A DNA stretch of 64,000 bases. Source: Eledone cirrhosa. Its lineage: Eukaryota. The stretch is taken from assembly GCA_964016885.1 (NCBI GenBank), contig OZ024740.1, positions 102,176,001 to 102,240,000 of the forward strand. Direction: 5' to 3'. This document shows, piece after piece, positions 1-64,000 of this stretch. Within the stretch, counting starts at the first letter, position 1. Every line of letters starts with the position of its first letter. The translations under genes and the position numbers were made by a program. Under the pieces are notes generated by a model that searched no databases, was not told the origin of the DNA, and saw only the letters and a program-made list of their open reading frames with translations.

Positions 1-64
1 GTTTTGGAGGTACTGTCCTTCCTCTTCTGAATAAAATATTAGAAATAATATAAAAATATATTAA

Positions 65-283
65 CCCTTTAGCGTTTACATTACTCTATATATACTATTG
101 TATTTTTGTGGTGAATTTTTTATCTCATATAATTATCTCATAATATCGAATCTATGATATTTTGATGTTATTTATTTTGAGAACAATATCTTAATGTCAG
201 TATGAGCAGCCAGTTACAGCTGGTTTAAACAGAAAGAGGTGAGAGAATTCTGGCCAGATATGGCTGGTTTAAATGCTAAAGGG
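65..283. mobile_element. piggyBac-type MITE
   Basis: TTAA|CCCTTTAGCGTTTA ... TAAATGCTAAAGGG|TTAA: 14-bp terminal inverted repeat with one mismatch, CCC/GGG ends, TTAA target duplication (61-64, 284-287). Confidence 0.8.
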
Positions 284-2287
284 TTAAAGTAAACAATGGT
301 TAACTTAAGAAGCATTGGGGACATTTCAATATGAAATGTGGATGTCCCAATGCAAACAATCATAATAATAATAGTCGATTGATACAAATAATAGTTGAGA
401 AAATCAAATAAAGTAGCCCTGGAGATGGAACAAAATAGGCAGAAGTTCGTCTGTCTGTTTTTTTTTATCTTTAAAGTATTTAGTCTCATCTTTCTAGATA
501 CGGAGTTCAAATTCTGATAAGTTTTACTCTGCCTGTTCATCTTTCTTGGAAACGATAAAATAAATACTAGTAATGTATACTTAATCATTTATCCCAAAGA
601 GAAGAAATTGGAACATTATTCTCTGAAAGTTCCTTATATTCTGAAGAAGGGAATTTTAAGTCCTGAAATATTTGGACAGAAGAAACAACAGAAAAAAAAA
701 AAAAAAAAAAAGATTACCAGGTAACTAACTTTTTTGTTACCTTCATCTTACAGTCCAGTTTACATTGTTTTGTCTTATATCTCTTTCCACATTATAAATA
801 ATTATATATCTAGTAATTAGCCTATATTAATTTAATATATTTTATCAATAATAAAGTACAGCCTAGAGTATATAATATTGAATTTTATACCCAGCAGAAG
901 AAAAATTTGAGAGAATAGTCTATTACATCAACCTGTAGTATCTCATTGGTATTTATTTTATCAAGACAGGAAAGATGAAACACAAAGTTGAGTTTGGTGG
1001 TAATGAAACTTAATATGACAAAGTATTTAGTTTGATGTTCTATCAATATAGTAATGCAAAATTTTTGTTTGTTTATTATATATTTTTGTTTTGTTAAATT
1101 ATCATTGATTATAATTAGATTTTATTAGGATGGCACATGGTGGCTGCAGCATAGAACAAGTTTCTTTGTTTAAACAGTTCAGTGTGTGCCTATGTATCTA
1201 CATGCATATGTGTCTGTCAAAATGTGTGTGTGTACCTGTGTGTCTCCATAAGCATGAAGCTTGAGGACTTCTAGCAGAAGTGAAGGAATGAGAATTTGTG
1301 ATCTTCATTCCATCCAACACTCAAGCTTTGCTAGTTAGCGCCGTACTATTTCTGTTTCTCTGCATTTGCATATATATATATATGAAGATGTATGTGTGGT
1401 TACATGTGTGCAATTATTTTTGCTAACTTACAGTTCGATGTGCAGAGAGAAATTAAAGTTAACACAAAATTTGTGATAATATATATATATAAATAAGTTA
1501 TGAGAATCTTAACATTATAAGTTCAGCTTTATATAGAAGAATGCCGAAAGAACTTGATAGATAAATGAAATAAAGAAAAATATATAAAAAATGTTTTTTC
1601 TCTGAAACTACTTTTATTTCTACCCACCACCTTCTACCTCATTTCATTTTTAACAATTTATTTATTCTGGAAAAAATTTCTTTTCTCTTCCTTTTTTAAA
1701 TTCTTTTTGTCTTCAAGAAGAAATTCCACCACTACCATCACCATCATCACTATGATCAGTTGTCTCTCTTTCCAATAAAACTAATAATTAAATATAGAAT
1801 TGAAACTTCTGATAAAACAAAGGAAATGTTTGCAGCAACACAACTTTTTTAAAAATTCATATCAGAAAAAAAGATGAAAAACAAGCAGTAAGAAAATCAG
1901 AAGCTACTCCTAAGAAAGTTGCAAAATAAAACTTTTATATAGTAAATCCTCTGCCTGCTGGTTCTTAAAATGAAAATATTATCATTCAGCAAACTTTACC
2001 AATTGTTGTTTCCTAAGAAATAATCCATGTATACGAACAACTGTGTTCACATTTAATACTTTGCAATCATATTACTATTTTTTTTATCATCAATAAATGT
2101 CTATTTCTTTTTAAACTTTATGCTTTGTTAAATATGAAAATGATTTTTACAATTTTCCTATATATATATATGTAAATATATATACATATACATACATATA
2201 TGTGTGTGTGCATGTTTGTGCACATCATCATCATCATCGTTTAATGTCCATATTCCCTGCTTGCATATATGTGTGTGCACGTTTGTG

Positions 2288-2342
<55 letters not shown>

Positions 2343-2943
2343 TCACCACTTCTTAAATCAGTATTTGTTTTAAGTTGAAGAAGTCTGCACATAGAATGTT
2401 TTACAATACAGTTTAGAAACTAGACTAACCAGTTTTTTTTTTCATTTTGAAGACAAGTATTTTGTTGTTGTTGTTCATTTATGTATAGAGAAAATATTGC
2501 TGCAATGTATCAAGCAGAACAAAAGTAGAAAGACAATTGACCGACTGCTTCTTTTATGTGCCAGTCACTGTCAAGACCTCACAACTCCTCAGTCTTTCAA
2601 CTGCTGTTTTCCTCCGCAAAATCAGGAGGAATGCATCCTGCCTGAGGAAGGAGCCTTGTGAGGTATAGTGGTCGATGCAGCAAGTGTTGCTGGATGTTCT
2701 CCGTTGGAATGCATTCATCATTTTGTCGATAGGGTGCAGCTGAGGCATACCACTTAGACTAGGGTTTATAGTCTGCCACTCCCCACCCACTTTCCTTTAT
2801 TTAGTTATTTTTTCTGTTTTTTTTCATTCATTCTTTTTTTTATACGCAAACGTTGATGAATTATAAATTACTTTCTTTTATCAAATATCATGTATATGTA
2901 ACTGATCTCTCAGATCTTTACAAACCGCTGAGAAGATAAAGTT

Positions 2944-3110
2944 AATATAAAGAATGATGTACTCATGTGCAGAGATGCTATAAAGTAGCTTATAAAATAG
3001 ATCTTAATAGTGGCTGATGGCAACTTCATTTTCCGTGTTTAAAGGGCTTCCCCCTGTTTTATAAACTATTTTATAGCATCTCCATGCACAAGCACACCAT
3101 TCTTTATATT
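2944..3110. repeat. Imperfect inverted repeat, ~57-bp arms, ~53-bp loop
   Basis: AATATAAAGAATGATGTAC...TTATAAAATAG pairs with CTGTTTTATAAAC...CATTCTTTATATT. Confidence 0.75.
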
Positions 3111-4440
3111 TACATGCTTTTATTTTTAAAATAAATTTTCACTTATTTTAGATTAACTTCCATCTCAAATAAAATATATAGTTTCTCTCATTGTGCATCA
3201 TTTTGGAATATATATTTCTATTCTCTGCTACTTACTCAAACCATATGAACATATTTGCCACTGTGAGAAGCAAGCCTGCCTTGTCAGCTGCAGATACATA
3301 ATTCTTTATATATGTGAATAGACTAATATATCTGTACCCCCTGTCCTAGTTAGTATAAACATAAACTATATGGATGCTGACTACAAACAAGAAAACATTT
3401 GTGGCGTCTGTCATTTGGTGAAAGTTTGCCTTCACTCTACACATTATGTCAATCTGGAAATGAAGTTTAAAGAAATAACTCACAAGTGCCATTCCTTAAA
3501 GTATTGGCAATTCATTTAAGGTTTGTTCTTCTTGTTATTTAGTTCAAACAAAGGAATTTAGGGTTAGGTAATGTGAGTTATCCTGCAGTGAGAGCTATGG
3601 GTAAGATGACTTAATTCTCACTACATAAACAGAAAAAAAGTATTTATAAGCAACATTTTAAATTGATTTGAATGATGAGTGGGCGAAGAAAAAATGTTAC
3701 TAACTGATTATGGCCTCCACACCTCAAAAAGTTACAGGAAATTAACCTTGCTCACTGAGGAGAAAGCAAAATATAAGTAGAAAGAAGTTTACTTGCAGCT
3801 AGCAGGGTAAACAGAAAGTGCACATGTGAAGGAGTGGCATACCCATTTAACTGGCATTGAACCAATATTTTCTTTGCTGTCAGTACATTACTATAAAAGA
3901 GAGAACATTCATTTAGTGTTCATTGACTCAAGAGATGAATTAGTTCTGTTAACCAATCAACTGACTAACTGCTTCAGTGAAGGTCAGATTGTTTAAGGAA
4001 ATGTTCAGAGCTTCACCTACAACCCCCCTCTCTCTCTCATTATAATGAGCACTGTTATAATTGTTATTGTTTGGTCTTCCATGAGCACTATTGGTAACAT
4101 ATAATCCAGTACAACCTGCCATATGGATGTGTAGTTGTGATTAAATTGGCAACCCCACCAAGCTTCATTGGTGCAGAGGGTGATTTTTGCCTCTTCCCCT
4201 GCAAGATGAAAAAAAAAACCCACCAAAGAGCAGAGGAATTCAGAAGACTTTGTGGCTATCCAATAGTGTGTAGAAAAAAAAGGAATCAACAAAGCTCATT
4301 AGCCTTGGTTGGCAGCAGTCTGTCTAGGAGGGGGACCACTCTGATTTCAAAACTGGAGTAAATGGGACTCCTTAGTCACCTTGGTGACAACCTTTCAAGT
4401 GGCCAACAACTTCTTTCTTGGGATGAAGGCTGATAAGCTG

Positions 4441-4533
4441 AAGCTCAGTAGCTAGCCTCCAGTCAATGATCAGCTCAGTAGCTAGCCTCCAGTCAATGAT
4501 CAGCTCAGTAGCTAGCCTCCAGTCAATGATCAG
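4441..4533. repeat. 30-bp tandem repeat x3
   Basis: (C/A)AGCTCAGTAGCTAGCCTCCAGTCAATGAT three times. Confidence 0.95.
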
Positions 4534-5154
4534 ACATGGATTCGAGACCCACTGATGTCACTTTTTACCTGATGAGAATCATGGACACACAGCATCATAT
4601 AGATGACCATTGATGCTATTATCCATGGTACCCAACCCTCAGTAATGAGGGTAGGAACAGGCCAGATTATGATAAACTATCCTTTGGGGATTTTTTTTCT
4701 TTTTTGTAGCTCTATTTAACCTCTTTATTCTACCTGCTGTAAGCTATTTCTCTACTTTTCAATAAACAGTCAATAGTATTGCCTAAAAACACTGCAATGA
4801 TTCCTTCTGAGGGATATGGTTTGGGGGATATCCCTGTTCTTTTTGATAGCTTCAAAAAGGAGGAAGGGAAGCACTTGTAATATTTTGCAGTGGTGTCAAG
4901 TCATGGAGGATAAAAAAAAGGATAGTTAAAGCATAATGTATGGGTTAGCCTCAAACTAGAAACCTGGATGTTGCTATAAGTATCCAAAGTTTAGCAGGGA
5001 GTTTTCAACTGAACAAAGGATTAAATTTGTCAACACTATCATTTATAAACATAATGCACTAACCTATAATTCCACATTAACTCCATCAATTTCATCTTTT
5101 TGCTCAACTATATATTTCTTCACTCAGATTTGAACCATTGGTACCACAAAACAT

Positions 5155-5430
5155 TCAGCCCACACTATAAAGTGATCGTGTAGGTGTCATGACAAAAAGC
5201 ACCCAGCCCACACTCTAAAGTGGACATGTAAAATACACAGCAAAAAGCACCCAGCACACACTGTAAATGTGGTTGGCGTTAGGAAGGGCATCCAGCCGTA
5301 GAAAACCAGCCAGAAACTCTCCTATATGAGCTAGACATGGTCGCCTGACCCAACTTGCCTCTACATGAGACAAACTCGTCTAACCCATGCTAGCGTGGAA
5401 GATAGATGTTAATCGATGATGATGATGATG
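5155..5430 (+). mobile_element. RTE LINE 3'UTR-derived fragment with internally repeated module
   Basis: CTGTAAATGTGGTTGGCGTTAGGAAGGGCATCCAGCCGTAGAAAA and (GAT)n tail match the LINE 3' end at 18560-18750. Similar fragments at ~13965-14180 (+), 45285-45480 (-), 46657-46760 (+), 54660-54920 (+). Confidence 0.8.
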
Positions 5431-5655
5431 AATTGTTTCTAATTTTGGCATAATTCCAACAATTTGCGGGGAGGGAAAAGTCAATTAAATCAACTCCAGT
5501 GCGTTACTGGTACTTTATTTTATTGAGCCCCGTAAAGATGAAAGGCAAAGCTAACTTTTGTGGGATTTAAAATCAGAACATAAATGGATGTAACTATATG
5601 CCAAAAAACATGTTTTCTGATGCGTTACTGATAGTGCAAAATATATATATATATA

Positions 5656-6561
5656 CTAGCAGTGGTACCCGTTGTTGCACGGGATAAGGTATTTTGGAAC
5701 GCGGGCCACGAACAGAACTAATCGTGGAAAAACTGCATGCCTGGACAATATGTAAAGAAAATAAACCGAATACTCTGATGGCTGGATAATCTTTAAGATT
5801 TTCCTCAATGAAGCAGGAAAAATGCAGGTTTTCACCTAATGCGGGGCCCTAGGGGATCAAGAAAATGCTTTTTTTTATGTGCATAATATGCCTTGAAATT
5901 TTGGGAAAATCGGCTAGCCGTTACGCCTCCAAAAAGCTCTAAATGTTTTTCACCTAATGCGGGCCCTAGGACATAAAAAAAAGTTGGATTTTCTTTGCTC
6001 ACGGTATGAAGAAAAGACTGACTAATACATAGTCACAATTTCAAGGAAATCGGTTTGATATAACGCCTCAAAAAAACCCTAAAAAGCTTTAAAAATGCAG
6101 TTTTTCACCTAATGCGGGCCCTAGGAGATCAAAGTAATACACATGTAAAGTTTGAAACATAAGTAATACACATGTAAAGTTTGAAAAAAATTGGTTGGGT
6201 ACTTCTCGAGTTTTAGGGATTCAAACTCACAGACACACACACACACACACACACAGACATCCTCAGGGAAGTGACGTAATGCAGACAGTGAGACATACAG
6301 ACAGATATTATAAGGGCGCGACGTTATATGTATGTATCTATCTAAAAAGAGAAAGACTAAGAATTATAGAGAGAGATCGCTAAATCGCCTAATGCGGTCC
6401 CTAAAGTATTGAAAATTTGAATTTTTTTTGCTCAGAACTCTCCCTGAAACATAAGTATTACATGTGTAAAGTTTGAAAACAGTCGGTTGGGTGGTTCTTG
6501 AGATTTAGGGATTCGAACTTACACACACACAGACAGACATCCTCAGTTTTATATATATAGA
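5656..6561 (-). mobile_element. Non-autonomous Helitron
   Basis: Minus strand reads A|TC...CCCGTGCAACAACGGG (subterminal hairpin)...CTAG|T. Internal repeats of CACCTAATGCGGGCCCTAGG at ~5834, 5951, 6106, 6387; (AC)n/ACAG tract near the 5' end. Confidence 0.8.
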
Positions 6562-8562
6562 TAATGGTTTCAGATTTAAACACAAGGCCAACACTTTTGG
6601 GGAAGGACATATGATCAAAGGTGTGGCCAAATATGATCATCCCATCTATTTGTATCTCATTACAGTGTATACATTTATTTTTAAATTTAAAACAGCAGTG
6701 TGTGGTTTAAGAGACATTTGGCTGCTATATCTAACAGTTTTAACAACTGCATTGAGACTCCTTGTTGGCTTGTCTACTAATAAGTATTTATAGTAAGTGT
6801 ATGGACACTTTATTTTATATTGGCCCTGTCCACTCTGCTGGCAAAAATTAGTGGTACTTATAGTTTAAAATGCCAAATCTGTCATACACTAGGTCTTCCT
6901 GAATCTCCCTGAGAACTACATTAAGGATACACATTTGTGTGGAATGCTCAGCCACTTGCATATTAACTTCACAAGCAAACTGTTCGATGGATTGAATCAA
7001 CTCGAACACACATTTTTGGAATTGATGAATGTCCAACATATAGACATGTGATTATATTTGACTGTATTGTCAACTCCTCCTACAGTAAAATTGAAGCTCT
7101 TGGAAGCAGATAGAGGAGTCAGTGTAGATAGAGACAGGTAGAGTTAATTCTATGATCATATTAATTATGTGACTACTGCAGTGATTATTAATCTAAAGAT
7201 TAAAAAAGCAATAAATACAGTAGCATGCCAAACCAAATGTTTTGCAGTATATATCAATAGTTTGGCGTCTCTCTGTTCTGAAGTGAAATCACACTGAGGT
7301 TGAATTAGTCATTCTTTCTTCCTGGATTGATAAAAAAAGTGCCAGTTAAGAAGGAGATCTGATTATATCATCTATATTACTCCCTCAAATTGTGTGGCAG
7401 TGTGGATTATGGTACTGTCAAATTCACATGTAACATTTTTCTGCCAACACTGCAGGCTATATATGTGGTCTTGCAACCTGCTTGAAATAACATTCAAACT
7501 TACTTCATATCACATACTACTATCTGCAAAAAGAAAGGCACATTGGATAATACTGTCCTAGATACATTATGGTTGAATATATAAGATAATCACAGATGGA
7601 AACCCTTGGTCATAGGTTTGCCCGATGACAGCTGACTTGGGGCTAAAAATTAAAAAAACGAGAATGACAGTAACCTGTTAAGTGACATGGAATTTTCTTG
7701 CAGGAAGGTCTGGCAAAATGAATATCTGATATGATGAGAGATAAATAAGAAAGTTATCGTGTATGATATCAGCAGATCGAGAGGTACTGTAGAGGTATCA
7801 TGAAGAAGGCTTAAAGACTGATCTATTCAGGGCATGGGTGTTACTTGAGGAAATAACCCCTAGCAATGCGAAATAGAAAGATATCATTTTGCATATATAT
7901 ATTTATATATACACATACAAGATAACTTTGTTTATATATATATATAGTGTATAGCAACAGAAATTGCAATATATCTAGATATGTGAGTGTGTGTATATAT
8001 ATATATATGGATGCATAGTTTATATGTGCATGCATGTGTATACAAACACAGATAGCGTAAAATTGTATGTATGCATGTGCAAGTTTGTATATGTACACTC
8101 AAATACAAGCATGAACATATACACTTTCACATGAGTACTTTCACATCATTATAGTATATAATTTTATTACACATCTATACATGAAACACATGCTTACAGA
8201 AACATGTGTTGGCTAAATGTGTGTATGTAAGTATAACTTATCGAAAAGAAGATACATATCTCTTTGTAGATAAGTTTCCTTACAATCCCAATTGCCTTGG
8301 CAATGAGCCTCATTAAAGTTTAATTATTAAAATGTTAGCTTACTCATTTTTTTTTTTTTCTGTTCTTCTATTCCCCCTTGCTTGTATTCTAAAACTGAAC
8401 ATTATTAAAAAATATCATTTCACTTTTTTGAAGCATATTTTTTTCTTCTTATCTCCTACATGCTACAGCAGATTACTATAATATATGTCAGGTAATTTAT
8501 GTATTCCCAAAAGTATATACGAACTTATATCTCTCTCTATTTCTCTGTGTATATATATATAC

Positions 8563-8875
8563 ATGACGTAGTGGTTAGAGCGTCGGATTCACAATCGTGA
8601 GGTTGCGATTTCGATACCAGGACTGGGCGATGGCTTGTTTTCTTGAGCAAAACACTTTATTTCACATTGCTCTACTTTACTCAGCTGTAGAAAGGTGTTG
8701 TGACATTACTAGTGCATTAGCCTTTCCCTTGGACAAATTGGTGACATGGTGAGAGGAAACTGGTATGCATAGGTAACTGCTGATCTTCCATTAAAACACC
8801 TTAGAGTGGAACTTTCTAGGTGTAAATCCCATAGTCATTAATGACCAAAAGAGGTGTCTTTACTCTTTACTTTTA
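8563..8875 (+). mobile_element. tRNA-derived CORE-type SINE, tail type B
   Basis: Degenerate A/B-box head, CORE-like TTGAGCAAAACACTTTATTTCACATTGCTC...CTCAGCTGTAGAAA, tail unlike the RTE tail. Confidence 0.7.
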
Positions 8876-8924
8876 TGTATATATATATTTATATATATTT
8901 ATATATATATATATATATATATAT

Positions 8925-9239
8925 TAGAAGAAGAAAGGCCTCCATCATTCACTAATGATCATGGTTTTGCACCTAGAATTTTCCCTCCGAGGCATAAGCC
9001 TAGGCATCGTTTGTTTGTGGAAAACCAGCTGTCGCCCATGCATACCGGTTTCCCCTCTTGATACCCCAATGTTGTCCAATGAAAAGCAACAGTGACATTG
9101 CAACTCATTTCTACAGCTGAGAAAACTGGAGCAACATGAAATAAAGTGTCTTGCTCAAGGACACAACGCATCACCTGGTTTGAGAATCAAACTCGCAACC
9201 TCTCGATTGCAGGCCCAATGCTCTACCCACTCAGCCATG

Positions 9240-9241
<2 letters not shown>
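8925..9241 (-). mobile_element. tRNA-derived CORE-type SINE, tail type B
   Basis: Reverse-complement homologue of 8563-8875; tail-to-tail across a (TA)n tract. Confidence 0.75.
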
Positions 9242-9282
<41 letters not shown>

Positions 9283-10156
9283 TGCATACATACATGCATG
9301 CATGCATACATACATACGTGCATGCATACATACATACATGCATACATGCATTCACCTGTATACACATATACATGTATATTCATATTAAAATAACATAATA
9401 ATTGTTTAACTATTATTTCAAGACAGTTATCATTATCAAGAGCGATGATTAGCAAAATCATTGGAGTGTTGGATACCTCACACTATTTGTTCTGGCTCTT
9501 TTATTTTCTAAGTTCAAATCCTGCTGAGGTGACCTTTGTTTTTCTTCCTGCCAGTGTCAATAAAATAATGTGCCAGTCAAGTATTGGGAGTTGATTTAAT
9601 CGACTCTCTCTTTCTCCCAAACTGCTGGCCTTGTACCAATACCAGAAAGAATTATTAATAAAAATAATATTAAGACTGAGAAGTTCCAGAATCAGTAGAG
9701 TACCAAATGCCCTGGGGTATTCAGATGGAACCTATTAGGTTCTTACTTTAAACTCTGCTAAGGTTTAATTTAACTTTATTCGTCCTTTTCTCATGGGATG
9801 TGTGCTTCAAATCCAAAAGGCATGTCTCTCCATTTTTCATTTCCAGGGGTGTTTTACCCAACCTATTCAAATATCATTTATAATTAGTTATCAACTATTA
9901 CTTGGAGTTGTCCGTAGTGTGACTAAAACATTTCTGAGAGAGAGAGGGAGAGAGAGTTAACACTGCCAAGTAATAATAGCTTCAAACTTGATGTGTTTAT
10001 GTCATTATAGATAGAAACAGAAATTCAGAACAGATGTTAGACATTTTAAAGAATAAAAGAATCCAGGGATATATAATAACTCAGTGCATTTATAACAATA
10101 TGAGATGATAGAGATGATTTCTTTTATAATAATAATAATAATTATATATATATATA

Positions 10157-10500
10157 TCATCATCATCATCATTTCATTTTACGTCCGCTTTTCCCTGCTT
10201 ACAAGGGTGGGATGGGAACTGATTCTGGCTTGATTTCTACAGCTGGATGCCCTTCCTAACACCAACCTCATTTACAGTGACTGCTGGGTGCTTTTTTGCT
10301 GTGGCACCTACACGACCACTTTACAGTGGAATAATAGAGACCCCAGTCCCTATCATCTCATTTCTACAGCTGAGTAAACTGGAGCAATGTGAAATAAAGT
10401 GTCTTGCTCAAGGAAACAACACATCACCCAGTCTGAGAATTGAACTCACAACCTTTCGATTGCAAGGCCAATGCTCTAACCACTAAGCCATGTGCCTCCA
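10157..10500 (-). mobile_element. tRNA/CORE SINE with RTE-derived tail (type A)
   Basis: A box TGGCTTAGTGG, B box GAGTTCAATTC, CORE-like CCTTGAGCAAGACACTT...CAGTTTACTCAGCTGTAGAAATG, tail shared with the LINE, (GAT)n end. Confidence 0.88.
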
Positions 10501-10562
10501 TACTATATATATATATAGTATATATATATATAGTATATAGTGTATATATATATATATATATA

Positions 10563-10915
10563 TGGAGGCACATGGCTTAGTGGTTAGAGCATTGGCCTTG
10601 CAATCAAAAGGTTGTGAGTTCAATTCTCAGACCGGGTGATGTGTTGTTTCCTTGAGCAAGACACTTTATTTCACATTGCTCCAGTTTACTCAGCTGTAGA
10701 AATGAGATGATAGGGATGATAGGTCCATATCATTCCACTGCAAAGTGGTCGTGGAGGTGCCACGGCAAAAAAGCACCCAGCACTCACTGTAAATGAGGTT
10801 GGTGTTAGGAAGGGCATCCAGCTGTAGAAATCTAGCCAGAATCAGTTCCCGTCTCACCCTTGCAAGCAGGGAAAAAGCGGACGTAAAATGAAATGATGAT
10901 GATGATGATGATGAT
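10563..10915 (+). mobile_element. tRNA/CORE SINE type A
   Basis: Same family, head-to-head with 10157-10500 across ~60 bp of TA-rich repeat. Confidence 0.88.
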
Positions 10916-11562
10916 AGTATAGTGTGTATATATATATATATATATAGTATATAGTATAGTGTGTATATATATATATAGTATATAGTATAGTGTATATATA
11001 TATATATATATACTATATATAGTATGGAGGCACTGTCGATCAATAGTATATATACGTAATATATATATATAGTATATATACGTAATATATATATAGTGTG
11101 TATATATATATATATATAGTGTATATATATATATATAGTATATATACATAATATATATATATATATATATAGTATATATACGAAATATATATGTATATAT
11201 ACGTAATATATATATAGTATATATACGAAATATATATGTATATATACGTAATATATATATAGTATATATATGTAATATACCTATATATACTATTTATATA
11301 ATATATATATATAATATATTATATGTATAATATATATATAAATATTTTTATAGTAGAGAGTCAGGGCTCAATGACTGAGCTCTTGCTGGAAATGGCAAGA
11401 GCTCAGCTGTCATCAATTATTGAGGGTCGACTATAATACTCTTCCATCAAAACTTGTAGTGATTTGCCTGTTAAAAGTCATTATTATTAATTTCTAGTAA
11501 ATTATATCTAAAAAAATATATAACTATATAATGTTTCTTTTATTTTTTCTTATTTTTTGCAG

Positions 11563-12040
11563 ATTTTTCAGTGAGAGGACAGCGGTGCAGTTATACTTCT
11601 ATATGCTCTAAACATCTATTTCAACTTGAGGTTTTATGGACGATTTAAACCTTCGTTAAAGACTTAACTACTGAACACACACATACCCCTTTGCTACCAG
11701 TCTCTTTCTGTCCTTGCCCTAAATTATTTCTTCAGTTTTCCAGAAACAGTCTATATTTTTTAATCTTTTTTAATTTCAAAACTGCAATATTGAGAAAGTC
11801 TGTGATGCATAGCAACACCTTCAGTATAGCACTCCCCACTGGTCATACAGAAGACTAATTTGAAAATACGAACTAAAAGAAAAAAAAACTATTGAAATCA
11901 TGAAAGACACGTGTCAGTAGAAATGAAGGAAAAATTTCAATCAATTTAAAAGAAAATTTAACAGAAACAAAAACAAAACAGAGAAAGAACAAGAATAAAA
12001 TACTTGAAATAACTGTATAATTGAGGATAAAAAATATATG
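11563..12040 (+). other. Candidate host-gene exon (5'UTR-like, ending in ATG)
   Basis: Long polypyrimidine tract + TTTTGCAG acceptor (AG 11561-11562); donor ATG|GTAAGT at 12040/12041; non-repetitive sequence with no long ORF. Confidence 0.5.
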
Positions 12041-12070
12041 GTAAGTAATATAATTCTTTCATATTATAGC

Positions 12071-12265
12071 AAGGCAGTGGATTGGCAGTATCAGTAGAGC
12101 ATCAGATACCATACTTTGCAGCATAGAGTTATGGCCCTTTGCGTTCTGAGTTCAAATCCCACCAAGGTTAGCTTTGCCTTTCATCCTTTTGGGGTTAATA
12201 AAATAAAGCACCAGTAATGCACTGGGATAATTGCTGGCCTTGTGCCAAAAATAGAAATAATTATA
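12071..12265 (+). mobile_element. Nin/Deu-domain-like SINE (family C)
   Basis: GAGTTCAAATCC B box then CTTTGCCTTTCATCCTTTTGGGGTTAATAAAATAAAGCACCAG. Further copies at ~5433-5640 (-), 9460-9655, 14295-14455, 14508-14730, 19957-20115 (-), 39260-39640 (-), 50280-50397, 59715-59930, 59957-60165 (-). Confidence 0.75.
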
Positions 12266-14739
12266 GCAGAATGAGGAAAATAGTATGATGAGCTAGTGTA
12301 GTTAATAATAGCAATTTTTTTCTGGGTTCAGGCCTACTTTCTTTCCTTCCTTAAGCATTCAACTCTTGATAGAGTCATGGCATAGTGTGTCTTGGGTACT
12401 TTTATACTTGCTGGAGCCCATGCCTCTCAAAATCTGGTGACAACCAATTTTCTTACAAAGAGGAAAAGAGAAGAATTTTTTATAAAATCTGAAGGGAGGG
12501 TTGACTTTAGTGCAAAAAGTCAGAACAAACACTGTCAGGCTTTGTATCCTATGCTCTAAGGATTCTGCCAATTCATTGCCTTCAGTTCAGATTGAACATT
12601 TACCATTAACTGAATTGAGAAGAGATAGCTTTGTTTCTCATTCTTCTGGAAATCAAAGGAATAGATACAAGTCAAGTACTCAATCCAGTCCAGAGACTTC
12701 TCTTTCATGGTGAAAGTAGCTCTCCCTCATTGACCTCCATTGCTTTCTGTTTCATTTTGGTTGTGTCAGGAGTGCAGCTGTATTCACCACGCTTGGCCAA
12801 TTGTGGGTTGGTGAGGCTATTAAACCATAGTTGGGGTAGCTGGCCGAGTCAATTCAATCAATTCTTGATGTGTATTCATGTGCCTATTTGTTTTTAGCAG
12901 AAACAAAAGAACCACATAAAATGAACTGTCATGTTCCTTAATGTATAGACACAGACAAAGCATGTGGTTAAAATATTTACATCACAATTACATGGTTCAG
13001 TCTCATTGTACAACAGCTTGAGCAATTGTTGTCTAATATCACCATTAGAGTGACAGAAGTTTGTCAAATAGACTGTACTTGTTTTTAAGTGGTCAACTTA
13101 ATTTCTTTGCCTGATTTAACACTACCTGATACTTGGGTACTTTTAGCAGAGGAGTTCATACTGTTGTAAGTATTTGAACCTTTTCTCTAACCAAAGGATA
13201 ACTCATTAGTTGTGATTCATCCATCCATTTACACAACTAATTTCAGATATCCTACAAAATTTGTTTAAAAACTCATGGGATCTGATGTTGATCCTCCTTT
13301 CACAAAGTCAGAAAAAATATGCTGACTTTGTTATGATATTGGCTGCTATTTCTAGCAGGTCAAACAGCCATTTTTGTTGATGTTGTTGTTGATGATGCAG
13401 TAGAACAGTGAAATGGTAAAAAAAAACTTGATTCCTAACATTGTTTAGCTTTGGCCTCCAGCATGTTGATTTCAAATTCCACCAGAATTTATTTGTCAGA
13501 CAAGAAGCAAAATTTGATATATATATATATATAAGACAGTTTCAATTATCAAAGGAATAAGAATATAATAGTATTAATTGGTATGACTAATACCATTTTA
13601 CTCTTTGCCAATGCAAACCATAATTAGTTTCTTCTGATTCTCCTTTTTCACTTTCATGGAATGCACCTCTGTAGATTTCAACCATAAATGTTTCAGTTGG
13701 TTGATCAACAGAATGGCCTGCTCCTGAGTTTAACAAGCAGATGGTTAAATATTTCATAGATACTCTTAATATAATTCTCAGGGAGATTCAGCATGATGAT
13801 TTGTGGCAAGGCAGGCCCTTTGAATTACAGGCACAGTTCACCAAACGGGCTTCTAGTGTCTACTAACATGACTATGGTAAATAACACTTGCCCAAGATGT
13901 CAAATAGTAAGATTGAACCTGGGAACTAATGATTAGGAAGCAAATTCCTTAATTATTTGGTCCCACACTGTAAAGGGATCGTGTTGGAGTCACGACAAAA
14001 AACACCCAGCACAGACTGTAAATGTGGTTGGCATTAGGAAGGGCATCCAGCCATAGAAACCTAGCCAAAAACAGTTCTATATGAGCAAGACACAGTCACC
14101 TGGCCCAACTTACCTCTAATGGGACCACCTGTCTAATCTATGCTAGCATAGAAAATGGAGATTAAACAATGATGTTGATGATTGCAGGACTAATGAAAAA
14201 CAAGTACTTGTAATATTTTTGGGTAAATTCAATAGGTTGCACCCTTTCCTTAGAGTTTTGTAGATTTCTAACAAAATTAGTTATTATTATTACGGACGCC
14301 ATGCTTTGACGCATAGAGTTACGGCCCTTGCCATTCTGAGTTCAAATCCCACCGAGGTTAACTTTACCTTTCATCCTTACAGGGTCGATAAAATAAAGTA
14401 CTATTAATGCAATTGGGTAATTGCTGGCCTTGTGCCAAAAATAGAAACAATTATTACAATGGGCCCATGTAGCTAAGAAAAAGAAATAATTATTACAATG
14501 GACTTAGGATGGTGGGTTGACAGTATTGGTTGGTGGAGTGTCAGACAACATGCTTTGCAACATAGAGTTACAGCGATTTATATTCTGAGTTCAAGTCTTG
14601 ATCAAGTTAGCTTTGCCTTTCATCCTTACATAGTCAATAAAATAAAACACAAGTAATGCACTGTGGTTGATTTAATAGACTTTTCCCTTACCCCAAATTG
14701 TTGGCCTTGTGCCTAAATCAGAAACCATGATTACAATAG

Positions 14740-17700
14740 CTTTGCAAGGACTTTAAGTGCCTGGGAGCAAAGGAATTATTGGCACCCCCAACTTAATTAA
14801 CAGACGCAATATGCCAGCAGTTATTTTGCATCCCTTCAAATATGCACCAGCGGGGTGGTTGTACGAAGGAAAGGAGTTTCCCATTCCACTTCTTGCTACA
14901 CCTCTACACTATTCATCCTATTTCCTCCTGTATTCTATCTCGTATTTTCCAAAACAAATCTTGTAGTTTTGTTATCGCTTGTTAAATACGAGGATCTCAC
15001 TTAAACCTATTCTTCTCGCTAACAACTCAACACCCCTCCCTCCCGCCCCCACGCACCACCAATCATAAGCCAGAGGCCTATACTATCGCTTACCTGGTCG
15101 CCTTCGATATGTAGGATGGAAGGACTACGGAGTTCCGGAGAGTTGAAGAGAGAAAAATCTGGACGCTCAGCGACAATGCCAAAGATAAAGACAAACACAC
15201 CTCGTGGATGAGAATGCGAGCATTCCTCTTTGTTTCGGCCGCGGATGGCTAACATAACCGCATCTCCCCCAGCTCCCCACCGCTCCCACCCTCCAAACGC
15301 AATCCAAAACTTCAGAGTTGGTACCTTGAATGTAGGCACCTTAAAGGGTCGCTCTAACGAGGTTGTAGAAATGCTTGAACGTAAGGAGGTCGATGTTTGT
15401 TGTATTCAAGAGACCAGGTGGAGGGGTGGATCTGCTAGATTCATTGTGGGTAGAAAACGATGCTAAAAGCTTTTCTGGGTGGGAAATGACAATGGGCTGG
15501 GTGGAGTAGGAATCATGGTAGCAGAAAAAGTGGGCAGATAAGATAATAGACGTAAATAGAGTGAACGACAGAATAATTAAAATAAGACTTGTCCTCAATA
15601 GAACTACGGTGACAGTAATATCTGCGTACGCACCCCAATCCGGACTGCCCAGCACTATAATAGACAGATTCTATGAGACTCTGATGCTCACTACCTCCCA
15701 AATAACCGACAGTGACTATATAATTATTGCAGGCGACCTAAACGGTCACGTTGGACAACATTGTGACGGCTACGACGAAATCCATGGAGGCTATGGGTTT
15801 GGTACTAGAATTGAGGAAGGCTCCAGAATCCTGGAATTCTGTGACGCAAATAACCTAACTATCTGCAACACTAACTTCAAAAAACGAGACAATCACTTGA
15901 TCACCTACAGATCAGGGGAACATACCAGCCAGGTAGATTATATCCTTACCAGAAGACGTGACAGAGTGACTGTTGTAAACACTAAATCCCTCCCCCATGA
16001 AGAATGCACCTCCCAACATAGACTGATAATTAGCGACCTAATAGTCAGGACGAGACGTACTAGACAACAGAAGAGGACTATCCTCAGGAGAAAAATATGG
16101 AAGCTAAAGGACCCCACAGCCAAAAATAAATTTCAAAGCATATTACTTGATGCTTTCGACAGTAAGGAAGAGCAATTAGAGTCGTACAAGGTAGAGGAAC
16201 AGTGGGAATTCCTGAAAGCAAACCTGCTGACGGCGGCAGACGAAGTCTGTGGCTGGAGCAGGCCTGTAGGCAGGAGGAGAGTAACATGGTGGTGGAGGGG
16301 TCAATTAAGGCCAAAAAGCAGGCTTGGAAAGTATGGCGGGATGGGGGAAGCAGAGAAGACTATCAAGTGGCCAGGAGGGAAGCTAGGAGACAAGTGTACT
16401 TCGCAAGAAGGGAAGCAGAGGAAAGAAAGTTCAAGCATGTTCTACAACGCGAGGACCAAAAATGTGAGGTGTTCAGGATTGCTAGGCAATGTGTCAAGGA
16501 AAACAGTGATATTGTCGGGGAGAAGTGTGTACTTAATGATGACGGCGTACTTGCCATCACCGACGCTGATAAGAAGGTAGCTTGGAAGTGTCACTATGAA
16601 AGGCTACTAAATGAGGAGAATAAATGGGAGAAAGACAGTCTCCCCAACATCGACCCAATAGAGGGACCAGCAGTGTTAGTCGAGGGTAGTATCATAAGTA
16701 AGGCAATCAAAGATATGAAGACGGGTAAGGCGGCTGGGCCTTCGGAAATAGTTGCCGAGATGCTGAAGGCATCTGGTACGGTGGGACACACCATGGTCAC
16801 CCGGATAGTCAACCAAGTCATACAGAATGGGGGTTGTTTCGAAGGACTGGCGTAGCAGCATCGCAGCATCATCGTTAACTGTTATAAGGGTAAAAGAGAT
16901 GCCCTAGATAGGAGTAACTATAGAGGCATTAAATTAATCGACCAGGTCATAAAGGTCACGGAAAAAGTAATAGCGCAACTAATCAGAGAGCGAATTGATC
17001 TAGATGAAATGCAGTTCGGGTTTGTGTCGGGAAAAAGTACCACAGACGCTCTTTTCATTGTACGACAACTACAGGAGAAGTACCTAGCTAAAAGTAAACC
17101 CCTATACTTAGCTTTTGTTGACTTGGAGAAAGCCTTTGACAGAGTCCCCCGCTCCATTATCTTGTGGGCCCTTAGAAAACTAGGTGTTGATGAATGGCTT
17201 GTGAGAGCTATACAAGCCATGTATAAAGAAACAGTCAGCAAGGTTAGAATTAACAACGAATATAGTGAAGAGTTTAGTGTAAAAGTTGGTGTTCATCAGG
17301 GCTCTGTTCTTAGCCCCCTACTATTTATTATTGCCCTCCAGGCTATAACAGTGGAGTTCAAGACCGGCTGCCCATGGGAACTCCTATACGCAGATGATCT
17401 AACGCTCATAGCTGAATCAATGGCCGAGCTAGAGAAGAAATTCCAAACATGGAAGCACGGCCTAGAATCAAAAGGCCTTAAAATTAACCTGGCTAAGACT
17501 AAAGTTCTAGTTTGTAAGAAAGAAAATAAGGCGGCGGTCCCCTCCAGGAAGTGGCCATGCTCAGTGTGTAGGAAAGGCGTAGGTAGAAACTCTATTTTGT
17601 GTCCCAAATGCAAAGTATGGGTGCATAAAAGATGTAGTGGGATCACAGGTAAGCTAACTAAGAACATAGATTTTACATGTGGCCGGTGTTCTGGGGCAAT

Positions 17701-18750
17701 AAGTAGCAGCAAGTGCCCCAAAAATACTAGCTCTTTCAACTGCGCAGAGGGTTCTATAGAAATAGTGGACAGCTTCCGTTACCTGGGTGACAAAATCAGC
17801 AGTGGGGGAGGGTGCTCTGAAAGTACAGTAGCTAGAGTCAGAACTGGGTGGAAAAAGTTCAGAGAGCTTATACCTCTACTAGCCGCTAAAGGGTTCTCCC
17901 TAAAAATGAAAGGCAGGCTGTATGATGCCTGCATTCGAACAGCAATGTTGCATGGCAGTGAGACCTGGGCATTGTGTGCAGAGGATATACGCAGACTAGA
18001 GAGAAACGAAGCTTGCATGCTCCGCTGGATGTGTAATAGTAATATACGTGAACGGCAAAGCATAAACGAACTAAGGAAAAAATTAGAAATAAGAGGGATC
18101 AGATGTTGTTTACTCGAGAGAAGGCTACGTTGGTATGGTCACGTGATGCCCATGAAAGACGACAGCTGTATAACAAAGTGCAGGGCAATAAAGATAGACG
18201 GTAGCCACGGAATAGGCAGACCCAGAAAAACCTGGGACGAGCTGATAAATTCTGACCTCACACACTTACACCTCTCCAAGACAATGTCACTGGACCGAGA
18301 CCTTTGGCGGTACTCAGTAATAGAGAAGACCCGCCTTACCTAAATACAAAGTAAAAGCTACTACAGTCAGTAGGCATCTCTAACAAAATACACCCCCGTC
18401 CCACCACCCCCACCCCATCCACACCACCCTTTCAATGTAAAGTTATGTTGGTGCCACAACATCCAGGCCGAAACAAATGAGATTGTGTAGGTGTCACGTC
18501 AAAAAAACACACAGTTCACGCTGTAATGTGGCCGTGTAGGCAACACGGTAAAAACCTCCCAGCCCCACACTGTAAATGTGGTTGGTGTTAGGAAGGGCAT
18601 CCAGCTGTAGAAAACCCGCCAGATAGTCTTATGCGAGCAAGATAATCACTCTTGCCTCAAGTGGGAACCCCCCGTCCAAACCCATGCAAGCGTGGAACAC
18701 GGACGTTAAACGTTGATGATGATGATGATGATGATAATGATGATGATGAT
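14740..18750 (+). mobile_element. Near full-length RTE-clade LINE (copy 1); 5' boundary approximate
   Basis: GC-richer 5'UTR, APE endonuclease (GTLNVGTL, CIQETRW, SAYAP, AGDLNGHVG, VDYIL, SQHRLI), RT ([39 protein letters not shown]), ~370-bp 3'UTR, (GAT)n tail. Confidence 0.92.
15245..18343 (+). pseudogene. Disrupted APE-RT(PHD) ORF of RTE copy 1
   Basis: Split over ORFs 15230-15466, 15561-16580, 16202-16855, 17009-18343 by a stop (15464), frameshifts (~15530, ~16295, ~16830) and an 8-bp duplication GCAGCATC. Confidence 0.9.
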
Positions 18751-18773
18751 AATTATTATTATTGTTGTTATTA

Positions 18774-19069
18774 CTCTTTGAGTCTCAGTCATTGATGTTA
18801 GTTAACTGGAAAGTTTGTTGAAATGAATATCAAGCCACTACCTGCAGCCTCAGATATTCAGGACGTATCGGAGGGTTTTGCTGTTCCCAGCAAGCATGCC
18901 TTTTGAAGCATTCCAAAAAGCGTGAAGGGGCCAATTTTCTTTAACCATCCCTGGAAACTTTTTGAGATAGTCCCTAGTGCGCCTATGACAATCGGGATCA
19001 CTTTGACTTCATAGCAGTTCCAAATCCTTTTTACGGATCAATTTGACTTCATGGCAGTTCCAAATCCTT
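18774..19069 (-). mobile_element. 3' fragment of R4/Dong-like restriction-endonuclease non-LTR retrotransposon
   Basis: Minus strand encodes IWNCYEVKVIPIVIGALGTISKSFQGWLKKIG...LQKACLLGTAKPLRYVLNI*; flanked on both sides by (TTA)n. Confidence 0.75.
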
Positions 19070-20787
19070 ATTATTATTATAATTATTATTATTATTATTA
19101 TTATTATTATAAATCAGGGTTTGAGAAATATATGAAGATTGTTGCATTGCATGTCTGTCTACTGCTAATGATTAAACTAATCTAAAGAGATATGTTCCAT
19201 ATGCAATAATGAATATATATTGTCTCTGAGTGTCTGTAAATGTGAGAGAGAGTATATGTATGTTTGTATATGTAGATAGAAAATACAAATATGTGTTTTT
19301 ATTTCAATATGAAGGTACAACCCACGCAACTGCTTTTTCTATTCAGATTAATCTATATTTGCATGTATGTGTGCATGTGTGCTTGCATATGTGTATATAT
19401 ATATCATCATCATCATCGTTTAACGTCCATTTTCCGCGCTAGCATCGGTTAGACGGGTTGTCCCATTTGAAGCAATTTGGGTTAGGTGACCATGTCTTTG
19501 TTCTCGGTATGGTGAACTAACTGTTGCACTACTACTTATATATATACACACACACACAGGGTGCTTCAACAAATCAGATATCATTTGAAATATCCCCAAA
19601 ACTACAAAATCTAGTACAATGGGACTGAACTGGTTTAATGTTGACCAACATAAGATTTATTCTTCAACATTTTGACACAATATATATACTTATTAGTATT
19701 GTTATTAATATTACTATTATTATCCCTAGGTTAATTCTGATCAAGTAGATATATACCCAATAGGCATTCCAGCCACGATCATATCTATTTTATTTTTCTT
19801 CAAATACAGTACAGTAACCTATTTGATAACAAACTGCCTGAAACTACTCTTGATTTTACAATGTATAACTGTTTGTTTTAAAATATTTACTTTCATGTAA
19901 AACCCTTTCATCATGATTTTGTATAAGAACCTTTGTTCTAAACACCATATAAATATTGGTTTCTGATTTAGGCACAAGGCCAACAATTTTCGGGAAAGGG
20001 AAAGTCAATTAAATCTACCTCACTGCATTACTGATACTTTATTTTATCAACCCCCATAAATATGAAAGGCAAATTTGAACTCAGAACATAAAGGCACATA
20101 ACTATATGCTGCAAATAAATAATGGGAAAATTAATTATATTACTAAATCCCTTCAAATTCTTGATTATTTAAAAATTATATGCAGTATTTTTCATTATAA
20201 ATATGGTAACAAAAGGATTAAAGATTACATTATTCAATGACTTTTTGTAAGACTATAAAGTTGTGATTTCATTGCTGCTGTTGAACCCAAGGTCAGCCCC
20301 GATCAAACAAACCTATCACCAAAACATTCCAGCCATGACTGTCTCATCATTTTGAATACCATTGTCGAATGTTTTTCCATTTTCAAGAAAGTACAGTGTA
20401 TGATGTAAGGGGGGTTTGGCTGTTATTTCTAGGAGGATTAGCAAACACATACAGGTTCCCTTATTGGCTTGCAATTGAATTCATCTCATAGTAGAAGATA
20501 TTGTTGTTGAGCCCTAGATCTTCATTGACCAAACAAACCTATAATCCGGGGGGGGGGGCAAGCATGACCATCTCAACATTTTTTTATATATGAGAGTACA
20601 TTGTTCCAATGTGTTCTTTATTTTAGATATTGGTAGAATGACATTTCTATTTTTAGCAGGTTATGTGAGCACAGACAGGCTTTCTTAGCTCAAGGAATAG
20701 TATTAGTAGTAGCAGCAGCAGTAGTTGTAGTAACAGCAGCAAAAATAGTATATTAAGAATGCACCACGTGAAACCTTAAATCGATCT

Positions 20788-21008
<221 letters not shown>

Positions 21009-21009
<1 letters not shown>

Positions 21010-21329
21010 GGAGGCACATGGCTTAGTGGTTAGAGCATTGGCCTTGCAGTCAAAAGGTTGTGAGTTCGATTCTCAGACCGGGTGGTGTGTTGTTTCTTGA
21101 GCAAGACACTTTATTTCACATTGCTCCAGTTTACTCAGCTGTAGAAATGAGATGCATTCCACTGCAAAGCGGTCGTGTAGGTGCCACGGCAAAAAAGCAC
21201 ACAGCACTCTCTGTAAATGAGGTTGGTGTTAGGAAGTGCATCCAGCTGTAGAAATCAAGCCAGAATCAATTCCCGTCCCACCCTTGCAAGCAGGGAAAAG
21301 CGGACGTAAAATGAAATGATGATGATGAT
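21009..21329 (+). mobile_element. tRNA/CORE SINE type A (internal deletion)
   Basis: Matches 10563-10915; flanked by (TA)n. Confidence 0.88.
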
Positions 21330-21343
21330 ATATACATATATAC

Positions 21344-21374
<31 letters not shown>

Positions 21375-21393
21375 CATATATATATATATATGC

Positions 21394-21448
<55 letters not shown>

Positions 21449-21476
21449 TATGTATATATATATATATATGCATATG

Positions 21477-21512
<36 letters not shown>

Positions 21513-21533
21513 ATATATATATAATATAGATGA

Positions 21534-21582
21534 GATTCTACAGGACTAGAACTGTTTCATTCTTTAGAAATCACCAGGAATC
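21534..21582 (-). ncRNA. Hammerhead ribozyme motif with mutated core (CUGGUGA) inside a 48-bp-arm hairpin
   Basis: Minus: GATTC CTGGTGA TTTCTAAAGAAT GAAA CAG TTCTAGTC CTG TA GAATC. Hairpin spans 21524-21630. Confidence 0.65.
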
Positions 21583-21695
21583 ATTTCTAAAGAATGAAAC
21601 TGTTCTAGTCCTGTAGAATCTCATCTATATCAAAACTTTTAGACTCTGTTTACGGTGGTTACCTCCGATTCAACCCGGAATAACGTATATATATA

Positions 21696-22031
21696 TCATC
21701 ATCATTTCATTTTACGTCTGCTTTTTCCCTGCTTGCAAGGGTGGGACGGGAACTGATTCTGGCTTGATTTCTACAGCTGGATGCCCTTCCTAACACCAAC
21801 CTCATTTACAGTGACTGCTGGGTGCTTTTTTGCTGTGGCACCTCCACGACCACTTTGCAGTGGAATGATAGGGACCCTAGTCCCTATCATCTCATTTCTA
21901 CAGCTGAGTAAACTGGAGCAATGGGAAATAAAGTGTCTTGCTCAAGGAAACAACACATCACCCGGTCTGAGAATTGAACTCACAACCTTTAGATTGCAAG
22001 GCCAATGCTCTAACCACTAAGCCATGTGCCT

Positions 22032-22034
<3 letters not shown>
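21696..22034 (-). mobile_element. tRNA/CORE SINE type A
   Basis: Tail-to-tail with 21009-21329. Confidence 0.88.
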
Positions 22035-22104
<70 letters not shown>

Positions 22105-22134
22105 TATGTATATATATATGTATATATATATATG

Positions 22135-22185
<51 letters not shown>

Positions 22186-22250
22186 GTATATATATATATG
22201 TATATATATATATATGTATATATATATGTGTATAAATATATGTGTATATA

Positions 22251-22291
<41 letters not shown>

Positions 22292-22296
22292 ATAAT

Positions 22297-26474
<4,178 letters not shown>

Positions 26475-26486
26475 ACATATATATAC

Positions 26487-26523
<37 letters not shown>

Positions 26524-26722
26524 CATATATAGATAAATCTACCAAAATGTACGGTAGTGTCCAATCCGTATGAAGAACTCAATGTAATCCGAATATCATG
26601 AAAAGAGAAGATGTATTCAACAAATTTTTTAGATGAAAAATACAGGAAAACAGAGGCAAGATAAATTAATAAAAATAATGAATAAAAACAAAGAAACAGT
26701 TCCTTATATTAAAAAAATCATC

Positions 26723-26850
26723 ATTTTACGATCGTTTCTAGGATATATATGTTAGTGTTGGTATGTATATCATATAGATCTTTGTAAAATTTTTACAAAG
26801 TATCAGAGGGAATATACATACCTACACATATGTATGCTCTCTTCAGAAAT
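26723..26850 (-). ncRNA. Hammerhead ribozyme (type I, long stem II, palindromic stem III)
   Basis: Minus: ATTT CTGAAGA [~100-nt fold-back] GAAA CGATCG TA AAAT; GUA triplet. Confidence 0.7.
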
Positions 26851-26853
26851 AAT

Positions 26854-27049
26854 TGTTTCTATTTTAGGCACAAGGCCAGCAATTATCCAGTACATTACTG
26901 GTACTTTATTTTATCGACCTCGTAAGGATGAAAGGCAAAGTTAACCTCGGCAGGATTTGAACTCAGATCGTAAAGGGACGTAACTATTCTGGAAAGCATG
27001 GCGTCCGACCCTCTACCGATACTGCCAATTCACCGCCCTTTCACCGCTG
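26854..27049 (-). mobile_element. Nin/Deu-domain-like SINE with 14-bp target-site duplication
   Basis: TSD TCTTCAGAAATAAT at 26840-26853 and 27050-27063; near-identical copy at 27397-27582. Confidence 0.8.
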
Positions 27050-27336
27050 TCTTCAGAAATAATGATATTTGTTTATTGAAAAAAATCAACAAAGATTTAA
27101 TATAATAGGTCTGCTTGGGAACAGGTTTTGAATTGACCAATAGAAAGGTAGTGAAAGGTCAAGATGGTAAAATAGTAGTAATAGAGCTTTAATTTAGGAG
27201 TAGAGGAAGGTAGATTTCAGTTTTGGATGGAAAGATTATGATGAATGAAAGATTATTTTAGGGATGAAAATAGGTCATATGGGGTCTTCAGAAATAATTA
27301 TATTTGTTTATTGAAAAAAACCAACAATATATATAT

Positions 27337-27397
<61 letters not shown>

Positions 27398-27636
27398 ATT
27401 GTTTCTACTTTAGGCACAAGGCCAGCAATTACCCAGTGCATTACTAGTACTTTATTTTATCGACCCCGTAAGGATGAAAGGCAAAGTCAACCTCGGCGGG
27501 ATTTGAACTCAGATCGTAAAGGGACGTAACTATGCTGGAAAGCATGGCGTCCGACCCTCTACCGATACTGCCAATCCACCGTTTATACACCGTATATACA
27601 TATATATATATATAATAAATATACATATATATAATA

Positions 27637-29252
27637 ACAGTAGAAGTACCTAGCTAAAAGTAAACCCCTATACTTAGCTTTTGTTGACTTGGAGAGAGCC
27701 TTTGACAGAGTACCCCGCTCGATTATCTGGTGGGCCCTTAGAAAACTAGGTGTTGATGAATGGCTTGTGAGAGCTATACAAGCCATGTATAAAGAAACAG
27801 ACAGCAAGGTTAGAATTAACAACGAATATAGTGAAGAGTTTAGCGTAAAAGTTGGTGTTCATCAGGGCTCCGTCCTTAGCCCCCTACTATTTATTATTGC
27901 CCTTCAGGCTATAACAGAGGAGTTCAAGACCGGCTGCCCATGGGAACTCCTATATGCAGATGATCTAACGCTCATAGCTGAATCAATGGCTGAACTAGAG
28001 AAGAAATTCCAAACATGGAAGCATGGCCTAGAATCAAAAGGCCTTAAAGTTAACTTGTCTAAGATTAAAGTTCTAGTTTGTAGGAAGGAAAATAGGGCAC
28101 CAGTCCCATCTGGGAAATGGCCATGCTCAGTGTGTAGGAAAGGAGTAGGTAGAAACTCCATTTTATGTCCCAAATGCAAAGTATGGGTACATAAAAGATG
28201 TAGTGGGATCACAGGTAAACTATCTAAGAATATAGATTTAATATGTGGCCAGTGCTCTGGTGCAATAAGTAGCAGCAAGTGCCCACACAATACTAACTCA
28301 GCTTCCGTTACCTGGGTGATAAAATCAGCAGTGGGGGAGGGTGCTCTGAAAGTACAGTAGCTAGGGTCAGAACGGGATGGAAAAAGTTCAGAGAGCTTAT
28401 ACCACTATTGGCCGCTAAAGGGTTCTCTCTAAAAATGAAGGGCAGGCTGTATGATGCCTGCATAAGAACAGCAATGTTACATGGCAGTGAGACCTGGGCA
28501 TTGTGTGCAGAGGATATACGCAGACTGGAGAGAAACAAAGCTTGCATACTCCGCTGGATGTGTAATAGTAACATACGTGAACGGCAAAGCATAAACGTAC
28601 TAAGGGAGAAATTAGAAATAAGAGGGATCAGATGTTGTTTACTCGAGAGAAGACTACGTGGGTATGGTGACGTGATGCGCATAAAAGACGACAGCTGTAT
28701 AAAAAAGTGCAGGGCAATAAAAATAGACGGTAGCCACGGAGTAGGCAGACCCAGAAAAACCTGGGACGACTTGATAAATTCCGACCTCACACACTTACAC
28801 CTCTCCAAGGCAATGTCACTGGACCAAGAGCTTTGGCGCTACACAGTAATAGAGAAGACCCGCCTTACCTAAGTACAAAGTGAAACCTACTACAGTCAGT
28901 AGGCACCTCTAACAAAATACACCCTGTCCCACTGCCCCCACTCCATCCACACCACCCCTTCAATGTAAAGTTATGTTGGTGTCACAACATCCAGCCCGAA
29001 ACAAATGAGGTCGTGTAGGTGTCATGACAAAAAAACACACAGTCCACGCTGTAATGTGGCCGTGTAGGCAACACGGTAAAAACCTCCCAGTTCCACACTG
29101 TAAATGTGGTTGGTGTTAGGAAGGGCATCCAGCCGTAGAAAACCCGCCAGACAGTCCTATGCGAGCAAGACAACCACTCTTGTCTCAAGTGGGAAAACCC
29201 CCGTCCAAACCCATGCAAGCGTGGAATATGGAAGTTAAACGATGATGATGAT
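27637..29252 (+). mobile_element. 5'-truncated RTE LINE (copy 4), frameshifted
   Basis: 37-bp deletion at ~28299 relative to copy 2 splits ORFs 27689-28360 and 28408-28872; TA-rich flanks. Confidence 0.93.
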
Positions 29253-29294
29253 AATAAATATAAATATAAATATAAATATAAATATATATAATAA

Positions 29295-29341
<47 letters not shown>

Positions 29342-29422
29342 TATATATATATATACATATATAAATATACATATATATACATATATATACATATATATAC
29401 ATATATATATACATATATATAT

Positions 29423-29456
<34 letters not shown>

Positions 29457-29516
29457 ATAAATATACATATATATAATAAATATAAATATAAATATAAATA
29501 TAAATATATATAATAA

Positions 29517-29553
<37 letters not shown>

Positions 29554-29702
29554 TATATACATATATATACATATATCAAATCCCGATAATCAAAGATGTG
29601 GGTTTGACTCCCATGTACGTCAATACTCAACTTTTTTCATTTAACTGAGGGTTCTAAACCCCATTATCAGGCTAAAATTCCTTTAGTCAAAAATACGGTG
29701 AA

Positions 29703-29826
<124 letters not shown>

Positions 29827-29865
29827 TATATATATATAGATATATATATATAGATATATATATAT

Positions 29866-29906
<41 letters not shown>

Positions 29907-29985
29907 TATATATATATAGATATATATATATAGATATATATATATAGATATATATATATATATATATATATATCATTTTATATAA

Positions 29986-30324
29986 TGGAGGGACATGGCT
30001 TAGTGGCTAGAGCATTGGCCTTGCAATCGAAAGGTTGTGAGTTCAATTCTCAGACCGGTTGATGTGTTGTTTCCTTGAGCAAGACACTTTATTTCACATT
30101 GCTCCAGTTTACTCAGCTGTAGAAATGAGATGATAGAGACTGGGGTCCATATCATTCCACTGCAAAGTGGTCGTGGAGGGGCCATGGCAAAAAAGCACCC
30201 AGCACTCACTGTAAATGAGGTTGGTGTTAGGAAGGGCATCCAGCTGTAGAAATCAAGCCAGAATCAGTTCCCGTCCCACCCTTGCAAGCAGGGAAAAATC
30301 GGACGTAAAATGAAATGATGATGA
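29986..30324 (+). mobile_element. tRNA/CORE SINE type A
   Basis: Family match; follows a long (TA)n tract. Confidence 0.88.
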
Positions 30325-30793
30325 ATTGAGGATATATATATATATATAAATCAGTACAGAAATTACTTACTTCACCAGTCAGGAACTAATACAAAAAATA
30401 TATTTAAAAAAACATTTTAGATAAAAAGAATAATGAGGAAGGGATCTTTGATAAGGGGGTTTATTGTTATCGATTGTGTATCTATTTTTATTCACTTATA
30501 TCTTTATATTTTTACTAAGTTGTTTCGTCATTTGTTATTTACTTCTTATATATTTATTTTTTATTCAGGCAAGTGTCTGATGTGGGGGGGGGGGAGAGTA
30601 AATAGTGATAAGAATGCAATAATGAGAAACAAAATAAAAGAAGATAAATGCCTCACCCACCCCAAAAATCTGTATCTATCAATATATATATATATACATA
30701 TGTATACATATACATATATATTCATACAAATATGTTTATATATATATCTGTATATGTAGAGAGAATAGATGTAGATAGTTATACAATTACACT

Positions 30794-30831
<38 letters not shown>

Positions 30832-30878
30832 CACCATACAAGAAATTACAGATAGATGAAAGAAACACAATAAAACAT

Positions 30879-30909
<31 letters not shown>

Positions 30910-32077
30910 CATATCAAAAGAAAGAAATAAAGATAGAAGATGCTTATAATGAGGAAATGAATCACAGAAGAAAAAAATGTTTATGAATAAATAAATAAAT
31001 AGAATTAATTTAAATGGAGAGATTGGTAAACTTAGAGAAGAACTATCGATCTAATTTGATGAAGGCAAAGAAATGTTTGCATCCGTCACAGGAAAATGCT
31101 CTATTTTATAATATTGTCCTCCTTTTTTTCTTTCTCTTTCCATCTTCTTGCTCCTTTTTAAATGTCAATATTCACAAAGATAGATTGAATTTAATGGAAA
31201 TAAGGATCAATAATTTAAAAAGTATATCCATCTAAGCATTCTTGCCATGATTTTGATATATTCTATCAAGATATCAAATAATGTTTAGTTGCAGAGAAGA
31301 AATGTTAGCAATTCTTTGTCTTACAACATCAGATATATTATAGCATTTTGTTACCAAGAAAAGTCTGTACTTACCATTCAATGTGATGCATCACAGATTT
31401 TATTCCACTGCCTTTCAATCAAAAGAAAGTGAAGAGTGACTTTGATGATGAAAACCACTTATCTTTTATAACTAGATTCTCTCCTAAATTGCAATGTTTC
31501 ATGCAGTATTTTTAGATTCTACACTTGATGTTGTTTTGATACTTTAATAATCTTAAACTTTCTTCTTTGATCTTCATCTTGATCTCAGTTGCTTTTTTGG
31601 TACACATCACATTTATCTATGTGTTTTGTTCTGTGTACTCTGTGTATGTATGTAGTATTGAAATAACTTTAGAAATGAAACATTTGAACCACATTTCCAT
31701 AGGTCTTCAATAGAGAATTCACAGCTAATGAAGCCAAAGCCCTGTACATAACATGAGCACAAAACAATTAGAAGAAAACATAGTATTGGTTGTTATTGTT
31801 GTTAGTGTTGTTATGTAACCCCCTCTTAGTTTAGATTGAGCAGACCTATAGTCACATGTGTTTCACCCATGACAACTCCATCTTTTTTCAAGCACTGTGT
31901 ATCCAGGATTACATTTTAAAATGTGTCCTGTTTTAAAGGAAATTTGGCTGTTGTTTCTGGAAGGTTGAGCAACCATGCAGTAGTCTCTTGTTAATGTGTG
32001 GTTGTTGTTGTTTAGCCCCAGATCTACCATTATCAAGCAAACCTGTTAATCAAAGTATTGGCTATTCCCTCTTTTTC

Positions 32078-33190
32078 TATAGAATAGAAAGAACTAGGAA
32101 CAAGGCCAATAGAGTAAACTCATGGTATGATAGCAATAAATACCAGAGTGTAATATTCATCAATACAACCCCTAGAGGCGAACTAGCCTACAAATTTAGA
32201 AGGGCCCTAAATAAACATAATCTCAATATTAAGATAGTAGAAAGACCTGGTACCTCCGTAAAAACACTTATTAGCAAGACATACCCGTTCCAAAGACCCT
32301 CATGTATAGATAAGAAATGTATAACCTGTAAAATAAGCCCCCATATTAACTGTAAAACTAGAAATGTAGTGTATAGCATAAGATGTACTGAAGGACAATG
32401 TAGAAACAAAAATATAGTGTACATAGGTGAGACAGCTCGTAGTATAGGGGAACGAATAAATGAACACTGGCGAGACCTCCAAGATAATAAAGAATCATCT
32501 GTGCTCTACCAACATGCTAAGATAGAACACAGGGGTAGATTAGAGAGCATAGAAATAAAAATAGAATCCACGCACAGAAAAGACGCAATGTTTAGGCAAA
32601 TTACAGAGGCAGTAAGCATAAAAGAATTAAAACCAAAATTAAATAGAAAATATGAGTGGAACAGCAACATCACAACTTACAATTAAGGACAAAATGAAAA
32701 CACACACACACATAGAACAAACAACTTACAATTGAAAACACACACAAAAGGAAAACACACACAGGACAAAATGAAAACACACACACACATAGAACAAACA
32801 ACCAACCAACAATAAATAAATAAACAAATAGAAAAATGAACACAAACACACACAGACACCCGGATGTGGCACATGCGCAAACTGAGCACACAACACACAC
32901 ACAGAAACAAAATGGCGTAGGATAAAAGAAAGAAAAGGCACAGAAACGAAGAAAGGAATCCCCAGTCACTGAAGAGGTCACAGAGTGTGTGACGAAAGGA
33001 CTATGACTATATATATAAACAACTATCTGGTTGTGGAACCAACCAACCAACCAGAAATTTATAAGTTTGTAAATTTGTAAATTTATAAATTTATAAATAT
33101 ATAATAAATTGAAGTGAAAGCAACTGGTGCGTGTGTTTCTTATTGGCAACATGACCCTCCCAAAGTATAACAATATCGGTTTCAACACAC
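32078..33190 (+). mobile_element. 5'-truncated Penelope-like element (Neptune-like), GIY-YIG C-terminus plus terminal region
   Basis: ORF to 32686: IKIVERPGT, Cys linker CxxxxCxxC...C, NVVYSIRC...YIGETARSIGERINEH, HAKIEH, RQITEAVSI...PKLNRKYEW; hammerhead downstream. Confidence 0.88.
32964..33008 (+). ncRNA. Minimal hammerhead ribozyme of PLE terminal repeat
   Basis: AGTCA CTGAAGA G GTCAC AGAGTGT GTGAC GAAA GGAC TA TGACT; CUA triplet, predicted cut after 33003. Confidence 0.82.
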
Positions 33191-33703
33191 GATTTCAGAT
33201 AAAGAATCTTGCTAAACAAATTCAGAAACAAAATATTTTTGTATATTTACAAGTAAGCATTCAATGTTATTAAAACATGGATCTCAACCTCACATGAAAG
33301 ACTTGAATGATATTATATGAGCCTTAAGTGTGCCCTATAAACCACCAGGTACAATATTTCATACACATACCCTCCAAGAGAGCAAAACCAAAGGTGATCC
33401 CTGGCACTAATTCGAGATACCAGAACAATATAAATGTATTATAAACAACTTGAATATTTCTACAAGTACATTGTACCTGTTGAAGTATCCATCCACTTCT
33501 ATAATTATTCTCCTTATGTAGAGAACAAAACGTTGAATAATGCTGCTAATTTTAGTGGCAGTCCGACATGTTTATAATATCCAGCTTTTATCAGCGACCT
33601 GATTATGCGTGTGTGTCATTTTAACGGCTTGACCGCATGCGTTGGGCAGGGAGCATAATATTTACTTGCTATTAGGCTTGATACCTTATGGCGTGGAAAT
33701 AGG

Positions 33704-33784
33704 GCTGTCTGAAGATTCATTTCTTTCCATTGGAAATTCGTTGGATTTTCAATCTTTCGGAATGATGAAACCCTCGGTAACAGC
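33704..33784 (+). ncRNA. Hammerhead ribozyme in pLTR-like direct/inverted repeat unit
   Basis: GCTGT CTGAAGA [stem II] GAAA CC CTC GG TA ACAGC; GUA triplet, predicted cut after 33779. Confidence 0.8.
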
Positions 33785-34739
33785 GTCTGAACAGGTGATT
33801 ATTTAATCATTTTTTAATTTATTTAGAAAATTGTTTAATAACCGCTTGCTTCGCTACTTTTATATTGTTCTGGTATCTCGAATTAGTGCCATTGAACCAC
33901 ATGTATTATAAACAACTTGAATATTTCTACAAGTACATTGTACCTGTTGAAGTATCCATCCACTTCTATATATATATATATATATATGGTGGCTGCCAAC
34001 TCGTTTTCGAGTACGGCCACTACTTTATATCCATGTAGGAGAACCCCTACCGATGCGCTGAACGAGTGTGGCTTTTTAGTACAGACAGCGACTTGAAAAC
34101 TCTGGTACAAACACTATACTTGTGACAATTATTGGCACATAGTGCTGGGCCCATGGTATCATGTGACGACAAGTGCAGAGAGATCTCCCGATATAAAGCA
34201 ATGCCTGTGCCGTGAAGCTTTTATAGTGAGCAAAGGCACTGCACAAAGCCAGTCCCACTCTCTTAACCAAGATGATATTTACCAAAAAGAAGAATAAGTC
34301 AACATCATTGGATACCATCAGGGTTGCAGGTGTTATATCAGAGTTTTCCTTCTCCTAGAATTCTGCCTTGACATATATATATATATCCATACATACACAT
34401 ACACATAAATACACAAACACACACACACATATATATATATATATACACACATATATATATATATATATATACACACATACATACACACATATATACATGC
34501 ATACATACGCACACACATATATAGATATATATATACCTACATACGCACACACATATAATTATAAGAATAAATAAAAATCATTGAACAACCATATAATGCA
34601 ATAGGCTGTCACATACAAATAAAAAAATAAAAAATAAGAATTAAGAAGATAAAAATTATTATTAAGTTGACAGCGATACAGAAAGGACACAAATAAAAAT
34701 AAATAAACAAACACACGTGGTAAGCAAATGCGCAAGATG

Positions 34740-34784
<45 letters not shown>

Positions 34785-34918
34785 GAGGTTATATTTAATT
34801 TGTTGGGTTTCAACAAGCTTAAACATTTTTTAGAACTGATATTTATAACTATCCAGGAAGCTCCAACCGTCTTTTTTCAGGGTATGTCAATATTTATTTA
34901 TAAAACTAATCTGTATTG

Positions 34919-34984
34919 TATTTTATCTGATGAAAGCGCACCATAATTTGCCTTGGTGGCCCTTGAAATATGTATAATAAAATA
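34919..34984 (+). ncRNA. Minimal hammerhead ribozyme
   Basis: TATTTTAT CTGATGA AAGCGCACCA..TGGTGGCCCTT GAAA TATGTA TA ATAAAATA; perfect 8-bp stem I, AUA triplet. Confidence 0.8.
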
Positions 34985-35585
34985 AATATGGTTTTATAAA
35001 TATAGTTTCCATTTGTTAATATATTGTATATATATATATATATGTGTGTATATATATACAGGCATACACATCCACATACATATATACACATACACACAAG
35101 AATACACACACCTAAATATATACAGTACAAACATATACACATAAAAGTGTATAGATACAAATACATATACACGCACACATAAATACATACATGTATATAT
35201 ATACATATACATATACACATATACACACATACATATATACATATACATACACACACATACATATAAAAAACATACACACATATATAAATCATATTCATAC
35301 ACATTGATACGCATGCATATACTCACAATCACACAAATAGGAACATAAATATAAATGTAGGTGAATATACATAATCGAAAAACATATAAAAACATTCACG
35401 TACACATATGCATGAGAAAAATTACATACAACCACATACACACATATAATTATAAAAAATTGAAAACCTATATATAAAGATATACATACATACACACATA
35501 CGCATAAGTACGTACACATACATACATACGCACATATATACATATATATACATATATATATACACAAATACACACATATACACAT

Positions 35586-35668
<83 letters not shown>

Positions 35669-35872
35669 TATATACATAAAAATACATAAATATTATATGT
35701 ATATAAAAATAAAAAGGTGGAAGGGCTATTCAAATAGTTGGGAATACGACAAATAATAAATAAATAAATAAAGGTATAAATGTTTATAGCTGATTTATAA
35801 GGGCACAGAAAGTGAGTTCAGAGAGTAATAAAAATCGTAATGGATGTAAGGCGTAAAGAGCAAAGAAGAAGT

Positions 35873-37185
35873 TCAAGGTGGTTGAGTCATCGTAGGAATG
35901 TCAATCCAGTTACAGAGCAGATGTGATTTTAGGTGAGGACAACATCTGAAGATCTCGGTCTTGGAGTTCAGGCAAGTTGAAGTGGCTTTCAAATTTTGTA
36001 GAATTCTAAATTTTTCAGTGGTATACAAAGAACAATTCTTTGTGCCTCTTTGGTATTCCCTCGAATGGTCTAAAATAGACCAATCGATAGAGTACGGGAT
36101 ATTTTTATCTTTGAATTCCCACACCTTATTTGCGAGAGCCGTTGCTGTTCTTTTATCAGAGTGTTTAAAAGAAGCGACATGTGCATAAAACCTGGTTTTG
36201 AACTTGTCCTGAGTCATGCCAACATATCGTTCACTCCTTGCTGGCTGGCTGGTTGTCACTTTGGCCTCATATACAACGGATTTGGTATTACATTTGCCCT
36301 GTAATGGGCATTTATCCGGCTTCCTGCAACTGCATCCTGAATTTATTCTCGTACGATTAGAGTTGGTGATTTTAGACTTCATTGATGGGTAGCAAGAGTA
36401 ACTGATTTTAACTACTTTTCTATTAAATATCTTATAATATCTATGAATAGGGGGAAATGTTTGTCTAAGAGGTCAAGGAATTTCCTTCCTACATTAGTTT
36501 TGACAGTTAGAGAGAAGGGGGTGTAAACCAAATAATTTTCCTTTTCCTATTATTGTGGTTAGTTTTAGGGGGAGGAGTAGGTAAATATTTAATATGTTCT
36601 GTAAAGCCGCTGTTATTGAGGGCTTTATTTTAATAAGGGGCGGCTTTGTTAAAAATGTCTAGAGACGAAGATAAGGTAGAAATCCTACGGCTAATATTGG
36701 GGATACGATTTTTAAAAACTATAGGGGGATGGCAAGACTCTTTGTGTATATATCTTAGATTTTCGTTAGGTTTATGATAAGGTTTAAAAGAGGTAGTAAG
36801 TAGATCAAGATTAATGTCAAGAAAGTTAGCATTGGTAAGGTTCGTATCTATAGAAATTTTAAGGTTTAGGTTAGCAAAAGTATTGATTAAATCTTTACGG
36901 AATTTATCAAGGTTATGGCCGTTGGTGGTATGAGAAACTGCCAATCCGTCGTCACGGTATAAACCGATATTATGGGAAGGACATTTCTTTTTAAGGGTGT
37001 GGAGAAGGAATAATCCTACTAAGTCACACACATCCGCACTGTCATATGAACCCATTGCAACATCAAAAGAGTTTTCAGGGCTTGACTTTTTAACCCAAAT
37101 ACTTTCATTAGTAAAGAGTAGAGTTTTCCTAGCATGAAAGATAATGTCTTCTTCTAATTTAGAAATATTAATGAAAGGTCTTGCA
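35873..37185 (-). pseudogene. Second, divergent Penelope-like element: frameshifted RT-thumb-GIY-YIG
   Basis: RT MGSYDSADVCDLVG, GLYRDDGL, NFLDINLDL, ESCHPP; linker KIIWFTPPF...DKHF; EN CSCRKPDKCPLQGKC..VVYEAKV...YVGMT..FKTRFYAH, EK..I, LN...CPH. Confidence 0.85.
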
Positions 37186-37257
37186 TCACCATACCGAGAA
37201 CAATTGTTTCACCTTAGCGGATCCGCTAAGGTGAAACAATTGTTCTCGGTATGGTGA
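37186..37257. repeat. Perfect 72-bp palindrome at the PLE 5' truncation
   Basis: TCACCATACCGAGAACAATTGTTTCACCTTAGCGGA|TCCGCTAAGGTGAAACAATTGTTCTCGGTATGGTGA. Confidence 0.92.
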
Positions 37258-37418
37258 ACTAACTGTTGTGTTACCACTTCTACCTAACTCATCCCATGGA
37301 CTGAGTGCTCTACCACTACGGATATTACCATCCAGTGTTCTACCTCTCTCTCTTATATATATATATTTATACACCCACAAACACATATATAGATACATAT
37401 ATACATGTGTGTATCTAT

Positions 37419-37454
<36 letters not shown>

Positions 37455-40400
37455 GCGCGTGTGCGTGTGTGCGTGCATATGTATGCTCTAGTAGATGTAT
37501 AATGTTAGTGAGCATGAATGAAATAGTGTAAGTGCACTGAGAGAAAAAATAACAGTATAAGGAGAATTGGATGTAGTGTGTAAGAGAGATACCTGCACTG
37601 AACCAAACTGGATATGAGATGCATATGGAAGATAACAGCTATGTAAAGAAGTGCAGAGAAATCTCAGTGGATGAGACTTGTGAAAGTGATAAATGTAGAA
37701 GGACATAAAATGAAGTAGTGAAGGGTGACCATAGAAAACTGAACCTCATGACAAAGAACTGCGGTAACTTGTAACATGCAGTTCTGGAGAAGATCCACTA
37801 TAAAAACAAGATGCCCTTCAATTTCTGCTATAGTATTCATTATCCCTCACCTATTTAATGCATCTTCTTAAATAGATATGAGATAGCCTGTCCTGACCCA
37901 TTCAGGAAACATTTTGTCCAGTGCTCTAATAATTCTACCAATTGAAATAATGAAAATATATATATTTCATACTCATCCAGCTGTACCAACACTACAATGG
38001 ATCGGACACAATTCTATCACAGAACCATAAGTTAAGTTACTACATCACTAATTAAATAATATCTAATTTTAATAAGTCCTTCAAAATTATTCATTAATTA
38101 ATTGAAATAAAGAGTATGTCATTAGAAATATGGTTTTGAAATGGTTAATGAACTGGGTTAATGAACTAAAATTTTCCTTTTAGATGAAAAAAGAAACCAA
38201 AAAGAAAACAAATATCTTCATTCATTACTGACTCATAAAGAAACAGGGGAGATCATTTCAATAAAATAAGAATTAATAAAAAAAAAAAAAAACATTTCAG
38301 CCTTCTCAAATTTTAAAAACAATCAACTTTTTATATAAAAAAAGATGAATATTTAACTCTGCCATATGTGTTGAGTTTGTAATCAGAGAATGTTTAATTT
38401 CGTTTTACTAAAACATATACAATATATGTTTTAAACATATGGAATTTCAACAGTTTTTTTAAATGTATACGATTGTCAGAAATTTATAGAGAACGATGAA
38501 ATACAAAATTTCTTTTGAATTAGTAAATTTTTTTTTTTAGTGTTTTATTCTAAAGTCCACTCATGTAGGACTGAAGGTACAGTCTGAAGGAAAAAAAATT
38601 ATATATTCTTTGTTATACACTTGTGACTTCTACCTTTAGTGTTGTTAATTATTATTTTTATCTTTATGTCAAAATGTAAACAATCATAGACCATGACAAG
38701 ATTTGACTTCAGAGAACTGGAACAAATTCCCTAAGACATTTTCCCCTACACTCTAAGAATTGCTAATTATGTCTTTGATTTCAATTTATAGTTAATTCTT
38801 TATATATGTAGACTGTATTCTACTACACACACTCACATATATATATATACATGTGTGGTTCATATTTCCATAGCTACTTATCTCCTTATTTAAGTAGAGC
38901 TAACTATATTTTTTCTGGTTAAATTTACATTAATTAAACAGCAGTTTGAAAGATTAATCAATATATAATTCTAGACTAATTTTCCTTGGTAAAACTTGAA
39001 AATCCATCTCATTAAAACTTCACAGCTCTAGAGTCAGCTTGTACATGCCATTTGCAGTAGGTCTCCGGAACATAGAAACTTTCACTGATTGTGCTTATGT
39101 CAGTAAATGATGTTGGCAAAATGGATTCATGCCTTTGGAAGACAGATTGGCTCTAAGATCAGGCTGGTCAAATTCTGTGTGTCACAACAGCTATACATTA
39201 GCATAAGTGTAAAAATATATAACCTTGTTAGATGATATAATAATAGTTACATAAAAATGTTGGATTCTAATTTAGACACAAGATCAACAATTTAGTGAGG
39301 AGAGGATCAATCGATTACATTGACGTTGGGTATTTTACTGGTACTCTATTTTATTGATCCTGGAAGAATGTAAAGCAAAATTGACCTCAGCAGAAATTGC
39401 ACTCAGAATTTAAAGAGCCAGAACAAAATGCTGCAAAATATTTTTCTGACTCTCTAAGGATTCTGCCCTTTCATTAGCTTTAAACATGTGTAATAATAAT
39501 TGTTTCTTCTTTTGGAACATGGCCAGCAATTATCTCAGTACATCACTGGTACTTTATTTTATCGACCCCGTAAGGATGAAAGCAAAGTTAACCTCGGCAG
39601 GATTTGAATTCAGATCGTAAAGGGACGTAACTGTGCTGAAACCATTATTATGACTTATATTTCAATCTTTTCGCCAGACAACCCCCCAAAAAATGTTTAA
39701 AATAGGGAAATTGAAAATCTTAAAAAAAGCAGGGCCTGATAAAATCACAAATATACACCTAAATTACTGAAGTTTTAGGGTAAAAAAAGCACCATAAAAT
39801 ATATTTCAGCCAGACATTTCATAGTTGTTGTTTTATCCTAGGTCATTCATGAATGAGCAAACCTATGATTAGAGGCATTTCAGACAGTACCCATGCCAAC
39901 TTTTTATTATAGGAGAGACTTCATTGTCTAAAGCAAAAGTTGTCAACTCATTTCGGCCAAACGCCCCCTACCCTATTTTTCCATTTTTCAATATAGTATT
40001 GATATCAGTAGATAACTGGGCCAAATCAAGTTATGTTAGAATCTTTAAAAAATACTCATACGAATTAAATACAAAAAAGTTTCAGTCCAAAACAAAAGCA
40101 AGCTATTTCAAATTAGATATTTTTGAAAAAAAAAAGATTTGATCTCAGTCGAAAAAGCTTTTTTTTTTAAATTCTATATTTCACTGTTAGCTGTTGTAAT
40201 ATTTTGAGTGGATAGACAATTCTACAATTCAAACTGTAAAGTCAAAATACAAAAGATGCAAAATATGAAGAATTTCTTACCTTTCTCTGAAATCACAAAC
40301 TCAGAGGCAAAATAGTACTTTGCAAAATAAAATACCTCGTAGCAAAATAAAATACTTAGTAGCAACGAAGGAATTGAGAAGCTTGGTGACAGTGAGAAAG

Positions 40401-40795
40401 CCATATCTGTATCCCTTATATATATACATAGATAGATACACGCACACACACACACATACACATACATAAATGTGCACGCACGCGCACGCACACACACACA
40501 TATACACACAGACATATATACACACACACAAACTTGTGTGTGTGTGCTTTGGTTTTGGTACAGAAAGAATTTTGTCTCCAGTTTTTATTGCCAGGTGAAA
40601 GGCCACTGCTCTTTTCAAAACGCCAAATAACAACGCCATATATATATATATAAATGAAGAGAGAAAGAGGGAGGGACAAAGAGAGTAAGAAATGTGTGTG
40701 TGTGTGTTTGGTACACGTCTATCTATTTATATATATCCAACAGGGGGCTCAAACATGGTAGACCAGACTGAAAAGAAAATATATATATGTGTGTG

Positions 40796-40836
<41 letters not shown>

Positions 40837-40919
40837 GGAGGTGAGTTTTATTGTAGTACAATAAAGCAATGCAGATATCGGATAAGAAGCACTCTACAGT
40901 TTGTAGGACTAGAGTATAC

Positions 40920-41263
40920 ATAATATATAAGATCAAAAGATGGTTAAATGAGTTCCATGTATTTTATTATGCGCATTTCAAAAACAAATATCATCATGCA
41001 ATAACATTTGTGTTTTCATCAGATAAAATATGAGGACATGATATGAAGGTTAAAAACACTTGTGGATAGTGCAGTTTTAAATCAACATATCTATATGTTG
41101 ATTTAAAACTGCACTATCCACAAGTGTTTTTAACCTTCATATCATGTCCTCATATTTTATCTGATGAAAACACAAATGTTATTGCATGATGATATTTGTT
41201 TTTGAAATGCGCATAATAAAATACATGGAACTCATTTAACCATCTTTTGATCTTATATATTAT
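40920..41263. repeat. 344-bp palindrome (171-bp arms, 2-nt loop)
   Basis: Arms read as exact reverse complements about CT at 41091-41092. Confidence 0.93.
41153..41223 (+). ncRNA. Minimal hammerhead ribozyme (mirror copy on minus strand at 40960-41030)
   Basis: TATTTTAT CTGATGA AAACACAAATG...TATTTGTTTTT GAAA TGCGCA TA ATAAAATA; palindromic stem III. Confidence 0.82.
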
Positions 41264-41398
41264 ATATATATATATATTTATATAACGGCTCTGTTCTTGT
41301 ACATTGCGCTAATACAATACTGTCATAATAAAACACTGTGCATGTGCGTTTATGCATATATGCTCCGTGCTATACGTAAATAAATATATATATATATA

Positions 41399-41502
41399 TA
41401 TTGTTATACTTTGGGAGGTCATGTTGCCAATAAGAAACACACGCACCAGTTGCTTTCACTTCAATTTATTATATATTTATAAATTTATAAATTTCTGGTT
41501 GG
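41399..41502 (-). mobile_element. Solo terminal fragment of the Neptune-like PLE
   Basis: Reverse complement of ~33047-33175 (GAAGTGAAAGCAACTGGTGCGTGTGTTTCTTATTGGCAACATGACC...). Confidence 0.85.
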
Positions 41503-41725
41503 AACGAGTAGGACCCCGACGGTTGTAATTCTGGACTAAAAAAAAAAATTTTTTTTTTTAGTCCAGAATTAGCCGTCGAAACGGCTTGAGCTCAGCCGCC
41601 GGGGTCCTACTCGTTCCTATTACCCACTCTACTACCCTAAGTATTGAGTACTTTGGTGCTTTATGGTCCACCTGGTTCCTTACCACATTTCCTCCGTTAT
41701 ATATATATATATATATATATATAAT

Positions 41726-41760
<35 letters not shown>

Positions 41761-41761
41761 A

Positions 41762-41973
41762 ATCCTTACACACTTAAATTTAAATGCATGTATATATATA
41801 TGCAAATGTATAAATGCATAGCTATATACATACGTAAATGTATGTATGTAGATTTATATATATATATAAATCTATATACATACATATATACATACATACA
41901 TTTACGTATGTATATAGCTATGCATTTATACATTTGTATATATACATGTATTTATATTTAAGTGTGTAAGGAT
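41762..41973. repeat. Imperfect AT-rich inverted repeat (~90-bp arms)
   Basis: ATCCTTACACACTTAAAT... pairs with ...ATTTAAGTGTGTAAGGAT; inner AAATGTATAAATGCATAGCTATATACATACGTAAATG mirrored. Confidence 0.8.
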
Positions 41974-43324
41974 GTTGACATGATTATTTATGTTGTTTTT
42001 TTTTTTGGGGGGGGGGTACGGAGAAAATTCTGTCTCCAGATTTTATTACCTAGGGAGGTTAAATACCACAGCTCTGGCTGAAAGCTGACCAGGTTCTCAA
42101 CCTCATCAAACACTAACGCAGGCCTGAGTGTGTATATGTGTGTGTATATGTGTGTTTGTGTGTATGTATGTATGTATGTATATATGTATGTACGTATGTA
42201 CGTATGAATGTGTGTGTATGTTCATCACCATTGCTTCTTTTTGTTGCCATTTCTGTTGAAGTTGTTCTTGTAACTGTTGTAAAAGTTGACGTTCTTATTT
42301 TTATTTTCTTTGATTTCTTTCATTTTTCTTTTATCTCCCTAGGGAATTCGTTGACAAGCTTCTTTTATTTATTTTCTTCGTTTTCTTCATTCAAATGCAT
42401 TCACACTGGCTGTCTAAGAGACGTACAAATATGACTTATAAAACTTACCAAACTAAAGGAGCTTTCAGCGCTCCCCAAAGCTTCAAACGCCCCCCCCCCC
42501 TAACGCCTCCTTGCTCCAAAACGCCTCCCTGGAGCTACGAAAAGACCCCCGGGGAGGGGGGGGATATCCCCCCCCCCCGTTGAGAATTTTTTAAATGTTG
42601 GTACAGTGTAACTTGAGGGACATTTGACAGCTATTTCTGACAGTAGGAGCAACTGCAAAAAGATTCTGTCATCAGGTAATAACTCATAGATGTATGGTTT
42701 ACAGTCAGGAGAGCATCCAACTGTAAAATGTGTCACCAACCGCAGTTTTTAGGCAAATATCTACAGGTTTTCAAAAGCTATTATACTAATGAAAGCATTA
42801 TAATTAAAATAATAAATAAATAAATATGTCAATAAATGAAATAAACAGATTAAAATCCTAAGAGAGAATGGTAAAAGTAAGTAAAAATCATTGCTTGAAA
42901 CTGCAATTGATTTGCAAGGAATTTCAATGAAAAAATATCAAGCGGCTGCATTTGCTATAAGCAAATAATATTACTTTATAGAAAATCCCAACAGCTTTAA
43001 TTCTCATCAGCTCTTAATTTTAGGGACAATGTTTCCTTCTATTATCCTCTACCTCTACTACCACCTAATGGTTGCGATATGTTTCTGAAAGAAATCAATA
43101 AAGCTATTCAGCAGAGAATACTTACTAGTCACATGATTATTCAGTTATCATAAATATGACAACATGTTTGTTATTGATACATTTAGATTTGTTTTTCTGC
43201 TTTGGTCTACTTTTTTTATTCATCCCACCACCACACTGCATATATATATATGTATATGCACACACACACTTACACTGGCACATATATATATATATATAAA
43301 TATATACTAATATATGCATATATA

Positions 43325-43676
43325 TCATCACCACTGTTTTACGTCCGTTCTTCCATGCTAGCATGGGTTAGACAGGTTGTCCTGTTGTGGGCAGTGTCTG
43401 GTTGGCTGACCTTGTCTTGCTCATATGGGAACTGATTCTGGCTTGATTTCTACAGCTGGATGCCCTTCCTAACACCAACCTCATTTACAGTGAGTGCTGG
43501 GTACTTTTTTGCCGTTTCACTTCCACGACCACTTTGCAGTGGAATGATAGGGACCCCAGTCCTATCATCTCATTTCTACAGTAAACTGGAGCAATGTGAA
43601 ATAAAGTGTCTTGCTCAAGGAAACAACACATCACCCGGTCGGAGAATTGAACTCACAACCTTTAAGCCATGTGCCT
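43325..43676 (-). mobile_element. tRNA/CORE SINE type A variant (longer RTE tail, deleted head)
   Basis: Family match; a head-only fragment on + at 43935-44040. Confidence 0.82.
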
Positions 43677-43797
43677 ATATATATTTATATATATATATAT
43701 ATATATAATGTGTGTGTGTGTGTGTGTGTGTGTGTGCCTATATATATATATAGTGACGAAACATAAGTCAATTGCATGAACTCATAATCCTTTATTT

Positions 43798-43853
43798 ACT
43801 GCTATATATATTTCGATGATAGCCATTGAATGGCTATGACCTCATCAGGCAGT
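43798..43853 (-). ncRNA. Minimal hammerhead ribozyme
   Basis: Minus: ACTGC CTGATGA GGTC ATAGCCA TTCAA TGGCTAT CATC GAAA TATATA TA GCAGT. Confidence 0.8.
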
Positions 43854-44033
43854 TAGTCTGTTCTTAGATATGCCAGCTCTGTGTGTATAGTGTTGATGGT
43901 ATCAGAGCCTTGGTGTATAGTGTTGATGGTATATAGGCACATGGCTTAATGGTTAGAGCATTGGGATTGCAATCGAAAGGTTGTGAGTTCAATTTCCCGA
44001 CCGGGTGATGTGTTGTTTCCTTGAGCAAGACAC

Positions 44034-44067
<34 letters not shown>

Positions 44068-45233
44068 ATCATCTTCGTTTAACATCTATCTTCCACGCTA
44101 GCATGGGTTAGAATGGGAGTTGTCCCACTTGAGGCAAGGTTGGTCGGGTCACCGTGTCTCGTTCATATAGGACTATCTGGCAGGTTTTCTATGGCTGGAT
44201 ACCCTTCCTAACACCAACCACATTTATAGTGTGGAACTGGGAACTTTTTACTGTGTTACCTACACGGCCACATTACAGCATGGACTGTGTGTGTGTGTTT
44301 TTTTTTTGTCGTGACACCTACACAATCTCGATCTCATTATCTCATTTATTTGGACTGGATGTTGTGGTACCAACTTACAGAGAGAGGGTGGTGTTGGTGG
44401 GAGTGGGAGGATAGGGTAGGAGTAGTGGATTGGGGTGTATATTAGGTTACGAGGTGCCTACTGACTGTAGGTTTCGCTTTGTATATAGGCAAAGCGGGTC
44501 TTCTGTATTACTGCATAGCGCCAAAGATCTCAATCCCATGACATTGTCTTCGAGAGGTGCAAGTATGTAAGGTCAGAATTTATCAAATCGTCCCAGGTTA
44601 CTCCATAACTACCATCAATTTTGATCACCCTGCACTGTCGTCTTTCATGCGCATCACGTGACCATACCAACATAGTCTTCTCTTGAGTAAACAGCATCTG
44701 ATCCCTCTTATTCCTAATTTCTCACTTAGTTCATTTATGCTTTGCCGTTCACGTATATTACTATTACACATCCAATGCAGCATGCATGCTTCGTTCCTTT
44801 CCAGTCTGCGCAGGTCCTCGGCACACAATGCCCATGTCTCACTGCTATGTAGCATTGCTGTTCATATACAGGCATCATACAATCTGCCTTTCATTTTTAG
44901 AGAGAAACCTTTTGTGGCCAACAGCGGTATAAGCTCTCTGAACTTTTTCCATCCCGACCTGACTCTGGCTACTGTACTTTCAGAGCACCCTCCACCACTG
45001 CTGATTTTGTCACCCAGGTAACAGAAAGTGTCCACTATTTCTACAGAACCATGTGGGCAATAGAAGGAGCTAGTATCCTGTGGGCACTTGCTACTTATTG
45101 CACCTGAGCATCGGCCACATATAAAATTTACGTTCTTAGATAGTTTCCCTGTGATCCCACTACACCTTTTATGCACCCATAGTTTGCATTTGGGACATAA
45201 AATGGAATTTCTGCCTACTCCTTTCCTACACAC
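44068..45233 (-). mobile_element. Older 5'-truncated RTE LINE (copy 5)
   Basis: [24 protein letters not shown]...; more diverged, deletions near the C-terminus; TA-rich flanks. Confidence 0.9.
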
Positions 45234-45959
45234 GGTTATTTCCCATATATATATATATATACTAATATATGCATATATATATATCATCATCATCATCACT
45301 GTTTAAGATAAATTTTTTCATGCCAGTATGGGTTAGACAAGTTATCCTGTTGTGAGCAATACCAGGTCAGGTAACCATGTCTTGCTCATACAGAACCGAT
45401 TTTAGCTTGGTTTCTATAGCTGGATGCCCTTCCTAGTGCCAACCTCATTTACAGTGAGTATTGGGTGCTTTTTGTCATGACATATTAGAATTAAACCATT
45501 ATTCAACAGGGTACTTGATACTTGGAATAGTAGAGTGTGATATATATATACATATATGTATTTATATATATACATATTTATATGTATATATGTACGTATG
45601 TATGTGTATATATGATAGATACTGATGACACAAAAAAGACAAGATATAAACAGTTAAAACATAAGAGTTTAAAACGGAGTAAACAAAAAGTGAAAAATGA
45701 CACATGCTTGACAAAATATAGACATAAAATATGAACATATATACAGATACATATCCCTCTTTTCTCCCGGTCCCTACTCCCTCTTTCTCCCCATGAGTTC
45801 ATATCACCACTTAGTTTGTTACGCACACACCCACCCTCCCTCGTTTTTTTTTTTTCTATTTCTCTTTCTACTTGGCATAAATATTTCCACTGTACATATA
45901 TTGTTTATATTTTTGTGCATATATTTGTTTGTATACACCTCTCTCTCTCTGTATATATA

Positions 45960-46009
<50 letters not shown>

Positions 46010-46165
46010 GACACACATGTGAGCTTGTGTGTGTGTATACATATCTGTATGTATATATATATAATGTTAAGTGGATAAACATATATATGTAATTACAGCA
46101 CTCAACAATGTAGTTGTAGAATTGAATGTATTTTAATGAGAAGCACAAATTTTACACATTGCTTA

Positions 46166-46237
46166 CAATACCATTTGTTTCATTCATTTATTTGTACTCC
46201 ACCATTTGCAGTGCAAGCACGCAACACTCATCAGTTG
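46166..46237 (-). ncRNA. Degenerate hammerhead-like motif
   Basis: Minus: CAA CTGATGA [imperfect stem II] GAAA CAAATGG TA TTG; only 3-bp stem I. Confidence 0.45.
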
Positions 46238-46418
46238 GGCATATTGTATTATGTTAGCCATGATCTGGAGTGAGAAGCTAATTGCTGTGGTGCGAAAGAG
46301 CAAGAAGAAGAAAAAATCTATGATATTAGAAAACATACAGATGATAGAAAAGAAGCCTCTTTTGTTTTACCAAATAACCAATGAATTTAACATTCTCAGA
46401 CACAGATACATACATATG

Positions 46419-46519
<101 letters not shown>

Positions 46520-46937
46520 GTGCATGCACAAATAAGTATATCCATGTTCATAAACACACAGACACATAAACAAACAGTTTGCATCACACAAACATGCTGG
46601 GCATCAATATATTGTGCCAGTAATTATAAATTTAAAAAAATATATATATATATATTGTCCTATGCGAGCAAGACAACCACTCTTGCCTCAAGTGGGAAAA
46701 TTCCTGTCCAAACCCATGCAAGCGTGGAATATGGACGTTAAACGATGATGATGATGATGATATTAACCTGTCTATATTTTTCGTTGTTGTAGTATTACTG
46801 TGGCAACATGCCTCTAGTTGCATTATTTATGGTCTCACTATTACCTAACTTCTCTGAGGAGAAATTTATTAATTACTCTATCATCGAGGATTGGGTGCTA
46901 ATCTGCTACCTGTAACTGCAACTTTGACTATACTCAT

Positions 46938-47014
<77 letters not shown>

Positions 47015-47019
<5 letters not shown>

Positions 47020-47490
47020 AATGACTGATAAGTTTCACAAAGTTGGTACAATGCGGTAGAAATATATAAAGAGCAAAGGATAACAAATAAAACAAAAGAA
47101 AGTAATCTTTTACCCAGTATATTTCATCATGATATTTCAGGGCTATTAACATCTTTTCAAATGTGAAATGGAAACAGTTCAAAACAAAAATAATCGATCA
47201 ATGTGTTCTTCCTTAACTGGTCTACGTGTCTGAAATACGCATGTGTGAAGTCATTATAGTAACCAATCTTTTTTGTACATTTCCAATCTATAACAACTTC
47301 ATACATGTTTATTTCAGACATGTAGTCCAGTTTCTGTTTCACATTTGAAAAGAGGGGTATTAGTCCAGAAATATCATGATGAAATATATTGAGTAAAACA
47401 TTACTTTGTTTAGTTTTATTTGTCATTCATTGCCCTTTATATATTTCTATTATATTGTACCAGCTTTTTTAAACTTATCGTTCATTTATT
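47015..47490. repeat. Diverged inverted repeat (~160-bp arms)
   Basis: TATATTTCATCATGATATTTC and TCTTTTCAAATGTGAAA mirrored at ~47336-47388. Confidence 0.75.
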
Positions 47491-47590
47491 ACATATCTCA
47501 CAATGCTTTGTATTAACTGTTTATGTATATATATATATATTATAAACAAAATCAACTCAAAATTGAGTTTTGAGACACGAGTGCATTAAA

Positions 47591-48004
47591 ATTCGTAGGA
47601 AAGTGGAAAAACTGGGTGTAAGGAAGCTGTTAAAACAGCAAAATGCTGTGAAGGATAGAAATCAGCAGCTAGAAGTGAGTTGGCATGAAGAATTGATAGG
47701 AAGAAAGGAATAAAATGGATGAGAGGAGATCACATACATTTAAATACATTTATCAGCTTTCAGATCACCTGCAGTTTCGATGATTGTTGAAATTGTAGGC
47801 AGTCTGAAAACTGATAAGTGTATTTAAAAGTTTGTGATCTACTCTCATCCATTTTATTCCTTTCTTCCTATCAATTCTTCATGCCAACTCACTTCTAGCT
47901 GCTAATTTCTATCCTTCAAGGTAATGCTTTACCCAATGCCACTTCGACGGCATTTTGCTGTTTTAACAGCTTCTTTATGCTGAGTTTCCCATTTTCCTAC
48001 GAAT
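47591..48004. repeat. ~410-bp fold-back palindrome with ~29-bp indel in right arm
   Basis: AGCAGCTAGAAGTGAGTTGGCATGAAGAATTGATAGGAAGAAAGGAATAAAATGGATGAGAG mirrored exactly at ~47843-47903. Confidence 0.88.
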
Positions 48005-48334
48005 ATAAATATATAAAGCACATCATACACACACACTCACACATATATGCACCATGCTAGTGCAGCATGTCACCAAATATTTTGATAATTTAATAAATTC
48101 AAATAAAATAGATTAAAGTAAAATGAGATATGCATGTGTTTGGAATTCTGCATTCATGAATGTGTCTCAATTAATGGGTTCCCACCTGAGAATGCATACA
48201 TACATATACACAAATTTGCATATGTGCACAACATAGATATGTATATATGCATACACACACATACACATACTTCTTTACTTACAAATATGTAGGCACATCC
48301 TACTGACTACAGAACATATCTACCAGTTCACCCT

Positions 48335-48510
48335 TATCAATGACAAATATGTCATAAGATCTACAAGTCTAAAGGAGGTCTAAAGAGACATTTCAAAGTT
48401 CATAAAGATCAGACAACACAGGCAGTTTAAACTGCACCGAAACTAATGTGTAATTTGTATGAACTTTTTTTTAAAGTAAACCTGGTCTAAAAAGCCACAT
48501 GATATGCAAG
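48335..48510 (+). pseudogene. Decayed pair of C2H2 zinc fingers
   Basis: YQ*QICHKIYKSKGGLKRHFKVH, then LMCNLYELFF/KSKPGLKSHM with a stop and a frameshift. Confidence 0.6.
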
Positions 48511-48904
48511 ATGTATGTATGTATTATGCAGGTACACACTGATCACCACTAATTTTACTGATCTCCACAAACAGTCTGTTTTTTGTTGAATCACCAAATC
48601 TGACAAGCAGATTGATGCTGAGGTTGCATCCATCGCTTCCATAGGTGACATTGAGCTAATCATCTGTGAAACGTTTATAACAGGTCCATAAGCAATTAAA
48701 GCATGTAAATGAAACTTCATCATTGTTTTTTATTATATACACTCTCCCAGTGCATTGAGTGCTCATATTAGTACCACCACCAGTAATTCACTGAATCACC
48801 TATACTTTATATATATAATCATATATATTGTATATAATACACACACACATGTATGTCTAAATATGCATACACATACTTGTTCATGCATATATACATGCAT
48901 ATGC

Positions 48905-48950
<46 letters not shown>

Positions 48951-49106
48951 GATAACAAAATATCGTTATAAGTAATCCAGTTAGAGATTGTGAATACTTT
49001 GTATTGTGGATAGCTTTAGCATACAGCGTTGTTTGACTCAACAAGAGTTTTCCGTAGGTGGCGAGTTTATGAGTTCTCTTGAATTCCTATGCAAGTTTAT
49101 CTTACA

Positions 49107-49162
49107 TTGTTAGCTTAACCAGATCATCAGAAGGACTTCTGATGATCTGGTTAAGCTAACAA
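49107..49162. repeat. Perfect hairpin, 27-bp arms, GA loop
   Basis: TTGTTAGCTTAACCAGATCATCAGAAG GA CTTCTGATGATCTGGTTAAGCTAACAA. Confidence 0.9.
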
Positions 49163-49280
49163 CGTATTTAAAATTGAGTGGCACAGCTTCCAGTGTTCAG
49201 CAATCTTTAGACAACTTAATCAGTGAAACAATTGTTAATAGTGTAAATAAAACCCTTTTTTGTACTGTTGACCATTCTTT

Positions 49281-49384
<104 letters not shown>

Positions 49385-49795
49385 CACTCTCTAGACAAAG
49401 GAAGTAGCTAGAGTTACTTCCCGTACAATTTCAAGAATATTCCTTGAACTTCCGTTCTAGAGATTATAAAAGAAAGAGCAAAGGACAATCTCTCTCTCTC
49501 TCTCTTACCAGCAGGCTCTAGAACTGACCACACCAAGCACAGATATGTTAAGCTTTTTTCTAATCCTATCTTGTATCTCAGGATTACACCATATCATACC
49601 AAAATTATTACATCGTCATTTCTTTTACATCTTCTAAACAAATTAAATTAGTGGTTGGCATGTAGTGGTATTTACTGGAGTAGATAACCCTATGGCCAAT
49701 TCACTAAATATATATATTATGTAGATTCTGGAGTTGTCAGGTGGGGGGAGTAACCACAGTTAAAAAAGGTATTCAATACATTGATGGTGTATAGG

Positions 49796-49842
49796 CATCC
49801 TGATGATTTTATATGAATGAAACAGTTCTAGTCCTGTAGAAG
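49796..49842 (+). ncRNA. Degenerate hammerhead, same family as 21534-21582
   Basis: CATC CTGATGA TTTTATATGAAT GAAA CAG TTCTAGTC CTG TA GAAG. Confidence 0.6.
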
Positions 49843-50094
49843 TTATGGTTGGTCTTAGGAAGGGCATCCGCCTGTAAAACTCCTAGCCAAATTACAGTTC
49901 CTTTTGAGCAAGGTAAGACGCAACCAAAAGGCCATGCTTGTATCATACTGTGGATGACCCATATGATATTTGTTGCACACATGAGCACTGTACACAATAA
50001 TTTTCGTTTATTTATATATATGGGTGTGGGTAGTAGAAAGGTGATACAATGAATGGTTACACTTCGTTGTACTCATGTCTGACAGCACAGTTCC

Positions 50095-50475
50095 CAAGAC
50101 TTTCGGAAACATTTTTTCGCGCTCAGAGTTGCTGAAGCATGGAATAAACTACCTGCATCAGTTTTTAGCTGCCGAGACACTGCTTCCTGAAATTCACCAA
50201 CACTACACCTGATATCCCCCCTCCATACACATGCACACATGTATATCATGACTCATACACTGTTCACTTTCCTGACATGGCTCTTGCCATTCTGAGTTCA
50301 AATCTCGCAGAGGTTAACTTTGCCTTTCATCCTAAATAAAGTACCAGTAATGCACTGGGTAATTTGCTGGCTTTGGGCCCAAAATAAAAACAATTATTCT
50401 ATGTACTATACATGCACCTTTGATGAGTTGTAGTGCACCTGAGCACTCTACACAATAATTTCATTATTATTATTA
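50095..50475 (+). mobile_element. CR1-like LINE 3' end with nested SINE
   Basis: Encodes DFRKHFFALRVAEAWNKLPASV; 3'UTR ends in (TTA)n. Confidence 0.7.
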
Positions 50476-50483
50476 TTACTATT

Positions 50484-50714
50484 GTTCTTTGAGTCTCAGT
50501 CATTGATGCTATTTAACTGGAAAGTTTGTTGAAATGAATATCAAGCCGCTACCTGCAGCCTCAGATATTCAGGACGTATCGGAGGGTTCTTGCTGTTCCC
50601 AGCAAGCATGCCCTTTGAAGTGTTCCAAAAAGCGGGGCGGGACCAATTTTCTTTAACCATCCTTGGAAACTCTTTGAGATAGTACCTAGTGTGCCTATGA
50701 CAATCGGGACCACT
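50484..50714 (-). mobile_element. R4/Dong-like 3' fragment (second copy)
   Basis: VVPIVIGTLGTISKSFQGWLKKIG...LQRACLLGTARTLRYVLNI*; near-identical to 18774-19000; in (TTA)n. Confidence 0.78.
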
Positions 50715-50715
50715 A

Positions 50716-50771
<56 letters not shown>

Positions 50772-51044
50772 CACAAAAAAGATAACCTGTTTCTCTTTCT
50801 CATGTGATCAATAAAATAAATGACAAATTGATGGTGTTGATTCAAGCAACTAACAAAATCTCTTGGTGGTGGTGTCCTATCATGGTCATAGCTCAATCAC
50901 TGAAACCAGTAAAAGAAAAAGTATCTTTGGAGATGTATTTTCTGTCTCTTTTGACAACAAGTATTTCAGGTGTACTATCTACTGATTTGTACAAATAGCA
51001 TAATGCATAGAAAGAATTAGCAGGACATAATGTGTGAATGACAA

Positions 51045-51365
51045 GGTTCTTCTTCTTCTTGTCATGTGGTCCTGAGTCCTCAAACACTCCTTCCAGCAGG
51101 TCCTGTCAAAAGCAACTACCCCCAAGTGTGACCAGCCAAGCTCATGGATGTTATCTAGTCATCTTGCTTGGGGTCTACCCCTGGTTCTCCTCTCAGTTGG
51201 TTTTGCTCATAAAATCTGTCCAACAATTCTCTCCTGAGACATTCTAACCACATGCCCATAGTATCAGAGCTGTGATCTCTCAATTAAAAAATGTAGCAGC
51301 TCTACCTGGAATGACTCTCTGATCCCTGAGCTGCGCACTCTATGAAGTAACATTACTACAAAGAC
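51045..51365 (-). mobile_element. Old RTE-type 3' remnant of another family
   Basis: Minus: RSQL*YYGHVVRM...RGRPQAR*LDNI; (AAG)n tail. Similar remnants at ~37510-37800 (+) and 63185-63402 (+). Confidence 0.6.
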
Positions 51366-51485
51366 TTTTGAAATTATAGGTACAGTCTGATAGGCCTCTT
51401 ATTTTCATTTGTCCAATTTCACTCATAACACTCTGGTATAGAGGAAGCTATGATAAAAGTAAAGGGAACCTTTTTCAGATTTCAT

Positions 51486-53222
51486 TAAGTGGGGTCAAAC
51501 CCCAGCTTTCATGATTGGGAAGTGAATCTCATGAAGTGGGATCAAACCCCAGCTTTCATGATTGGGAAGTGAATCTCATGAAGTGGGATCAAACCCCAGC
51601 TTTCATGATTGAGAAGTGAATCTCATGAAGTGGGATCAAACCCCAGCTTTCATGATTGAGAAGTGAATCTCATGAAGTGGGATCAAACCCCAGCTTTCAT
51701 GATTGGGAAGTGAATTTCATGAAGTGGGATCAAACCCCAGCTTTCATGATTGAGAAGTGAATCTCATGAAGTGGGATCAAACCCCAGCTTTCATGATTGA
51801 GAAGTGAATCTCATGAAGCAGGATCAAACCCCAGCTTTCATGATTGAGAAGTGAATCTCATGAAGTGGGATCAAACCCCAGCTTTCATGATTGAGAAGTG
51901 AATCTCATGAAGCAGGATCAAACCCCAGCTTTCATGATTGAGAAGTGAATCTCATGAAGCAGGATCAAACCCCAGCTTTCATGATTGAGAAGTGAATCTC
52001 ATGAAGTGGGATCAAACCCCAGCTTTCATGATTGAGAAGTGAATCTCATGAAGCAGGATCAAACCCCAGCTTTCATGATTGAGAAGTGAATTTCATGAAG
52101 TGGGATCAAACCCCAGCTTTCATGATTGGGAAGTGAATTTCATGAAGCAGGATCAAACCCCAGCTTTCATGATTGAGAAGTGAATCTCATGAAGTGGGAT
52201 CAAACCCCAGCTTTCATGATTGAGAAGTGAATCTCATGAAGTGGGATCAAACCCCAGCTTTCATGATTGAGAAGTGAATCTCATGAAGCAGGATCAAACC
52301 CCAGCTTTCATGATTGAGAAGTGAATTTCATGAAGTGGGATCAAACCCCAGCTTTCATGATTGAGAAGTGAATCTCATGAAGTGGGATCAAACCCCAGCT
52401 TTCATGATTGAGAAGTGAATCTCATGAAGCAGGATCAAACCCCAGCTTTCATGATTGAGAAGTGAATTTCATGAAGTGGGATCAAACCCCAGCTTTCATG
52501 ATTGAGAAGTGAATCTCATGAAGCAGGATCAAACCCCAGCTTTCATGATTGAGAAGTGAATCTCATGAAGTGGGATCAAACCCCAGCTTTCATGATTGAG
52601 AAGTGAATCTCATGAAGCAGGATCAAACCCCAGCTTTCATGATTGAGAAGTGAATTTCATGAAGTGGGATCAAACCCCAGCTTTCATGATTGAGAAGTGA
52701 ATCTCATGAAGCAGGATCAAACCCCAGCTTTCATGATTGAGAAGTGAATCTCATGAAGTGGGATCAAACCCCAGCTTTCATGATTGAGAAGTGAATTTCA
52801 TGAAGTGGGATCAAACCCCAGCTTTCATGATTGAGAAGTGAATCTCATGAAGCAGGATCAAACCCCAGCTTTCATGATTGAGAAGTGAATCTCATGAAGT
52901 GGGATCAAACCCCAGCTTTCATGATTGAGAAGTGAATCTCATGAAGCAGGATCAAACCCCAGCTTTCATGATTGAGAAGTGAATCTCATGAAGCAGGATC
53001 AAACCCCAGCTTCCATGATTGAGAAGTGAATCTCATGAAGTGGGATCAAACCCCAGCTTTCATGATTGAGAAGTGAATCTCATGAAGCGGGATCAAACCC
53101 CAGCTTTCATGATTGAGAAGTGAATCTCATGAAGTGGGATCAAACCACAGCTTTCATGATTGAGAAGTGAATCTCATGAAGCAGGATCAAACCCCAGCTT
53201 TCATGATTGGGAAGTGAATTTC
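51486..53222. repeat. 47-bp minisatellite, 37 units
   Basis: Unit GTGGGATCAAACCCCAGCTTTCATGATTGAGAAGTGAATCTCATGAA; three recurrent variable sites, no spacers. Confidence 0.97.
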
Positions 53223-54236
53223 TCAATTACATGCCCATGCCAGCATGCTTTTAAAAAAGAAATTTTGTAAACAGATGGAATATAATAAACCGAATCAGAG
53301 ATCAACTTTCGTCTGGAACAACAATATTGTAATTATATCATCAAGACTACCACTACAACAGTTATTGCTGTAATATCCTCTTTGTAAATTATGTATGAAG
53401 TTAATTACATTCAAGTGGACAATAGTGAAATGTAAATTAGTTATACAATATTTGGTGTTGTTATTGTTGCTGTGTATTTTCTTGTGAAATTATTCATCAG
53501 ATAAGCTCAGTGATTAACTAATTAATACAAACAGCTGTTTCCAAATGTTTCACATTAAGAATATATACACACATGATCAGATATGTGTATGATTATATTT
53601 TAGTTTCTTAATGTATATAGGTATATGTACGATTATGTGTATGTGTGCTTGTGTGTGTATGCATGTGCGCTTGTGTGTATATGTGTGTTTGTGCATGTGT
53701 GTGGTGTGTTCTTCTAGATTTATTATTCAAATTTCTTGAGTATCAGTTTCTAACCCAGGAATGAAATTTTTTCCACTGAGATTTTGATATCAACTAGATA
53801 GTTGTGTGTGTGTGTGTGTGTGTAGGGAGAGAAAAAGAGAGAGAGCAAGCTAACAAGCATGGATATTCTTGCATGTTTGGATCTGAAGGTATATCTCATT
53901 TCTATATACATATACATATCATCATCATCATTTAACGTCTATCTTCCATGCTAGCATGGGTTTATATATATTTGTTGACTGTTTCTGAGGTTTAAAGTGA
54001 AAGCTAATATACTTGTTGCAGGTCCAAAAATTGACTGCATTTGTCATCTATGTTATTGTCACTTTGAAGCTATCTAACAGCATAACCATGCATGATTTTC
54101 CACTAATAAGTATAGAATATTTCACCAAATGATATGTTGTAGCAGAACTTTGCTGGATCATCATTATCATCATTGTTGTCCTTTTTACATCTGTTTTTCC
54201 ATGCTTGCATGTATTGGAAGGGTATTTTTCAGCACA

Positions 54237-54299
54237 TTCTTAATCATCAGTTAAGTATTCTTAATCATCAGTTAATGTATTCTTAATCATCAGTTAAGT
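54237..54299. repeat. 21-22-bp tandem repeat x3
   Basis: TTCTTAATCATCAGTTAA(T)GTA repeated. Confidence 0.9.
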
Positions 54300-57200
54300 G
54301 TAACTGCAAAAAAGAAAAAATTGTTGTTGGAAAATTTGGTGCATAGAATATATCTCGTCAAATCTGTTAAGTGGTTGTGCTGGTGCCACACAAAATGCAC
54401 CCAGTATACTCTCTAAAATTAGTCATTTTTTGTCAGAAAATTATAAAGGTGTGCACCCCAAAAAATAATAGGAGCAATATGCTTATGGATAGAGGCAGTG
54501 TATATAACTGTTAATACAGAATTTCTGGTACTGGTTAAATAGTTTGGGGGATTATAAGCCTTTTATCATATTCAATGGACATAAAAGATGATAATGTTGA
54601 TAATGATTTCTAATAAAAGTCACTGCCTATGATTTTGAAAATAATTATGAATTTGGAGGAATCGTGTTGGCGACATGACAAAAAGTGCCCAGCCCACACT
54701 GTAAAGTGGTCATATAGGTGTCAAGACTAAAAGCACACAGCACACACTGTAAATGTGGTTGGCGTTAGGAAGGGCATCCAGCCGTAGAAACCAAGCCCAA
54801 ATCAATTCTGTGTGAGCATAACATGGTCCTCCAACCTGATCTCTCACAACAGGACAGCTCGTCCTACCCATGCTAGCATAGAAAATGGATATTAAATGAT
54901 GATGATGATGATGATGATGATAGTAATACAACTAACTTTCTCATTATTAAACTGGTGTTTGGAGCATAATTTAAGTTTCTTTCATAAAATTACGAGGGAA
55001 GGTTATTTTTTATGAATATAAGCATTCTAAAAATCATCTGTATTGTAGAAAAAAGGGCAGTTTTGGGTGGTTTGCTATCAAAAGTTTAATATTAATGGCC
55101 TGGGTCTCATCTAACATTTGAGTACCCCAGATTTTGGTATGAGTATTGTTACATATTCTAGGCAACTCACTTATTATATCCTTTGAGAATGCTATAATTA
55201 GGTCATGGCTCTTCATACTATTCATATTCTAGGATTATTCAGAAAAAAGTTATATGTTAGCTTGGTGTTTCTGTCCTCTTGTGAGCCAACAAAAGAACAA
55301 GTGTATGGATAGCATAAATAACATCACAGCAAAACAGTTCATTTGAAAGGAATTGAATATTTATATAAATGTGTGCAGTTTTCTATATGTATGTGTTTAT
55401 TGTGTAGTTATGTAACTAGGTAGTTGTTTACCTTTACATCACTTATTGAGGTCTTTACTGAGTTAATGTTTTTATATTTATACATAAATAAAAACATCTA
55501 TATTAATACACATATATATATTTATATATATCATTTATCTTCTGATGAAGGAGTTACATCTGAAACATTATGACTCTTTTCCTACTATATCAATCGCTAA
55601 GCTAATATATATCTTTATTGTACCATATTGTTTCACTGTGTTGTTTATCTGTTTACTTTTCACACACACACAATATGTTAAATTATGTGATAGATTATGC
55701 CTACCACCCAGTAAGTATGCCACAGTGGAATTTGAACTTAAAATGTAAAAAGCCTGATGAAATATGGCAAAGTATCTCCTCTGATACTCTAACAATTCCA
55801 ACTAGCTGCTGATCTGAAGTGTCACTTTATTTTATCAACCCTCCAAAAACATTAACGATAAAGTTGACCTAAACAGGATTTGAACTTGTGGCACAGAGAA
55901 TTGGAACAAATATCACATGGTATTTTGTCATATGTTCTGCCAATTCTAAACACAAAAGAAAAATAAACAACAACAAAAAAATCTGTTCCAATATAAATCT
56001 TTCATACAAATAGTGTTTTCTGAATTATTCAACTCTGAATATAAATACAAACAAAAAAAATTAAAAAATAAATTAAATAAATTGCTTGTGCTCCAACATA
56101 GCCAAACCCAAATGAAATGGCTGAAATTAGTAAAAAAAAATAGTAAACGGATGAAAAATATTATTAATAGGTGGGGTGGAGGGGATAAACCTAATCGAAA
56201 GATAGAAGATTAAGTAGTTGTTGAAAGTAAATATGATCCTGATTTATTACATATGAGGACTTCCAATGATTGATCTTATCATGGGGCCATCAAAGGGAAT
56301 TGATAGAAATTCTATCATGTATATGATGTGTAGCCTACACAGCTCATGTATGCACAGATGCAATCACGTTTCCTATTTAACAGATGAAAATGTGCACCAA
56401 CACAGGAAATTTAATCCATATGGGTAGCAAAAATAAAATGATAAATAAATTAAAAAAAAGATGGTTGCCAGTAATGGTTCACTTGAAGTCGATGATAATT
56501 TCTGATACCTCGTTGTGATGACAACAGAGTTAATGATAGTGTAATGATTAGAGCTTCTGGTATCTGGATGAAATGAAGAAAAATTCTGCACTAGCTGACA
56601 AGCAATATAAGGAGCCATCTGGAAAACTGAAAGGCAGCAAGTGTACTTTATATAAGAAAGTTAAAAGAAGGGGAATAATGTGATGGTGGAATGAGAGTTA
56701 TGTGAGGAAGGAGAGGATATCTGAACGTGTGGATTATAAAAAGTGAACATTTGGAGTTATTTCTTATAGAAATAACCTGATAATTTGGAAGGCTTGAGCA
56801 TCTAAATGGATAGATTATTGAACTATCATATATGGGCACTGAATGCATATCTGCAGTCTAATGTTTTCTTGTGTTCTGGACAACATACTTTTCTATTTCA
56901 TTCAACTTGGTTCAATTCACCTACCTTTCTGGTGTAGATACCAAGTCTTCCTTAAATATTATCTTCAATATATTTGTATCTATGGACCTTTAATTCTCTC
57001 TGGAGTTGTAGGGGCCCTGTAGTGACATATGGTGTGTCTTGGATATTTCAAACCTAACAGAGCCCATCCACTCTCCAGATCTGAACACAACCAATTTCTT
57101 CCAGAGAAAGCAAGAAAGAATAATAGTCAGGAAGTAATAAAAAGAGACATAGAGAAAGAATTGACCTTGGGGGGATTTAAGTTCAGAGAGCACAGAGAAC

Positions 57201-60200
57201 CAGAGCAAATACTGCAAAGAATTCTATCCAACATTCTGATAACTCTTCCAATTCACCACCTTTACCTTCAGTATATAGGTATTCTATCAAAGGAAAGCCT
57301 TGTACTTTCTCTCTTAATGTTCTGTACCTCATAAACTACTTTAACAAAACATTCTTGAAAAATACAAAACAACTCTGTGACTGCATCACATTAAAAATTA
57401 AAGTCTATTATTACAAAGTTTCACAATTTTCTGTCCACTTGGGGAAATACTGTAAACATTTGAATTAACAAACTTTTTTTAGATATTTTGTGCAAAATTA
57501 TTACAAGGTGTTAGAGTTAAATTGATAAATAAATACTGCAGACTTTTTCTCATTTTAGCATTAATTATTAATTGCAATCATGTAGTAAAATGGCAGAAAA
57601 CAACATGTCACACAAAGTGCAAACAGTTCACTCCAAACCAACACACACTTACCTATCTAAATATAACGTATATACATTGAGTTTACAAAGGGAGTTCCTG
57701 CCTCCTAAAAATACACCCAAAACTCTCAAATTACACTCCATCATTGTAACCAAGGAAGGACACATTAGATGTTATAATCCTAGATATCTTTAAAGGGATG
57801 GGAAGGTCATTGCCTGAATGTTTTTGATCATAGGTTTGATTAGATATGGTTGACCTTGGGCAAAACAACATATATATGCATGGCTCAATAAGTTATCTCA
57901 GTTCCAAGCAGAGTTAACCAGGTGAAATCTGTTATTGCAACAATATATTAAGACAAGATACACACAATAAAGATAACATAATCATGACTAAAATACAAGC
58001 TGAATTTTTCATTTGATCATCCACTTATGGGATTTTTGGACAAAAGCAACACTCCATGATGTTAGAAGAGTCAACTAGACAGTTATGGCCTCTCAGCTGA
58101 AGAGTAAAACAATGTTTATCTTATCACTAGTGCTTCTTTCTGGATTAGAACTGTAAACTTTTTTCTACTCCACATATGAGGTAGCAAAAAAAATAGAACA
58201 GAACAAAATATAAAAACTCATTAACTGAACAACAAACAAGCTAGATGCTGGCAAATAGTTTGGTAATCTAAAGTACTGAGATCAAATCACCTTACTGGAC
58301 TATAGAATATAAACAGTCTCTCTAACTGCAATACTCTCCGTCTCCCTCTCTCTCTCTCTTCTCTCTCTCCCCTTTGTCTCTCTCCATCTCTTTCCTTTCT
58401 TTTCTTTTATCTTTTGTAAATCAATCTGAAGAAGAATTTCATAAGTTGAAGCCATTTTGTTTCACCACGTTCCTTGATCATGAGATAGAGATAAAAATTG
58501 TGTGACGTGAGTATGATTAGTGTAGCTAATGAATGTCAAATTTGAACTGTTGCCAATTAGGAGTTTGTTGGAGAGGAACCTTAGAAAGGGATCAAATTGA
58601 AAAATAAGACTCAAATAACAAATACATGCAAGTACGGAAATTTGTAGAACAATGCAACCCATGCCAACCCAGAAGCAGGTTGGATATAAAAAGATTAAAT
58701 TGAAAGAAGAAAGAAAAAAAGAAAAGCTCTTTATTAGAGTTATCAAATAAATTTTAGAACAAGAGACAAATGGTGTTGAGTGACAGTTCAGAAAGTAAAA
58801 ACATAATTTGGTTGTAAAATGAGAACTAATTAGGAGTTAAGCTGTTGTTTGTTTCGTCTCAATTTAGAATCTAGATAGTGAACCAGGCAGCTTATCTGAG
58901 GTAAACATTTTAATTATGCCCCATGAGGGTTAGAGAAATGGCAAAGACAAGAAAAATGTAGGGAGTGATTGGAGGAAAAAATATTTGATAGAAAGAGAAA
59001 AATATATTGTGACTGACAGTGAAAACTCAATTAAGATAATGCACCTAATTCTTCAAATACTTTTTTTCTATCTGTAAAATATGTCCATTTTCTCTTTCTA
59101 ACTTTAGTTGGGTATTTATGCAAATAATAACTATTTAGAATAGAATACAATATATTTTTCTCTCCTTCTCCCTTTCTTCTTTCATTTCTTTCTGTTTTAT
59201 AAATAAAAATATGCATTGCTATTTGTTTTAGGGTAGTCTTCTTTTATTTAGATTGCAAACACAATACTAATCAAAACAGGTCAATAAAAAAAAAAAACTA
59301 TTAATATTCTAATTTATGATAATATCTAAATTTACAGAATCGTTCAACCTATGCCAGTATTTCTATAATTTATTAGAGTACATGTATTTTGTTTTAAATT
59401 ATAATTTTATTGATAAAATTATTATCTTTTTTAGCACCTCAAATATTTAGATATATTAGACAATACTTGTTTAGGTTAAATTCATATTAACATATTTAAT
59501 GTAAGAGGCATTAACAATTAATTAGAAACAACATAATGTTATCAATGGCTAATATTACTTTCATTTGTCCAAGTACAGAAGACAATTTTAAATATGGTTT
59601 TAAAAATTAAAATAATGTTAGTCATACTTTCTTTTTCTCATTGCATAAATATTTCTAGTTAGCATTTTAATCCTCCCTGCATTAAATATGTTATCAATAT
59701 GGGTGTATGTTTAAGAGGGTGAAAGATTGATAGAATTGGTAGAGTGTCAGATAAATGCTATTGTGGTTTTTGTTCTGGCTCTTTACATTTTGAGTTCAAA
59801 TCCTGCCAAGGACAACTTTGCCCTTTGTCCTTTCAGAGTCAATAAAATAAAATACCAGTCAAGTATTGGTGTTGATGTACTCAACTTTGCTTTTCCTCTA
59901 AACTTGCTGGATTTATGCCTCAGTTAGAAATCAATATATATGTGTGTGTGTACATAATGGTTTCTACAATTGGCACAAGGCCAGCAATTTGGCAGGAGGA
60001 ATCAATCGACCGCAGTGCATTACTGATACTTTATTTTATCAACCCTGTAAGAATGAAAGGCAAAGTTAACCTTGGTCGGATTTGAACTCAAAATGTGAAG
60101 AGCCATAACTGTATAACATAAAGCATGTTGGCCAATACTCTACCACTATTGCCAAGCCACTGCCTTTTATGAATGCATATATAATACTAAGTGATACTAC

Positions 60201-63200
60201 ATCTGAAATAAAAATAAGGATAACTTAATACATATATGTAGAGAATACATGTTTTTTACTGATGGCACTGAAGGTACAATTCCTCACAGTTTCATCTCAT
60301 CTAGGAATCATCAGACAGTTTGTGATGCTTCTCTAATAAGATGAAATTGGTCAGCCACTGGGAGGAATTATACACTTAATTCTCTCAAACGTAATTTAAA
60401 AATAGATTCCATCATTTTCACTAACAAAAAAGACAAGAATAGAGGTGGAAGAAAAAGAGCAGGAAGATAATGATGATGATGATGATGATGATCTAATTGG
60501 TACTAAGTAAATCCAATGTTTTCTTTTACAATGAAGTTGAAACTGAAAAGATCAACCTATTTTTGTGTCAAGCTCTAATCATTCTCAGCAGAGAGAATAT
60601 TCTCTGCGCATCCAATAGTAAATGTTTAATTTTTAATTAATGTCTTCCCAATGACATTCTTCACCTTCTACTATTTTCCATCCATTTTCTATATATTTTT
60701 ATTTAATTTTTCTGTTTTTTTTTTGTTTTTGTTTTTCAACCTTCATCATCATTCCACAGAAATGGCAATCTCCTAGAATAGCAAAATCCAATTGTAATAT
60801 AAGCAATTTAAGATATTGCTTCTTTTTTTTCTTCCCTCCACAATTTCCGCAAAGTTGAAAACTTTAATTTCCCTTCTATTTTACCATCTCATCCATCACA
60901 TCGAACCAAAAAGAAGATCAGAAAATTTGAAAAATTACATGACGTATGCAGTTAGCCTGAATTGGTAAATACAGTAAATATTTTGGTGGCAAATGTTAGG
61001 CTAACGAAAATAATGTTTGGTATATTAAGCTGGGCCTTTTCCATAAGATCAGCATGTGTCACCGTGATTTATGAATGCAAGCTTCTGTTACTGTTGTATT
61101 ATATACTGTTGTAGACATACTAATTTACTAAATGAGAAAATCTGGAATAATTAAATACAAAGAATTGAGAGATGAACAAAAAAAGAAATACAATACAATA
61201 AAAAGGAAAGTAAGAATCATGAAGAAACCATCTCTGCTTTCTCAGAGAAACAAATAATCCTAAATTTCCAAATTATTGTCAAAGTTAAATACTTCACTAG
61301 ATGAAGGCAGAAAGATTAAAACACCCCCAAAAAGCAATGTGTCTTGCTTAACAAATATTCCTTCTGAAGGAATTTACTTATGTTACTCAAATTAGAAGTA
61401 GCACCATGACATTTGTAGAAGCTATGATATTTGTGAGATTGATGAAGTTGATGTTCAGCTTGAACATCTGTAGGTGTGTGTCTGTATGGTGAACCTGGCT
61501 GAAGAAATATGGGTGGAGTATTTAGTACAATGTCTTGGAGGTGTGACACTGTAAAGGTGATGGAAAATGAGAAATGAATAGGACAGTGGGTTAGAATCGA
61601 GAGATTATGAAGATAGATAGTTCTGAGAAACAGAGGCCATTGTAGCAGTCATTGAAGAATCAGAGAAAGAAGATTAAGAGTGAAATATGATTTTATATAT
61701 TTATTGAATCTAATTAACTTTGATAATCATAACATTGAATGTATGTTCTATATTTTAGAACATCAATAATAAAATCAAGGCATAGCTGCAGTTTAATGAC
61801 TGAAACCAGTAAAAGAATATTGCTCCTGTATGACCACAGCTAAATGACTGGCACTAGTAAATGATAGGGAAAAGTTTGAAAAATATAATCCATAAATTTG
61901 AATAGATGTGATAATTGAAAATAAAAAATATAACTTTTTGTCATATTTTTGAATTATTTAAGATGAAGTATAAATTTAATTAAATACTAAATGAAATAAA
62001 AAGGTTTTTGTATTCTTTAACGATTCATTAGTTCAGAACAAATATATGTAGTGGTGTATCATGAACAAGTAATGGATTATGTCTCTCTACTATGAGCACC
62101 CTGAAGGATGTGTGCCTCCCACGAGAATGAGCTTCTGTCACATTTGACAATGAATGTTCCTATAGGTCACTCAATTGAACAGTTTACTCATGAAATTAAC
62201 ATGCAAATGACTGAGCATTCCACAGTCATGTGAAACCTTAATGAAATCCTCAGAGATTCAGTGTGCCATAGCTTGTGACAAGGCTGGTCCTTTCAATTAC
62301 AGGTACAGTCTATCTGACAGATTTTCATAGTTTCTCCACCTAGCCAGTTATATTTGCCCAAGATGTCATGCTGTGGGAAGAAAAATGTATCTAGTTTCTC
62401 CAACGATCTATTGTATCTGAAAATTTTCCTTTAAATACAGTAGAACAAATATTTGTTTTTATAAAGCCTAGTTTTCAAGTTACTGTAGTAGGTTACAGAA
62501 AATTATATAAGTGTGGGGAAATCTTCCAGATGAATTTCACAACAAAAAAAGAAAATTTATTTACTGTATTAAAGACTGAAATTTTCTGCTTCAAAATTTT
62601 CTCCTTTAAAAACTATTATCTCAAAAGAAGGAATGTGTTATAAGAAGAATTCCATTTAACCAATGAAATGCCACTAGATTCTGTAGATTAAAATAAAAAA
62701 GATATGATGATGGTTCATCTTGAGTTCACAGCTTTAATGATATAATGGACAATTTGCTAAGCAGTTTACTTTTCTGAAATTGAAACATATTTGTATTAGG
62801 ACTTAAAATTCCACCTTATTCCTTCATCATAATCATCCACATCTTCAAAATGGTTTGAACAGGTTTTAAATTTTAGTTGTTTGTGTGTGAGTGTGTTATA
62901 GCTCTATTTTCTTCTTCTTCAATGGAACCCATTTAAATTTCACTAACGCATCTAAAGTTTTCTTTGGCATGCCAACTACACCAATCTGACACAAGCTAAT
63001 GTCAACTTCTGAATTGTATACCATTCACTATTCAATTTAATCTACCTCTGCATTTTAAATACATTCCACTGAGATCAACTTTGTTTTACATCCTGTCAGG
63101 GTTGATAAAATAAAGTACCAATCCACTGCCTTGGATTGGCAGAATTGTTATAGATTGTGTCAAGAAATAACAAAAGAGTAACGTTCAACACAGCAGCAGG

Positions 63201-64000
63201 CTGGAAGAGGCCCCACATCAGATAGTTGGATGTCATTAAGGAAGATCTCCAAAAGCTCAATGTAACTTTGGAGGATGCAAAAGGGGCTGACATGGGGCTG
63301 CCAGCAATGGAGAGTACTGGTGGACCTGGTTGGCTCTTCATGATGACACCTCTGGGGACACTGACAGAAGATGACCCCAGTCCCATCAGACAAGAGCAAG
63401 CAAATGTCAAGAATACTTTCAGTATTTCATCTGGTTCTTTGTAATCTGAGTTCAAATCTTGCTGTGACCTGTTTGGATGATGAATTAATCTATCACTCAG
63501 ATTGACACCATTATCTAGCCCTTGGTTGCCTGTAGTGGTATCCATTCTGTTGCAAGCAATCAAACTAGGTCCTTTGTTTAAAGATATATTCCTCCTTTTC
63601 ATCAGTCTCAGAAACCTTGAGAAAGGACACAGGTCCTTCTCCCTCTGTCTAAACAATAAAAAAAACTTTAACCCTCTTTGCATTCTTCAATATTGACTCA
63701 CCCCTTACCTTGTATAATTAACACTACAAGTCAACAAGTGAACATTTCAGTTGCTTGAATTTATAGAAATAGTCTCAAATCACACCATGCCATCTAAAAA
63801 ATAGGAGACACATAACCAGAATAATGTAGAAGTGGGAACATTACAGCTACAAAAAAAAAAGGAGATTCATGGTTCAAATGCTTCCATTCATAGATCTGCT
63901 CAGTAAGGGCTACACAACAGCCTACAACTAACTCACAAAACTTTGTCACTCAGCAAGTTACCATTCATTCCCATTGCCCAGCTTACAAATACTAGATGGC

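Follow-up and report, generated by a model that had tools for sequence, protein, structure and literature searches.

We conclude that a perfect 344-bp palindrome in a 64-kb window (the whole stretch of DNA analysed here) is probably a recent and severely 5′-truncated insertion of a Penelope-like element (PLE) or a non-autonomous derivative of one, to whose 5′ end an inverted copy was joined by fold-back of the cDNA. The initial annotation had described 171-bp exact arms around a 2-nt loop, and an exhaustive scan of all centres, with loops of 0-30 nt, bore this out: the arms are identical at 171/171 positions and enclose a 2-nt centre, CT. When folded, the palindrome has a loop of 4 nt. Among complex perfect palindromes, the next longest in the window reach arm lengths of 36, 27, 23 and 18 bp, and the chance expectation of a 344-bp palindrome, calculated from composition, is about 1e-90. 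The 344-mer and its arm occur at one locus only within the 64 kb, with no second copy, and a search of plasmids and phages with the arm returned no match. The features of the palindrome are as follows.

40920-41090, minus strand: left arm, the exact reverse complement of the right arm; candidate 5′-truncated PLE-type 3′ end, facing outward
41093-41263, plus strand: right arm, the same 3′ end as the left arm, facing outward; 26% GC
41087-41096, no strand: symmetry centre ATATCTATAT, equal to (AT)5 with one difference at 41091; putative role in fold-back or annealing
41153-41223, plus strand: type I hammerhead motif, with stem I formed by 41153-41160 and 41216-41223 and the core CUGAUGA at 41161-41167
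41168-41214, plus strand, remainder of the same motif: stem-loop II at 41168-41203, GAAA at 41204-41207 and palindromic stem III at 41207-41214; predicted cleavage after 41215
40960-41030, minus strand: mirror hammerhead motif, core starting at 41022

Each arm was said to hold a complete hammerhead with a palindromic stem III, and descriptor matches at +41161 and −41022 confirmed this. The motif consists of an 8-bp stem I, a 36-nt stem-loop II, a UA cleavage site and a stem III formed by the 8-mer AUGCGCAU, itself a perfect palindrome; the type I order with CUGANGA, GAAA and the NUH triplet is present in full. A relaxed descriptor gave 6 matches at 5 loci in the window, compared with a mean of 0.11 (maximum 2) in 100 block-wise dinucleotide shuffles. 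Additionally, two-sided changes were seen in 8 of the 14 stem pairs across three hammerhead loci of the window, a count that is partly circular because the three loci were picked by a descriptor demanding stems I and II. The pair closing stem II is A-U in the arm motif, as opposed to the G10.1-C11.1 pair (position numbering as in PMC4209133) that is called highly conserved in hammerheads in that paper. Many Hydra-clade motifs in File S2 of PMC8557442 likewise depart at this place, and we would therefore expect the A-U pair to lower activity more than it lowers the identity of the motif as a hammerhead. No canonical contact between loop 1 and loop 2 was evident by eye. The folding energy of the motif is ordinary (z = −0.90; 35 of 200 shuffles as good). 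Rfam reported no hammerhead at gathering score in the whole window, neither in the arms nor at the other hammerhead loci, and the 50 matches of an E-value scan (E up to 10) included no hammerhead. The bacterial and archaeal genomes searched with the hammerhead pattern gave no match. A microRNA precursor, proposed by Rfam matches below gathering score, was considered and rejected, as these matches merely reflect the perfect hairpin.

The positions of the two motifs show that a transcript of either strand carries the antisense copy first and the ribozyme second, as the initial annotation had stated. That annotation further proposed that the ribozyme would be sequestered in read-through RNA, and the computed folds agree. 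In the single arm, stem I pairs have probabilities of 0.76-0.89 and the base of stem II 0.5, plus 0.26 when the register is shifted. Folded whole, the palindrome forms a single duplex of −272.6 kcal/mol, in which stem I is lost (pair probability about 1e-64, plus strand). Stem I is also lost in modelled transcripts starting at 41020 or upstream (1e-9 or less), is partly regained for starts at 41080-41091 (0.44-0.51) and takes values of 0.02-0.63 for intermediate starts. Sequestration thus requires the antisense of the ribozyme itself.

Stem III behaves differently from stem I in these calculations. As a monomer it forms 2 bp at most, at a cost of about 3 kcal/mol (−10.8 closed vs −13.7 open), whereas it pairs fully as a homodimer (cofold −42.1 vs 2 x −15.0; 8-bp self-duplex −10.5 kcal/mol). 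Because stem III does not close beyond 2 bp in the monomer, even a free arm should need a partner. Thus the predicted ribozyme probably needs a second copy as dimer partner, and by the same models a single arm would be expected to be nearly inactive without one. In PMC4209133, monomeric metazoan PLE hammerheads are reported not to cleave and dimeric ones to cleave at a low level.

Both hammerheads face outward, and beyond the cleavage site the palindrome continues for about 40-48 nt before it ends in AT-repeat DNA (48 nt to the arm end). The features of the ends and flanks are given here.

40834-40919, minus strand: unique 86-nt segment between the left arm and an upstream (TA)n run, without a repeat match in the window
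40923-40928, no strand: ATATAT, a possible 6-bp target-site duplication (left copy), for element arms of 162 bp
41255-41290, no strand: right (TA)n target tract, which opens with the possible right ATATAT copy at 41255-41260

The outermost 9 bp of each arm resemble an AT repeat and may belong to the target, which would leave element arms of about 162 bp. ATATAT reads the same on both strands and falls within AT-repeat DNA, so that the duplication is ambiguous. On the right, the palindrome adjoins (TA)n, as do 6.6% of sampled sites in the window; on the left it ends in a degenerate AT run, with the closest (TA)4 87 bp away. The 86-nt segment to the left may be flanking host DNA, an insertion of greater age or a 3′ extension of the element present on one side only. 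A reading of this segment as the 3′ half of another hammerhead found no support (9-bp match; 233 of 500 shuffles as good). No tail of 30-40 bp was found at the palindrome ends, the one-sided segment on the left being 86 nt. The two flanks are different and unique sequences. When 132 of the 185 filtered stop-to-stop frames of at least 55 aa outside 15400-29000 were compared with Pfam, one of the 132 gave a match, sub-cutoff and of low complexity, and thus no host gene was found. Likewise, there was no support for a promoter at the palindrome centre, with 2 initiator-like words observed against 1.9 expected and the TATA consensus absent.

The surrounding window is AT-rich animal DNA that is rich in (TA)n and holds two coding PLE fragments. 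One, at +32084-32683, matches GIY-YIG just below the cutoff (E 2e-4) and has a CX4CxxC linker of the Neptune/Nematis kind; in PMC8557442 this linker marks Neptune/Nematis, and CxCX5C marks the Hydra clade. A full HMMER scan with the GIY-YIG fragment returned 2714 relatives, of which 9 were checked by Pfam, giving one GIY-YIG and one RVT_1 below cutoff; no homologues were found among longer proteins. The fragment, with its GIY-YIG domain, belongs to a 5′-truncated Neptune/Nematis-type PLE at 32084-33175 (+), whose 3′ end contains a hammerhead at +32969. The last 100 bp of this PLE recur, identical at 97/98 positions, at 41402-41507 (−), 140 bp to the right of the palindrome, and end there at the same base in (TA)n. 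The second fragment, at 35873-37208 (−), is a 5′-truncated and broken Hydra-clade PLE with RT and GIY-YIG, a CxCX5C linker and a 3′ end without a hammerhead; compared by eye, it shares 30 of 41 residues with Hydra-1_Obim of Octopus bimaculoides and about 24 with a coral family, which makes an octopod host likely.

Further hammerheads were located at +33709, +34927 and −43848. The unit at +34919-34985, between (TA)n runs, is related to the palindrome arm (75 of 120 aligned columns; 0 of 500 shuffles as good), while the other two window hammerhead loci tested are unrelated to it (161 and 293 of 500 shuffles as good). Solo hammerhead-bearing units lie beside (TA)n at 34783-35030 (+), the closest relative of the arm, and at 43740-43870 (−). 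The region 33402-33970 combines the hammerhead at +33709, which has a long stem II, with 37-bp inverted ends (33402-33438 and 33855-33891); part of the sequence is also repeated directly (about 33430-33505 and 33900-33970). The layout is that of a compact pLTR with direct and inverted parts. At 54250-54300 (−) there are three tandem copies of 21-22 bp, each with CTGATGA but with no hammerhead half downstream. Neither of the two coding PLE fragments in the window gave a significant match to the arm (against 32900-33180, 161 of 500 shuffles were as good). With no link to an ORF in the window, the arm is not assigned to a named PLE family. Five short motifs from the window had no match in the PMC8557442 supplement, and a sixth, generic one matched only other families there; as far as those words show, the family of the palindrome would not be among the consensus sequences of that paper. 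Recently active PLE families number 31 in Octopus vulgaris, according to PMC13282606. Among the matches listed in a search of literature outside subscription journals, none beyond PMC8557442 dealt with octopus hammerheads.

The window contains other palindromes of the same make. Outward hammerhead parts occur in four of the five complex perfect palindromes, namely the 344-bp one, 37186-37257, 49107-49162 and 21554-21600, each with a probability by chance of about 0.01-0.08; for a 3′ half-motif, given the arm lengths, it is 0.02-0.08. The palindrome at 37186-37257 is perfect, 72 bp long and loop-free; its arms hold GAA, ACAATTGT and T, the 3′ half of a hammerhead, its centre falls where stem II would be, and the Hydra-clade fragment has its 5′ break at this palindrome. 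At 49107-49162, arms of 27 bp with CTGATGA lie within a unit (48950-49290) between two (TA)n runs, the palindrome sitting just 5′ of CTGATGA; its plus copy runs into a stem II of about 80 nt and then into the ACAATTGT stem III at 49225. At 21524-21630 a 107-bp palindrome has 48-bp arms with one mismatch, an 11-nt loop and the minus-strand core CTGGTGA. The half-motif scan found no hammerhead half there, and its assignment as a hammerhead rests on 39 of 44 identical positions with a degenerate hammerhead at +49800. The fifth perfect palindrome, 41526-41571, has no clear hammerhead, and the same is true of the diverged inverted repeats at 47016-47490, 47585-48010, 41762-41973 and 2941-3113. The presence of hammerhead-free palindromes indicates that other processes also make palindromes here.

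Several of the hammerhead-free structures have features of their own. The adjacent repeats at 47016-47490 and 47585-48010 are older palindromes of 475 and 426 bp beside (TA)n, with diverged arms that are identical in 174 of 251 and 163 of 209 aligned columns. Evidently, long palindromes form in this genome and survive there. The palindrome at 41526-41571 forms the inner part of a MITE-like unit (41505-41621) with 18-bp terminal inverted repeats, and is centred on A11T11-type runs; 41762-41973 is an AT-alternating foldback with 75-bp arms of 92% identity. For the 344-bp palindrome, a second copy, as would be expected of a MITE or foldback DNA transposon, was not found in the window, and its outward hammerheads point to a retroelement instead.

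These neighbours bear on two origins that would not involve PLE insertion. The first is a technical artefact, in which a fold-back amplification chimera or an assembly error doubled one real hammerhead arm. The absence of any mismatch between the arms would suit it, whole-genome amplification yields palindromic chimeras (10.1101/173872), and PMC8557442 describes complex PLE structures as hard for short-read assemblies. We nevertheless judge an artefact quite unlikely, as the duplication stops at the end of the element, orientation and content fit the biological PLE pattern and are repeated at three shorter loci, and the distinct, unique flanks together with diverged long palindromes that were made and kept in the same genome argue against an amplification chimera. 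The second is a fold-back during replication or repair, by which an existing solo PLE end would have been doubled, with the (AT)5 of the centre and the (TA)n of the flank as the sites of template switching. Both junctions do lie in AT-alternating sequence, and the hammerhead-free palindromes at 41526-41571 and 41762-41973 are close by. Such an event would leave the outward hammerhead parts in four of five perfect palindromes unexplained, and an old resident copy should be decayed, whereas the arm motif is intact; we regard it as most improbable. With its two coding PLE fragments, four further hammerhead loci and three smaller palindromes that carry outward hammerhead parts, the window suggests that the head-to-head palindrome stems from a recurrent process and is not a one-off or a sequencing artefact.

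The suggestion of the initial annotation that the palindrome is a recent PLE-type inverted duplication is supported by the outward orientation, the position of the hammerheads near the outer ends, the AT-repeat target, the PLE-rich neighbourhood and published precedent. Short palindromic stems III are a signature of PLE hammerheads in PMC4209133 and PMC6765202. In PMC8557442, hammerheads of Hydra-clade PLEs are placed about 100 nt from the 3′ end, (TA)n is a listed PLE target, and PLEs are said to be "often" accompanied by an inverted 5′-truncated copy at the 5′ end. According to PMC11167929, the PLE protein of Anolis cleaves both strands of AT-rich DNA, extends each of them and works with uncleaved RNA.

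We propose that a PLE RT/GIY-YIG protein would have nicked an AT-repeat target and primed reverse transcription near the 3′ end of its RNA, a step suggested by PLE biochemistry. The hammerhead of that RNA would have been uncleaved, since the motif is intact in each arm. Some 160-170 nt in, about 68 nt upstream of the core, the cDNA may have stalled at the (AT)5-like self-complementary stretch, folded back and copied itself, and the new cDNA end would then have been connected to the opposite side of the target inside the AT run. The native 4-bp hairpin at the centre has no stable fold when taken alone. In addition, twin priming gives nearly the same product, and for these two reasons the joining step is uncertain. 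A search of the literature outside subscription journals for Penelope elements with fold-back palindromes found nothing specific.

Twin priming shares the origin and the lack of function of the favoured reading and differs in the joining step: a dimeric PLE protein would have cut and extended both target strands, and two cDNAs made from the same RNA family would have annealed by their 3′ ends at the self-complementary (AT)5. In its favour, the Anolis PLE protein, a predicted dimer, acts on both strands by cleavage and extension (PMC11167929), the palindrome centre is one base from perfect, the centre of 37186-37257 is loop-free, and there is the possible ATATAT duplication. Independently made cDNAs would frequently be expected to differ in length or by a few bases, yet the arms are identical at 171/171 positions, and the CT/AG asymmetry is more simply a retained template loop; we consider twin priming unlikely. 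The two routes are indistinguishable from one locus. Because the arms are exact and several palindrome junctions fall in or beside hammerhead stems within one 64-kb window, a genome-wide map of palindrome centres could separate fold-back from twin priming.

A further proposal is that the 344-mer itself is the mobile unit, that is, a non-autonomous palindromic PLE derivative (or two head-to-head retrozyme-like monomers) copied whole, with a PLE 3′ end on either strand. The perfect symmetry and the older palindromes of 426 and 475 bp nearby are compatible with this, and the arm length is near the 150-450 bp of animal retrozyme monomers (PMC7229834), which derive from PLEs (bioRxiv 10.64898/2026.07.22.740005). 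The 64 kb hold only one copy of the 344-mer, and the older palindromes have no sequence match to it. An RNA duplex of 170 bp is a poor template and a target for Dicer and ADAR, textbook properties that count against the proposal. Retrozymes are, moreover, defined as head-to-tail tandems (PMC7229834; bioRxiv 10.64898/2026.07.22.740005). Taken together, we find a mobile 344-mer very unlikely and favour a single insertion with cDNA fold-back.

For this favoured origin, the palindrome is most likely a transposition by-product without a selected function, which will decay like the older palindromes nearby. The initial annotation also raised the idea of a functional "self-silencing ribozyme". This found no support: one arm without a second copy should hardly be active, and in the one PLE assayed in vitro (PMC11167929) insertion did not depend on hammerhead cleavage. 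As a substrate for siRNA production or ADAR, RNA of the palindrome would be plausible if such RNA exists, given the siRNAs from inverted Penelope copies in Drosophila (PMC3681739), and such loci, if transcribed, would be ready sources of dsRNA for siRNA and A-to-I editing. A more elaborate possibility, which we regard as very improbable, is that the palindrome is a mobile non-autonomous PLE derivative with a ribozyme switched by the transcription start. The read-through duplex would then silence the ribozyme and yield siRNA against its own family, while divergent RNAs from the AT centre would each carry a free hammerhead and could pair via stem III as an active dimer from a single locus. If true, such a start-site-switched palindrome would be a new way of controlling a dimeric ribozyme. 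The palindrome is likely ordinary PLE debris, and its modest value lies in a clean, recent record of the formation of an inverted junction; how PLEs make such junctions is listed in PMC8557442 as not yet understood.

Other repeats of the window were also recorded. A young LINE family has five copies (15522-18356, 22298-26401, 27637-28885 and 44635-45302), with an AP endonuclease and an RT with an inserted PHD finger. Two of the copies, 22298-24109 and 24596-26401, form a 1.8-kb inverted pair of 94% identity, a larger potential source of dsRNA than the palindrome. The LINE ORFs, with RT and PHD domains, are labelled RTE here; among the 120 matches listed in an RTE protein search, those named were Hydractinia, Branchiostoma, Mercenaria and one record labelled as bacterial. 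tRNA-derived SINE-like repeats at 10173-10892, 21012-22031 and 43601-44038 repeatedly form inverted pairs separated by (TA)n, and the two Rfam matches at gathering score in the window are both tRNA-like SINEs. A homogeneous 47-bp minisatellite occupies 51400-53300, with at least about 37 copies of 95-97% identity.

Several known systems resemble the palindrome in part. Dimeric type I hammerheads, PLE-associated or of the amphibian satellite/retrozyme type (PMC4209133, PMC7229834, PMC6765202), have a complete core, stems I and II and a short self-complementary stem III that pairs between two copies, as in the arms. They stand in direct tandem with two sense copies per transcript, whereas a transcript of the palindrome has one sense and one antisense copy and hence no partner in cis. 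Non-LTR retrozymes (PMC7229834; bioRxiv 10.64898/2026.07.22.740005) are, like the palindrome, short, non-coding, low in GC and PLE-related, with a type I hammerhead, but they are head-to-tail tandems giving circular RNAs and the palindrome is an inverted pair. Since the window holds only two inverted copies and no tandem, the palindrome is not a retrozyme. Rearranged copies of Penelope in transgenic Drosophila (PMC3681739) share long inverted repeats and potential dsRNA with it; there, transcription and siRNAs matching the inverted regions were demonstrated, while the palindrome is known from sequence alone.

A closer likeness in layout is found in Schistosoma mansoni, where paired minimal type I hammerheads on opposite strands, 100-700 bp apart, were ascribed to truncated PLEs (PMC4209133). 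The palindrome cores are similarly on opposite strands and 139 bp apart, although the arm motif differs from the Schistosoma motifs in its longer stem I (8 bp), long stem II and A-U closing pair. Inverted copies of EN+ PLEs (PMC8557442, PMC3846280) resemble it in the 5′ junction with a palindrome, the outward 3′ ends, the (TA)n target and a hammerhead shared by both strands. In Penelope-13_HM the same hammerhead is listed on strands 0 and 1, with an inverted part of 966 nt (PMC8557442, Files S1/S2). In the Pen families of Adineta vaga, palindromes are abundant at head-to-head junctions and were read as self-priming on an antisense template (PMC3846280). The cited examples keep an ORF-bearing body or have junction palindromes of 18 and 38 bp (A. 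vaga), whereas both copies are about 170 bp here and the palindrome is the whole insert. Thus the head-to-head arrangement of PLE ends has already been described, and the palindrome is most likely a by-product of PLE insertion.
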